64,000 nt of DNA from Strigamia acuminata (Eukaryota). Under the pieces are notes generated by a model. That model was not told the DNA's origin and did no database searches. It saw nothing but the letters and a program-made list of their open reading frames with translations. Numbering within the stretch: the stretch's first letter is position 1; each line of letters opens with the position of its first letter. The stretch spans positions 4,340,001 to 4,404,000 of the forward strand of contig OX442314.1 in NCBI GenBank assembly GCA_949358305.1, written 5' to 3'. Shown here one piece after another: positions 1 through 64,000 of the stretch. The position numbers and the translations under genes were made by a program.

Positions 1-1270
1 TCCAAACGAATATTCGCGTGGCTTGGTTGATGGATACGCCTCGCAACGTGCGCTGTGTTCGGTTGGCTTCTTTTCTCCTCGCCATCTCTCGAATGTTTTC
101 GTTCCACCACCCACTCGTGTTTGTGCGTTCGCGTTTCCCGTCGACCCATCTCTTCCTTTATCCTTGGACCAGCAGTCCCTGACAAAATGCCCATTTTTGT
201 GACAATTATAACATTCCATTCCAGTTTTTCCTTTCGGTCGCGCCCTGTAGACATTTTCAGATCCTTGTCCGCTTTTCTTTTTGTTACGTAGTCTTTCTTT
301 CGCCCGAAGCATCGTTTGTGCGTCCATCATCAACAATTGTTTTTCTTCCCTTCAAAAATCCTGACGTTGTGCTCGAATTCGTAAGCGACCATTTCTTGGT
401 TCGAATAAACCTTCCTAAGCTCTGCTCTCTTTGCTCCTATCGCTTCGGCTCTGTTCACGTATTCATCCACGGTCTCTTTTTCCTGCATCTTTAACTTTGC
501 CAATTCAATTCCACACCTGACTATTTTGTAGTTATTCTTCGGCCCCATGTCGGCTTCAATCTTCTCCCACAAGCTCTTTGCACTTGTCTCGGTGCAGTAC
601 CGTATCGCTTGCTCTGCCGAAAGTGAAATCACCAAAACGTTCATGGCCTCGTTATCTCTCTTCTCCCAATCTTCCTAAATAGCTTGCATTTGAGCATAAG
701 TTGCCTGTCCCGGTTGTGCCATCTCCAGTTCCGCTTGCTCGATCGATGTTTTCCACAAGCATTTCATTTTTAGCATCGTCCTCACGCGCATCTTCCATAG
801 GAAATAATTCCGCTCTGTCAGCCTCTCTATCGCCGTTGAAGTTGAAGAGATATTCACGACCGTCGCCGCCATTTTCTCTCGAACAAATGCGTGCAAAAGA
901 ACGTACGAATTACTCTCTCTTGTCAATTCCACTTATTTATACTTGCGCTTCACTGCTACAGCCCGATTTTTTCAACCGTCCTCTGCTACCACTTGTTGGT
1001 TCATTTGATAAAGTTCTCAGGCATTTAAACGGTAAAAAAATGACTGATTTGCTTTAATCGACCATTTTGGTACAACTCGTTGTCAAAAACAACCTCTTGC
1101 GCGCAACAAAGCTTATTTCACAGAGTGATTAACAATCGCGCAATTAGTAATTACTTTGATGTTAAAATTCACTCACAATCGTTTGGTGGAAAATGAGTCA
1201 AAGATGTGGGGTGATTACCATTCTGCCTCATATTAACGCCGGGTTAAAACAGGTGTCGGGCCCGAATAAG
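1..1270 (-). mobile_element. Degenerate Ty1/copia element, 5' part (leader and gag), in intron 8 of channel gene A; continues past the window start
   Basis: ORFs 675-932 (IERLTERNYFLWKMRVRTML, copia gag N-terminus) and 330-644 are in one frame, split by a stop. A zinc knuckle CYNCHKNGHFVRDC lies at about 172-213. A possible decayed PBS (CTTATTCGGGCCC on minus) lies at about 1258-1270. No LTR recognised. Confidence 0.8.
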
Positions 1271-1429
1271 CAAAGGGCTTCAAATAGACGTCGAGTGGTC
1301 GAGTCAGGAAAAATAATGAACACGCCCTGGCATTTATTTGAGGCAGTATGGTAAATCAGTCAATTTAATTGTTATTAGATTGGTTAGATAAATAATTTTT
1401 GTGAATCATTAATTTTACTTTAATCATAC

Positions 1430-4400
1430 CCATATATGTTGATTGCAAACTTCTGGAGGATAAAGTCCTATCAACGACATTTTAAGTTCTGCTGATAGAT
1501 AGTTTGATTTTTCTAAAGAAATTTAAAAAATCTATATCAATATATCTATCAACACCTCTAAATATGCAAGACTCCAGAAAAGCTAGGGTAGTGGTTCAAA
1601 CACTTTCGCATGCTAAACCCTTTAGCTAGTGGTGCATTGCCAGTAGTAATATACCAAGCATGATCAATGATTGTCGGATCTTGCGGTCTGATCGTAACTG
1701 GATCTTGTTGTAAAAGAACAGGTGTGGAAGCGAATATACAAAATGGCCAAGATCGTGTGGTTCTTTAAGTGTTCCTGTCTCGTAATTTGCCACTATGCGC
1801 GCTGGGAACAAGTAGGCCACACGGTCTAAAATAATTACATTAGCGCAACAAGCGGATTTTTATTCGAGTCATTATTTAATGACGTAATTTACAGGCCCGA
1901 TTACGGGTTGCCATTTGGTGGATTTCGGCTAAACTTTGCAAGTTCTTAGGGATAGCCTGAGAGGGCGCTAGAAAATTGTTACGCGCCTGAACCTCGCAGT
2001 AAGACAGCGGGCTCAAACGTGTAGTTCTAGCATTTAAATGGCAATTTCTCTCACTTGAAGAGATGAGTTGCTAAACTCTCTCACTAGTCAGCGCTGTGCT
2101 AATTATGCACATGACGGCTGGACTGATCAACTCATTAGATGGGGAAAACTTTAAAGTTTACTTGCTTAACAAAGCAAGCAGGAGTGATCAGATGAGTTTT
2201 GAACAGTAAGTAGTGAACATGGCTCTAACATGGCTTAGTGGACCAGCACACTCAGTGCTTGGTCCCAATAGCTCAAACCCACTTCAGAATAAATAACATT
2301 GATTATCATTTCATACTTTTCTCATAATTTAGGTTTATAATTTAAGTGTACTATGTATACTATGTTTGAATTGAATAAAACCATTTGTAATAACTCCCAG
2401 AATAAATAAGGTTTGATTTGAAATTGAACTAAAAGTCTTTCTAATTTATTTCACCTCAGGATTCTCAAGGTCTCTCGTCATTAAATAATGATAAGTTGTT
2501 ATGCGTGTTTAAATTCCCCAACTCACACGTAACAATATTTATAACATACATTTATAACACGTGTTTTCAGCGCCACTTGGTTACAAGTTTTGTTACTGGA
2601 ACACTTCTCAAGTCAATATAAAAACTGGAGTTGTTAGAAATAAGCGGAGACGTGCGTGTTCTAGGGAAATGAGATGCTGAGGTGCGGAGAAGCCAACTTT
2701 CAGCAGGAGCTTTGAATGATAGCGAATGACGTGCAACAGGAAGTTGGCGAAAAGTGTCATAAATTATGCTAAAGTGTCCTTTGTTCCCTTGAATATTGAT
2801 ATGTAAACCCCAAAAAGTTACAATAAACTTGTTCCTTCTTCAAAAAAGACATGTTTTATTTCGCTCATCTAGAAAGTTAGAAAATTAGTAAATTTACAGT
2901 TTTCACTCAAAATTAATCAAAATCGACTTTGCGAATCTTCAAATTCAAAGCTAAGGGAGTCACTTCTATACCTGTTTTCTTACAACGTTGTATGGATTTA
3001 AATGCAACAACTAATCAAACACGAGGTGTATTTTTTGTACGGGACACAACTTTCTCACATACATTACCTGTCTTCACTTGTGAACAATTACCAAAAGGCA
3101 GCTGGATAAGACTTGTTGTTATGTTTAGTATAGTTTCATAACCAAAAATGTGCTATAAATATAAATTAAACACAAAATACCATGTATGGTAATTGTTTTG
3201 TTTTATCCATATACCTTGGAAAACTTGTCGTTAACTTGAAGTGTTGAATGGATGTTAAGAGTCTTCCAAACATCATCCATAGACAATTGATTGCCGACTA
3301 ATTTCCAGGGTGGCATGTCATTGCAGGTATTGTTTGTCTGGTTAAGAAACTGCAATCTGGCTTGTTCCATTTTATCACTAAGGTTTTCACCACAAAGTGT
3401 GACACAAGGAAATTCCGTGTGACGACGTTGAACTATGGTAACAACCTGTGACACAGGTTCTTCCATGTAGTAGCTTAAGCGATATTGCAACAAGTATAAA
3501 GTCAATCCTGTGCTAATTACAACTAGCACAAACTTAAGCTTTCTTAAAACTCTGTTAGTTTCACTTTCAATTTGCTCTTCCGTTGCAATTATTTCTTTTT
3601 TGCATTTCTCATAAAGATGGCGAATCTCATCAACATTCCTTTTGCGGTTTGTTACAATCCAATGTAAATACCAAGTGATTTCAGGCAATGAGAGCAACGA
3701 TAGACCCAGAAACAGGCCCAAATTGCCTCCTAAATCTGACAGTAAGGCAATAATGTCGTAGATGTAGCGTTCTTCATACACGTTCATATTCTCATTCGTT
3801 AGTTCAAAAGTTAAGGTCATTATTTTTTTACTATCTGCTTCACCTGAATCTGTGTATGGTGTAAAAACTACTTGCTGACATGGACGGCGACACGAACAAG
3901 AAGAAATTGGATCTGTGGTGTCAATCAATTTACTTATGACGCCGTATTGATCGTTTACAGCATTTGAACATTCACAAAGTGGTAAATTTATCTTCATGAA
4001 AGGCAATCTTATAAAAAGAAAATGACATTCAATTAGGATTGTATCGTAATCCTAGCAGTGTCGACTCACAATATTAAGATTAGGATAAGCACTTAGATCA
4101 ACCCGATTTTTGGCCATTGTTCTATTCAGTCCTTTGGTGGCTGTTTGACCGGATGTGACCAATATTGTCAATTTGGGTCATCTGCCAAATGTGCAGGCAT
4201 TACATTCTGTATTCTTCGGTGCTTTGTGACTTATGGGGTTGTATACAGTATGTAGTGGCTGGCATTTTGTGGGATTGTTTCCAATGCCACACACCACATG
4301 GCTTATGACCGGGCTTGGTGCCTTGGGTGGAAAACCAAATGCAACAAAAGATTTTACCTGCAGGTCAGTTTGTTTTCCAAGCACTTTTGGTAGCAATTTC

Positions 4401-6425
4401 TGAATTCGTTTTCATCGGAGCATGGAACTTTTGACGAGTTGAGAAATACATACTAAAATTAAAAATCCGTCTAGAATTAGATGTTACTTTTAATCAAGTT
4501 CTTGTTACTTTGTCATAACCCAAATTCATGTTAATTGTTGCACCACCGGCTTTATACCTCTTGACGAGGAATTTTCCAAAATTGTGTAATGTCAACATAA
4601 TCTAAGCAAAAAAAAAGAGAATTATCATAATTGTGTTGTCAATTACCATGTTTACATGTAACCACTTATCCAGATAAGTGAAAATGCGAATATTACTTTT
4701 GTAGAAAACTGCATGCGTTTACAAAGAATGAGTTTTCTAACAAATGTGATGTCATATGACGTGTTTAACTCTGTGTTAAACTTGCCATTGATCATCTACA
4801 ATGCACTTCGCAGAAACAACATGTCACAGCATTGTTGTGACGTCAGCTTTTCTAGATAAGTAATGATTGGGTGTTTACATTGCAAATGGCAATGCGCAAA
4901 ACAACCAAAATCAACCTCAAACAATTAGATTTTAGTTTTCCAGATAATTTTGAGTTTTCTGGAAAACTGATTTGTTTACGTGATCAGTTTTCCAGAAAAG
5001 TAAATTTCGCATTTTCACTTATCTGGATAAGTGAGTACATGTAAACATGGTAATTGACATGTACTTTTTTCTTAATATTACCCAGTATCCAGATGCCGGG
5101 CATACATCGTCATAAAAATTTTCAAAATTGACTGTTAATGATTTTCCAACAAATGATTTACTAGAATTCTCATCTAACCAAAAGCAAAAGATAATTTTTT
5201 TTACGTTTAAGCAATAATATACTTGTGTAGGCCTACAACTTACATTTATATACTGTACAAGGTATTTCAGTAAAGTGTTTGCAGTTGAATATTTGTGACG
5301 ATGACGACTCGAGATAGAAATTGCTAACATTTAATGCTAAAGTGAACTGAACAAGTGAGATTAAAGTGCAAAATATGGAGTCGTGTATGTTTTATTAAAC
5401 CATGTCAATTTATTCGGATGGAAATTATGTAATAACTAGACCTGTTGAAAACCAAAATCTTTTTTTCTTAATGAATTGCCTATCTCCTGTTTACTCTAGA
5501 TACGTGAACACAAAGTTACAAAAAGAATTAACTGCAAACACTTTATTGGAACACCCTGTATACAGTAATGTCCACATAACAAATAAGTCAATGCAGAAAG
5601 GACTGTAGATAAAACGACGGGTTAACTGTTGTTTCCATTAAAGTGGACTAATTAAATATATCTTTGGAACAACTGCAGGATATATTTAGAGACAGCATTG
5701 TAATGGCCACACATCATTTACTGTTTACAGTAACTATGGCAACAAATTCACCCTATCTGTGTGCACATTATTTACTATCTGTAGTGTTTACGAAATTTAA
5801 ATGCTGAGCAAATTCCGAAATAGCTTCCGATTTCCGTCTGGACAAAGCTGTTGTTTGTATATCCCTAAAGAAGTTTATCTTATCAGTTAGTTTATTGTTT
5901 GTAATAGTTTTTAATTTTTGCGTTTACTGTCATTTTTATGCTGTGTATTTCCTTGGTCAAATTGGTTGCATTCCAAACTTCATCCATACGCTGAGTTGGC
6001 GTTGCCATAAGAGTTTTCATCATCTTTAGGCAATCAAATGACTTAAGATTACCTGATTTGTCAAATTCTAAAGTTTTGCTATGTGCATGGGTTTTATTCC
6101 AAAGCTTGGCCATTTCTTTTGTATGTCCACTACAGATCATCAAGTACGGCAAAATGACATCTTCCGGTCCACTCGACACGTCAACAGCCGTAGGATAACT
6201 TAAGTAATGCCTTACTCTATCGTATGTCTGATAAGTGAGAACGCTTGTGCAAAATACGAACAAAAGAAGCCATAGGGCGCGATGGCCGCTCCAACGTTGT
6301 TTAATGTTAATGAAATCGTCCAAACCGGTTAAACCACAGCTCGGTTTCTTCGCATCATCTCTCATTAATCGATGAATTTTTAGACGTAGTTTTCCGTTTC
6401 TTCTTGTGGTTTCATTATTCTCCAT
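1430..6425 (-). CDS. DEG/ENaC tandem two-subunit channel gene, copy A, exons 1-8 (5928-6425, 5792-5864, 5082-5173, 4509-4601, 4358-4452, 3215-4007, 3068-3152, 1430-1512); exons 9-11 expected beyond the window start
   Basis: GT-AG sites with consistent phases give an open spliced frame. Motifs: TM1 (RALWLLLFVFCTSVLTYQ..YLSYPT), LPYLMIC, FGICSAF, Cys-rich CYQKC/CSCRRPC, TM2 SDLGGNLGLFLGLSLLS, then a second TM1 and FPCVTLC. Exons match B and C. An alternative ATG lies at 6443. Confidence 0.85.
4641..5055. mobile_element. MITE in intron 3 of copy A
   Basis: About 50-bp terminal inverted repeats (TTACCATGTTTACATGTA..CACTTATC..GATAAGTGAAAATGCGAA). Absent from the homologous intron of copy B near 23705. 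Confidence 0.75.
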
Positions 6426-6617
6426 AATTTTGGTTATTCGCATGACAAACTAGGAATAAAAAAACCGAGTGTATAATAAGTACAGTTATCCAGTTGACAA
6501 ATCTGATTGCATGTGTAGTAACACCAACTTGTAAATTTAGAATCCGTTATGTAGAAGATATATTGTGTGCTTTTGAGTTGATTTGGTAGCTGTAGTTCCT
6601 GCTGTTCGACTCTTGCT

Positions 6618-6690
6618 AAGTTCAAGGTGAACTGACAACACGTGTGTATTCATACATCGTTTCCCAGCAACATGTTGGCTGATTATAGTG
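6618..6690 (-). promoter_or_regulatory. Conserved upstream block of copy A (putative promoter)
   Basis: ATGTTGCTGGGAAAC..AATACACACGTGTTGTCAGTTCACCTTGAACT is nearly identical upstream of all four copies. Confidence 0.6.
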
Positions 6691-7134
6691 TAGATCGGTA
6701 AAGTTTCCTTTGGTTGCTTATTAGTCTTGCTAAGTTATTCAGAAGTTAATTGGAAAATTGTGAGTTGAATTATTGATATGGTGACATGGAAACCCTGGAA
6801 AAACCGATAATCACTACATGAGGTTGCTGTGTTTGCTACACTGCATTGCCCAGTACATTCCATGTTTTAATGTCATCTTAATTTTTGTGACGCGTTAATG
6901 CGTGTTGCGCCACCTATGAATTTATTTTAATATAACAGTTTTTAAGTTTATCTTCAACAATGACTGCCACGTTCATCATGTGACGGTTATAAAACCGAGT
7001 AGTATGCAATTTAACAACAGATGGCGCTATTTAGTAAAAAGCGCGCAATTCGAATACGTTTAAAGGAGTTATATTTAATTCTGGGAATGTATAAATAAAT
7101 TTCTTTTATTTATTGGTCTAAAAATACAACTGTT

Positions 7135-7576
7135 TGTAAGAATATTGATTCTGTCCTAACCTAGGAATACTTACCTGTTGAGAGTAACCAATTGGGCTCA
7201 ATTGGATCTAGGCTTCAGCAAGGTCCGGACTTGCTAATCTCTAATCTAATAAGACCTGTGAATCCAGCGATTCTGATGTCCAATTGGCTGTCACTGGATT
7301 CAGAGGTCTGAATAGAACATACATAAGGTCTGGTTTTTGGCCTGGCCGGAGCTTTTTGTTTGTTTCTTTGATCTATTAACTAAGCCCGACAGCTGATATC
7401 TTATCTTAATTTATCTCGATTTTATCGGCCATTTGTCGGCCTTAGTATTGTACAACTTCACCCCCGATTAAAGATGTTTATGTCTTCAGAAAACACTATT
7501 TGGTATTATTTCACTTTATCTCACATAGTTCACGCCTCATTGTTAGATATTCCTATCTCTAGCAGTCATCCTCACA
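7135..7576. mobile_element. Probable solo LTR, related to 29703-30081
   Basis: TG...CA ends, imperfect 5-bp flanks CTGTT/CTGTA, and patchy similarity to 29690-30081. The left boundary is uncertain. Confidence 0.4.
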
Positions 7577-7928
7577 CTGTAATGAATAAATACTTTTATT
7601 TTTTCAATTAGCAATAAGACAATTTAACCCTTCCAACCCTAAGATGGATCTTTTTGTGACACCATTTGTAAAAAATCTATTATTTTCATATGAAATAATT
7701 TTTTTTAATTTGATTTTTGCTTACTATTTCTTTGCAACATCACTAGACACTACGCCACAATTGAAATTTTTTAATATTTTTATTTTGTCTGTAATTTGAA
7801 ACCAAAAATTAAGTGGGTGAAAAAAGACCCATCTTAGGAGTTTAAAGGACATACACCCAATGTTGTGTGTTGGTGAAACATATACAAAATGAACGTAAAT
7901 GTTTGTATATTTTATTTAATTTTGCAAA

Positions 7929-8878
7929 TAGGAAAGGAATGTAAGGTACATTATTAAAAGTACAAGTGCATTTGACTCTGTGCAGACGTAAAGGACAGAA
8001 ATCACTTATGATTTGCATGTGCAAAGTACTGCTGTTCTGTTATAAGAAAAATCCACAGTTGAATAACTTGCAACTTATACAATCCTTTTAAAAGCAAGAA
8101 GATAAGCACAAAAGAGAAAACATCTTTAATTTTTATCATAACAATTAGTCTGTGCAAAATTGTAACGGTGAACAAACATTTGGAACAATCCAATGTAGAA
8201 TTAATGAGACATTTAATTGCCTACAATAGACCATTAGATAATTATGACATAATGCAGTTTGGCTCCGCCCACAAAAACAAAACTACAAATTAACAATGTT
8301 AAAATGTTATTTTTCATTGTTTTTTTTCACAAAGGCGGGTAGGGCAACCATTGTTATGATTATGATCACATGATCGGATCACCTGACCTCATTTTTCCAA
8401 AGGTCTATTTGCAAAATCGACCAGCCAGATTGTGTCGAAGCCATTTATAACCTTTTAAAATATCAATGTGCAAAGAAAGTAATGACATTCCCAACGTTAA
8501 TCCCACAATGCTCCCGACATCGCTTAACAACTGAGATGTTGGATATTTCTCTCTTTCCACCGTGGTCTGTATGAAACTATCAGCCATTAGAAACGGCAGA
8601 AATGTATTAAACTTAAATGCCTCTAAGACGTTATTTCCATGCACAATAGGTTGGTAGAAAATATGTTCACAAGGTCGTTTACATTTGCATTGTTTTTGAT
8701 TTATGTTAGAGTTATTCAAATACGTGAAATGGGCTCCAGTAACGTCTTCCGTTGTGTTGCAAGCTGGCAAATTAGATGTTGACATGTACGGTAATCTGAA
8801 ATAAGTAGGCTTACTGTACTGCAATCAAAATTATGTGTAAATACTCCTGATTAATTTTGTTTGTAATCCACACTTATT
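7929..8878 (-). repeat. About 950-bp local duplication of 11595-12550 (terminal exon and 3' flank of copy B)
   Basis: The two stretches align directly with high identity. Confidence 0.9.
8405..8795 (-). pseudogene. Orphan duplicate of terminal exon 11 (Cys-rich segment and second TM2)
   Basis: Open frame CKCKRPC...SDVGSIVGLTLGMSLLS with an intact acceptor, but no exons 7-10 in the duplicated block. Confidence 0.6.
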
Positions 8879-9608
8879 ATCAGCACATAAAACATGCCCG
8901 GAAAAATGGGATTGCACCTGGTAACTAAGATTTTGCACGTGCGCAGAAGCATTTCAGAAAATCACCTAGGAAGTGCTAAAAGGTTGCAAAACAGTGTACG
9001 CCGCTCTCGTAATGGTGTTATATGTTGTAAATGTTACTGTGTATATTATTTTATTAAAGATGGAAGAAATATTAAAACTCAGCTGTTCTAAAATTTAAAA
9101 AGAAATTAGGTGGAATTTAAGTACGGTAGGTCCCCAAAATTAATTTTCACGAAAAAAAGAGTTAGTGGTATTTTACTAATTTTGTTACTTTCCTGACCTC
9201 CTCTTGGCTATGGGAAGGTTAAAGGTCATTAGAAGAAAAATAAAAAATGTCTCTAATCTGTTTGAAGTAGGTAACCTGAAGTGAATTGCTCAGTGTTCCA
9301 AATTTAGGTTTTGACTTGGCCTGCATAATCACACATACAAAATTTTGGTTATACAACAAAATATTGGAATGTATTGTTCAAATAAACAATGATTTTATGA
9401 AGAAACCGATTTGTTTGTGCTTTTTTGAATATGGTGCTAAACTTTTGTCCAGCAAAAATTTGTACACAAACATTAAAAACTACTATTATTAATTACAATG
9501 TATGATTTGTTTAAATGTCTGTATGTGTAATTGCTTTACTAAATACATAACATTTTTTTTTAAATGGAATAGAAATTTCTTGAGCTAATTAGAATGAAAA
9601 TGCTTTTA

Positions 9609-9695
9609 CTTGCAGGTTAGGTTGTTTTCTAATCGTTTGAAAAAGCAATTTTGGCAGCAATCTCTGAAGCAATCACTGGAGCAAGGTGTTTCATA
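9609..9695 (-). pseudogene. Orphan exon resembling channel exon 5
   Basis: Flanked by tttcag and gtaaaa. Translates YETPCSSDCFRDCCQNCFFKRLENNLTC, compared with copy C exon 5 RPCSSENEYRDCYQKCLFKRLENNLKC. Confidence 0.6.
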
Positions 9696-11107
9696 CTGAA
9701 ATTTAAAGGAGACTCAGAATATTGATGTTTTGTAATTTCACAACCATCAACTCTTTCTGGGAGGGTGGGGTTGAACTAGGCCATGTGGGTGTGTTGCCAG
9801 TGACTGGCTACAAACCTTTTGTTGTCTTGCTAGTTTTTTAGGTTTCCCGACTGCCATCTAGTGGCGAGTAAACAAATTCAACGACTCGGTTTCCGGGTTT
9901 CCCGAGTCACCAATGGAACCAAAGCAAAGATTAATGTGTTTTATTTTTGTTGTTTTTGGTTAAAACAATTTTTATCATTATTTTTGTTATTATTTACAGA
10001 TAAAAACAGCAAAGAAAAAGGGCATCGAAAGTTTCTATTTCTGCTGGACGATGATTGACGAAAACGAGGTCAGAGGATAATGGCGGCGGACAAGCACTTC
10101 GGCGCTCGCTTGGCCGCGCTGTGAATTGTGACTTATTTTTATTTATTCGTGTAGAAATTATATTGCTACCACACGGTTCCTGTTCGCGGTAAGTACATTG
10201 TTATTGTTGCACGAATTAACTAAAATTGATTGACATAATACGAGCAAAATAAATTAATTTTAATAATCCAATTACACAAATGGAGACAAATTTAAAGTTT
10301 ATTTTTGATAAAAAAAGTGGTAAATTTATATTTTTAAATGTTGTGAATGATAAAATTTCAATATAAATTGCTAGAATTGAGAGGTTTAAAACGGTGTACA
10401 GTAAAAGCATGCTACACAATTATCAATATTTGTTACACCTAAAATGATGTCAAAAGGTGTAAATGGTGTCAACCTGTGAACTCAAATGGAGTAAATATAG
10501 TGTAAATAGCTCCGAATAAACGTCCAAACGTTTACTCTTTTTAAACACTCGACCCGCCAAGGCGATCATTGAGTCAGGTGTTTAATTGGCTTTTCGGCCC
10601 AAAAATGAAATTTTATGCAACAAAAAGTGTTTTTGTTGCCAAAATTTTACGTTTTTGAACGGTGTATGATGCTACGTTGGGAATGCCACATCTACGTTAA
10701 GTGTACGATCCCGGTGATTAATTGGACACTATTGCAAATGACAAGCGTGTAAAATTTCAGGCAAAGTAACGTACATTTTATAATAATTATTATTATTAAA
10801 CAAATGCTAAAGGAGATGTTACAAAATATTAAAATGACTTGACCACTTTCACATGAGTCAAGTAGTGCAGTGACCACTTTCATTTAAGGTAAGTGACACA
10901 ACTGAAAGCAGTCACAACTTTTTTGTTTATTTGTTTATTTGGTTTTTTTGAATTAAAGTAAAATCAGTGTATTTTTCAACCCTCATGTGCAAATTTATTT
11001 ATTTATTACACTAAACCTGAAAAACTTGAAATAAACATTTTGATTAAACACTGAAAAGAGGTGACCACTTACACCTGGGTTTGAGTAGTAATATCTTAAT
11101 TCCATTG

Positions 11108-11260
11108 CTATACTCTTTCCACACTCAAGAGGTCCCCTCTGAAGCTTGGCTCCCATTGGCCACCATATCACTGGTGTACTAATCCTCAGAACTGCAGTTG
11201 ATTGGTGGCCAATGGGAGCCAAGCTTCAGAGGGGACCTCTTGAGCATGGAAAGAGTATAG
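11108..11260. repeat. Inverted repeat with 58-bp arms and a 37-bp spacer
   Basis: 11108-11165 is the reverse complement of 11203-11260 with 2 mismatches. Confidence 0.9.
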
Positions 11261-11289
11261 TAATTTGCCTTATCAACCGTATAGAGAAT

Positions 11290-11510
11290 GTCTAGGGCAC
11301 ATTTATCAAGCGAAAACACTCGTACAACATTTTTGGCAGCGCTGGAAAAAGGAATATTTGGTAAAGTTACGACGACTACCAGGGCATTCGAGTAACAATA
11401 AATTCCGAGTCGGAGACTTGGTTTTGATTGAAGACCAGAATCAACCTCGGCTGACGTGGAAGATGGGACAAATAAGTAAGGTGAAAATTGGTCGTGATGG
11501 ATTGATGTAA
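11290..11510 (+). mobile_element. BEL/Pao retrotransposon fragment (post-integrase C-terminal domain, DUF5641-like)
   Basis: QHFWQRWKKEYL...FRVGDLVLIEDQNQPRLTWKMGQISKVKIGRDG is the characteristic BEL/Pao pol C-terminus. Confidence 0.8.
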
Positions 11511-14065
11511 CGTTGGACTTGATGGAAAAGTCAAATACAAGACATACAGCGAGCAAACAAACTTTGTACAGTTCCAGTTATTTTATTTTGGCATTAGGAA
11601 AGGAATGTATGGTACATTATTAAAAGTACAAGTGCATTCGACTCTGTGTGCAGACAGAAAAGACAGAAATCACTTATGATTTGCATGTGTGAAAGTGCTG
11701 CTGTTCTGTTATAAGAAAAATGCACAGTTGAAAAACTTGCAACTTACACAATCCTTTTAAAAACAAGAAGATAGGCACAAAAGAGAAAACGTCTTAATTT
11801 TTATCTTGACAATTAATCTGTGCAAAATGGTAATAGGTGAAAAAACATTTGGAACAATCCAATGTAGAATTAATGAAACATTTAATTGCTTACAATAGAC
11901 CATTGGAAAATTATGACATAATGCAGTTAGGCTCCGCCCACAAAAAGAAAACTAAAAATTAACAATGTTATAATGTTATTTTGGATTGGTTTTTCTCATA
12001 GAGGGGGAGGGGGGGGCAACCATTGTTATGATCACATGATCGGATCACCTGACCTCATTTTTCCAAAGGTCTATTGGCAAAATCGACCAGCCAGATTGTA
12101 TTGAACACATTTATAACCTTTTAAAATATAAATTTGCAAAGAAAGTAATGACATTCCCAACGCTAATCCTACGATGCTCCCGACATCGCTTAACAACTGA
12201 GATGTTGGATATTTCTCTCTTTCTACCGTGGTCTGTATGAAACTATCAGCCATTAGAAACTGCAGAAATGTATTAAACTTAAATGCCTCTAAGACGTTAT
12301 TTCCATGCATAATACTAGTAGGTTGGTAATAAATATTTTCACAAGGTTGTTTACGTTTGCATTGTTTTTGATTTGTGTTTGAGTTATTCAAATATGTGAA
12401 ATGTGCACCAGTAACGTCTTCCGTTGTGTTGCAAGCTGGCAAATTCGATGTTGACAAGTACGGTAATCTGAAATCAGTAGGCTTACTGTACTGCAATCAA
12501 ACCTATGTATAAATAATCCTGATTAATTTTGTTTGTAATCCACACTTATTTTTACAGGGATTTTGAGAGAGTCTCAATCTTTTCATGCGCTTTTAGTTTA
12601 AAAAACGATGAGATTACAATCAAATTTTATCAGATAGTTTTGTAACAGCTTCTAAAATACCTGCAATTGATCTTTCGAAATAAATTGTTTTGTTTACAAG
12701 CAGTTTTGCACATGAAATAAGCGGTTTTGTTTTTTTCGCAAGGGTTATGTTTGGTATTTCTACGTAAAGTCTATTTAATGAAATTAAGACAATCATGGTT
12801 TTTGAATTGGTGTATTCAAAGTTTAACTGCAACACTAAAACTTTGAATGCACCTAACATTTTGTCACCTTAAATGTTCGAATAAGTATCGTATTCATTCC
12901 ACCGTAGTTTGTCATCATTGGTGCTAAAATATTAACTTCGTCTTTTGGATCATTTAGAAAAAACTGAAAGATTATTTATTGTTATTGAAATATGCGCCGA
13001 GTAAACGAGACTAAAAAGAACTAGTGCACTTTATATAGATACTAAACACTTTTTAGCCCAAATAATCCACTCATTCTTATTAGCTGGCTGTTTTGCCTGG
13101 AAATGATCAAGTGACCATATCAACCGATCATGCGCTCTAATCAGCACCTTTTTTTTTTATTATAGGAATAAGTTGTCAGGACTTTTCAGATGTATTTTCA
13201 GATGTACTGTAATTGGAGTTAATGCTTTTTTGAGCAGATAAAATCACTAAACCTTCTTGATACTTTATAACTTAAATGGCAACAAATTAATAATCCCCCA
13301 CTTTTTTTTCCGCATACTTGGCGAAATGATGTAAAACCAAGTATGCGAAAAAAAAGTGCGCCGACGCCGAGGTCGGGCCATCACACGCGGCATACACAGT
13401 TAACGATTGCTGTTGACGTTGAGCAAGTCTAACCTAGACGATACACAGTCACTGTGTATTGAAATTGAATTATTGATGTCTACACTCAATTTGAATGAGT
13501 GTAAACAGTGTTCTGTACCCAACACTGCAATGGCACCGGTGTTATTTGAATAAAGTCAATTATTAAGTTGTACGTGTTAATGAAAGCCCACTAAACAATT
13601 ACTGTGAATTTCCTTGCTGAAACAATTCGCTGTATAATAAGTGGCGATTGTTTGGGTTGTGGTATTTCTTTATTGCGGAAAATCGATTGAGGCGTTTTTT
13701 GGGTAAATGAGTCAATTTACTTGTTAGTTAGATTAGATAGGTAAATAATTTTTGTGTGCCACTAATTTTACTTTAAACTTACCCATACATGTTGATTGCA
13801 AACTTCTGGAGGATAAAGTCCTAACAACCCAATCATAAGTTCTGCTGTTAAATAGTTTGATTTTTCTAAAGAAATTTGAAAAATCTATATCAATATTTCT
13901 ATCAACACCTCTTTAAATCTGCAAGACTCCAGAAAAGCTTGTGGTTCTAATACTCTAGCGTGCAAAAAACCTTTAGCTTGTGGTGCATTGTCAGTAGTTA
14001 TATACCAAGCAAGATGAGTGATTATTGGAACAATTAGGTCAGCACGAATCTTCCAGTCTGAGACA

Positions 14066-14140
14066 GGAATGTAAACTACTGGACCGGAATGTAAAAAACT
14101 GGACCGGAATGTAAAAAACTAGACCGGAATGTAAAAGAAC
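14066..14140. repeat. Short 20-bp tandem repeat (GGACCGGAATGTAAAAAACT, about 3.5 copies)
   Basis: Seen directly in intron 7 of copy B. Confidence 0.8.
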
Positions 14141-15709
14141 GGGTGTTGAAGCGACTATACAACATGGCCAAGAAAATTTATTTGCGTAAGTGTTCCAGTT
14201 CTGTAATTTGCCACCAAGCAAGCTGGAAACAAATAGGCCATCAGAACACACATGTGATGTTTAAATTACCTTAGCTCAGACCACACGGTCTAAAATAATT
14301 ATATTAGCGAAACAAACTCATTTTTATTCGAGCTATTATTTATTTAAGTTAATGACGTAATTTACAGGCTCGATTACTGGGTTGCCACATGGCGGACGTC
14401 GGCTAAACATTGCTAGTTCTTAAGAATAGCCAGAGAGGGTACCAGCATATTTATAACATGGCCCACATGTTCTTTAGCGCCACATGGTGCCAAGTTTCCT
14501 TACTGGAACACTTATCGGGTTAAAGCTAGGGGTGTCTCTTCAATACCTGCTCTCTTACACCGTGATGTGGATTTAAATACAACAATCAATCAAGCACACG
14601 GTTTATTTTTTGTACGGGATACAACATTACCTGTCTTCACTTGTGAACAATTACCAAAAGGCAGCATTATTCCTATAATAAAAAAAAAGGTGCTGATTAG
14701 AGCGCTGTATGGTAATTGTTTTGTTTTATCCATAATACCTTAGTCACATTGTTATTAACCTGAAGTGTTGGATGGATCTTAAGAGTCTTCCAAACATCTT
14801 CCTTGGACAATTGATTGCTGACTAATTTCCAGGGTGACATCTCATTGCAGGTTTTGTTTTTCTGGTTAAGCAACTGCAATCTGGCTTGTTCCATTTTATC
14901 ATTATGATTTTCAGCACAAAGTGTGACACAAGGAAATTCTGTGTGGCGACGTTGAACTATGGTAACAACCTTTGACACAAGTTCTTCCATGTAGTAGTTT
15001 AAGCGATATTGCAACAAGTATAAAATCAATCCTGTACTAATTACAATTAGCACAAACTTAAGCTTTCTTAAAACTCCGTTAGTTTTAATTTGCTCTTCAC
15101 TCGCAATGAGTTCTTTTTTGCATATCTCATAACGATGGTGAATCTCATCAACATTCTTTTTGCGATTTGTAACAATCCAATGTAAATACCAAGTGATTTC
15201 AGGTAATGAGAGCAACGATAGACCCAGAAAGAGGCCCAGATTGCCTCCTAAATCTGACAGTAAGGCAATAATGTCGTAGATGTAGTGTTCTTCATACATG
15301 TTGATATTCTCATTCGTTAGTTTAAAAGTTAAGGTCATTATTTTTTTACTATCTGCTTCACCTGCATCTATGTATGGTGTAAAAACCACTTGCTGACATG
15401 GACGGCGACACAAACATGAAGAAATTGGAGCTGTGGTGTCAATCAATTTACTTACGACGCCGTATAGATTGTGCATAGCGTTTGAACATTCACAAAGTGG
15501 TAAATTCATCTTCACTACAGGCAATCTTAAAAAAAGAAAATAACATTCAATTAGGATGGACCTCCTTTTCATAATCCTAGTGCAAGTGTCGACTCTCTGA
15601 ATCTCTATATGTGAAATCCACTTTCTGTTTAGGGAAGGGATTACAAGATTAAGATTAGGATAGGTACTTAGATCAACCCTTAAATCAATCCGATTTTTGG
15701 CCATTGTTC

Positions 15710-16201
15710 TGTGACCATCTGGCCACCCACGGTGACCCTTTGTCGGATCCGTCACTGCTCACTAGCCCTAAGGTCATCCCCCTTGCAGGGTTGACTGACC
15801 CAGTTAGAGAGGGAGGGAGCTGAGTGGTGTGGTTAGGAAATAGAGAGAGTTTAGACAGCACAGGAAAAAGACGTATGCTAGGAAGGTCCTCAGGTCAGCA
15901 AGAGCTCTTCTCTCCTCCCATTCACCACTGTGACGTTCAGTAACATAGCGATGTCCTTGTTGCAGCTTCCATGAGCGGCTACATGGGCTGTAGGTGAGTA
16001 CAACAGAATGTTATGTATTATCCGACCACGTCACACAAGGGCTAAAACCCTGTGTGTGACAGGTCGGTTGCGGGTATGGCATGTGTTCTTGGCATCAGTT
16101 CTTGGCATCGGTGATGGGTACTCCGACTCCTAGACAACAGATTAAAGGCCAACAACCAATAATCCGGAGTCCCTGCTCCATTATTTACGTGAAGTCAGTC
16201 C
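15710..16201 (+). mobile_element. Truncated copy of LTR-like repeat family X
   Basis: Starts TGTGACC and is similar to 43498-44088. The empty site is visible in copy A near 4120. Interrupted by copia-1. Confidence 0.7.
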
Positions 16202-19200
16202 TAAAGCGATTTCCTGGCCAAAACATCGGTTAGAAAGGAGTTGACGAGTGTCTAAACAGGTGCGCGACCCCGACATGCGTGCGCCATGTTTAATATCACA
16301 TAAAAGTGTACACGCTTCGAGGCTAACAACTGCACTCGGAAAAATAGGATAAATCATTGTTGGATTTCAATGATTTGTCCTTTACATTATAAAATAAAAG
16401 CAATGACATTCATAATCGATAACTAAGCAATAATAACAATACAGGACTCGCTCTTTTGAGCAGACGATGTTATCAGCGCATGCTGCTAAATGGAAACGTT
16501 CAACCGCGGTACAGAACCAGCATTAATAAAAATCGAGATCGATTGAACGCGACATCGAGACATTAAATAGCAGCACATTCATTACACATATCCGGAAAGT
16601 GTGTAATGTAAATATTCACAAACTATACAATATGGCGACAAACAACCAAACACACAATATTTCCACCACAACTCAATATATCCCCCTTTGTTTGGTTATT
16701 TGCGCCTTACAAATAAATGCTCACACAAGGTGTTAAGTCTGGGCTTGGGTAACCATTTGGTCATCACATCGGCGACATTCAGGGCCCCTGGAATATGCTT
16801 AATAGCAAACGTTCCGCGCTCAAACCAGTCCCTGAGGAAATGAAGCTTTACGTCGATATGTTTATTCGCCCTATTCTCTATTCGGTTTTTGGCGTATTGT
16901 ATCGCGGGCATACTGTCCGCGTACACGCATGGGGTGTTCCGATTGATGCTGAACATGATGTCGGCATCGTAAAGCCTCTCTAGCCATATAATCTCCTTTA
17001 CGCCATCGACCACGGCCAGAAATTCACTCTCCATGATCGATAACGCAGTCATTGACTGCTTATGGCAGTTCCACATGATCGGAACGCCACCCAAATAGAC
17101 TATGTGACCCCCGAAGCTTCTCCTTTTGTCTGCATCGAGGGCAAACGACGCGTCGGTATACACAGTTAGATTATCATTTCGGCAATTGGAAAGATTAATC
17201 ATATAATCCGACGTATTTGCCAGATATCGCAAAATTTGCAATAACATACTAATGTGACGCGTCGAATGTTTCTCATTGTATTGTGAGAGGACAATGACCG
17301 AGAACAGGATGTCTGGCCTTGTCCTGCTCGCCAAGAACAAGAGACTTCCCACTAAGTTGCGATAGGGGAAAGTGGAATCAACCCGCTCCTTTTCCGTCAC
17401 GCCCTGAATAATCGTTCCTGGCGTCCCAGGTACTCTAATCCGAAGGCATGAGTCGACCCCATACAACTTACAAAGTTTTTCTATGTATGCCCTTTGATGG
17501 ATCCTAATTTGGCCCCCAGACCTATCAAAGGCTATGCCTAACAAGAGGGTCACGGGACCCAAATCAACCGTGTCAAAGGATTCCCTAATCCATCGAACAA
17601 CGCATTCCTCGACGTAGTCATCCTTGGAGAAGAGAACTATGTCGTCCACGTAAAAGATAAGAATTGCGTCGTTGTCTAACGCATAAACACAGTTAAGACC
17701 CAACAAGGGCACAAATCCCAGTTGGAGTAGACGGTCGTGGAGGGCTTGGTACCACATCCGTCCACTCTGATGTAGTCCATATAATGACTTCAACAGCATC
17801 CAACACTTATGTTGGTTTTCGGCTGTTCTGTAGCCCTTGGGAATCTCCATGAATTGGACCTTATCAAGGTCCCCGTACAAGTACGCGGCCTTGATGTCAA
17901 GGTGGACATCTCTCCAACCTTTCAGTATCACCAAGGTACAGAAAAACACTATAACGAGGACGAAATTGACTACGGGGGAAAATACCTCCGTAAAGTCAAT
18001 GCCCGGCCTCTGCTTGAAGCCTTGTGCTACCAAGCGAGCCCGGTAGCGCGCGACTGCACCCGACTGGTCCCTTTTCATTTTATAAATCCATTTTGATCCC
18101 AAAAGCAACTCTCCTTCGGGCTTATCAATTTCTTTATAGACAGTTCGATCGTCGAAGATATCTGTCTCTTCTTTCATCGCCTTTTCCCAGTCCCGTTTGT
18201 TGGTGTGCCTCATTGCCTCCTCGTAGGTATCAGGCTCTACGGCACAGAAACCGGCAAAAGGGAGTTCGGGTTCTTCACCCTCTAAGGTTTTGAAGTCAAA
18301 AAGATCTGGGTCGTAGTGGTAACCCTCTGCGTCGCACCATCGCGCAACGTCAGTCCGACTTCTAAGTTTGTCTTCATTGGGCGAGAAATAAACCACATCA
18401 ATTTTCCCAGCCGTTGCCCCGGCTTTCCGGACAGACTGGACCCGTCTCCACTTAGTCATATCCAGCGGCAGCGACAAAGGATCTTTGACCTTCTTTCCCT
18501 TTTTGCCCGAACCACGACGAGCTTGTATCGTAGGAGGAAGATCAACCTCCTCATCGTCGTCAGGATAAACATTGAAGTAATTCTCGCCATCGCCGTTATC
18601 CCCCTTCGCCCCACCAATTTCTTCAACTGGATTATCCCCAGCACCAGCATCCCCAACCAAGTCACCTTCAACAGTTTCTATCGCAGGCTGTTGTATCGCT
18701 TGTTTTACAAGCGGCCTCAATTCAGGTCTGAAAACAGGCTTTGGGGTTGTGGGTAAAGGAGGCTTCTCCTTCGGAACCGGGGGTTCAACAGGGGGCGGAA
18801 TAGGAGGTGGTAGTGCCTCTTGCACTTCCTCAACAATTTCAGGGATAGGGGCAACGGAATCATCATCATCTCCCTCGGTGTCCGAGGAAGAATCCCCAAA
18901 ATGTTTGAATTGGCCACCCTGCGGTTGCTTGATGGGCTGTTGTAGCCGTTTGCCAATCTCATACCAATATGAGTCTTCGAAAATTCGGACATGTTTGGAC
19001 GCAAAAACTTGATTCCGTACAGGATCCCAAACCCTGTAGCCCCTAGTTGATATTGCGTATCCAATGAGTGCTCCCGCCCAAGCCCTTCCTTCCAGTTTGC
19101 CCTTTCTGGCCTGGGACGGGATATGTACAAATGTCTTCGACCCAATACACCTGATGTGTCGCAAAGACAATTTCTTGCCGAAAAACACGGTATAGGGCAC

Positions 19201-22200
19201 TTTTCCTCCAAGCCCTTCATGGGGGAATCGGTTCTTTAAGTAAACTATGGTCGTCGCTAATTCAGCCCAAAGGGGATAGGGGAAATCATTTTCCAACATT
19301 AAAGCTCTGACGCCACCGACAATGGTACGGTTTGCACGTTCTGCAACAGAATTCATTTCCGGGCTATATGTATTCGTACGAATACATTTCAAACCAATTT
19401 TGGATGCATAATCATCCCAATTCCGCGAAATAAATTCTCCTCCATTATCAGTTTTAATGCATTTCACTTTCCGTGATGTCGTTCTTTCGACTTCCGTCAA
19501 CCAACGTTTAAAATGGCCCAAAACTTCCCCTTTGGTCTTCATCGTTATGATCCACATATAACGTGAATAATCATCAACCAATATAAAGTAAAAATTAGCC
19601 CCACCCAAGGAAGTAGCTTGTGATGCCCCCCAAACATCCATGTGCACTAAATCTAATACTCCCTTAGTGGAAATGGTAATTATCGGGGGAAAACTCGCCC
19701 TAGTGCTCTTAGCACGGGCACATGCGTCACAAGTGGATAATTCTTTGTTAGACAAATTGATCCCAAAAACGTCCTCGGATTCGGTTAATTTAATAATGCC
19801 TTTAGCATTATGGTGGCCCATTCTGGAATGCCACGTGTCCATACTCTGGGATATTTCTTTCTTTCTCATTTTGATCCCAGTATCCCCGCTTTTGTTAACT
19901 TTCGCAGTCGCATTAGCTTCGGGAACAATAGCAGGAGGTGTCTGAACCTCATTCACTGTTTTCTGTAAATTAATCGCCGCAGGCGCATTCGCTTTGGTTG
20001 GCTCGCTTACTTGCGTACTCAAATTAGATGCGGATTTTCCCATATCCGGCTTACAGAAACTTTTTAGTAAAGCTGACTTAAAATCTAAAATGGTTAGTAG
20101 CGGTTGTACAAATTTTTCATCCTTCACGGATGATTTGATTAAATCGAGGACAGCAGCTGTATCCTGTTGCGCAGTTAATGCAGCTGTGTTTACAGAATTA
20201 ACCTCGACCCGGCAGTTGACTTTGTACAGCCTGTCGCTAGTCCGAACTGCCGAAATCAATGGTTCCTCGATTTTATCTTTGAAAATACTCATCTTCCCAT
20301 CTTTAACAATTGTGCACAACCCAGCCTCATCGGTGCGCCCGAGCGAAATAAGGTTTTTCCGAAAATTCGGTGCGAAGAATACATTCGTCAAAGTTATTTT
20401 CCTCGTTCTTTGTCCATAGAGCGAAGTGAGGACGATGTTGCCCACACCTTCAATCTTCGATTTTCCTTCTCCTTGTAGAACGCTGAAGTTAGACAACGGT
20501 TTGAAGTTTGAAAACCAATTCCGGTTGAAGGAAAAGTGGTCGGTCGCTCCCGTGTCCACGTACCACTGTGAATCGTAGTTTCCGTGCGACACAAGAGATA
20601 AGGGCACTGTGGGCTTCTCTTCCGACACCGCAGAATACAAAGTGTAGGGCTCATCTGTATAGGGGTCCAGTTGTGTGAGATTTGCTCTCTGTGGACCCCC
20701 TCTGCCTCGTCCTTTGCCACGGGTGCCTCCACGATTCAATTGGGCTGGCGAGCCAGCGCTGGCGGGGAAAGTCCCTTGCTGTTTCGGCGGCGATGGGCAC
20801 TCCCTGGCGAAGTGTCCCGACCCACCGCAAGTAAAACATGTTCCACGCGAAGTTCCGGGGGAATTTGGGGTTTTTCCACGAGGTTTCCATTTCCCTTTAG
20901 TATAGAAAGCGGTAGTATTGTCTGCCAATACAGGTGGGACGCCAAATTCATTGGTCTGTTCATAAAGGCGATTGTACTCGCCAAGTAAACGTTCTTTAAC
21001 GTTTTTCGCTGTGAATTCCGTATCCGACCAGTGATACGCGGTCTGTTTCACAGCCTCGTATTGTGGGGGCAGAAGATCTAAATATTGGAATGCCTGGAAT
21101 TCATCGGTGACCTCAATTTTAACGTCCTTCAGTTCGACAATTTTGCGGTCGACCCGCCCGGTGAAAACTAGCATTTCCTCATTATCTCTAAGTTTCATGT
21201 TGAGGAATTCACGTCGCAACCGAGCACGACGTGCCCTCGTCGTCGGTTGATAAGCGTCCTTTAGGGCTTCCCAAACTTTAGCAGCGGTGGGGCAGGCAAC
21301 AGCTATCACTTGCTGCGGCTCGGCGCAACTCATGCAAATAGTGGACATTGCCTTGTCCTCTCGAGCGTTAAACTCCCGCTTCTCTTTTGCAGTGGCTGTT
21401 GCAGCCAGTGGTGGCTCAGAGCCACTAACATGTCCCCAAACGCCGTTGTATTTGAGCAATAACTGGACCTGCACGGACCAGGTGGCATAGTTCGTGCCAT
21501 CGAGCTTTTTAATATCCTTGTAATCGTCGTGTTTTGAAGCCATCGCGACGACACAAGGAAAATGCACAATAATAATTAGTTATGCACGGAGAAAACACAA
21601 TTTCGGAATTTATTCCGCACAAACACTTCACAGGAGCACTTAATCACACAATGCACAATTGTCTCTAGTCCCAAAAACCAAAAAGGAAGGCGAAAATACA
21701 GTTTCAACCCGGGGAATCTCAATAAGTGAGATTGGAAAACCTTGACTGGCAATCCACCAACTCTTCCGTCCGACCTCCTGGGGTCGCGGGATGGTTGGGG
21801 GCCCTGGATAAGCCCAGCCAAGAATACAGTGTTACGTGCCCGACTGGACGTAGGGTAGCACCGAATCTAACAAGGGACCAACAACAAAAACTTAAAACTA
21901 ACAAAGTTTCACGACAATATCTAATTAAATACACTTTTTCGTTGTTAAGTTGGGCGAATTGCGGGATCCGATCGTCGCAATCGCTTCCTCGTAGCGGTGA
22001 ACGTCGGGTTGACGTTATTGGTGCACGGAACTGGGGCCGACGTGCTACCACTTGCACACTTCCGTGCAAAAGTGGGGAAAAATAATCCAAAATCGTCGTT
22101 GCGCACGTCCGCGCCTTCGTGTAGCACACCGGGGTGCAAGCCACGGCTTTTCCGCTCAAAATTGGTCGTGTACGTAGGCTTATACGTACGCAGACACTCC

Positions 22201-23222
22201 CGATTGATTTCCACCGTCGGCAGCGATGAAAATCCAAACAAAAATGGCCGCTGGTGAGGATTTGTTCTTCACCAGCGATCCCACGATGATTTTCGTCCGT
22301 TTCGTGATGAAAAATCGTCGTTTCGGCGATTGAAGGCGCCGTTCCGCTGAGATACGCGTTGTCTCGTTGAAAATTGACGTTGTCTTGAAGAAACAACGTC
22401 GTGCGGGCGTGAATAGACCCGATACACGCTCTGGTCGGCTGGCTACGCTGCCTGGGCGATCCAAGATGGCCGCCGCACAAAAATTTTCAAAGTCGACGAT
22501 TTTGGTGTTTATTTCACACCGAAAAATTGCAAAAACACACAGCTTACGCTTGTAAATGTCCGAAATAATGTCCGCACACCCTGTCAATCCGTTTCAAGCG
22601 CGTTGGCGAGGTGAAACCCGTCCTGGTCGATCGAGTCGCGTTTGCGGCGATGTCGAGCGACGTCTGGGCTACGTTCGGTCTCCAAAAATGCCGAAAATCC
22701 TTTACAAACTGGTTGGGCCGTCGTCAACCATCCTCTGCTACCATATAAAGCGATTTCCTGGCCAAAACATCGGTTAGAAAGGAGTTGACGAGTGTCTAAA
22801 CAGGTGCGCGACCCCGACATGCGTGCGCCATGTTTAATATCACATAAAAGTGTACACGCTTCGAGGCTAACAACTGCACTCGGAAAAATAGGATAAATCA
22901 TTGTTGGATTTCAATGATTTGTCCTTTACATTATAAAATAAAAGCAATGACATTCATAATCGATAACTAAGCAATAATAACAATACAGGACTCGCTCTTT
23001 TGAGCAGACGATGTTATCAGCGCATGCTGCTAAATGGAAACGTTCAACCGCGGTACAGAACCAGCATTAATAAAAATCGAGATCGATTGAACGCGACATC
23101 GAGACATTAAATAGCAGCACATTCATTACACATATCCGGAAAGTGTGTAATGTAAATATTCACAAACTATACAATATGGCGACAAACAACCAAACACACA
23201 ATATTTCCACCACAACTCAATA
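16202..23222 (-). mobile_element. Full-length Ty1/copia LTR retrotransposon with MBD (copia-1)
   Basis: 477-bp LTRs at 16202-16678 and 22746-23222 with no differences seen by eye. 5-bp TSD AGTCC. PBS 22726-22743 matches 18 nt of the tRNAi-Met 3' end. PPT AAAGGGGGA. Single gag-pol ORF. Confidence 0.97.
16696..21543 (-). CDS. Copia gag-pol polyprotein (gag, zinc knuckle, protease, integrase, MBD, RT, RNase H)
   Basis: CFTCGGSGHFAREC; WYVDTGAT; WHSRMGH..CDAC; MDVW/TDNGGEF/AER; MBD WRRVQSVRKAGATAGKIDVVYFSP..KLRSR..FDF; YRARLVAQGF; YVDD; YTDAS..KHIDVK. Start taken at MASK; the ORF track starts at 21567. Confidence 0.95.
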   Translation of the reverse strand: MASKHDDYKDIKKLDGTNYATWSVQVQLLLKYNGVWGHVSGSEPPLAATATAKEKREFNAREDKAMSTICMSCAEPQQVIAVACPTAAKVWEALKDAYQPTTRARRARLRREFLNMKLRDNEEMLVFTGRVDRKIVELKDVKIEVTDEFQAFQYLDLLPPQYEAVKQTAYHWSDTEFTAKNVKERLLGEYNRLYEQTNEFGVPPVLADNTTAFYTKGKWKPRGKTPNSPGTSRGTCFTCGGSGHFARECPSPPKQQGTFPASAGSPAQLNRGGTRGKGRGRGGPQRANLTQLDPYTDEPYTLYSAVSEEKPTVPLSLVSHGNYDSQWYVDTGATDHFSFNRNWFSNFKPLSNFSVLQGEGKSKIEGVGNIVLTSLYGQRTRKITLTNVFFAPNFRKNLISLGRTDEAGLCTIVKDGKMSIFKDKIEEPLISAVRTSDRLYKVNCRVEVNSVNTAALTAQQDTAAVLDLIKSSVKDEKFVQPLLTILDFKSALLKSFCKPDMGKSASNLSTQVSEPTKANAPAAINLQKTVNEVQTPPAIVPEANATAKVNKSGDTGIKMRKKEISQSMDTWHSRMGHHNAKGIIKLTESEDVFGINLSNKELSTCDACARAKSTRASFPPIITISTKGVLDLVHMDVWGASQATSLGGANFYFILVDDYSRYMWIITMKTKGEVLGHFKRWLTEVERTTSRKVKCIKTDNGGEFISRNWDDYASKIGLKCIRTNTYSPEMNSVAERANRTIVGGVRALMLENDFPYPLWAELATTIVYLKNRFPHEGLGGKVPYTVFFGKKLSLRHIRCIGSKTFVHIPSQARKGKLEGRAWAGALIGYAISTRGYRVWDPVRNQVFASKHVRIFEDSYWYEIGKRLQQPIKQPQGGQFKHFGDSSSDTEGDDDDSVAPIPEIVEEVQEALPPPIPPPVEPPVPKEKPPLPTTPKPVFRPELRPLVKQAIQQPAIETVEGDLVGDAGAGDNPVEEIGGAKGDNGDGENYFNVYPDDDEEVDLPPTIQARRGSGKKGKKVKDPLSLPLDMTKWRRVQSVRKAGATAGKIDVVYFSPNEDKLRSRTDVARWCDAEGYHYDPDLFDFKTLEGEEPELPFAGFCAVEPDTYEEAMRHTNKRDWEKAMKEETDIFDDRTVYKEIDKPEGELLLGSKWIYKMKRDQSGAVARYRARLVAQGFKQRPGIDFTEVFSPVVNFVLVIVFFCTLVILKGWRDVHLDIKAAYLYGDLDKVQFMEIPKGYRTAENQHKCWMLLKSLYGLHQSGRMWYQALHDRLLQLGFVPLLGLNCVYALDNDAILIFYVDDIVLFSKDDYVEECVVRWIRESFDTVDLGPVTLLLGIAFDRSGGQIRIHQRAYIEKLCKLYGVDSCLRIRVPGTPGTIIQGVTEKERVDSTFPYRNLVGSLLFLASRTRPDILFSVIVLSQYNEKHSTRHISMLLQILRYLANTSDYMINLSNCRNDNLTVYTDASFALDADKRRSFGGHIVYLGGVPIMWNCHKQSMTALSIMESEFLAVVDGVKEIIWLERLYDADIMFSINRNTPCVYADSMPAIQYAKNRIENRANKHIDVKLHFLRDWFERGTFAIKHIPGALNVADVMTKWLPKPRLNTLCEHLFVRRK

Positions 23223-24998
23223 AGTCCCACCCATGGTAAAAAAATAAGTTACGTAACATTATTGCGAACCCCCCCCCCCTCCCCCGTCGTAACAATCCGT
23301 AACAAAATTTGAAACTTTCCCCCCGCCGTAAGGCATTATGTAATTTATTGATGGTTCCTTATATCACCAGGCTTGGTGCCTTAGATGGAAAACCAGATGT
23401 AACAAAAGATTTTACCTGCAGGTCAGTTTGTTTTTCAATGCTTTAAACAAGCACTTTTGGTAGCAATCTCTGAATTCGTTTTCATTGGAGCATGGATCTT
23501 TTGAGGAGTTGAGAAATACATACTAAAATTTAAAATAGACTGAATTAGATGTTACTTTGAATCAAGTTCTTGTTACTTTGTCATAACCCAAATTCATGTT
23601 CGTTGTTGCACCACCGATTTTGCGCATATTTAAGAAGACTTTTCCAAAATTGTATAATGTCAACATTATCTAAACAAAAAGGAAAGAGAATTATCAGAAT
23701 TATGTTGTCATTGGCATGTATTTTTTTAATATTACCCGGTATCCAGATGACGGGCATACATCGTGATAAAAATTTTCAAAATTGACTGTTAATGATTTTC
23801 CAACAAATGATTTACTAGAATTCTCATCTAACCAAAAGCAAAAGATATTTTTTTTTACTTTTAAGCAATAATATGTGTATGAGGCTTACAGCCTATATTT
23901 ATATACAGTATCAAGAACGGACTGCAGATAAAACATCCGGTAAACTGTATACAGTTAACCGGTTGTTTCCATTAAAGTTTACCAATTAATTATATCTTTG
24001 GAATAATTGCAGGATATTTTTAGAGGCAGCATTGTAATGGCCACCAAGCATTTCCTGTTTACAGTAACAATGGTAACAAATTCACACTATCTCTAATTGT
24101 TACAAAAATTATTCAACTGATACATTCTTGAGTGACCATTATTTACTATCTGTAGTATTTACTAAATTTAAATGCTGAGCAAATTCCGAAATAGCTATCG
24201 ATTTCCATCTGGACAAAGCTGTTGTTTGTATATCCCTAAGGAAGTTTAACTGATCAGTTATTTTATTGTTTATAATAGTTTTTAATTTTTGCTTTTACTT
24301 TCATTTTTATGCTGACTATTTCCTTTGTCAAATTGGTTGCATTCCAAACTTCATCCATACGTTGAGTTGGGGTTGCCATAAGAGTTTTCACCATGTTTAG
24401 GCAATCAAATGATTTAAGGTTGCCCGATTTGTCCACTTCTAAAGTTTTGCTATTTGCATTGGTTTTATTCCAAAGCCTAGCAATTTCTTTTGTATGTCCA
24501 CTACAGATCATCAAGTACGGCAAAATGACATCTTCCGGTCCACTCGATACGTCAGCAGCCGTAGGATAACTTAAGTAATGCATTACTCTATCGTGTGCCT
24601 GATAAGTGAGAATGCTTGTGCAAAATACGAACAATAGAAGCCACAAGGGGTGATGGTTGTTCCACTGTTGTTTATTGTTAATGAAATCATCCAAACCTGT
24701 TAATTGGCAAACCGGTTTCTTCGCATCATCTCTCATTAATCGATGAATTTTTAGACGTAGTTTTCCGTTTCTTCTTGTGGTTTTATTATTCTCCATAATT
24801 TTGATTATTCGCACGACAAACTAGGAATTAAAAAAAACCGAGTGTATAATAAGTACATTTATCCAGTTGACCAATCCTATTGCAGTCGACCTTGTATAGT
24901 AACACCATCTTGTGAATTTAGAATCCGTTAGGCAGAAGATATATTGTGTGCTTTTGAGTTGAGTAGGAACCTGAAGTTACTGCTGTTAGACTCTTGCT

Positions 24999-25070
24999 AA
25001 GTTCAAGGTGAACTGACAACACGTGTGTATTCATACTTAGTTTCCCAGCAACATGTTGGCTGATTATAGG
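24999..25070 (-). promoter_or_regulatory. Conserved upstream block of copy B (putative promoter)
   Basis: Same block as upstream of A, C and D. Confidence 0.6.
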
Positions 25071-26404
25071 TCATTGCAATCTTCTTTGTTCTGCTATTCA
25101 GAAGTTAATTGGAAAATTGTGGGTCGAATTATTGATGTTGTGATAGGGAAAAGCGAGAAAAACCGATAATGACTTTAGGAACTTGGCAACGTTTGCGACT
25201 TTTTTATTTGTCGTCTATTTTTGGTTGGTGGTCAAATGACCATCAATAAAATAGAGTGCAAAGTTGGAGTGTTGGGTCAAGGTTTTGAAATCTGAGCCTT
25301 TCACCTCCACTTTATTAGAATCTTATCTTTTCCAAACTGCAAAAAATAAAATCTACCAACCATGGTTTTCATGCCAACTCACATCAGCAGCAATCCAAGT
25401 CACATCTGTAAGTAACTAAAAGATCAAACATGAAAGTGCACCTGACTTGTGTCGCGTCCTACTTCGTAAAGGTTAAGATACTCTGTACTTAAGTGAGCTA
25501 ACGTGTGATACTTTACCTGTGATCTATTATGTAAATACCCAAATGAATACTAAATGTATGTAAATGAACAAGTAATTTATTCAATAGGCGTTATGCCTTA
25601 AAATACACTCAGTAACAATTCTAGAGTCGTCTCGGTCAGAGTCGAAAAAAGGATTTCTCAAGATGGCGTCCTTAGTTCCGCGTGGTCGGCAGAACAATGG
25701 TGGCATCTGGAGTTGTCGTTAATTAGTCACGGATTCGTCGTTCACGGACGCGGTAGAATGCTCTTTCGAGTCTTCTATCCGTGCCTGTTGTCTAGGGATT
25801 AAGTTTAGCGTCTCAAGGCTTTGACCGGGAACTGGAGGGTTCCTTACAAAGCGCTCGGACACTTCGGTGGCGGAATAATCGTAGGGCGATTATTTGATGT
25901 GAATTCACAAGGACTATTCTCTGGCTTTCGCTGGAATAGTTCTCAGGTAAATTCGTGAGAGTTACAGTTGCACTTTACTCAGCGAACCTCAATCAATCCT
26001 AACTTGTATTTGAAGTTGGCCTGACGGTGAGGTAGTTGTTCTTTTCTTGGTGTCGTTTGTGTAAGTTCTGTCTTTAGGCAGAAAACTCCACTTTTTATAC
26101 ACTGGGGTGAGGGGCCAGTTACAGCCAATAGGGGCTGACTACCGCCCACTTCACTCCCCTCAGAGCAGGCGCTTCCCAGGGGGGAAAGGCAGAGCCAACG
26201 CGAGGGGAACGACCCGTCCACTACAGTGACTCAGAAGGATGATATCCACTCGGGAGGACAATCACCCAACTGGGTCACCACACATACAGTTGCAAGAAGA
26301 CTCACATGAGTTGAGAAAAACAGTTTTTATTTCTCCCCCGCAAGAATTGTAAGAAAAACTGTGAATAGAGTGTTGGTGTTCAAATACGCTCCAAATTTGC
26401 GTCG

Positions 26405-26876
26405 AGATTTTGGCATTTATCATTGCCCCAAAAATGAAATTAGCGCTTACGTTTTGGCTCTTTTCTTTGCCCCAAAATATAATAAAATTAGCGGAAACAA
26501 TTTGGTATTTATCATCATCCCAAAATATATAAAATTAGCGCTTACATTTTGGCTCTTCTCTTCGCTCCAAAATATAATAAAATTAGCGGAAACATTTTGG
26601 TATTTATCATCGCCCCAAAATATATAAAATTAGCACTTTCATTTTGGCTCTTCTCTTCTCCCCCAAAATATAATAAAATTAGCGGAAACATTTTGGTATT
26701 TATCATTACCCCAAAATATATAAAATTAGCGCTTACATTTTGGCTCTTCTCTTCGCCCCAAAATATAATAAAATTAGCGGAAACATGTTGGTATTTATCA
26801 TCGCCCCAAAATATATAAAATTAGTGCTTACGTTTTGGCTCTTCTCTTCGCCCCAAAATATAATAAAATTAGCGGA
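26405..26876. repeat. Tandem array with about 95-bp period, built from two alternating 47/48-bp related monomers
   Basis: AATTAGCGGAAACA recurs at about 26487, 26581, 26677 and 26772. The monomers share GCCCCAAAATAT..AAAATTAGCG..TTTTGG. Confidence 0.9.
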
Positions 26877-27599
26877 TGTGGAGTTTCACGACTCTCCCAA
26901 ACAGACAATTCAGAGCTATTACCGCAATATTGCCCATCCCTTCGCGTTTGAATTTATTCACGCTCAAACCAAGTAGAAAGAAAAACGTATATCGAATGTT
27001 GATTGGGATTTTATTTGCGCCCCACAGCGACGAATGCTACGGCGTAACGTTTTCTATTTGCTGGAGTCACACTAGTTTTTACTCCTGTCAAAAACGTCAA
27101 ATGCGTGTTAAGGATTCCCCAGCATCCGCTTTGCTCTAGCATCGTCATCTTACCTTAACACCACCATGATCGTGATAATCATGATGAGGCAAGAATTTTT
27201 GGTCTCTCTGCCTCAGACTAAGATTGAAGGGAAATTGGCAGAGAAAACCTGAACCAGGATAATGTCGAGACATTGCCGAAGTGCATTAGGTCCACACCTC
27301 ATCAGCGTCAAACATAACCTAATTCGGGTACGAAAATAGAGTAGCGATAGGATAAAAAATAAGGAAAAAGTGTATTTGTGTTTCACATTTGGGAAAAGGG
27401 TTCCACACAAAACACTGAAAAGTAAAAGATAAAGTGTTGAATTCTCGGTCTCTTTTCAAAGCCGTTAGCACCCAATTCGTATTTGCAAACATTCCACGCT
27501 CGGTTTGAATACAAACAACGTTAGGCACGTCATCAAAGTAGTCCCCACTACCGTTAGGACCGTGACAGCGGACACTTCTCTCCCGATCGCCTCACGTCC

Positions 27600-27744
27600 G
27601 CACCTTCTGCTCTCCCAGCAACGTCTCTTTCTCACCACACCCTCCTCCCCAGCTAGGCCAGTCCATTCTGTGAGGGGGACGGCTTGGGGCCACTAGGCGG
27701 TGTGTGGAGTAACGCAGGTCACCGAGGGTGGCCAAGCGGTAACA
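27600..27744 (-). mobile_element. Partial inverted relative of repeat family X
   Basis: The reverse complement reads TGTTACCGCTTGGCCACCCTCGGTGACCTGC, matching the family X start. Confidence 0.6.
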
Positions 27745-27874
27745 TTGGCATGAAAACAATGTAAAAGTTTATTTTGTAAATAAAATAAACATTTTATAAT
27801 CAAATCAAAAATAATTACAATATTCTAATCATTTTTACACTAAAATAATTGAAATAAACTAAACTGCTTTGCTT

Positions 27875-28716
27875 TGTACATAAGTAAAGTCTATAGTTAG
27901 GGGCAATAAGGCTTAGCTAACGAGAGTTAGGACATCCTTGTACTTGTGACCAACCCAGTCTCTCCCAGTCACCCCCTACACCCTCGAACCCCTGACTGAC
28001 CACAACTGGCCACCAGGAGGCGTCCTACGACACCCTCGTTCACCCTTTACTTTGTATATAATATCTATCACTTCCGGAATAAAACATATTTGTCTAAGCC
28101 TTACAACCACGCGGTCGCTTCTTTACCCTTACATGGCGCAGTCAACGATTCGCACCTGAAATTCGATTATCCCGCACACGCTTCATACACGCTTCACACA
28201 CGCTTTATATACGACGCACGCCGCACAAAACACGACGCACGACGCACGATATACGACGCACGACGCTCGACCACGCACGCTCAACCGACGATCGCACACG
28301 ATTTTCCCGACGCACGACGCGCGACCACGCACGCTCAACCGACGATCGCACACGATTTTCCCGACGCACGAGAACTCACGCAACCCGCACAATGGCCGAC
28401 CTCAACACATCGGTAACAATAGACAACGCAAGTGAGGCGCACCTGCTACGCTCCACGAACGAGAACATTATAAAACGTTTTACCCTCGCCGAACTCCGCA
28501 CCGAATGCAACTTCCGCCAAATCGCGACGCCGGCTAACAAAAAAAAAACGAAGGCGCTCCTTGTCGAGCTCGTCCTCAAGAACAACAGGGTGCTCGCCGA
28601 CGACGCAGCTAGCCACCAGTCGGACGAATCGGCCGTTCTTTCCGACGCATCACAACTTTTGCCCGACACACGCTTCGACGATATCGCCACCACTCTCGCA
28701 CTGCTGACGGCGCACG
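27875..28716 (+). mobile_element. 5' fragment of an LTR retrotransposon (LTR about 27875-28133, PBS, CpG-rich leader, gag N-terminus)
   Basis: AATAAA followed by ...CTTACA and PBS TGGCGCAGTC (tRNA-Ser type, as in gypsy-group elements). The ORF from ATG 28392 has a SAP-like segment TLAELRTECNFRQI..KKTKALLVELV. Confidence 0.65.
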
Positions 28717-29702
28717 TGGTGTCCAATTGGATTCTGGTGTCCAATCGGATTCTGGTGTCCAATCGGATTCTGGTGTCCAATCGGATTCTGGTGTCCAATC
28801 GGATTCTGGTGTCCAATCGGATTCTGGTGTCCAATCGGATTATGGTGTCCAATCGGATTCTGGTGTCCAATCGGATTCTGGTGTCCAATCGGATTCTGGT
28901 GTCCAATCGGATTCTGGTGTCCAATCGGATTCTGGTGTCCAATCGGATTCTGGTGTCCAATCGGATTCTGGTGTCCAATCGGATTCTGGTGTCCAATCGG
29001 ATTCTGGTGTCCAATCGGATTCTGGTGTCCAATCGGATTCTGGTGTCCAATCGGATTCTGGTGTCCAATCGGATTCTGGTGTCCAATCGGATTCTGGTGT
29101 CCAATCGGATTCTGGTGTCCAATCGGATTCTGGAGTCCAATTGGATTCTGGAGTCCAATTGGATTCTGGTGTCCAATTGGATTCTGGTGTCCAATTGGAT
29201 TCTGGTGTCCAATTGGATTCTGGTGTCCAATTGGATTCTGGTGTCCAATTGGATTCTGGTGTCCAATTGGATTCTGGTGTCCAATTGGATTCTGGTGTCC
29301 AATTGGATTCTGGTGTCCAATTGGATTCTGGTGTCCAATTGGATTCTGGTGTCCAATTGGATTCTGGTGTCCAATTGGATTCTGGTGTCCAATTGGATTC
29401 TGGTGTCCAATTGGATTCTGGTGTCCAATTGGATTCTGGTGTCCAATTGGATTCTGGTGTCCAATTGGATTCTGGTGTCCAATTGGATTCTGGTGTCCAA
29501 TTGGATTCTGGTGTCCAATAGGATTCTGGTGTCCAATTGGATTCTGGTGTCCAATTGGATTCTGGTGTCCAATTGGATTCTGGTGTCCAATTGGATTCTG
29601 GTGTCCAATTGGATTCTGGTGTCCAATTGGATTCTGGTGTCCAATTGGATTCTGGTGTCCAATTGGATTCTGGTGTCCAATTGGATTCTGGTGTCCAATT
29701 GG
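28717..29702. repeat. 18-bp minisatellite TGGTGTCCAATYGGATTC, about 55 copies
   Basis: Seen directly. C-variant units run to about 29130 and T-variant units follow. Confidence 0.98.
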
Positions 29703-30543
29703 CCGCCACTAATCCTATTGTTCTCTGAACATATATGAACTCTGAATAATCGATGGATTTAATCTCGGCGATTTAATCTCATAGTTACTCGTGCCACGTG
29801 GCAGAATACGACTCCGTAGTGTTATTTGTGACGATGCCGAAGTCAGCTTTATCCCTCAGCCCGCCCGGACACTCAACCCGCAGTTGCGTCCAGTTTACAC
29901 GAACCCAGAACCCGAACTATTTCATGTAGTAAATCTATTCATGACCCGATTCATAAGTCTTGTTTTGTTCCAAGGTATTTTATTTTAGTGTACAATTTCT
30001 CAGCTTATCTCGCATAGGTTATTTATCAGGGTTTAATAGATATTTTATTAGTTAATCTATCTCAAATTTAGAATCGTCACACTTGTAGTGGTCAGTGGTC
30101 TCAAACATTTTTCCACCACTGTATTACATTTCCAAACAGTTACACATATGTTTCTCAACTAGTAAAGATAAAATTTCCAAGTAAAAAATGTATGAGTTTT
30201 CAATAAAAAAATAACAATTTTCCAAAAATAAAATATGAGTTTCCCCAAACATAAATAACAACTTTCAAAATATAAAATTTGATATTTCTATAGTCTCTGT
30301 TACATAGTTTTTTGAATAGAAATTCTAAATGAGTTAAATCTGAAGATAAATCTCAAAATAATTGATAAAAATATTTTGAAAACATTTATTGGACATTAAC
30401 TGTACTGCACAAAGTACCAACAGTCAATATCAGTATATCTTGGTTTTCCGTGTCACAACATCAATAAATTCAACTCATTTTTATCCAACCAATTAACTCC
30501 CGAAAGGCCTGACTGACAAGCAGCGCATAGAGAACTGTACTTA

Positions 30544-30614
30544 TCTATAATCGACCACTATGTTGCTGGGAAACTATGTATGAATACACACGTGTTGTCA
30601 GTTCACCTTGAACT
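30544..30614 (+). promoter_or_regulatory. Conserved upstream block of copy C (putative promoter)
   Basis: X-box-like GTTGCTGGGAAAC at 30562-30574, then CACGTG and Inr-like TCAGTT. Confidence 0.6.
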
Positions 30615-33362
30615 CTGCAAGAGTCGAACAGCAGAAACTACCAACTCAATTCAAAAACACATTCAAAAGCAAAATATCTCTTCTGCATACAGGATTCAAA
30701 ATTCACAAGTCTGTGTCCAAATTTGTCAACATCATAAATGTAATTATAAACCACTCAATCCTTTATACTCATTTGTTGTGCGTATAACCTAATTTAGGTT
30801 ACCTAAGCAATGAGAAGGAACAGAAAACTACGTCTGACAATTCGTCAATTAATGAGAGAAGATGCGAACAAACCAAGCTGCTGTTTATCTGGTTTAAATG
30901 ATTTCATTAGTAGAAAACGACGTTGGAGCAAAATTCACGCTTTATGGCTTCTTTTGTTATTATTTTGCACTTGCATGCTCACATATCAGACATACAATAG
31001 AGTGATGCATTACTTAAGTTATCCTACGGCTGTTGATGTATCGAGTAGATCGGATGACATCGTCTTACCATACATCGCGATCGGCAGTACGAATACAAAA
31101 GAAATTGCTAGGCTTTGGAATAAGAGTAGTGATTTAGACAAAACAGGTCGGATTAATCCATTCCATTGCATAAATGTTATGAAAACTCTTATGTCAAGCC
31201 CAAACTACAAAATGGACGAAGTTTGGAAAGGAACTAATTTGACACCAGAAATAGTGAGCATCAAAATGAAAGTAAAAGAAAAGCAAAAATTAAAAATTAT
31301 CGTGAAGAATAAAATCTAATTATATACACCTCTGCAGGGTTATTCCAACAAAAGCATTGTCCAGACGGAAATAGACAGCCCATTCGGAATGGGCTCAGCA
31401 TTTCGATTTGGTAAGTGATTAATCAACTGCCTTGCTGTGTTCACTTCACTGCATGACCCAATGAACTTAATATTGTTAATACTTGTTAATACTGTTTTCC
31501 CAGCTTTCTTTACGTTTAATTATACTTTATGCAAATAAAATCACTTGTAATTTTACTGTAACAATGATCATATCGTCCATTCGTTATCCGCTATCGTAAA
31601 ATACATTGAGTACAAAGCGTACTATGCCTAAAAGTAAAATAATCTTTTTTCCACCGTGTTTAGATAAGAATTCTAGCAAATCGTTTGTTGGAAAACTACT
31701 AACAGTGAATTTTGAAAAGTTTTATGATGACATCTGCCCAGGAGTTTCATACAGGGTAATATAAAAACCATTGCAATCCAACAGCAACAAGAGAAACAAA
31801 ATTCCTTTTTTTTTTGAACTTTTAGATTGCGCTATCATTATATAATTTTGGAAAAGCATTCTTTACTATATCTAAAACCGACTGGTACAACAGTAAAAAT
31901 AAATTTGAGTTATGACAAAGTAAGATTTAAACTTGATTAAAATGAAACAACTCTTCTAACTCTCGTTTATATTTCAGTACGTGTTTCTCAATTCATCGAA
32001 ACGCCCGTGCTCCAGTGAAAATGAATACAGAGATTGCTACCAAAAGTGCTTGTTCAAAAGATTAGAAAACAACCTGAAATGCAGGTAAAAGCAATTTCTT
32101 CCTAACTAACCCAAAAAATGACATTTTATGACAAATTTGTTTAATTTACTAACAAATGTTATTATAAAGGTTTTTGCTAAATCAAACAACCAAAGCCCTG
32201 CATTTTTGCTCAAAATCAAAGCCACTGAACAAAACCATTATAATTTCATTAAATTCTTTTTTTCTTCTTAAGATTTCCTTTTCTGAAGATGAATTTACCT
32301 CTCTGTGAATGTTCAGATGCTATACACGATCAATACGGCATAGTCAATAAATTAATTGACACCACAGACCCAATTACTACTTGTGCTTGTCGACCTCCAT
32401 GTCAGCAAATGGTTTTCACACCCTATACAGACTCCGGCAAAGCAGATGATAAAAAAATAATGTCTTTGACTTTAGCACTAACCAATGATAAAGTCACCGT
32501 GTACCAAGAGCGGTTCACTTACGACGTTATTGCTTTACTATCTGATTTAGGCGGCAATTTGGGACTATTTCTCGGCCTATCGTTACTTTCATTACCTGAA
32601 ATCACGTGGTATTTATATTTTGTTGTGACAACTAAGCGCAAAATTACCAACCTTGATAAAATTCGACGTCTCTATGAGGAATCCAAGAAAGAAGTCGCTG
32701 AGAGTGAAGAGAAGATCAAAACTAACAGTTTTAAGAAAGTTTAAGTTGCTGATGGTTGTAATTAGTGCAGGATTCACTCTATACTTGTTGCACATTCGTT
32801 TAAACTACTATCTGGAAGAACCTATATCAAAAATCATTACCATAGATCAACGGCGCTACATAGAGTTCCCATCCGTCACACTCTGTGGTGAAAATCGCAG
32901 TGATGAGATGGAACAAGCCAGATTGGAGTTACTCAAAGAGACAAACAAAACTTGCAACGACATATCACCGTGGCAATTGGTCAACAATAAATTGTCATTA
33001 GAAGATATTTGGAAGACCCTAAATGTCCATCGAACACTGAGTTTGAAGAACAAGTTCGGCAAGGTATACGGATTTTAAAAACGTACAATTCATAGTGTAT
33101 GAAATATATATTTACAGTATCTTTTTGGATACACAAAATCACTAAGTATGGCAACGAGTCTCGTCCCACTTCCGTTTGGTTATTGTTCACAAGTTAACAC
33201 AAGTAATTCACATGGAAACGTTATCAGTTCAACTGAATAAGACTGCTATTGGTTGGCATATTTATTGTGTGAATTGAAAAATGACTGTGACAAACAGATA
33301 TGCAACCCAAACAATTTTATTGTCATCCCTACAGGTTGCTGAGAATTGCCACCGGAATTAAC

Positions 33363-33445
33363 ATTAGACACATTGAACTAACCGCCTTTTATTTCTGTTT
33401 ATCTGATAAACAGAAATAAAAGGTGGTTAGTTCAATGTGTCTAAT
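33363..33445. repeat. Near-perfect palindrome with 41-bp arms and a 1-nt spacer
   Basis: 33363-33403 matches the reverse complement of 33405-33445 with one mismatch. Confidence 0.9.
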
Positions 33446-33667
33446 TCAATCATCCCCTTCTTACCTTTTAGGTCTTGCAAGTACAGTCGAAGCTCTTTAT
33501 TACGAATTGCGATATAACGAATTATCCATATAACGAATTGTTAAAAATGTAAAAATGGTTCAAAATTGACAATGGCAAGAAGCCATCAATTGCAGCAGTT
33601 GATTTCAATTTGTCCTGTTTTACAATTTCAACAAATTTAAAGAATCCGGATAAAATTAACAAGATTT

Positions 33668-36600
33668 TGTCACGATTAATTCTAGATGTAATAATTAATT
33701 TAACAAATGTCGCGCAAATGGGAATTTGGCGCAACAGAAATGGGCAAAGTTCGTAGATTTCCCTAAACCTTGTTTCCTTCAAATGAGGACATCCAGAAAC
33801 TCAGGAAACCTAAACTCGCTATGACTTAACATTATTTATAATTAGACATGAATTCGTACCTTTGGGCGGTGTTTAGTTAAAATAAGAATTATGCAAATGT
33901 GTCCGTTTTCAAAAGGAGGGTTGAAATGTGCACAGGCATGTCAAATGATAAAAGATGGCTTAAAATATGGCGCAATAGGGTTAATGGATGGGTTGCGGTG
34001 TTTAGGCGCAAAGAAAGAGATTTGACATTCTCATTCCACCAGACCAGGGTGAAACCTGGTTGTCAGTCTAGATGGAAGAGGAGAAGTGAAGTTATTGTGG
34101 TCAGCAAAGCTATATGTAGCCTCTGATCAGGTGATCAGTGGGCCAAACTATTAGTGTGAATAATTATTTCTAAGAGGAGGGGGAAAGTAGAATTAAATGT
34201 AATTGTTGGAAATAAATGAGATGCGCAAGGAACTCCATGCGCATATATTGTTAAGATGAGTCGGCACAAATGAGTCATTTAGGTTAAATAACATAGGAAA
34301 TAATATATAAGATGTTGGAAGAGTTTAACTAATCAGAAAGAAAGGGGTAAGGTAAAAGAAACATCATGCGCAAAGAATTATTTGCGCCCATTCAAAGTAG
34401 AATAACTTAGGAACACTGAAATGAAATAACAGAGAGAAAAAGGTAGGAATAATATAAATTAAGAAAAATTATAATGAGGTGAAAACCATGCCCATGACAT
34501 CCCCCACCCTTTAAACTTTAATTACTTTTGTTTGTAATTAAGGCAAAAAGAGAGAGCATGCGCACTCAAACGATACAATCATAATCAAAAATCAGAATAA
34601 TCAAAAATAACACAATGAAATCGTAAATAAACAAAAATGATCATGTAACTAACTGAAATGACTACTATAACTCAAAAAGTATTAAGAACAATTCAATATT
34701 CTTTGGACAAGTGACAATGACATGACATGGACGATACGGGAGGACATGCACTTAAAAAGTTATGGGCCAGATATCACATCACATGGACGGACTAAAAGAG
34801 ACTCAAATCAATGGTATTTTTCATGAAATCAACAATAATAAAAGCATATTAAATATCACACAACCTAGAACATCAAATCATAAGAAATAACTTTAAATAA
34901 AATTATAATGAATAAATTCTTAACCCGAGAATGGAAACGAAAAATCGTACTTGATGCTTTAGGTTGATGAATATAACACTGAAAATCAGGATAATTGATA
35001 AAATTAAACAAAATAAATGAATGCACTTCAAAATAAAAGTCTTAATTGTTCGCTAACAGTCTTTTCGAAGCACAAAATTATACTCCGTAATAAATAAAAT
35101 TAAACAAAACACTTCACAACGTTGAATTATCACTGTGATGAAACTTATTGCGCAAAAAACACTTACTGTTTCTAGCAGTTTGTAGAATATTAACACATTT
35201 AAACACAAAGTTATTTGTTGAACACAAAATTTACGGATTTGAATTTGGCGGTCCATCGTTGAGTGATAACCGACGTGATTTCAGCTATCTTCAAATGGTT
35301 TCTAGATGGGCCGGGATCCGTAAATGCTTCAAGGTATTGGAGATAATGTTGACCACTACTTTCTGGGCCTTTTCAAACGTATTAGCCCCCCGAATATGGA
35401 TTTAATTACAGTGGTCGAAGAAATCTCTCATTATACCTTTAGAAGATCAAGTCCAGGAGTGGTTCCATTTCGGTGGGTGGTATGCGCAAATCGGCATCAG
35501 CCAATGAGCGAAACAATTGCTTCTGCATATTGTTCGACATACCAAATTACACGCACACTTGGGTGCCCTGCGAGAAACTGCAAACAGTTCTGGGTGCTGG
35601 TAAAGGGCCGGGCAACAGCTCAAGTGTGATGGTCGGTTTAGAGTCATCCCAACCGTGGTGTCCTTATAAGAACCTGACAGGACAGTTTATAGATGTTTTA
35701 CATGAGAAACGTACTCCCCATCATTGGACTTCTGGAGGGCTGTTGTCACCATTGGTGCTGTGGTGGAAATCCCACAAGTTGTTGGAAAACTGCGCAATGG
35801 GATTTGCGCATTTGTCCAGTGGTCGATTTCAGAAAGCTCACTTTGGGGTTGTTAAAACACAGTGGCACCTCAACAACTCGTGGAACCTATAGATGAATTC
35901 AAGTTATTGATTACATTTGATACCGGGCTAATTGGTATTGAAGTCGTTGGCAGCACACGATGATAATTGGAGATCACATTCGTCTTTGTCGCCTATGATG
36001 GGGCCAAACGATACTTCAATGGCGCCGGCATTCATGCACTTGACGATGGTCTTTTGGTCGTTGCTGCGGGTTGCTAATTGCTGGTTGCTTTAGCCAACGG
36101 ATGGTCTAAATATTTGAATTGCGCATTTAATCGCGCAACCATTGTTCCGAGCGTTGTCTTTCCAGAAATGTCCCTGGCACTTCAATTTAAGTCACAGCTG
36201 GTCCTGAATAATACTGTCCATTGGCGGTGTCCTTGGTCTGGTAACAAGCAAAGGCGGCATTGGTGAATTGTTTGTGTGTTTATTCCCAATTCTATCATTT
36301 GGATTGATGGCTGTTAAATTGGTTTCCATTTGAATGTGCCTATTTATATTAACAAGACGTAGACAGAACAGAACACTCACACAACATATATAATATGTAG
36401 TTTGAAGAATAATTACACATTTCTCAGCACGAACGCTTCGAGAAACCAATTATTATTAAGATCACATCTGTAAGGGGAAAATCATAAACAAGTTGTTGTT
36501 GAGATTACATTTCTATAGTTTAGTATAGAAGAGTAACTTCTAGTGAGAAGATGTAGAAACTCAAAGAATGTTAAACTATGAGAGTTACTTACCACATAGT

Positions 36601-38395
36601 TAAGTTTAGTCAGGTTAACTTGCGCTTGGAAACATAAAACATAAAAACATAAAACATTAAACATGAAACATAAAACAAAAATAATTTTTTGCGAAAATGA
36701 AAACTGCGCATAGTGCATCACATTCGTTTTTTTTTTTTTTTTTTTTTGTATAGACATGAAAATGTCCTAAATATTTTAAACAAAATACTTGGTATGGCTT
36801 GTCGATTGTTGTAGCGTCTACGCTGGCAAAGCACCGGTGGCATGGGCCTAAATCTGTTGCATTTTCCGAGTGTCTGCCACTAGCACTGGTTTTTTGGTCG
36901 GCGGTGTCCAATTCGAGAAATAAACGGGCGTAAGGGATGGAATTTGCACGCAAATAATCGGTCACTTTGATCATCGGGTAGTACTAGACACGACACTACT
37001 GACACTGATGTGGGAACAGACATAGGCAGTAGTAGATTTCATATTGGAATCAAAGGAAGTTAGTTAAGATGATGGGACAATGGGCAAAAGGAAATAGTTC
37101 AAAAACAAAAGTAGAAAAGATTTAGTTACTTTGGTAACATAGAAAAATAAATTAAAGTCCACGACGTTGGATTATCGTTGCGGAGTTTTGCGCAAATCAC
37201 AACACAAACACATAAAAGTACACCTAGAAGTTTTTAGGTTATTAAAGAAATATTTGCCCAATTGTAACACTTCAACAATCTGCAACACTGAACCGGCACA
37301 CAAACCGCCGCATTGTCGAGCAACGAAAGTCTGTTGACACTCCAACACTTGGTCGATGTTGCTGAGTCCAGTTGTCGTCGTGATTCTCTGGTGATATTTC
37401 CAATCATCGTCATGACATATCCTTGTCCCTAATTCAATTAATGCAAAAGTTAGAGTTCTATAATTACGCCGTATTGCATCTAGATGAAATTCAGGTTCTG
37501 AAATGCAAGCAGTCAGTCTCCGTGGGTACGCAGAGCAGCCATAGTTGTCCTGGATCACATTGGTTAATGTTGCGGCAGATGGCTCAGCAGATTGAATTGA
37601 TGACCTTACTGTGGACTTGCTCACATATGAACATGACGGTGTTTGTGCATACATGATGAGCAATGCTGTTCAAACTGTAATGTAAACTGTTATAGGCAGA
37701 GTTTTGGTTACCATTGGTCTAGCTCAGATGAGGCATCAACAACTGTGGGTGGACTTAACACACTCAAAATGGTGGTAGTATCTGGAATGTTCAAACCCTT
37801 GTTTGCTGATGTTACCAGGCTATGATACACTGCTTCAATACTGAACACAACACCAAATACACTCGAGAAATTGCAGTTATCATAAAGAGTCACTAGCAAT
37901 CTAATTTTGATTTGGTTTGATCATCTAAACCATCATCAATACGTCGCTAAAGTTCATAAGGTTTACGTATACCCTCTAGTTCAGACTTCTTGCACCAATT
38001 TTACCTCAAAGTGAAATAGCTTTGGTTCAATATGGTGTTGCTTTTAACCAGGGCAGTGTGCGCAATTTGAATTGCGCTTTAAACAGGAAGAGATGCTCGC
38101 ATGCTCGTACTGCCGTCGCTCAACCTAGAGATCCAAAGGCACAGAATCACCAGGCACTCCACAGCACTGCTTGCACACACTAAAGGTTAAAGGTTCCATA
38201 CGTGTCACACATGATGCAACAGATCTCAGTTGGTTTGCCGGCCTACAACAATGCTCACAAACTATTGAAGTTATGAATAGGTGATAATAAATAAACACTT
38301 GGAAAATAAACGTAAGATTATAAATAAATAATAAGAACATTAGAAACAAAGATGCTAAACAAAAATATAGGTGGGTAGCACTATTTTCCATTTTT

Positions 38396-38426
<31 letters not shown>

Positions 38427-41400
38427 GTGTAATTAAAGGAAAATGAGATGGAACATGATATTCAAAACATCAAGAAAAAGATTCTGCGCGCTGACATGCC
38501 TTACATTTTCGAACCCAAATTTGGACGTCTTTGCGCATTTTTGGCCAGAAAACGCGCATTTTCAATCTGTGCAGGGTTTTTTCGACACTAATATGTTCTA
38601 CAATGGGAGGGTAGTGTAGTGCGCAGAAATATTGTTTTCTTAAGGACAATGGGAGGTAAATTTGACGTCTTTTTCTAGTTGCATCGGTGTGAGTTAACAA
38701 AAAACGACACAGCATGCTGTCAAACATTTCAAATTGTTGTGCGCAAAGTTTAACAATCTTAACCTCACTAGGATTTTCAGGTAAAATGTTAGCTATTAAA
38801 TATTGCATTAACTTACGCGACCAGGGGTCTTCTAATTGGGCTTCAACAATTTCAGCATTAGTTGGCAACAATTCGAACGGTTGGAGCTCGAGCGAGGCAT
38901 CGTGTTCTTGTCTTGTCTGTCTTGGGTTTGTTGTTAATTTTCTATCTTCAATCTTCTTTCCTTCTTGAGTCCACCGACACAATCCAGGCATCGACCTTGA
39001 AGTTGTCATACTTTGCACTGAATATTCCGCTAAAGATGAAAATTCACTATGATCACTGACACTGTCACTCTCGGTAGATGAAATTTCCGCATCCAGGTCT
39101 TCATAATAATCTCGATTATGTTGTTGTTCTACAGTCCTTTCTCTTAAATCAACAAGTTGGGAAATTGGAGGAGTCGGAATTAATGACATGGGTGGCGATA
39201 ATGAAGAGAGACAATTATTAATAGAAGTAGAATTAAAATTTGGTCTTGGATAATTTAAAGATTGGGAAATAGGAACAGGAATCAAAATGGTTTTTTGTGT
39301 TTCTTCTGTTACCCTTGGATGTAAAGTTGATTGAGGAATGTGTTCTAAAGTTTTTGAATCTTGTTCCATCGGTAGACGATCAAAAGGCAAAGAATTCATT
39401 TCATCTGCTACTCCAGTCATATTTTCCAAGTTCTCCGCCACAGATAATTCTTGAGCCATTGAAAATAGCTCAACAGGGTCAGAAATCTGCGCTTGTTCGT
39501 ATGTCATTAACTGATGTACATCCTTGGATCCAGTTAAATGCCATTGGCTGTTTATATAATCGACAGTCAGTCCAATAGTTGAACAAAAATCTCGTCCGAG
39601 TAATAAGTCATCTTTAGTTGATGAAATTACTAAACACTCAAACTGAATTATCCCCATAGGGGCACAAATAGCAATTTGTACTACTCCCTTAATCGGTATT
39701 AAATGTCCAGAATCGACTTGCAGACTGCCATGTAGTTGAAAAAGTTCAAGTCCCATTCGGGCATGTAGTCGATGAAATAAATTTTCGCTCATCACGCACA
39801 TTTGTGCCTCGGAATCAAGAAGAGCGACAACAGATATATCAGTCCATACCATTCTTACACATGGTGGCTGAAGATGCCGTCGATCCCTCCTTGCTATCTC
39901 AATAACAGGCTCTTGTGTTCGTTGGAGCTCGTCAGGAGAAAGCATAACGAAAGGTGTGTTTCCGAGATTGATCATGTCCCGTGGAGTTTCGTCAACTCTC
40001 CTCCTGCGAATAAATGGTACAGAAGCACTATTAGTAATGTTACTCACTTCAGTAGGTGTCAAAATCGGGTTCGAAACTGCCTTTGGCAAAGTTGCAGTCC
40101 TCGAATTGGTCGGTGAGGCAAACTCCAAAGCAACAGGTTGCCGTGCTGCAAACTTTGAAATTGTCCCCGTTGGAGATGACAAGAATGATGGTGGTGAAAT
40201 TGTAACAATATTCCTCGGTTTAGACTCTAAAAGAGTATAAGTCAAAGGTGTTGTTAAGTGTGTAGCCCTTACGGAATTTCTTCTGGAAAGGTTGAATGTT
40301 GGTGATGCGCGTCTGTCGATTTCCATACATTTTGCGATTGATTGGTTTGGTGGATTTAATGTCGACCTCTCTAGCATTCCGTGGCAGTCAGGGCACCTAG
40401 GTTGCTGTTGATCAACAAATTCTACTCCAAAATAACTGCTACTAGCTGTATTTCCTCCATGTTGTACTGGTTGTTTAGTCCATGACTTAGAAACGGTCCA
40501 ATCGGAAGAAAAACGTTTTCGAGAGTGCGCAAAATGTTTGGAATTGTTGGACACGGTAAAGTTTACGTCTCTTTCACTTCTGGATTTCCTCGCAGCGTTC
40601 AGCATTGTTGGTAAAAATAACTCTTCAAGGTGTGGCATTCGTTGGTCTGCGTAGTCCCGCGGTGTATATCCGTGTACAGGTAGAGTTTCAAACTGTAGTT
40701 GTTTTTTGGCGTCATGTTCCCTCTGGATGGCTTCATCGATAGATGTTGCATTCCAGTTGCGCATGAGTCGTATGGCGTCGTCTGGCAACACAGTTGGCAC
40801 TTTTTTACACTGAAAATCATTATTTCCATTACCTGCGGACATTTTTGCAGTTGTCGCACACGTTGGTCGCGCTGTTGTTGTAATTGTTGGCGCTATTAAT
40901 TTTCGTTCCGTAGTTGAACTCGAATATTGATGCGTACAAGCTGTTTGGAATCCAGATCCTGATGAAATCGAGTCGCCATTCCCCCTAATGAATCCATGCG
41001 GGGATCCACCATCCGCGGACCGGGTAGTCCTTGGCTGTGTAGGGCTGGGGCCTTGTTGAAGAAGGTTGCGCATATCGTCCAGCAAACCCTGAGCTTGGTC
41101 GAGCAGATTGAACATCAACCTGTGTTCCGCCGATAAATGGGGATGGGCTGATGTCCTTGGCGAGGTCAAACGGAAAAAAGATGGCGTCGCAAATACATTA
41201 TTTTCTAGCGTCGTAATGGGCACATCACTAGTAGCATTTTCGGTTCGCGATATGCTTGTTTCCTCCAACCGTCCAAACTGTTGCCAATTCTGCTCAATCT
41301 CAGTCTCGTCTGTGCTAAACGAGTCGTGTGAAATGAAAATATTCTCATCTCTCTCCATCGTACTCGATAGGGTGAAAAAATGTGAAAAGTGATTAATAAT

Positions 41401-42301
41401 TAAACAAAAAATACTTAACTTTCTTGCGCGTTTAAGCCGAAATTAAGGTAGCGAATCCTGTCAGGCTCGCCATGTTGTCACGATTAATTCTAGATGTAAT
41501 AATTAATTTAACAAATGTCGCGCAAATGGGAATTTGGCGCAACAGAAATGGGCAAAGTTCGTAGATTTCCCTAAACTTTGTTTCCTTCAAATGAGGACAT
41601 CCAGAAACTCAGGAAACCTAAACTCGCTATGACTTAACATTATTTATAATTAGACATGAATTCGTACCTTTGGGCGGTGTTTAGTTAAAATAAGAATTAT
41701 GCAAATGTGTCCGTTTTCAAAAGGAGGGTTGAAATGTGCACAGGCATGTCAAATGATAAAAGATGGCTTAAAATATGGCGCAATAGGGTTAATGGATGGG
41801 TTGCGGTGTTTAGGCGCAAAGAAAGAGATTTGACATTCTCATTCCACCAGACCAGGGTGAGACCTGGTTGTCAGTCTAGATGGAAGAGGAGAAGTGAAGT
41901 TATTGTGGTCAGCAAAGCTATATGTAGCCTCTGATCAGGTAATCAGTGGGCCAAACTATTAGTGTGAATAATTATTTCTAAGAGGAGGGGGAAAGTAGAA
42001 TTAAATGTAATTGTTGGAAATAAATGAGATGCGCAAGGAACTCCATGCGCATATATTGTTAAGATGAGTCGGCACAAATGAGTCATTTAGGTTAAATAAC
42101 ATAGGAAATAATATATAAGATGTTGGAAGAGTTTAACTAATCAGAAAGAAAGGGGTAAGGTAAAAGAAACATCATGCGCAAAGAATTATTTGCGCCCATT
42201 CAAAGTAGAATAACTTAGGAACACTGAAATGAAATAACAGAGAAAAAGGTAGGAATAATATAAATTAAGAAAAATTATAATGAGGTGAAAACCATGCCCA
42301 T
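33668..42301 (-). mobile_element. Non-autonomous Ty3/gypsy-derived LTR element in intron 7 of copy C
   Basis: About 830-bp LTRs at 33668-34499 (TGTCA...TGACA) and 41476-42301 (outer 4 nt lost), with few differences. PBS TGGCGAGCCTGACAGGATTCG (tRNA-Arg-like). PPT GGGTGGGGGA. No TSD recoverable. Confidence 0.9.
38470..41358 (-). CDS. 962-aa ORF: S/T/P-rich N-terminus, retropepsin-like domain and integrase H2C2 zinc-binding region; no RT, RNase H or integrase core
   Basis: VALLDSEAQMCVMS...LLLGRDF; AQLEDP; LH..HISVEKTLHRLKMRVFWPKMRKDVQIWVRKCKACQ, then stop. Confidence 0.75.
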   Translation of the reverse strand: MERDENIFISHDSFSTDETEIEQNWQQFGRLEETSISRTENATSDVPITTLENNVFATPSFFRLTSPRTSAHPHLSAEHRLMFNLLDQAQGLLDDMRNLLQQGPSPTQPRTTRSADGGSPHGFIRGNGDSISSGSGFQTACTHQYSSSTTERKLIAPTITTTARPTCATTAKMSAGNGNNDFQCKKVPTVLPDDAIRLMRNWNATSIDEAIQREHDAKKQLQFETLPVHGYTPRDYADQRMPHLEELFLPTMLNAARKSRSERDVNFTVSNNSKHFAHSRKRFSSDWTVSKSWTKQPVQHGGNTASSSYFGVEFVDQQQPRCPDCHGMLERSTLNPPNQSIAKCMEIDRRASPTFNLSRRNSVRATHLTTPLTYTLLESKPRNIVTISPPSFLSSPTGTISKFAARQPVALEFASPTNSRTATLPKAVSNPILTPTEVSNITNSASVPFIRRRRVDETPRDMINLGNTPFVMLSPDELQRTQEPVIEIARRDRRHLQPPCVRMVWTDISVVALLDSEAQMCVMSENLFHRLHARMGLELFQLHGSLQVDSGHLIPIKGVVQIAICAPMGIIQFECLVISSTKDDLLLGRDFCSTIGLTVDYINSQWHLTGSKDVHQLMTYEQAQISDPVELFSMAQELSVAENLENMTGVADEMNSLPFDRLPMEQDSKTLEHIPQSTLHPRVTEETQKTILIPVPISQSLNYPRPNFNSTSINNCLSSLSPPMSLIPTPPISQLVDLRERTVEQQHNRDYYEDLDAEISSTESDSVSDHSEFSSLAEYSVQSMTTSRSMPGLCRWTQEGKKIEDRKLTTNPRQTRQEHDASLELQPFELLPTNAEIVEAQLEDPWSRKLMQYLIANILPENPSEVKIVKLCAQQFEMFDSMLCRFLLTHTDATRKRRQIYLPLSLRKQYFCALHYPPIVEHISVEKTLHRLKMRVFWPKMRKDVQIWVRKCKACQRAESFS

Positions 42302-42918
42302 TGTATTGTATTAGAGCCCAGGTCACCAATTGAATACCGTGCAGATAATTTTTTTTTTATTTTTTTTTTAGAAAAAACGAACCATGTAACTGCAGGGGTT
42401 ACAATTGCTTTTATAAATCTTTTTCCTCCAGAAGTTTGTGAACAACATATATGGGTAATATCAAAATAAACGTTTTTTAGAAAAAATAGTTAATTTTGTA
42501 AATAGAACATCCTCATTCTACGAAACGACTTACGGTAAATCTAAATGTTAGACTAGCCTAAATTTTCTTGTGCGAAAGCGGTATTACGAGTAGGTAAGAT
42601 AATATCATAAGTTGACTGATTGGCAATTCCCATTGGTCAAGAATCGATGAGTGATGTTATTTCATACATCTAGCTTATGCTTTCAAACTCTGATTGTATA
42701 ATAATTTAACCAGATTCTTTCTAAATCCAATTTCAATTTTTTTTTAGCTTTTTCTAAACAACCCCGAAAATGAAGTCAATATTTTAGCACCTATGTTTAT
42801 GTCTTATGGCTCTTTCAATGTATTTGCTTTTCGTATATCTAAGGTAACAAGCAAATTTAATGGCAATAACCTACTGGAAAAAAAATATGATTTAAACATT
42901 AATTGCATCGTTTATGTA

Positions 42919-43114
42919 CAGTCGTGGACAAAAAAACAATTCCCTTTAGTTTATCTACCAGGTGGCATATAAATACATTGAGATTCAATGACATCAATCT
43001 TGACCTGATCTATCGACTTGCTCTAATATCAGTATTAAAATATAAACCGGGCAAATCATGATAGATAAACTTTAAACAGCTAAACTGAAAGGAGCTATTT
43101 TTTGTCCACGACTG
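42919..43114. mobile_element. Tc1/mariner-type MITE
   Basis: TIR CAGTCGTGGACAAAAAA with TA target duplication. Confidence 0.85.
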
Positions 43115-43497
43115 TACAGTGTACTCTGTGTGGTCACAGGACAGCCCCTAGAAAGTTGTCCGGTTCAGAAAATAACAAATTCGGCCAGCTTAACTCTCTG
43201 GTCTAGACAAATGTCACACATCCTGACCAGACAAAGCTTGTTATGACTAGTTTAGTTAACGTTATTTTGATTTTTCTTAATATAAAATGTTATTTCCATC
43301 ATTGAAATAAAGTTTTACGCATATAAAAATGTCAAACTCATGTTTGTTATGTTTATTGGTTATTTCGTCTGGAATTTTGAATTTTTGGCCGTTGCCTAGG
43401 CAATCGATTACAATGTCTGGTGTTTGGGTCTCCTTTTCCGGATCACTACACCAGTACACTGGCTTGACCAATGGGACGACATCTTGTAAAGTGCCTT

Positions 43498-44088
43498 TGT
43501 GACCGCCAGGCCACCCGGGTGACCTGCGGCACTGCCACACACCCTCGTGCGGCCCCAAAGGTCAACCCCTCTGTGGGTAATTGACCTAGCCCGGGGAGGA
43601 GAGAGTGGAGTGGTGTGGTGAGGAGAGGAGTGGAGTAGAGAGTTGTGCTGGACACGGACTGAGAAGGACGTGTCTGGAGTGGCTCCCCGAGAGGAGAAGG
43701 TGTTCATCTGAGAGGGACAAGAAGTGTCCCGGTTTGGACTCTGTACTCCTCACCATTCACCACGATGATACTCAGTACGACGGCTGAGTCTGTTGTGCAG
43801 CCTCCATGAGTGGACGCGTGGGTCGTAGGTAAGTACGACACGAATGTTAAGTCGAACCAACCACGTCACCCATTTGGTTCCCACCCAGTGTGTGACGGGT
43901 CGGTTGCTGGTGCGGCGTGCCTTCGTGGCACCACCGCAGCGGGTAACGGGATTCCCCATACCCCTAGACAACGCAATAAAGGCCAACCAACCAATATTGT
44001 GGGATTCTCCGTTATTTTACGTGAAGTATGCGTCCCTACCTAGTGTTCTCAGTCCCCTGACTACATTGGCGAGACCATATCAGTCACA
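43498..44088 (+). mobile_element. Complete copy of family X, probable solo LTR (591 bp)
   Basis: TGTGAC...GTCACA ends, 4-bp TSD CCTT, and related copies at 15710, 27600-27744 and 57544. Confidence 0.8.
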
Positions 44089-44805
44089 CCTTTTTGACTG
44101 CAACTAGAGTAGAGTTGTGCCCTACCAAGCTTGTCCGGACGGTGCTGTGTACTGATCACTCAGGATGCATTGCATATTAAACGTACAAAATTAAAAAAAA
44201 ATTGAACCTTGATTATGTTATCAAATAGACCATTCGAAGAAATACAAAACTCAACCCGTGTGAGCAAAACAAAACTTCTTACTTCATGTGTCAAACTGCT
44301 TGCTTGCAAAACAATTTATTTCACAGGATCAATTGCAGGTATTCTTGTAGTTTTTCTTGCAAATGCTGATAATATTTGAGTGTAATGATGTAGTCATTCC
44401 TATTCCTTCAATCAATACTGTTATGAAATACGACCTGTAAAGCCTGGTTCACACTTGCGTGTACGCTGCAGATTCGCAGCTCAAACGAACGTCACTTCCT
44501 GTGAAGATGCGGTCTTTCTGTGGATTTTGAAAATAGGAATATTTTCTATTACTCTGAGCAATTTTTTCGCGAATTTTCCAGCAGCAAATCACAGCTTAAA
44601 ATACATTAGGTGCTTTCAAAGTTTATTTGACTTATCATAATCTGAATTATCAACAATTCATGCAAGTCATTGGCTGATGTGGCTGAAATATTTTACCAGC
44701 CACAGGAAATGATGTAATTTACATCACTGAACTGATAATTTCATTGCCATTGAAAAGACATTAATGTCTTTTCCGCTATCAAGCAATTTCATATTGTGAG
44801 ATTAA

Positions 44806-45213
44806 CCCTTCCAACCCTAAGATGGGTCATTTTGCGACCACATTTTAAAAAAATCATTATTTTTATGTGAAATAATTTTTTTTATCTGATTTTTGTTGAC
44901 TATTCCTTTGAAACATCAGTAGACACTATAACACAATTGAAATTTTTTTAATTTTTTAATTTCATCTGTAATTTGACCCAAAGATTAACTGGGTCAAAAA
45001 AGGACATAAATCATGATTATCAGCAGGCTCCGCTAATGTCAATCATGTCCACCACGTCCATATGACGTTCACAACATGACGAGTCAATCTAACCCCATTG
45101 GCTAGATGTTCGGAATCCCCTAAAACCCGGATTTTGCGCGTGCGCAGAATCTGGGTCAAAAAATGCCCATCTTAGGAAGAGAGGGGAGACAAATACTGTC
45201 GGGTTGGAAGGGT
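44806..45213. mobile_element. piggyBac-type MITE; truncated sister copy at about 7624-7840
   Basis: TIR CCCTTCCAACCC flanked by TTAA and TTAC. Confidence 0.75.
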
Positions 45214-45219
45214 TACCGT

Positions 45220-45517
45220 AAGGGGTTTCATAAACAATGCGCTGAAAGCGCTGAAGTGATTATTCCAATAATCGCAATCGCTCTATTATTGAAGACCCAC
45301 GCCAAGTTCAATTGATTATACTACTGTCACATGACTTCCGGTTATGTTATGTTATGTTTTAAGCTTGAAAAGCTCCTTTTTCAGTGATTATAAATAAGCG
45401 CTGAAACGCTGAAGCGATTATTCATGTGATTGGCCCATACATTCCTTCAGCAGAATAATCGTCATAATCGCTTCAGCACCTTCAGCGCATCATTTGTGAT
45501 GCCATTTGTGATGCCCT
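45220..45517. mobile_element. Probable MITE
   Basis: Imperfect inverted ends (GGG..CATAAACAATGCGCTGAA..GCTGAAG and CTTCAGC..TTCAGCGCATCATTTGTGATGCC). Confidence 0.5.
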
Positions 45518-48500
45518 ATTGTTTAGTAAAAAAAACGGCTATCGATTTGCGATGTACGTGGGAACTCCCTGCATCGTGTTATTGCGGAATTTACGTTTTT
45601 TTGAGCTGCATATACGCAAGTTGGAACCAGTCTTTACACATTAAGCAATCAGTGTGGAAAATAATCCTCTGGGTGTTGATTGGAGCAATGAATGAATCCA
45701 GACGAGTTGCAACAAACGTCCTAATCGATAGGTTTTAATACGGCAACTGAACCTCGTGGGTTCTACAACAATACAATGCCGCTGGCAAGAGGCTGCATGC
45801 GCAAAATCGCTATTTTAGAACACTATTTTAGAACATTCTGGAATATTTAAACAATATACATTTGAAATCTATTTATAGAAAACATAAATTACACAATCAG
45901 AACATATTGCATGGCTACTTTTGCTATTCATCAACCTCTCCAGAAGTCCTAAAACCATAAACACTTTCATTTAAAGAAGTGACACCACAAAACAGAACTA
46001 ACACTAAAAACTAAACTTTTGTGAATTCCGTTTAATTAAACTATACTTGTTTCAGATCGCCGTACATGTCATCACCAACTTTGCCACCTTGCAGCACGAT
46101 GGAAGATATTAATAGTGCCCATATTCAGTATTTTCACAATTCCAATTCCAATATAAAAACTTGCAAATGTAAACAACCTTGCAAAAATACTTATTACCAA
46201 ACTACTGAGCATGAATCTAAAATGAAATTTAATTTTCGCACTTATATAAAGCTTCAGCTAGCTGATAGTTTTGACGAGACTACAATAGACAACCTAAATT
46301 ATCCAATATCTCGCTTGTTATGTGATGTCGGCAGCATTATCGGATTAGCATTGGGAATGTCAATACTTTCTTTGCACATTTATCTTTTAAAAATTTATAA
46401 TTGGTTTTGCCACAAAAGGGTTGTCCATAAATTACGTAATGCCAATTTTGGGCATTTTAGACCCCTTCTCCCCCGCTGTATCAAGGCTGTAACAAATTCC
46501 CATACCCCCACCCCCTAATTACGTAATAAAAATGAAATTACCCCCCCCAGTAAGAACCAATCAGACGTTAAAAGCGGTTTGTTATGCGCAGTATTGTATC
46601 TCATTCATCAAATCGCGAACTAGTTCAAGTTTAAGTTCATCACCATGTGAACTAGTTCACATTCGCGTTCAGTTCACTTTTTTTCAAAGTGAACTAACTT
46701 GTAAGTTCTAGTTCGCGAACTTGAACCAATAGTTCAGTTCACTTTTCAAATTAATTTTTTAAAAAATTGAAACGTTTTTTTTTTATGTTTTATGGTATGC
46801 AGATGAAAAAAAAAAACACTTTTTTTTTGTAAAACGGTTGTTTTCATTGCTTTTAATGATGAATACGACTGATTTTGCCGTTTTTGTTGTAAAAAGTGAT
46901 TAAATTGAATGTTTTGATGATGAAAACGTCATCAAAACGTTTAAAACCAATGCAAAAAGTTACGTTTTTGCGACGTTTTCATCATCAAACATGGTGAACG
47001 CAAACTTCGTTCTAGTTCATTGTTAAAAGTTGTTGAGATATCGTGTGTATTTATCACCTATAATGTGCATATGTTTATACTTGTATCGTATTATCATTTT
47101 ATCGCATTATGTATCAATGTATTACCTTTTGTGCTTGGCAGTGAAGATAATCACAGCCTTTGTTTACATGTAACTTGTATATGTTGCCTACAGGTGGCTC
47201 TGGTGATGTCACAAGTCACATGGTGTATGAATAAACACTCACTTGATGTTTTGCTACTCACCTGTAAAGATGGACTCTAATTCTTTATCCAGTTGATGTT
47301 TTTCCAAACCACTGTTTTTACAACTCACTACAAGTTCTACATGAACATACAACAAGGTTATGGGCCCCAAACAACGTGGGAAAAACATCAAGAGTGTTTG
47401 AAAACACCTCAAGTCAACCACAGGTGAAAAAGTGGGCGTTTCTCCTCCAAATCCAAGATGGCGGCGTCCATGAGGAAAGTCATCAGCCTGTGTTTGTGCC
47501 GACAATCAACGAGATTGGCAGCGATTATCGACTATCCAACGATGCAGGAACACTAAATGGGTTCGAACATTACGAAACTTTTCATTAATAAGTTTAATTT
47601 TCCAATTTTCGGACGATTTTCCGAATATCGCGAGGCGCGATACGTAACGTCGACGTGGCGTTAATTTTTCGTCGAGAAAGCGACTCAACGAGGAAGACGT
47701 GACGACGACGACTCTCGGCAACCACACGGGAAGTGTGAACGAGCTGCGGACGAAAAACGATTGGAAAAACGCGGAAAAGTTTAATGGACGAATTTTCGAG
47801 GCGAAAAAGACACTAAAACGAGGAGAAAACAACACAAGAAGACTAGAACTTTTGTCGATATTACTATTGTTTCGAATATATTGTGAATATATTGTTAGAT
47901 TAGTGCTGTGTTAGGAAATAATACTAACATAATTTTAAGAGCGCATTAACCTCGTGGAAATTGCACTATTTTTCACGAGTAACCGTTTTGAAAGTGTTTT
48001 TGCTAAAAAGTGTGTGTGTGCAGTTTGAAGAGATTGTTTTCCTAAATCACAATGGATACGGACAAACCGGAGAGGAAAATAACACTTTTGAACAGAACGA
48101 ACTATGACACTTGGAAGCAGCAAATCAAAGTACTTTTGATGCATCACGGATGCTGGGCGTTCACGGATGGAACAGAAGAGGCGTTGGCGCCCGGAGCATC
48201 GTGGCGGGACCGCTCGGATTTCAAACTGCGACAAGGCAGGGCCTTTAGTTTGATATACTACTCGATAGAAGAGCAGTACCATGAGTTGCTCAGCGGGGTC
48301 GACGACGCCAAGAAGGCTTGGAACACATTGAAAGCCAACTTCGAACCAGTTTCAAGAGCGCGGATAATTCGTTTGTTGGACGAATTTTTTAGTCTAAAAT
48401 ATGACCCAGCGACGGAGACAATCGGGGTCTTCGCAGCAAAGATTCGAAACGCGGCAAAGAAGCTCGCCGACGTTAAACACAAATTGGACGACCTATACCA

Positions 48501-51500
48501 AGCTTTTCAACTAATTCGTTACCTGCCAGCGGAATACCAATCGATTGTCCAGGCTATTTACCGGTGGGAGGACGCGAATTTCACGTTGGAGAAAGTGGAA
48601 GCCGAATTGGTCGCCGAAGAAGGGAGATTGGCCCAACAACGAAGAGATTCGGGCCAAGGACCAATAGTGGACGCTTTTAACATGGGTACGAGCGCCACGA
48701 ACACCAAAACCAGCGATAATTCCCAGCAACAAGGCAATACTGGCCAAAATAGTCGTGGTTTTCAAGGCGGACAAAATCGTGGCAAATCGAATTATAGAGG
48801 AATTCGAGGAATTTTCGGGGAAATACGACCGGATCATCACCACGGGGGCCGTGTTTCCGATGCAATCAGCCAGGACATTGGGCGAGGGACTGCACGGCGC
48901 AGCTCGCGTCAAATAACAGCCAGAACACAAATACAGCGGAAGAATTGGACACTAACATGTTCGACGTCGGTTTTCTCACCGAGTTGAGCGAAGAAGAGAT
49001 GTTGCAGTGCAGCGCAGCCAACAACTGTTGGATCTACGACACCGAGGCCACTGGACATTTCTGTAAAGACAGAAACCAATTTTTCAACTTTAAAGAAACA
49101 ACAGGAACTATTAGCCAAGCGGATAAGAAAACTTTGATTCAAATCCAGGGCGTCGGGGACGTCTGCGTGATGAGTTTAGTCGGAAACGAGACAATTCCGA
49201 TTACACTTAAGAAAGTTTATTATGCGCCAGACTTGCGAAGGAATTTGTTGTCGGGACCATGCATTGATGAGGCACGATGCAAAGTCGCCGTTGGCTCAGG
49301 ACTAGTCAAGATATACGATCCTCAGTGGAAAAGGCAATTCATGGAAGGCGTGAAGAAGGATCGTTTATATTACATCAAGCTGAGCGACCAGAAGCCCGAC
49401 TTTGAGAAGTTACGACAGAAAGCAAACAACAAAGCGAATATTGGCGAACAAAAGAAACAAGAGCCAACTAATTCAATAAAGAACACAACAAAGAGCGCAT
49501 CTAATCCAGAGGAAGCGAGACTTTGGCATGAGCGGCTGGGACATTTTTATTTTCCAAGTGTACAAGAGATGAGTAAGCGAGGAGCAGTAATTGGATTGCC
49601 AATTCTCGATGTCCCAATCACGCAATGCGATGTTTGCACGTTAGCAAAGAAGAAAGCAGTCTCACACAAGTCGATACCAGGGATTAGATCAACAGAACCA
49701 CTGCAGCTGTTGCATATGGATGTGTGTGGAGCATTTAGCACACCAACGCTCTCGGGAAACAAATACTTCTTGACTATTACGGACGACTTCTCTCGTTACT
49801 CCACAGTCTATTTAATGAAGAAGAAGGACGAAGTATTTGAAATTTTCCAAAAACATGCGAAACGGATAGAAAGACTGTTAGGAAAATCAATTTTAGCCAT
49901 TCGCACGGATAATGGCATGGAGTTTTGCTCCAACAAGTTCGGACAGTACCTTGAAGAGCAAGGAATCGCCCATGAGATGACGAATGCGTACACGCCCGCC
50001 CAGAACGGCGTTTCCGAGAGACTGAACCAGACATTAGCAAACGGCATGCGTGCGCTCGTTTACGATGCCGGTTTGGAACATCGATTTTGGGGCGAAGCTA
50101 TTCTAACGTTCAACTATTTGAGAAACAGAATCGCAAAGCTCAACTCGGAGAAGACGCCGATGGAGCTTTACTATGGTCGGAAACCATCTTTACGTCACCT
50201 GAGAAAATTCGGAAGTCTTTGCTTTGTGCAAAAAAGAATACGGGATGGAAAGATAGACAACAAGAGTTTGCATGGCATTATGCTCGGATATTCGAGAATC
50301 ACGAAAGGATATCGAGTATGGCTGCCGGAATTTTCGAAGGTTATCGAAACCAGCGACATAAAATTCGTAGAGAGCAGGCGCGGAGTTGAAGGCGTGCTGG
50401 ACTTACCAGAAAAGTATACGACATACATCGATAATTTGGACGACAATTTGGACATTGACAATGAGCGCCAATATTATTCGGATGAAGATATCAGGCCGCC
50501 ACTACCCCCGCCAGTACCCCTTAAGAAGAAGGAGGATCCACAACTGGAATTGCCTCCAGTTAAATTGAAATTTAGAATGCCAGATGAGAAATTGCGACAT
50601 AATTTACCAGAAGTGAAGTTACAGGGCACTTTGCCACAACCCGGACAAGGACTTTTGAATCCAGTTCCAGATATTCCGGCACTCGTTTGGAAGAAAACAG
50701 AGAAAGTCAGACCGACTGGACAGAGGGATGTCGAGTACACGATCGAGGGCTACGACAAACCCAAGTTACGCTCGATACCCGACGTGAAGCGTTACTGCAC
50801 AGAGCACAATCTTCGCGTACCTGAACATCTGTTTGAGGACAAAAGGAAGAAGAAGCCCTCAGAATCCAATACGACAACAGATACTCTTGACCTGGACTTC
50901 GATGATATGAATATCAACTTTGAAGCTAATCATCTAGAAGTCTACGTGCCTGTACGTTATGAAGAAATAGCGACTCTACCCGAAAAGGATGAATGGCACC
51001 AAGCAATGAACGACGAAATTGACACTATGCATGAGCGCGAGGTTTGGGAACTCGTTCCACCACCGCCCAACACTAAGATAGTGGGTTGTAAGTGGATTTA
51101 CACAACCAAACAGAACGAAGAGGGGGAAATCGCACGTTACAAGGCGAGGCTTGTTGCGCAAGGATTTTCTCAAGTCTACGGCGAGTCGTATGAGGAGACA
51201 TTCTCACCCGTAGTAGACTTCTCAATCGTGCGCTTCATGTTCACGCTACTCGTCTGCATGCTAAAGTGGTCGTACATCCAGGCAGACGTCAAATGTGCGT
51301 ACCTCTACGCGAAACTTCATAAGACTGTTTACATGCGTCAGCCGAAAGGTTTCATTTCTAAGGAAAAGGAAAACTATGTCTGCCGACTCCTCCGAGCAAT
51401 ATACGGACTACATCAATCCGGAAGAGAATGGGGCATAGAACTAGAAGAGACTTTATTGAAGTTAGGACTACCGTCTTCCCCCGAATAAAACACCATGGTG

Positions 51501-51773
51501 TTGTATTCGAGTTTCGTTAAAAATCGCAAGTTTGTAAACATTGAGCAAAAATTCGAATATAACACCACTTCAGCTATAACACCATGGTGTTATATTCGAA
51601 TACAACACCATGGCGTTATATTCGAATTTTTAGAAAAATATGAAAGACGTACAGTGTACGCTTCCAAAACGCAACCGAAACATGCACAGGGTTTTACTTA
51701 TTTAACTTACACATTTAACAGGTTTGTTTATTGAAGGTGTGTTGTGCAGTGCTGCGAACAGGGTTGTTTAGAA

Positions 51774-52118
51774 ATGTGTGAATTCAAGTTAGTTAGTGTT
51801 GTTAGAGGCTATCATGTTTACAAATCAATCTGGGAAGCAAAAATTGGAGAGAAATTAGTGTGCTGTTTAGAGGAAACGAATAAACACTGCAAGTTTGCAG
51901 TTGCGGTATTCAAGCCAGATGATTTGAATACTGTTCTGGGTCATGTTCCAAGAGATCAAACTACAAAATTTTATAAGTTTATTAAAAATGGCGGCCATAT
52001 AAGTTGTGAAATAACAGGGAAACGAAAGGGTTCAAACCGTAAAGGGTTAGAATTACCTTGTTGTTATTCATTCTCTGGGACAGAAAAGGCTGTCAAACAA
52101 GTAAAAAACAAATTTTAA
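51774..52118 (+). CDS. HIRAN-like domain protein carried by the transposon
   Basis: VRGYHVYKSIW..GEKL.C..E.TNKH.KFAVAV..LGHVPR..CEITG..GLELPCCYSF fits the HIRAN pattern. AATAAA follows the stop. Confidence 0.75.
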   Translation: MCEFKLVSVVRGYHVYKSIWEAKIGEKLVCCLEETNKHCKFAVAVFKPDDLNTVLGHVPRDQTTKFYKFIKNGGHISCEITGKRKGSNRKGLELPCCYSFSGTEKAVKQVKNKF

Positions 52119-52172
52119 TTCAGTGTGCATGTTTATTAAAAATAAAGTTATAAAATAAATAAAATAAAAAAT

Positions 52173-53882
52173 TTATTGAATCATTTTTATACAGTATTTG
52201 CACTCATTTAGCTTTACTAAAGTGATTGTCTCGTCAGCATTTTCATTTGGAAATGTGATGACATCACCTGTGGTATCGTTTCTTAACTCGATGTTGCATT
52301 TTTCCATAACTGAAGCTGCATATAATTCGGTTTTTCCACCATCACTCGTTTCCTGACGCAAAGTTCCGAAATAATCGTGATCTGTAATATCTTTTAATTC
52401 CTCTAAGTTTTCCATGAACTTGACTAACTTTTCTTTGTATGTCCTCCAGTTGCCATCATTACGACCTTTCTTAAAAAAAAGACACTTGTAGACAGATCCT
52501 GGGTTAGTCTCTGGAACATACCAGTCAGGTGGTTCGTATAAATCAGTAATGTTGCTGTCAGTTAGCTCAACATAATCCGAATACAATTCATTCCAAACTG
52601 TAATATCGAAGCTGGGTTCAAATAAAGCCTTCAATGGCAAATGAAGAATTGAGAGATCAAACTTCTGCTTAGATACCAATCCACAAACAGCAAATGCTTT
52701 TTGAACTTCTTCACAAGTTTTCGTTTTGATCCATTCGATAATCCATTCAGAAACCATCAAGTACGCTGGAACTTTCACATTGCCAGCCTTGGTCTGTAAA
52801 GAGGAATCTTCCAATGCACGACCAAGATATTCGTCGTAGCGAGTTCGATAGAAAGCCTGGAAACTTCTGTTGATTGCAACATCCAAGGGTTGAAGGAGAT
52901 TGGTCAAATTCGGAGGCACTAACATAACAAAAATATTGTATTTCTCCAATTCTTTAGACTCTTCTAATTTAACGTGGGGGCCATAAGAATCGATGATGTA
53001 GAGAATTGGCTCTCTGTAAAATGACGTTTCTGGCCGTACGATAATACTGTCTTTCGTAAATCGAAGTAGAATATCATCATTCCACATTCCCGTCTTGTTT
53101 ACATCAACAAGAATGTCTTTGTGAACAGTCGGTTTGTTTTTTAACCCAGAAAACAGAATATGAGGTCGTAAGAATTTACCGTCACCAGTAATGGCGAATG
53201 TAGCAGTGAAACGTTTATGGGATGTGCCGCCCTTCCGCATGAGCACGTCGCGACTGCCTTTAGTTGTTATAGTAGAGTTAGGTTCCGTTTCGAAATACCG
53301 AGGGACTTGATCCATGTTGATTATGTTTTTTTCTTTGATGTTATGCTTTTCAATAAGAGTATGAACCGATTGTATAAATTTTCTGCTAATATCGTCGGCA
53401 CCAACAGGTAGAGATCTGCTTGAAGTTTGTCGTCTCGACACAAGATTTTTCCGCAATTTAAATCTTGCAACCCAGCCAGAAGAAGCTACGAATTCATCAT
53501 CTTCATCCACGGAACCTTCCTCTTTGTACCGAATGTGTATATTTAGAGCTTTTTGTCGAATATATTGGTCTTTAATCCGGAGCCCTTTTCGATTCTTCTC
53601 CGTAATCCACGAGTGCAATTCCTCTTCTAAGTCGGAATATTTTAAGTTTTGTCCACCTCCATTCAATCGACGAGTTTTACGCGTTTCTATTTCGTTATTT
53701 TCCAACGCAGCCTCAAGTTCTTTTCTTTTATCTACCCAACCTCGAATCGTTTCTCGACTAATTTGGTACTTTTTTGCAAGTGCTGGCACACCTTTGCCGG
53801 GAACACCTTTTTCGTATTCGCGAAGGATATCTAACTTAGCTTTTATCGTGTAACTTTTTCGCTTTGAACCGCTTTTAGACAT
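52173..53882 (-). CDS. pogo-type transposase (N-terminal HTH, CENP-B-type HTH, DD35D domain, OTU-like C-terminal extension)
   Basis: RKSYTIKAKL; LEEELHSWI..FVASSGWVARFKLR; NMDQVP, IIDSY and LQPLD with 35 residues between the second and third Asp. The ORF is intact. Confidence 0.93.
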   Translation of the reverse strand: MSKSGSKRKSYTIKAKLDILREYEKGVPGKGVPALAKKYQISRETIRGWVDKRKELEAALENNEIETRKTRRLNGGGQNLKYSDLEEELHSWITEKNRKGLRIKDQYIRQKALNIHIRYKEEGSVDEDDEFVASSGWVARFKLRKNLVSRRQTSSRSLPVGADDISRKFIQSVHTLIEKHNIKEKNIINMDQVPRYFETEPNSTITTKGSRDVLMRKGGTSHKRFTATFAITGDGKFLRPHILFSGLKNKPTVHKDILVDVNKTGMWNDDILLRFTKDSIIVRPETSFYREPILYIIDSYGPHVKLEESKELEKYNIFVMLVPPNLTNLLQPLDVAINRSFQAFYRTRYDEYLGRALEDSSLQTKAGNVKVPAYLMVSEWIIEWIKTKTCEEVQKAFAVCGLVSKQKFDLSILHLPLKALFEPSFDITVWNELYSDYVELTDSNITDLYEPPDWYVPETNPGSVYKCLFFKKGRNDGNWRTYKEKLVKFMENLEELKDITDHDYFGTLRQETSDGGKTELYAASVMEKCNIELRNDTTGDVITFPNENADETITLVKLNECKYCIKMIQ

Positions 53883-56800
53883 TCTGTATGTTGATACAAA
53901 TTCAAACACGTAGGTAATAAATGAGATGAGATAATTGAACCAAGGATTCGTTCCTACAGGAGACTGGCAATGTTACGTGGTCCTATTGTTTGTATACTGA
54001 TTGTGTTTTGTACCGAACGTGTTTCGTACGTTTGCTGTCAATACAGCACACGTACATTTTTATTTAGTTTATTTTTATTGTTGTTTTATTACTTTAAATA
54101 ATACAAAAAAATAAGAACATTTTTTAATCACAGTCAGAAATACATATTAACAATTTTCCTTTTTTTGCAAAGTTACATGTCAATTGACGAATACAACACC
54201 ATGGTGTTGTATTCGAATACAACACCAGGGTGGTGTTATATTCAAATACAACACCATGGTGTTTTATTCGGGGGAAGACGGTAGAGCATGTAAACTGGTG
54301 CAATTGCGTCTATAAGTATGGAAATATCGCCTATATGATCGTCTACGTCGACGATATTGTAGTTTTTGGAAAACAACATGCAGACGCAATGAACATACTC
54401 AACATGATCGGAACACAGTTTGATCTGGTCATACTTGGACAAACTAAGAAGCTTTTGGGAGTTGAATTTTATCCCTACAAACAACAAATGGTTCTTCATC
54501 AGAAATCCTATGTCAACAAAGTGTTGTTAAAATTCAAGAACCACTTGGACTCTGTAAAGATTCGATCCCAACCAATGACAAAGGCAACTATCCTCACGAA
54601 GCGGGAATGTCCGAGCACGATTGATGAATTTAGAATCATGGAAGCAATTCCCTATCGAAGTTTGCTTGGATGTTTAGCGTTTATCGCATCGAGGACAAGA
54701 CCTGATTTGACGTATGCAGTCAATATCCTAAGCCAATTTCAATCGAACCCAGGATGGGATCACTGGACAGCATTATTGGACCTACTCAGCTATCTGAGAA
54801 CGACGAGAAATTACGGATTAATGTTGTTCCCGAATGATCGGATCGAAGTTATCGGATACAGCGATTCCGACTATGCTAATAACCGGGACGACCGAATCTC
54901 CGTTGGAGGAACCCTAGTAACGCTGGGCAGCACACCTGTTTACTGGAGAACCTTCAAACAGCGGAATGTGACATTGTCGACAATGGAGGCCGAATATGTG
55001 GACCTTACAGAAACTGTTAAGGACTACATTTGGATAGTTCGTGTCTTACACGAGATTATTCCCGAATTGGCGGATAAGTTCTCTCACCGTGTCTTGTGCG
55101 ACAATATTTCAACGGTAGATTTCACGAAGTCTTGCGTTGAAAATCGAAAAACCAAGCATATAGACATCCGATACCATTTTATCAGAGAACTTGTCAAGAA
55201 AGATGGTCTTCAAATCATCCATGTCGGCACAAAGTCTAATTACGCGGATATCTTCACAAAGTCCGTTGATAAGACGGACTTAGTACAATTCTGCAGTCGC
55301 TTTTTGATTGATTTAAGTGTTCTGCGTGTTTGATACAAAGCGAGATAATTCGAGGGGGCCGATTGTTGAGATATCGTGTGTATTTATCACCTATAATGTG
55401 CATATGTTTATACTTGTATCGTATTATCATGTTATCGCATTATGTATCAATGTATTACCTTTTGTGCTTGGCAGTGAAGATAATCACAGCCTTTGTTTAC
55501 ATGTAACTTGTATATGTTGCCTACAGGTGGCTCTGGTGATGTCACAAGTCACATGGTGTATGAATAAACACTCACTTGATGTTTTGCTACTCACCTGTAA
55601 AGATGGACTCTAATTCTTTATCCAGTTGATGTTTTTCCAAACCACTGTTTTTACAACTCACTACAAGTTCTACATGAACATACAACAAAAGTGAACTAAG
55701 TTCGTTTTTTCCGTTCACTTGTAAAAGTGAACTAGTTCCCATTCTTAGTTCGCAAACTAACGAACTCAGTTCGCAAACTAGCGTTCGATACAACACTGGT
55801 TATGCGCCTCGGGATTGGTCGTTAGAACGATTGTTGTTTTGTTAGGCCTAATCTCATTCGTAGTTATTTATAGCCCAAGCTAGTGGTAAATTCTCAATTT
55901 TAAAACATTAAAAAAAAATTTTTATGGACCATATCATTATTTAGAACTCCCCCTCTTCCTTACTAATGACCTGTAATAAAATCTGAAACCCCCTCCCCCC
56001 CTTGGAGCGTTACGTAATTTATGGACGGCCCCAAATTGGCTGGCCAATTTGTCTAATCTAGAACTGCATAAAATCGATCCAAATGTTTCTGCACCAAGTA
56101 TTGACTAAAGTGACAAGCTACTTACCCACAAATTCATCGTGCAAGTCTACATGCGAATTACGAGCCATTACTACCTTTCCATTAGCATGCAGAGTAAAAT
56201 TCACTAACCATATTTCCGTATTCAGCTACCAATGAACCTAGATCGATCATGTGATCTTACCATTGTAAAAATGTCATCTTCAATGAGTACCTGCAAAGCG
56301 TGAATGAAGAAATTGGGTTTTCACTGAAGATGAGGTTGAGATCTCAAATCTTTCTGTGAACAGGCTATAAGGTTAAGTTCGAATTGATTTGAATTGCATT
56401 CTATCCAAAAAAAGTCAAGTTTTTGTCATATTTGGTCACATTTCGATCACATTTTGGTCATTGTTTTATCACATTTTTGTCACGTTTCTATCATGTCCTA
56501 ATCATGTTTCTCTTGTTTATCTTAGCCACCATTTTTTAATGTATATGGTCACTAAATAACCTGAGGTCTAAATGATACACTCTATTTATGTAGATTGTTG
56601 GGTTGCCTAGCATTCCTAGGCAACCTTTTACTTCTTTCGCTAATAAAATACTTCAGTTAACTCCCAATCCTCATTTGTGAAGTGTAAATCATTCTTGGTT
56701 CTTGCATTTAGAACCAAAAACTTGAGTTTCTATCACGTTTTCTTCATGTTTTGTACATAAATTTGGCAGAGAAGTTCAAAAATCTCAAAAAATTGTGTGA

Positions 56801-57543
56801 CGGGATTAATTGAAGCTTCCTTAAATAGACCATCCTTTCCGAAATGGCGAAACTGTAAAATTCAATTAATTTAGTATTTGAAAGTGTTATTTTTTATTAG
56901 TGTTTAAATTGATTTTTATTGATAATGTGTTTTTTGATCTTGTTGAATTAATATTGAGTCAATTTTTAAGTGTTTTCATTAATTGATGTTCAAAGTGTTT
57001 GATTAATTTACAAATAGTAATGTTTTGATCGAGGGTCTTTCCATGAGCCCTCTAGTATCTAAATGAGACGACCAAAATATGACGCCATAAAGTTTAAGGG
57101 CGACCTCTTCGAGTGGGAGGACTTCTGGGGAAAATTCGAAATTAGCATTGACACCAAGCCGAACGTAAAATAAAATTGAGTTTTAGTTATAACGTTCGCC
57201 AAAAATGTAATTGCGGGATGTCAGTTGTCCACCATTTGCCCGCAAAATAACGTCATTTTGCACGTTTTGGCTGGATGGCGCCCGTGCACACACAAGAAAG
57301 AATTGCATTACAGTCTAACAATGAAATTGTGCTAGGTGTGTAGTCCTGTAGTTAATCTTGGGATGACAGCTTGTGGAAGTGCCATGTTGGAATCGGGTAG
57401 GCCTACTTTGAACTTGACTTCTTGTTTTAGCGGGTTGCCATTTTGCTGCATGAATGAGCGAACATCTGGTCATCCTGCAGAGATGCACAGGAAAGAAAAT
57501 GCTGCTTCACGAGGCCATTATTATTTCTACCTTGTTGTATGTT

Positions 57544-60500
57544 TGTGACCGCTTGGCCATCCACGGTGACCTGCATCACTGCCACACACCGCCTTACGGC
57601 CCCAAGGTCGTTCCCTCTTGCGGGTGGACTGACCCAATACGGGGGAGGGAGGGAACTGAGTGGTGTGGTGAGGAAAAGATGTGAGAGGTGAGAGAAAGCA
57701 GCGGCGACCACCAACGAGACAAGACGTGTCCAAGGCGTGACATGAGCAAGGACAACCCTGCCCTGTGCTGACTGCTCTTCTCACCATTCACTACGCCGAA
57801 GCTCAGTAGTATGGCGTGTTCCATACTGCAGCCTCCATGAGTGGCTGCTTGGGTTGTAGGTAAGTTAGACATGAATATTATGTTGAATCAACCACATCAC
57901 CCAAGGGGCTCACGCTCTGTGTGTGATGGGTAAGTTGCCGGTGTGGTGTGCCTAACTGGCACCCCTGCAACAGGTGACGGGATACTCCAACCCCTAGACA
58001 ACAATATTAAAGGCCAACAACCAGCAACATGGAGTCTCTTGTCATTATTGGAGTGTTCTACTCCATTGGTCAACCTTGACCAATTGTATCGTTTCCGGCA
58101 CTTTTACAAGCAGCGCCACCTTTTTGTTAATTTGAATAAAATTAGTTAATTTAGTTTACTATGGCGACATGTTGTCTTTCTTGACCATCTTTTATCAAAA
58201 CATAAGAACACACTAATTGGCAACGAGGAGGATCGCAATCGACAACCCACGACCAGATGCAGTATCGTATCTACTTTTTTGTGAGTTTTGTGAACATTTG
58301 ATGAACTTTTTCGCCGTTTTTGACCGTCGCTGACCACGCCGTCCCCGAAGTAGGCCTAGTCGTTTTGTGCTTCGAATTTTCGCGTTTTTTGTGCCATATT
58401 CCGCCTCCTTGCCATCAAGATGTCGACGTTGAAAGGCACACCTGCGAATACGATTCTAGCGATGACTGGGAACTATATTGCTTGCGAATGGCGAGTATTT
58501 TCGCCTGCAACAAAATAGTTGACGATTTGGAGCAGGTCCACACGCTGCTCTCGTACGTGGGCATGCTGACGTTTAAATTATTGGTGTCGCTTGCAGCACC
58601 CAAAAAGCCAGCTGAACTGAAGTACGCCGAATTGGTAGCGCTCGTGCAGAAGAACGCCCGCCCAAAGCCGCTCACTTTGCCGAAATTCAACGATTCCATC
58701 GGCGCGACCGCCTACCAGGTGAATCGGTTACTGAGTATTCCGTGGTTCTCCAGGAACTCGCCCTGAATTGCGACTTTAAAGATAATAAAGCAGACGAGCT
58801 GCGGAATCGCTTTTTATGTGGCCTGCAAAATGAGCAAGTCCAACAAACGTTGACTTTGAAAACTGGACTGACTTTTAACGATGCAGTTGCCTTTGCAGCT
58901 TCCGCCGAGGTGTCATCGAAGGAATTTTCGACCATTGCTGCCCAAAATACCACCGCCACTCCTGTGCATACAATTCACGAGACGAAACCACAAGACGAAA
59001 CCACGATACGAGTCAAGAAGGCGAGACGGGAAGCGCTTCACAAAGAAAAATGCTGCTTCTCCAGTTCCACACCAACCATCCAGTAAAGGAAATGCGTCCG
59101 GGTGTTCAGCCTGTGGTAAATCGAACCACTCTCGTGATATGTGCCGTTTTCGTGACGCCAAGTGTCATGGCTGTGCAAAGACTGGACATATTCGTCCGGT
59201 GTGTCGTTCCTCCGCTCTGAAGTCGAATTCCACTCACGTTGTTCGCCTTGCTGAGGACATGGACTTCTATCAAGTTCTCACTGGTCCTGCAACTGCAGTT
59301 AATTCTGTGTACTTGCCACGTGTTAAGCCAGTTATGATTACAATTTGTATCGATGGTGTTGATCTCGATATGGAGATGGACACGGGGGCAGGTGCTTCTA
59401 TTATTGCTTTGGATTTGTATTTAAAATATTTTTCTCATTTTCCTTTGCAGACCATTCCGTGCGGCATGTTCATGTTTACGGGCGACCAAATACCGATGGA
59501 GGGAATCATTGAGATGCCAGTCAGGTTTAAAAATCGAAATTTTCAATTGCCACTCTGTGTCGCACGGGATGGTCCAGTTCTGTTGTTGTTCGGTCTCCTT
59601 TCGAAAACTGCTGAAGCGGTCGGCGCGAAAATTTACAAGGCCAATTCCGTTGCACCCCAGTCCGAGGTTTTAGATTCCACTTCCGCTAAAGCTTTGGAAA
59701 CGTTGCTGTTGAAGCACGAGCACACCTTCCGAGACGAAATTGGTTGCTTTAACAAAGCTAAAGTCCACATTGATGTTGACCCGGCAGTACAGCCGATTTT
59801 TTTGAAAGCCTACCCAGTCCCTATTGCAGTTAAGCCATTAGTTGAGGCTGAGTTGGCGCGTTTGCAAGCGCTTGGTATTATAACCCCAGTTGCATCGTCG
59901 CGTTGGGCGACGCCTGTTATGCATGTTAAAAAGTCCGACGGCACCATTAAGTTGGCTGGCTGTTATAATAGGACGATAAATAAGGCTATATTTCCACTCC
60001 CTTTATTTGCAGATGTGACCACAAAATTGTCGGGGGGGGGGGAAACGTATTCTGTACTGGGTATGACGTCAGTTTTCAACCAATTGGAACTAGATGACGA
60101 GAGTAAAATGTTCTGCACGATTAACACTCATTTGGGCCTTTTCAGAGTTAATAGGTTGTTTTATGGTATTTCATCCGCTCCTGCTCTATTCCAACAAACG
60201 ATGGACCAGTTGACTGCCAAGGTGAACAGCACGCAACCATTTATTGATGATTCTGCAGTGACAGGTGTGACTAATCCAGTTCACCTGCAAAATTTGGACG
60301 TTCTCCTGTCAACATTCGGTGGAGCCGGACTCACGTTGAATCGCCGGAAGTGTCGCTTCTTGCAACGGTCGATTCAGTTCTTGGGTTTGAATATTTCTAA
60401 AAATGGTATTTCTCCCATAGATTCCAAGCTCGCTCCACTACGAGATGCTAAGCGCCCCAGCGATGTCTCTTCCTTGAAATCGTTCCTTGGTCTCATCAAC

Positions 60501-62895
60501 TACTACGGTCGATTTGTTGCAAATCTGTCTACTCTGCTCGAACCGTTATATCGTTTAACACGTGACGACGTCGAGTGGAAGTGGACAGAAGAACACGAGT
60601 CCACTTGGAAAAAAGTTAAGGTCGCTGTGTCCACTGAGTCGGCGCTCGCTCACTTTGATCAGACTAAAAAGTTGTTTTTGACAGTTGATGCTTCCCCGGT
60701 AGGCGTAGGAGCATTTTTATCTCATTGTGATCCAGACGGCACTCACAAGCCCATTGCTTTTGCGAGCTCTTTGTTGTCGGCTGCACAGAAGAACTACGCA
60801 CAGATAGAGCAAGAAGGATTTGCTATTATTTATGGCATTAGAAAATTCCATCACTACCTGTTTGGGCGTCGTTTCTTCCTGCGCACGGATCACAAACCCC
60901 TTGTTTCTATATTCGGAGAGAAAAAGGGATGTAATCAGATCGTGGCTGCTCGACTGCATCGTTGGGCGGTATTTCTATCCGCATATGATTTCGTGATTGA
61001 ACACGTGCCTGCTGTGGACAACGCCATTACCGATGGCTTGTCCCGTAACCCACAACCCAGTGTTGACAGCAAAGAAGATTTGGAGGTCGGCATTAACAAA
61101 AATTATTCTGCTTTGATTTCAGATTTCCCCATGTCCGCTACTTTTTTAAAAGCTGCGTACGCAGCTGACGAAGTATTGCAAGATGTTATGCGACATGTTC
61201 GCACCGGATGGGAATCACGCACATCGGACGTCGCAGAATACTACAAACATCGGGACTTGTTTTCAACCTTTGACAAATTTTTATTTTTCTCCGAAAGGTT
61301 GGTGATCCCGAAAGCTGTTCGTCGTTCGGTGTTGGTCGAGCTCCACGCAGGTCATTACGGCATTGTTTGTACCAAATCGTTGGCGCGAGCCACGGTTTGG
61401 TGGCCTGGAATCGATGCAGACATCGAACGCATGATAAAGAATTGTGACGTATGCCAGCGAAGCCTACCCGATCCACCAAAATCCACCAAAATCGAACACT
61501 GTCAGTTGGCCAGTTTCTGACCAGGTGTGGGGACGCGTGCACCTAGATTTCGCCGGCCCGTTCCACAACGCAATGTTCCTGCTGGCGGTTGACGCCAAAA
61601 CCAAGTGGTGCGAAATTCGCAAGATGTCGACGACAACTGCTGCCGCCACTATCGATGTGATTAAGTCGTGGTTCGAAAATTACGGTTTACCACTGCATTT
61701 TCACACCTACAACGGACCACAATTCACCTCACAGGAATTTTGTCAGTTTTTGGCAGTAAACGGAATCCGCCACACTCTCTCACCGCCATACCATCCAGCT
61801 ACAAATGGCGCGGTTGAGGGTTTTGTGAAAACTTTTAAAAACCAAGCTGACAAATTTCTAACCTTGAATTTCTCCTTGTCGGATGCCGTATCACGCTTCA
61901 TCGCATCGTATCGCTCAACACCTCACGCCACGACGAAAGTTTCACCAGCTGCCGCCTTTCTTCAGCATGAAATGCGAACTCGACTACACTTGCTGAACCT
62001 ACGACTTCTGCCTGATGTCGACCAGATTGACATCGCTCGGTGTTTCGATGTTGGGGATCTTGTGTTTGCAAGAGACTACCGGGGCACTCCTAAGTGGGTA
62101 CCAGGTATTATTAAGACGAAGACTTCCTCATCTACGTACGACGTGGAAGTTGCCCTTGATGTGACATGGAATCAACACATTGACCAGTTGCGACGTCGCG
62201 CAGATGCCAGTTTGTTGCCACAAAATGGGGGGAAAGATTGTAGAAGTTCCCTTCTTCCTTTTTCACTCACTTCTCAACCAACTGCACCGCCTGTGCCTGT
62301 GCCTGATCCACCACTTGTCATTCCACCTGCTGTCGTACCACAAAATGTTGTGCCAATACACGCACCGCCGTTGCCCGCTCGTGCGCCATCGCCACCTGCG
62401 ATCGCTGGTTCCAGTGTTCCAGTTCCAACAGTGCGCAGCCCTCGACCGGTTCAAAACAGGAAACAAACGGACTTCTTCGGTTTTCCACCAAATTAATATT
62501 TGTATGTGTTTTGAAATAATCAATTCCATTGTGTATTCGTTTTAAGTTCAATCATGTTTTATTAGCCATTTTTAAATGTGTTTGTTGTTTAACCTTTTTC
62601 ATTCCTTCCTTGTATTTTGTATAATTGGTGTTTCTCCCAATTAAAGGGGATGTTGAAGTGTTCTACTCCATTGGTCAACCTTGACCAATTGTATCGTTTC
62701 CGGCGCTTTTACAAGCAGCACCACCTTTTTGTTAATTTGAATAAAATTAGTTAGTTTAGTTTACTATGGCGACATGTTGTCTTTCTTGACCATCTTTCAT
62801 CAAAACATAAGAACACACTAATTATACGTGAGTATGCGTCCCAAACCAGGATAACCAGTCCCCGGGTTACCTTGGCAAAGACCATACCAGTCACA
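57544..62895 (+). mobile_element. Family X copy split by the gypsy insertion (57544-58048 and 62826-62895)
   Basis: TGTGACC start, GTCACA end, and colinear with 43498-44088 once the insert is removed. Confidence 0.75.
58049..62820 (+). mobile_element. Decayed Ty3/gypsy (Mag-like) LTR retrotransposon
   Basis: 167-bp LTRs at 58049-58215 and 62654-62820 with a few mismatches. TSD ATTAT, PBS TGGCAACGAGG, PPT AAAGGGGA. Domain order is gag with two CCHC, PR (MDTGA), RT (FIDD), RH, IN. Several frameshifts; catalytic Asp lost in RT (VLGM) and IN (TYNG). Confidence 0.93.
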
Positions 62896-63366
62896 TGGGG
62901 AATATTAAATGTTCGTTTATATGACTGTCAATTTATGTAGTGAGAGATTCATTCTAGGACAAGTTATCTTGAGCTGAAATAAACGCGTCTATACTTTACT
63001 GATTTTGGAGTTGACTTGTTTTATTTATTGAATTGCTTGTAGTTGCCTAGGAACACTCCCAGACAACTTTACAATAAATGAGTGAACCGAAATAGTATTG
63101 TTAGAAAGAATGATGTCTTGATGATAGTCAAATATGGTGGACACGGCACATAGTTTTTTAATAGAAATTCTAAATGAGTTAAATCTCAACGGATTAAAAT
63201 ATTTTGAAAACTTTTATTGGACATTTACTGTAGTTCACAAAATTCCAACAGTCAATATCAGTATTTCTTGGTTTTCCGTGTCACAACATCAATAATTCAA
63301 CCCATTTTTATCCAATTAACTCCTGAAAGGCCTGACTGACAAGCAGCGCATACAGAACTGTACTTA

Positions 63367-63437
63367 TCTATAATCGACCACTATGTTGCTGGGAAACTAT
63401 GTATTAATACACACGTGTTGTCAGTTCACCTTGAACT
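63367..63437 (+). promoter_or_regulatory. Conserved upstream block of copy D (putative promoter)
   Basis: 63155-63610 closely duplicates 30302-30790. Confidence 0.6.
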
Positions 63438-63624
63438 CTGCAAGAGTCACACAGCAGAAACTACAGCTACCAGCTTAATTGAAAAGCACATTCAAAAACA
63501 AAATATCTCTTCTGCATACAGGATTCAAAATTCACAAGTCTGTGTCCACATTTGTCAACATCATAAATGTAATTATAAACCACTCAATCTTCTACACTCA
63601 TTTGTTGTGCGATTAACCGAAGCA

Positions 63625-64000
63625 ATGGAAAGGAACAGAAAACTACGTCTGACAATTCTTCAATTAATGAGAGAAGATGCTAAAAAACCGAGCTGTGGTT
63701 TAACTGGTTTAAATGATTTCATTAAAAGAAAAAGACGTTGGAGCAAGATTCACGCTTCATGGCTTCTTTTGTTATTATTTTGCACATGCATTCTTACTTA
63801 TCAGACGTACGATAGAATAATGCATTACTTGAGTTATCCTACAGCTGTTGATGTATCGAGCAGATCGGATGACATCGTTTTACCATACATCACGATCTGC
63901 AGTACGAATACAAAAGAAATGGCTAGGCTTTGGAATAAGAGTAGTGAATTAGATAAATCAAATCTATTCCAGTGCACAAACATGATGAAAACTCTTATGG
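63625..64000 (+). CDS. DEG/ENaC gene copy D, exon 1 (partial, runs off the window)
   Basis: Open frame MERNRKLRLTILQLMREDAKKPSCGLTGLNDF..WLLLLLFCTCILTYQTYDRIMHYLSYPT, a close paralog of C exon 1. Not listed in the ORF track. Confidence 0.85.
   Translation, partial: MERNRKLRLTILQLMREDAKKPSCGLTGLNDFIKRKRRWSKIHASWLLLLLFCTCILTYQTYDRIMHYLSYPTAVDVSSRSDDIVLPYITICSTNTKEMARLWNKSSELDKSNLFQCTNMMKTLM

Follow-up and report, generated by a model that had tools for sequence, protein, structure and literature searches.

Solved structures of DEG/ENaC channels are trimers (PMC10148893). Among them, the best matches by sequence in this analysis are BRTNaC1 (E about 1e-25) and PDPNaC1 (2e-16), and the same two channels are the best matches by fold, with a TM-score to the target of 0.70-0.75. 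BRTNaC1 has 431 aa and is encoded by seven exons (PMC9974506), and PDPNaC1 is a homotrimer (PMC12714832). For BRTNaC1 (PDB 8YMR and related) and PDPNaC1 (PDB 9JF7), Scolopendra antennal channels, the likeness lies in a compact subunit of about 400 residues. Both are single two-helix subunits with three chains per structure entry, whereas the centipede chain reported here has two subunits. Since identity to BRTNaC1 and PDPNaC1 is only about 20%, heat or proton gating cannot be assumed for it.

To our knowledge, linked DEG/ENaC subunits are known only as laboratory tools. The original prediction for this locus knew of no characterised natural two-subunit chain, and our full-text literature search, with most subscription papers outside its reach, likewise found no natural DEG/ENaC concatemer. 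As read from the coding sequence, the usual DEG/ENaC rule of one subunit, with two membrane helices, per polypeptide is broken here at the DNA level. The architecture, within a known channel family, is real, selected and apparently undescribed.

The junction exon and the eleven-exon gene

The window, a stretch of 64,000 nucleotides of Strigamia acuminata, contains three nearly complete gene copies (A and B on the minus strand, C on the plus strand), exon 1 of a fourth copy (D) and one relic. The junction between the two subunits lies within exon 6:

3215..4007 (793 nt), minus strand: junction exon of copy A, between an AG acceptor and a GT donor, open
14739..15525 (787 nt), minus strand: junction exon of copy B, between an AG acceptor and a GT donor, open
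32273..33063 (791 nt), plus strand: junction exon of copy C, with AG/GT ends and 2 nt lost in the linker

The original prediction had placed all three exons exactly, with AG/GT flanks found at each. Along exon 6, subunit 1 ends with its Cys-rich thumb and TM2; a charged linker follows, and subunit 2 then begins with TM1 and its first ectodomain strand. An open junction had been claimed for two paralogs, and in A and B the frame is indeed open from the thumb to the next TM1; in C, the 2-nt loss in the linker breaks it just 5' of the second TM1. In A as in B, exon 6 is matched by Pfam ASC over two separate stretches (E 2e-20 and 2e-17), and the two frames of copy C are matched at profile positions 346-453 and 18-95. 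The linker has about 33-45 residues, and 32-33 codons separate the helix ends as we drew them, which makes the predicted length of about 40 aa a fair estimate. Across the linker of A, positions 3522-3683 are covered by an identical contig in each of two public runs. These contigs argue against mis-assembly; because they may come from the window's own sample, they give no independent support. The fused two-subunit DEG/ENaC frame is confirmed as real at the DNA level.

The remaining parts of the copies, and a conserved block upstream of exon 1, are as follows:

5928..6425, minus strand: copy A exon 1, with the N-terminus, pre-TM1 segment and TM1 of subunit 1
5864-5792, 5173-5082, 4601-4509, 4452-4358, minus strand: copy A exons 2-5, subunit 1 ectodomain
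3152-3068, 1512-1430, minus strand: copy A exons 7 and 8
24796-24299, 24235-24163, 23827-23736, 23669-23577, 23522-23416, minus strand: copy B exons 1-5, open
14631..14672, minus strand: remnant of copy B exon 7, its 5' part and original acceptor replaced
13865-13783, 12963-12868, 12770-12661, 12467-12071, minus strand: copy B exons 8-11, remainder of subunit 2 with TM2 and stop
30810-31271, 31338-31410, 31664-31755, 31826-31919, 31978-32084, plus strand: copy C exons 1-5
33118-33202, 42372-42454, 42748-42843, 44229-44338, 46056-46518, plus strand: copy C exons 7-11, each open
63625..64000, plus strand: copy D exon 1, cut by the window end
8405..9695, minus strand: relic between B and A, with an exon-5-like piece (about 9695-9610) and a duplicate of B exon 11 (about 8795-8405)
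about 6430-6815, 24800-25180, 30420-30800, 63250-63620: conserved upstream block, four copies

The 11 exons placed all have AG/GT ends. Intron phases ahead of exon 6 run 0,1,0,0,2 and do so again after it (0,1,0,0,2), and the small exons measure 73/92/93/107 nt in the first repeat versus 85/83/96/110 nt in the second. With breaks masked and read through, the chain has 806 residues in B and 818 in C, close to the spliced protein of about 800 aa that had been proposed. In each of these read-through chains, two near-complete subunit domains are matched by a profile made from 19 single-subunit relatives, and the two halves are only 18-21% identical to each other. All ten exon ORFs scanned exceed the 23.6-bit cut-off of Pfam ASC (PF00858), at 30.6-73.6 bits. 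Two units of TM1, Cys-rich ectodomain and TM2 are present in read-through B and C, and in the structure model of the full-length relative P0008 described below. Canonical splice sites, a TM2 and a stop were all found in exons 7-11, which therefore finish the second subunit as claimed. The expectation of two ASC domains and four TM segments held for the domains of read-through B and C and for simple hydropathy in C, with four peaks, but not for A and B, in which the first TM1 is missed at the same threshold. Overall, the intron-free open junction, the repeated phases and the two profile domains per chain agree with the original statement that the fusion is not a gene-merging artefact.

We also considered a third subunit on either side. 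One hidden 5' of exon 1 was ruled out because the conserved upstream block is full of non-triplet indels, and one 3' of the chain because a stop comes soon after TM2 in exon 11 of B and C. The chain therefore has two repeats, not three. The non-coding upstream block, conserved among the four copies and almost unchanged over a core of about 60 nt, is a candidate promoter or 5' UTR element.

None of the copies is seen whole and undamaged in the window. Exons 1-8 of A give 604 open codons with no stop, including an in-frame 12-nt deletion in exon 5, and tblastn found none of its exons 9-11 in the 64-kb window. For exon 7 of B the nearest acceptor yields a stop, and the first stop of the chain is codon 552. 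Copy C as assembled has an extra nucleotide in exon 4 (first stop at codon 239) besides the loss in exon 6, and its intron 7 extends over 9,169 nt. The two-subunit family of the original prediction stands, but the lesions in B exon 7 and C exon 4 had not been mentioned there. The exon-11 copy in the relic is 91% identical to the last exon of B, downstream flank included. Judging from the lesions in B and C and the large young insertions in B intron 5 (7,890 nt) and C intron 7, the array is turning over. The insertion in B intron 5 is:

16202..23228: young LTR retroelement, LTRs 99.6% identical, with a single long open frame of 1,627 aa

From its appearance we take this element to be of copia type. 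A second young LTR retroelement, at 47030-55688, has terminal repeats that are 99.7% identical and is broken by an insertion carrying a 599-aa ORF at 52173-53972. Within C intron 7, at 33664-42301, an 832-nt direct repeat pair (99.3%) flanks a 990-aa ORF. The window also contains a tandem array of an 18-nt repeat at about 28650-29750, open in all six frames, and near-perfect short palindromes at 33363-33445, 11104-11264 and 54188-54270, probably miniature transposon remnants.

Selection, relatives and origin of the fusion

We estimated dN/dS for each half by the Nei-Gojobori method with 95% bootstrap intervals. For A and C, the ratio is 0.31 (0.23-0.41) in half 1 and 0.36 (0.24-0.56) in half 2; for B and C, it is 0.31 (0.22-0.42) and 0.38 (0.28-0.50). 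From these values, both halves have been constrained over the older split. The original prediction had been wary of neutral evolution in one half, and no neutral half was seen against C (0.31 and 0.36-0.38). For A and B, the ratio is 0.56 (0.37-0.81) in half 1 and 0.76 (0.40-1.84) in half 2. This recent pair is relaxed, or for half 2 too short to tell, and it gives no evidence of recent selection on half 2. In the linker, dN/dS is 0.20 (0.07-0.61) for A and C, and the A-B and B-C intervals include 1.

Paralogue contigs were compared with the copies as well. On exon 6 of A, all eight of their indel rows lie in the linker or at its edge, and per contig these indels total multiples of three (-6, -6, -3-3, +1+1+2+2), with rows assigned to contigs by equal depth in our own reading. 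Both lesions of C are absent from paralogue contigs in three runs from two studies (among 12 of 145 indel rows); run X6 covers only the repeat at the end of the C stretch.

In a word-based search, S. maritima T1JEH2, which is 52% identical over 99% of exon 6, was the only longer homologue, and by this match alone the source is likely a geophilomorph centipede. A word-based search with the junction alignment returned only three proteins among 5,687 candidates, all from S. maritima. A phmmer search over 1.84 billion representatives returned 343 hits, the best 150 of which were examined. Among these best 150 of 343, the subunit profile restarts within at least 35 proteins. We looked up 25 of the 35: 17 are from S. 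maritima, two from Halocaridina, one from Polypedilum and one from Helobdella, three are Logan proteins (one of which clusters with a Penaeus vannamei RefSeq protein) and one is an ENA ORF on a 1,154-base contig. The same junction appears in at least 14 S. maritima protein models, down to about 25% identity, when P0005-P0007 of the 17, a separate clade with younger repeats, are set aside. These relatives are automatic gene models read as proteins, several of which are incomplete or wrongly joined (P0001, P0012). Eleven sequences, with identity as low as 21%, can be aligned over the junction; their linkers are of similar length, and no linker column is invariant or nearly so among them. Three further findings support the claim that we are not looking at a gene-merging artefact: divergent S. 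maritima models have the junction too, dN/dS is below 1 for each half, and linker indels keep the frame.

It could still be asked whether the fusion arose by accident and has no function, in a tandem array that is decaying. B and C do have disabling lesions and large retroelement insertions, and A is incomplete in the window. However, the junction is open also in models that are only about 25% identical, both halves are under purifying selection and the frame is kept in paralogue contigs. We consider an accident very unlikely.

We found no paper that remarks on the two-subunit layout of the S. maritima models. For the S. maritima genome paper (PMC4244043), a search that covered 7 of its 57 supplement files brought up no such remark, and the accessible parts of PMC5203786, PMC7067487, PMC7510291, PMC8438182 and PMC5952958 do not mention a concatenated layout. 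For candidate PPK sequences of S. maritima, PMC8438182 cites Vizueta et al. 2020.

Trees were built from the split subunits, with FastTree on 91 rows after pieces shorter than 180 residues were dropped, and with a quick IQ-TREE run on 38 chosen rows. The first halves form one clade in both (SH-like 90 in FastTree, 14 of 91 rows; SH-aLRT 93 in IQ-TREE, 11 of 38 rows). Ten second halves group at 95 in FastTree and 11 are on one side of a branch with support 71 in IQ-TREE; long branches are flagged in both trees, and the better model gives the second halves little support as a clade. Within the two-subunit family, the two halves of one protein are never sister. The nearest tree rows are other Strigamia proteins, in trees that contained no named Drosophila PPK set, and single-subunit relatives (P0019, P0021) are present in S. 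maritima. As the simplest reading, the protein trees point to one old fusion followed by expansion. Long ago, the last exon of a six-exon gene would have merged with the first exon of a tandem neighbour, an event expected to produce the repeated intron phases and similar exon sizes described above, and the fused gene would then have multiplied by birth and death, which would make B and C likely dying copies.

The multi-repeat models from Polypedilum (P0014), Centruroides (P0095) and Helobdella (P0039), and P0132, were tried as support and discounted. Their repeats group within each protein, so we left them uncounted; they are possibly merged tandem genes. A second, younger concatenation in Strigamia is seen in P0005 and P0006 (S. 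maritima) and P0017, where overlapping models imply three repeats with 47-56% mutual identity; it could be a merged annotation.

Chains with three repeats were found elsewhere. P0042 and P0116 from the shrimp Halocaridina rubra each hold three DEG/ENaC subunits in about 1,250-1,300 residues. Six chains of about 1,270 residues (P0048, P0071, P0154-P0157) come from Logan contigs of 4.2-5.3 kb. P0071 and P0154-P0157 are 42-79% identical to P0048 over the region searched, P0048 and P0071 have three ASC stretches each, and all six can be aligned end to end. Repeats of the Logan chains group by position with the Halocaridina repeats (long branches flagged). The three-subunit layout is conserved across several protein clusters. 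Three repeats per chain would fit a trimer, and from their sequences these decapod proteins are candidate natural single-chain trimeric channels. The shrimp chains have an origin separate from the centipede fusion. We also noted three-repeat chains of about 1,000 residues (P0040, P0056, P0066, P0135) in which the middle repeat has both membrane helices and the thumb and most of the ectodomain is missing; P0056 clusters with Penaeus vannamei XP_069977668.1. The predicted fold of P0040 has low confidence (pLDDT 60, pTM 0.41), and its packing is not readable.

Pore asymmetry and assembly of the predicted chain

The two halves differ at positions that matter for the pore: TM2 of the first half is canonical, and the second half has altered pore residues. 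In TM2, G3' is present in 23 of 23 first halves versus one of nine pattern-matched second halves, and an acidic 18' residue in 18 of 23 versus one of nine. A tenth second half, P0037, was missed by the pattern; by eye it has alanine at 3' and keeps the acid at 18'. Both halves of B and C have the G-x-S belt (G10', S12'; TM2 numbering from PMC5449180), as does the first half of A. In ASIC1a, E18' governs sodium selectivity (PMC5449180), and we infer that the 18' numbering can be transferred to these chains. The halves differ upstream of TM1 as well. In ASIC1, the pre-TM1 region with its His-Gly motif is a re-entrant loop that lines the lower pore (PMC7308080). The first halves in the window have an aligned pre-TM1 segment with the glycine and without the histidine, as do some single-subunit relatives, and no segment of the second halves aligned to this region. 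Such divergence at pore positions would exemplify a symmetric pore turning asymmetric in nature.

AlphaFold2 was run on P0008 with a 32-row alignment, giving a pLDDT of 75.5 and a pTM of 0.71. The model has long helices at 42-71, 359-395, 419-452 and 755-790, at the expected membrane positions, and residues 393-419 of the linker are mostly below a pLDDT of 50. The pTM suggests that the two halves are placed relative to each other with some confidence; the score does not give the geometry and may reflect a resemblance to solved trimers. A complex prediction of P0008 (70-760) with the single-subunit P0019 (108-411) scored 0.24, with the mark at 0.34, in a run without alignments and with controls not folded.

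A chain of two subunits cannot fill a trimer alone, and thus calls for an unusual solution: a partner that is always required, two trimers that are linked, a cut between the subunits, or a pore of four subunits. The original prediction had named 2+1 assembly, linked trimers and cleavage, but neither exon skipping to a single subunit nor a four-subunit pore. We favour, at slightly better than an even chance, an expanded family of fused genes whose predicted four-helix chain fills two of the three trimer positions, with a separate single subunit in the third. The chain would be made as one protein, so that the order of subunits and the 2+1 stoichiometry of an asymmetric cation pore would be fixed. 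Either a single-subunit gene or an exon-skipped form of the fused gene itself would supply the third subunit. By analogy with the nearest characterised relatives, we would guess at a sensory role (heat, acid or chemical).

A separate partner may not be strictly required, since engineered two-subunit ASIC1a chains conduct alone and break into smaller products (PMC4529235). These fusions, and the tetramer argument of the same paper, keep the rivals to a 2+1 assembly alive. The chain might assemble without an outside partner, either as three chains in two linked trimers or as two chains giving a trimer and a spare half. This agrees with the ASIC1a fusions that are functional alone in oocytes (PMC4529235), with a linker of low model confidence, which may hence be flexible, and with the fact that no partner gene was pinpointed. 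However, the linker is short and of similar length in divergent paralogues, and poor conduction is probable for a trimer that includes two second halves, given their pore residues and the lack of a pre-TM1 segment. Assembly of the chain by itself thus seems unlikely to us.

Cleavage would act on the same linker. In a polyprotein, the cytoplasmic linker would be cut and two ordinary subunits released in equal amounts, which would then form trimers. The linker is charged, variable and, by topology, cytoplasmic, and engineered concatemers give smaller bands that their authors read as cleavage or incomplete synthesis (PMC4529235). On the other hand, a shared cut site is not visible among the 11 junction sequences, as no linker column is invariant, and the released second half would be without a pre-TM1 segment. 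We regard cleavage as improbable.

Splicing could also separate the halves. By skipping five exons, the messengers could be mainly single-subunit, or one gene could make both forms, its own third subunit included. Joins of exon k to exon k+6 stay in frame to the final stop in four of five cases in B and three of five in C, the others meeting known lesions; with seven of ten joins in frame, the third subunit could in principle come from the gene itself. In the relic at 8405-9695, a copy of exon 11 comes after an exon-5-like piece, which is the corresponding order. Nevertheless, the repeated phases by themselves put such joins in frame, so the joins do not show that skipping is used, and mainly single-subunit messengers would leave unexplained why the linker is kept in frame in paralogues and has a dN/dS of 0.20 between A and C. 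We give exon skipping a low probability.

Two does not divide three, yet the two-subunit form has lasted and expanded. In two-pore potassium channels and TPCs, two chains pair into a four-subunit pore. If two of the centipede chains paired in the same way, the result would be a two-fold symmetric pore of four subunits, the first non-trimeric DEG/ENaC. Cell-surface tetramers of ASIC1a were reported from one cross-linking study (PMC4529235). In contrast, solved DEG/ENaC structures are trimeric (PMC10148893), those of the nearest centipede channels included, and the other natural chains have three repeats. A four-subunit pore here is a slim prospect, and we put the same small weight on its combination with the idea that concatenation arose repeatedly in arthropods, as two-repeat centipede and three-repeat shrimp single-chain channels. 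If true, it would be a natural test of the old trimer-versus-tetramer dispute.

Comparison with known channels

Several known systems resemble the chain in part. The same junction and layout are found in S. maritima UniProt entries such as T1JEH2, T1JD34, T1ITL7 and T1J963, which are named "Uncharacterized protein" and many of which are fragments. Annotation pipelines that split apparently 'fused' gene models would hide such chains. The family is large and belongs to a blind soil centipede whose relatives sense heat and protons with channels of this kind, and it may therefore be an overlooked family of sensory receptors.

Heterotrimeric DEG/ENaC channels include ENaC, ASIC2a/3 at 1:2 (PMC10329638) and Drosophila Ppk26 with its partner (PDB 9PZN/9PZO; four and two chains over the two entries). 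In these, three subunits make up one pore in fixed and unequal numbers, the arrangement that we propose for the centipede chain; their subunits, however, are separate polypeptides from separate genes. There is also a likeness in layout to engineered ASIC and ENaC concatemers, in which head-to-tail subunits are functional and the composition is fixed (PMC5449180, PMC8871370, PMC4529235). The engineered ASIC1a concatemer keeps full tails and has an added linker, whereas the natural chain has a short linker and a second half without a pre-TM1 segment.

What the first reader, a model, noticed from the sequence alone, without database searches (positions are those of the whole stretch)
51774..52118. 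pogo-type DNA transposon carries a second gene encoding a HIRAN-like domain
Seen: an intact 114-aa ORF inside the TIRs, convergent with the transposase, with poly(A) signals in the 54-bp gap. Known: Tc1/mariner/pogo elements usually encode only a transposase, and the HIRAN domain of HLTF/Rad5 binds free 3'-OH ssDNA ends at stalled forks. Inference: an accessory protein that protects transposon or donor 3' ends, or steers insertion to replication forks. This is a candidate two-component transposon system.
Basis: partly seen in the sequence, partly recalled or inferred. Interest (0 to 1): 0.7.

Follow-up and report, generated by a model that had tools for sequence, protein, structure and literature searches.

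The report
Pogo transposon carrying a HIRAN gene
This young cut-and-paste jumping gene carries, besides its transposase, a second small gene whose protein has the fold of a DNA-end-gripping (HIRAN) domain; the same pairing recurs in many related animal elements, where the extra protein likely caps the broken DNA ends left after a jump, although this copy has lost the key end-recognising residue.

Summary
Confirmed. Window 51471-54281 is an intact 2,811-bp pogo element (Passer-like, DD35D, 40-nt TIRs, TA duplication) inserted in a young copia element. It carries a convergent 114-aa ORF that is a true HIRAN domain (Pfam above cut-off; AlphaFold pLDDT 90; Foldseek TM about 0.74 to HLTF). The link is general: 44 of 80 related loci (18 of 30 families) have a pogo transposase within 3 kb, against none in 125 kb of distal flank. 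The gene is under purifying selection in relatives, partly tracks the transposase tree, and is often fused to a Ulp1-like protease. Two cautions. First, this copy has Cys at the position of HLTF's 3'-OH-reading Asp94 (Asp in 232, Cys in 0 of 256 homologues). Second, single-gene Passers transpose with the transposase alone, so this is an optional accessory, not an obligate two-component system. Most likely job (inferred): capping 3' ends at the excision break and biasing its repair. I found no description in the papers searched, and a published sponge Passer sequence carries the gene unannotated. This scan had already noted the same architecture in other genomes.

The parts
51471..54281 (.). 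Complete pogo (Passer-like) DNA transposon, 2,811 bp, two convergent genes
   Evidence: TIR pair and TA duplication; contigs of public runs hold the copia sequence without the insert at this site (loose ends at 51470)
51469..51470 (.). Left TA target-site duplication
   Evidence: sequence
51471..51510 (+). Left terminal inverted repeat, 40 nt, starts CCGTC
   Evidence: the first 13 nt equal the TIR listed for Phpa-PasserA-1-SAR (compared by eye)
51547..51631 (.). Left subterminal copies of the palindromic TIR core, likely extra transposase-binding sites (inferred)
   Evidence: repeat families D2, I2, I4, I7
51774..52118 (+). Stand-alone HIRAN-domain gene, 114 aa, pI 9.4; Cys39 at the position of HLTF Asp94
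   Evidence: Pfam PF08797 33.2 bits; AlphaFold; Foldseek; column counts; pI
52119..52172 (.). 54-bp AT-rich gap between the two stop codons, with poly(A)-signal hexamers on both strands
52173..53882 (-). Intact pogo transposase, 569 aa: CENP-B_N + HTH_Tnp_Tc5 + DDE_1; D191, D298, D334 (DD35D)
   Evidence: closest named relatives in Phytophthora, Chara and Riccia, about 50-57% identity for the best named hits
54188..54241 (.). Right subterminal copies of the TIR core
   Evidence: D2, I2, I3, I5
54242..54281 (-). Right terminal inverted repeat
54282..54283 (.). Right TA target-site duplication
   Evidence: sequence
47030..55688 (+). Copia LTR retrotransposon whose reverse-transcriptase region is interrupted by the pogo insertion; LTRs 47030-47355 and 55363-55688 differ at 1 of 326 bases, so the pogo insertion is recent

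Best explanation
This is an intact, recently inserted pogo (Passer-like) cut-and-paste transposon that carries a second, conserved gene for a stand-alone HIRAN-fold protein, which likely binds the free 3' DNA ends left at the excision break and would shield them from host end-processing enzymes. Shown: element ends, both genes, the fold, the recurring linkage, selection in relatives, and the frequent fusion to a Ulp1-like domain with its protease motifs. Established: the transposase alone does the cutting and pasting, and the host must repair the donor break, either by homologous repair (which can restore a copy) or by end joining. Inferred: the small protein acts in trans as an optional helper. 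It would occupy the short 3' single-stranded ends at the donor break (the transposon's own 3' ends sit in the transposase), compete with host HLTF/Rad5-type and resection factors, and so bias repair in the element's or the host cell's favour. In fused versions it would also deliver a de-SUMOylating protease to the break. This copy has Cys in place of the 3'-OH-reading Asp, so its end binding may be weakened or altered. About 0.93 that the gene is a genuine conserved accessory of pogo elements; about 0.45 that end-capping at the break is its job.
For: Fold: Pfam 33.2 bits against a cut-off of 24.7; pLDDT 90.2; Foldseek probability 1.0 to HLTF HIRAN and a bacterial HIRAN, 16 matches at E <= 0.001; the family profile's top five PDB hits are HLTF HIRAN, E 0.014-0.021. 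Pocket conserved in the family: Asn (HLTF N91) 250 of 256, Asp (D94) 232 of 256, His (H110) 251 of 257, Arg or Lys (K113) 218 of 257 (register). D94 reads the 3'-OH (PMC5773155, passage). The pocket fits one dinucleotide and N90/N91 are needed (PMC4666394, section 16). An isolated HLTF HIRAN domain acts dominant-negatively and inhibits resection at Cas9 breaks (PMC11237066, section 13), a direct precedent for a stand-alone HIRAN. Linkage: 44 of 80 loci, 18 of 30 families, 20 of 23 loci with 2.5 kb on both sides; 0 transposase hits in 125,311 bases more than 3.5 kb away. TIR pairs with TA enclose both genes in 7 of those 18 families. Nine 3.1-kb copies of one family, 95-99% alike, sit in different flanks. 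dN/dS is 0.05-0.30 in all 10 HIRAN pairs with measurable dS of 0.1 or more (bootstrap). HIRAN and transposase distances correlate (Mantel rho 0.58, p 0.0002, 18 rows). Of the 120 best long homologues, 108 carry both Ulp1-type motifs; Ulp1 domains of other transposons were proposed to act on DNA repair (PMC2836005, passages). The donor break is repaired by the host (PMC2874221, section 5); Passer footprints are 0-4 bp (PMC9976928).
Against: Cys39 replaces the Asp in this copy and is seen in 0 of 256 homologues. The copy deviates at 5 of 28 strongly conserved columns, as 12 of 148 fully covered rows do or exceed. The two tyrosines that pinch the bases in HLTF are not kept: the Y93 position is variable (His 103 of 256) and the Y72 position is Val or Ile in my inferred register, so the family may bind DNA differently. 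No binding, expression or transposition data exist. dN/dS could not be measured for this copy (saturated), and 2 of 19 measurable pairs, both very young, gave ratios above 1. Single-gene Passers are highly active without the gene. Of 80 loci, 39 are broken, spliced or lack a core motif and 8 are cut by contig ends. The loci were found with one peptide motif and come from a few sponge- and coral-type assemblies (host type inferred), so the families are not independent. Contigs of this organism show derivatives that skip the gene and copies with frameshifts in it.
Confidence: 0.45

Rival explanations
1. Counter-silencing module: the HIRAN fold serves as a DNA- or chromatin-targeting domain that brings a Ulp1-like protease to the element's chromatin to remove SUMO marks used for silencing; stand-alone versions such as this one would be reduced forms or decoys.
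For: 108 of the 120 best long homologues carry Ulp1-type motifs; Pfam Peptidase_C48 hits in fused forms; the aromatic pinch of HLTF is not conserved. SUMO-dependent transposon silencing is recalled, from no call.
Against: The 3'-end pocket residues Asn, Asp and His are the most conserved positions. Protease-free HIRAN genes are also under purifying selection (for example L020/L030, dN/dS 0.09). This copy has no protease.
Confidence: 0.2
2. The family gene is functional, but this lineage's copy is degenerating or has changed function; the Asp-to-Cys change would abolish 3'-OH reading, or form a metal site with nearby His14, His38 and His57.
For: Cys39 in 0 of 256 homologues; five deviations at conserved columns; long branch in the HIRAN tree. 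Earlier scan notes describe Cys/His HIRAN-like partners in protist pogo elements (AI notes, not checked here).
Against: The ORF is intact, folds with pLDDT 90 and scores higher on Pfam HIRAN than most relatives scanned. The insertion is young. Cys is two base changes away from Asp, which fits a lineage trait better than recent decay (inference). The commonest listed variant in the 5' part of the ORF is synonymous.
Confidence: 0.2
3. Target steering: the protein binds nascent 3' ends at stalled or moving replication forks and draws the transpososome there, coupling jumps to S phase.
For: HLTF HIRAN binds the primer 3' end at stalled forks (PMC5773155).
Against: No fusion to a transposase among the 120 best long homologues, so a tether would have to be non-covalent. 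The partner transposases fall in at least four deeply separated groups, which argues against one conserved interface (inference).
Confidence: 0.1
4. Obligate two-component transposon (as recalled for PIF/Harbinger): the small protein is required for transposition.
For: Persistent linkage and partly congruent trees.
Against: Tc1/mariner-type transposases need no other protein (PMC2874221, section 5). Single-ORF Passers are active in human cells. A CCGTC-type oomycete Passer of 2,196 bp with a 612-aa transposase has no room for the gene.
Confidence: 0.04
5. Neutral cargo: a captured host or microbial gene fragment that rides along without function.
For: Many copies are broken; patchy presence among Passers.
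Against: dN/dS of 0.05-0.30 between diverged copies; retention through four gene arrangements and several deep transposase groups.
Confidence: 0.03

Closest known systems
Passer family of the pogo superfamily (Gao et al. 2020, PMC7386202: passages, section 8 and 29 rows of the Passer supplement sheet, first 400 bases each; Passer tool paper PMC9976928: passages)
   Same: TA duplication, DD35D DDE_1 transposase with HTH_Tnp_Tc5, TIR starting CCGT (first 13 nt equal to Phpa-PasserA-1-SAR), length within 1.6-4.0 kb
   Different: Described as single-gene elements; 'HIRAN' occurs 0 times in either main text and 0 times in the 8 supplements of PMC7386202. This element has a second gene, a 40-nt TIR and a 569-aa transposase whose first HTH scores as CENP-B_N. 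The representative sequence of Amqu-PasserB in that supplement begins with this HIRAN gene, unannotated (translated by eye).
HIRAN domain of HLTF/Rad5
   Same: Same fold (TM 0.73-0.75) and, in the family, the Asn, Asp, His and basic residues of the 3'-end pocket
   Different: Stand-alone or fused to a Ulp1-like protease rather than to a SNF2 motor; tyrosine pinch not kept; this copy has Cys for Asp94; 14-19% identity to the solved HIRAN structures
Multi-ORF members of the IS630-Tc1-mariner group: ciliate TBE and Tec (PMC7325037, passages)
   Same: Extra ORFs inside the TIRs of a Tc1/mariner-type element
   Different: Their extras are a zinc-finger protein, a small unknown ORF or a recombinase, not HIRAN; different transposase families
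Ulp1/OTU-carrying DNA transposons: Ginger1, Mutator, Helitron (PMC2836005, passages)
   Same: A ubiquitin-like protease carried by a DNA transposon, proposed to act on repair after transposition; matches the fused HIRAN-Ulp1 relatives
   Different: In Ginger1 the protease is fused to the transposase; here it is on a separate gene behind a HIRAN domain, and it is absent from this copy

Membership tests
pogo superfamily | DDE_1 transposase with CENP-B/Tc5-type HTH domains | tested here: met
   Pfam HTH_Tnp_Tc5 51.6, DDE_1 37.8, CENP-B_N 27.6 bits, all above cut-off
pogo superfamily | TIRs and TA target-site duplication | tested here: met
   empty site in other copia copies
Passer family | DD35D catalytic spacing | tested here: met
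   D298 to D334, 35 residues between; these Asp are invariant in 44 sequences
Passer family | TIR begins with CCGT | tested here: met
   against the supplement rows, by eye
Passer family | Short TIR (under 30 bp) and transposase of 400-500 aa | tested here: not met
   40 nt and 569 aa; the supplement itself lists CCGTC-type Passers with 35-37-nt TIRs and 612 aa, so the rule is loose
Passer family | BrkDBD + HTH_Tnp_Tc5, or HTH_Tnp_Tc5 alone | tested here: inconclusive
   the first HTH scores CENP-B_N above cut-off and BrkDBD 19.7 bits, below its cut-off of 23.4
Passer family | Placement within the Passer clade on a tree with named references | not tested
   no named Passer sequences were in the tree; it groups with a clade that holds Phytophthora, Chara and Riccia proteins
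Passer family | Single ORF | tested here: not met
   second intact gene inside the TIRs
HIRAN domain (PF08797) | Profile match above the gathering score | tested here: met
   33.2 against 24.7 bits; Atlas neighbours all HIRAN, score 0.94
HIRAN domain (PF08797) | Beta-barrel with helices, as in HLTF | tested here: met
HLTF-type 3'-end-binding HIRAN | Asp94 that reads the 3'-OH | tested here: not met
   Cys39 in this copy; Asp in 232 of 256 homologues
HLTF-type 3'-end-binding HIRAN | Asn91 and His110 of the pocket | tested here: met
   N36 and H57; 250 of 256 and 251 of 257 in the family
HLTF-type 3'-end-binding HIRAN | Tyr72/Tyr93 stacking pair | tested here: not met
   His38 at the Y93 position; Val15 at the Y72 position in an inferred register (no residue-level structural alignment was obtained)
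HLTF-type 3'-end-binding HIRAN | Binds free 3'-OH single-stranded ends | not testable with these tools
   needs a binding assay
Obligate two-component transposon (PIF/Harbinger-like; definition recalled) | Second protein required for transposition | not testable with these tools
   indirect evidence against:

The most novel reading that the evidence does not exclude
Pogo transposons across animals (and, by this scan's unchecked notes, protists) carry an old, overlooked accessory module: a HIRAN end-binding protein, often armed with a SUMO protease, that takes hold of the excision break and steers host repair toward restoring the element from the sister chromatid. That would let a cut-and-paste element actively turn itself into a copy-and-paste one.
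Probability: 0.2. Interest if true: 0.85.

Novelty: new variant of a known kind. Interest (0 to 1): 0.6.

Why it matters
Pogo and Tc1/mariner elements are textbook one-gene transposons, and how they gain copies or limit damage at the donor break is usually left to the host. A conserved transposon-encoded end-binding protein would be a handle on that step. It is directly testable, because an active Passer assay in human cells exists (PMC9976928). It could also serve as a small tool to modulate break repair in transposon or nuclease-based gene delivery. It shows that transposase-centred surveys miss a second gene even in sequences they list.

Tried and rejected
No whole genome is held, so copies in this genome could not be counted. 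No RNA holder was listed; this says nothing on expression. Contigs were laid only on 51170-52125, so the transposase half was not examined; depth is no copy number, and the table showed 40 of 220 differences, none at codon 39, so whether Cys39 is a family trait stays open. Single-sequence phmmer against PDB found nothing significant. Viral contigs: 14 pattern matches, no relative. Genome contigs: 5 loci in assembled bacterial genomes; they show the same pogo architecture and are probably host DNA in those bins, so I rejected them as evidence of a bacterial range. PHROG matches are weak, unknown-function families and do not settle the origin. The HIRAN and transposase profiles are unrelated. 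Complex prediction of HIRAN with the transposase was not available and nothing was folded; the VIA-align structural comparison was not available either. The careful transposase tree did not finish; the quick tree is cited. In one search, 8 of 27 HIRAN pairs, including all three with this copy, had undefined dS by NG86. L024 was left out of the trees as too short; L049, L043, L070 and L077 show neither a nearby transposase nor a clear TIR. Literature: searches (HIRAN with transposon, transposase, transpos*, pogo, Passer; pogo with second ORF; mariner with Ulp1) listed no paper on HIRAN in pogo elements, judged from titles and abstract starts. Three listed HIRAN papers were read at their HIRAN passages and do not mention it. 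One search was swamped by the name Hirano. Kile 2015 and Hishiki 2015 were not held. Repbase entries and subscription journals were not searchable; I recall reports of two-ORF L31 elements with a Ulp1 gene but found no such paper. Look-ups of earlier findings by sequence and by place were empty.

Full report
Observation. The ORF is as described: 51774-52118 (+), 114 aa, convergent with a 569-aa ORF at 52173-53882 (-), with 54 bp between the stops. The element runs from 51471 to 54281, with 40-nt TIRs (one mismatch), extra subterminal copies of the TIR core, and TA on both sides. It interrupts the reverse-transcriptase region of a copia element whose 326-bp LTRs differ at one base, so the jump is recent. 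Contigs from three public runs hold the copia sequence without the insert at this point. No second copy lies in the window. An ORF this long arose in 5 of 2,000 shuffles; the poly(A) hexamers are modestly above chance in an 87% A+T gap. The host is an animal (cluster of amiloride-sensitive channel genes), possibly an arthropod, since a nearby copia carries a methyl-CpG-binding domain (PMC6673714, search listing only).

The transposase. Pfam gives CENP-B_N, HTH_Tnp_Tc5 and DDE_1; the triad is D191, D298, D334, that is DD35D. The closest relatives are unnamed (67% and 62%); the best named ones are from Phytophthora, Chara and Riccia. The TIR's first 13 nt equal those listed for an oomycete PasserA element (by eye). 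I call it Passer-like, not a tested member: TIR and protein are longer than the stated norms, and no named reference was in my tree.

The small protein. It passes Pfam's HIRAN cut-off, and its nearest Atlas clusters are all HIRAN. The AlphaFold model on a 72-sequence alignment has pLDDT 90.2 and matches HLTF HIRAN structures with probability 1.0. It belongs to a large family: 111 hits in one search and 457 clusters at E <= 1e-10 in another, none closer than about 50% over most of its length. Using the alignment to HLTF and the residue roles in PMC5773155 (passage) and PMC4666394 (section 16), the family keeps the Asn, Asp and His of the 3'-end pocket (250 of 256, 232 of 256, 251 of 257) but not the tyrosine pair. 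The numbering of H110 and K113 was counted along the chain printed; the role of K113 is recalled. This copy has Cys at the Asp position, which none of 256 homologues has.

Is the linkage general? A scan of metagenome contigs with one motif gave 98 relatives, of which 80 were kept. A transposase profile seeded with this element's protein and iterated on these loci found a pogo transposase within 3 kb in 44 of 80 loci, 18 of 30 families (80% identity clusters) and 20 of 23 loci with 2.5 kb on both sides, and in none of 125,311 bases further than 3.5 kb away. Pfam confirmed DDE_1 in all 7 of the linked transposase ORFs that I scanned. The arrangement varies: 9 families convergent, 7 divergent, 2 tandem. 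TIR pairs with TA enclose both genes in 7 of the 18 families; many other contigs are too short to show both ends. Of the 12 families without a transposase, 4 are TIR-bounded HIRAN-only elements of 444-921 bp, 4 show a TA-CCGT left end just upstream, and 4 show neither. One family has nine 3.1-kb copies in different flanks. So nearly every member with context is part of a pogo element. The reverse does not hold: many Passers have one ORF (PMC9976928). Among 29 supplement rows of PMC7386202, of which I saw the first 400 bases and which I did not translate systematically, I recognised the gene in one, Amqu-PasserB, where the authors do not annotate it.

Selection and history. dN/dS was measurable in 19 of 27 HIRAN pairs; it was below 1 in 17, and 0.05-0.30 in the 10 pairs with dS of 0.1 or more. 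Third codon positions were the most diverged in all 7 pairs bootstrapped; one pair's bootstrap reached above 1. The pairs are not independent. HIRAN-bearing transposases fall in at least four deep groups, including one with CAGT ends (quick tree). HIRAN and transposase distances correlate (rho 0.58; 17 families plus this copy), though host relatedness may contribute and this copy's HIRAN has no supported position. Of 80 loci, 33 have the three core motifs in one open frame, 8 are cut and 39 are broken, spliced or divergent: ordinary decay of transposon copies. In this organism's contigs there are derivatives that skip both genes and copies with frameshifts in the HIRAN gene. Long homologues (206 found, best 120 examined) are mostly HIRAN fused to a Ulp1-like domain, 108 of 120 with both protease motifs, and none is fused to a transposase.

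Mechanism. The transposase needs no partner for chemistry, and the donor break is left to host repair, which can restore a copy or leave a footprint (PMC2874221, section 5; Passer footprints 0-4 bp). That the cut leaves short 3' overhangs is recalled. A HIRAN pocket holds two terminal nucleotides, and an isolated HLTF HIRAN domain blocks HLTF and resection at Cas9 breaks (PMC11237066, section 13). I therefore infer an optional helper that caps 3' ends at the excision break and biases its repair, with the fused protease editing SUMO marks there. None of these steps is shown for the transposon protein, and the Cys in this copy makes it a poor representative for a first assay. Rivals: counter-silencing (0.2), degeneration or a changed site in this lineage (0.2), fork steering (0.1), obligate partner (0.04), neutral cargo (0.03).

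Novelty. The searches named under Tried and rejected found no paper describing HIRAN genes in pogo elements; Repbase and subscription journals were out of reach. The scan's own notes report the same architecture in other genomes; they are unchecked and are not counted as support. What this window adds is a member, in an animal host, of the transposase clade that includes oomycete and plant elements, with an altered pocket. Verdict: a real new variant of a known kind, interest 0.6.

Noticed in passing
window 16699-21579 (-): Intact 1,627-aa copia polyprotein frame with a methyl-CpG-binding domain (Pfam MBD 40.7 bits) between the SH3 and RT domains, between near-identical 483-bp repeats (16202-16684, 22746-23228); resembles the arthropod copia-MBD family of PMC6673714 (search listing only).
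   Followed up: partly
window about 50680-50830 (+): The copia that hosts the pogo element has an MBD-like stretch at the same place by eye; Pfam did not report it.
   Followed up: no
window 3206-6449, 14700-15758, 24266-24820, 30807-32741, 46036-46515, 63340-63999: Cluster of duplicated amiloride-sensitive sodium channel (DEG/ENaC) genes on both strands, interleaved with retrotransposons.
   Followed up: no
window 28717-29702: Tandem array with a 54-bp period (18-bp sub-unit) that keeps long frames open on both strands.
   Followed up: no
window 38473-41442 (-): 990-aa frame with only an integrase zinc-finger hit near its end, between 832-bp repeats that are 99% alike (33664-34495, 41472-42301): an unusual LTR element.
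   Followed up: no
window 58048-62823: Gypsy-type retrotransposon with 171-bp LTR-like repeats.
   Followed up: no
L009:175-920, L037:5825-6391, L067:348-791, L069:309-1182, L074:860-1780, L081, L084: Small TIR-bounded elements that keep all or part of the HIRAN gene but no transposase.
   Followed up: partly
L048:2578-4530 (-), L061:1232-3148 (-): Transposases of the CAGT-ended HIRAN-bearing group start with a Cys-rich, zinc-finger-like extension (by eye).
   Followed up: no
L081, L083-L085: Pogo-HIRAN elements on long contigs filed as bacterial genome bins; probably animal host DNA in those bins.
   Followed up: partly
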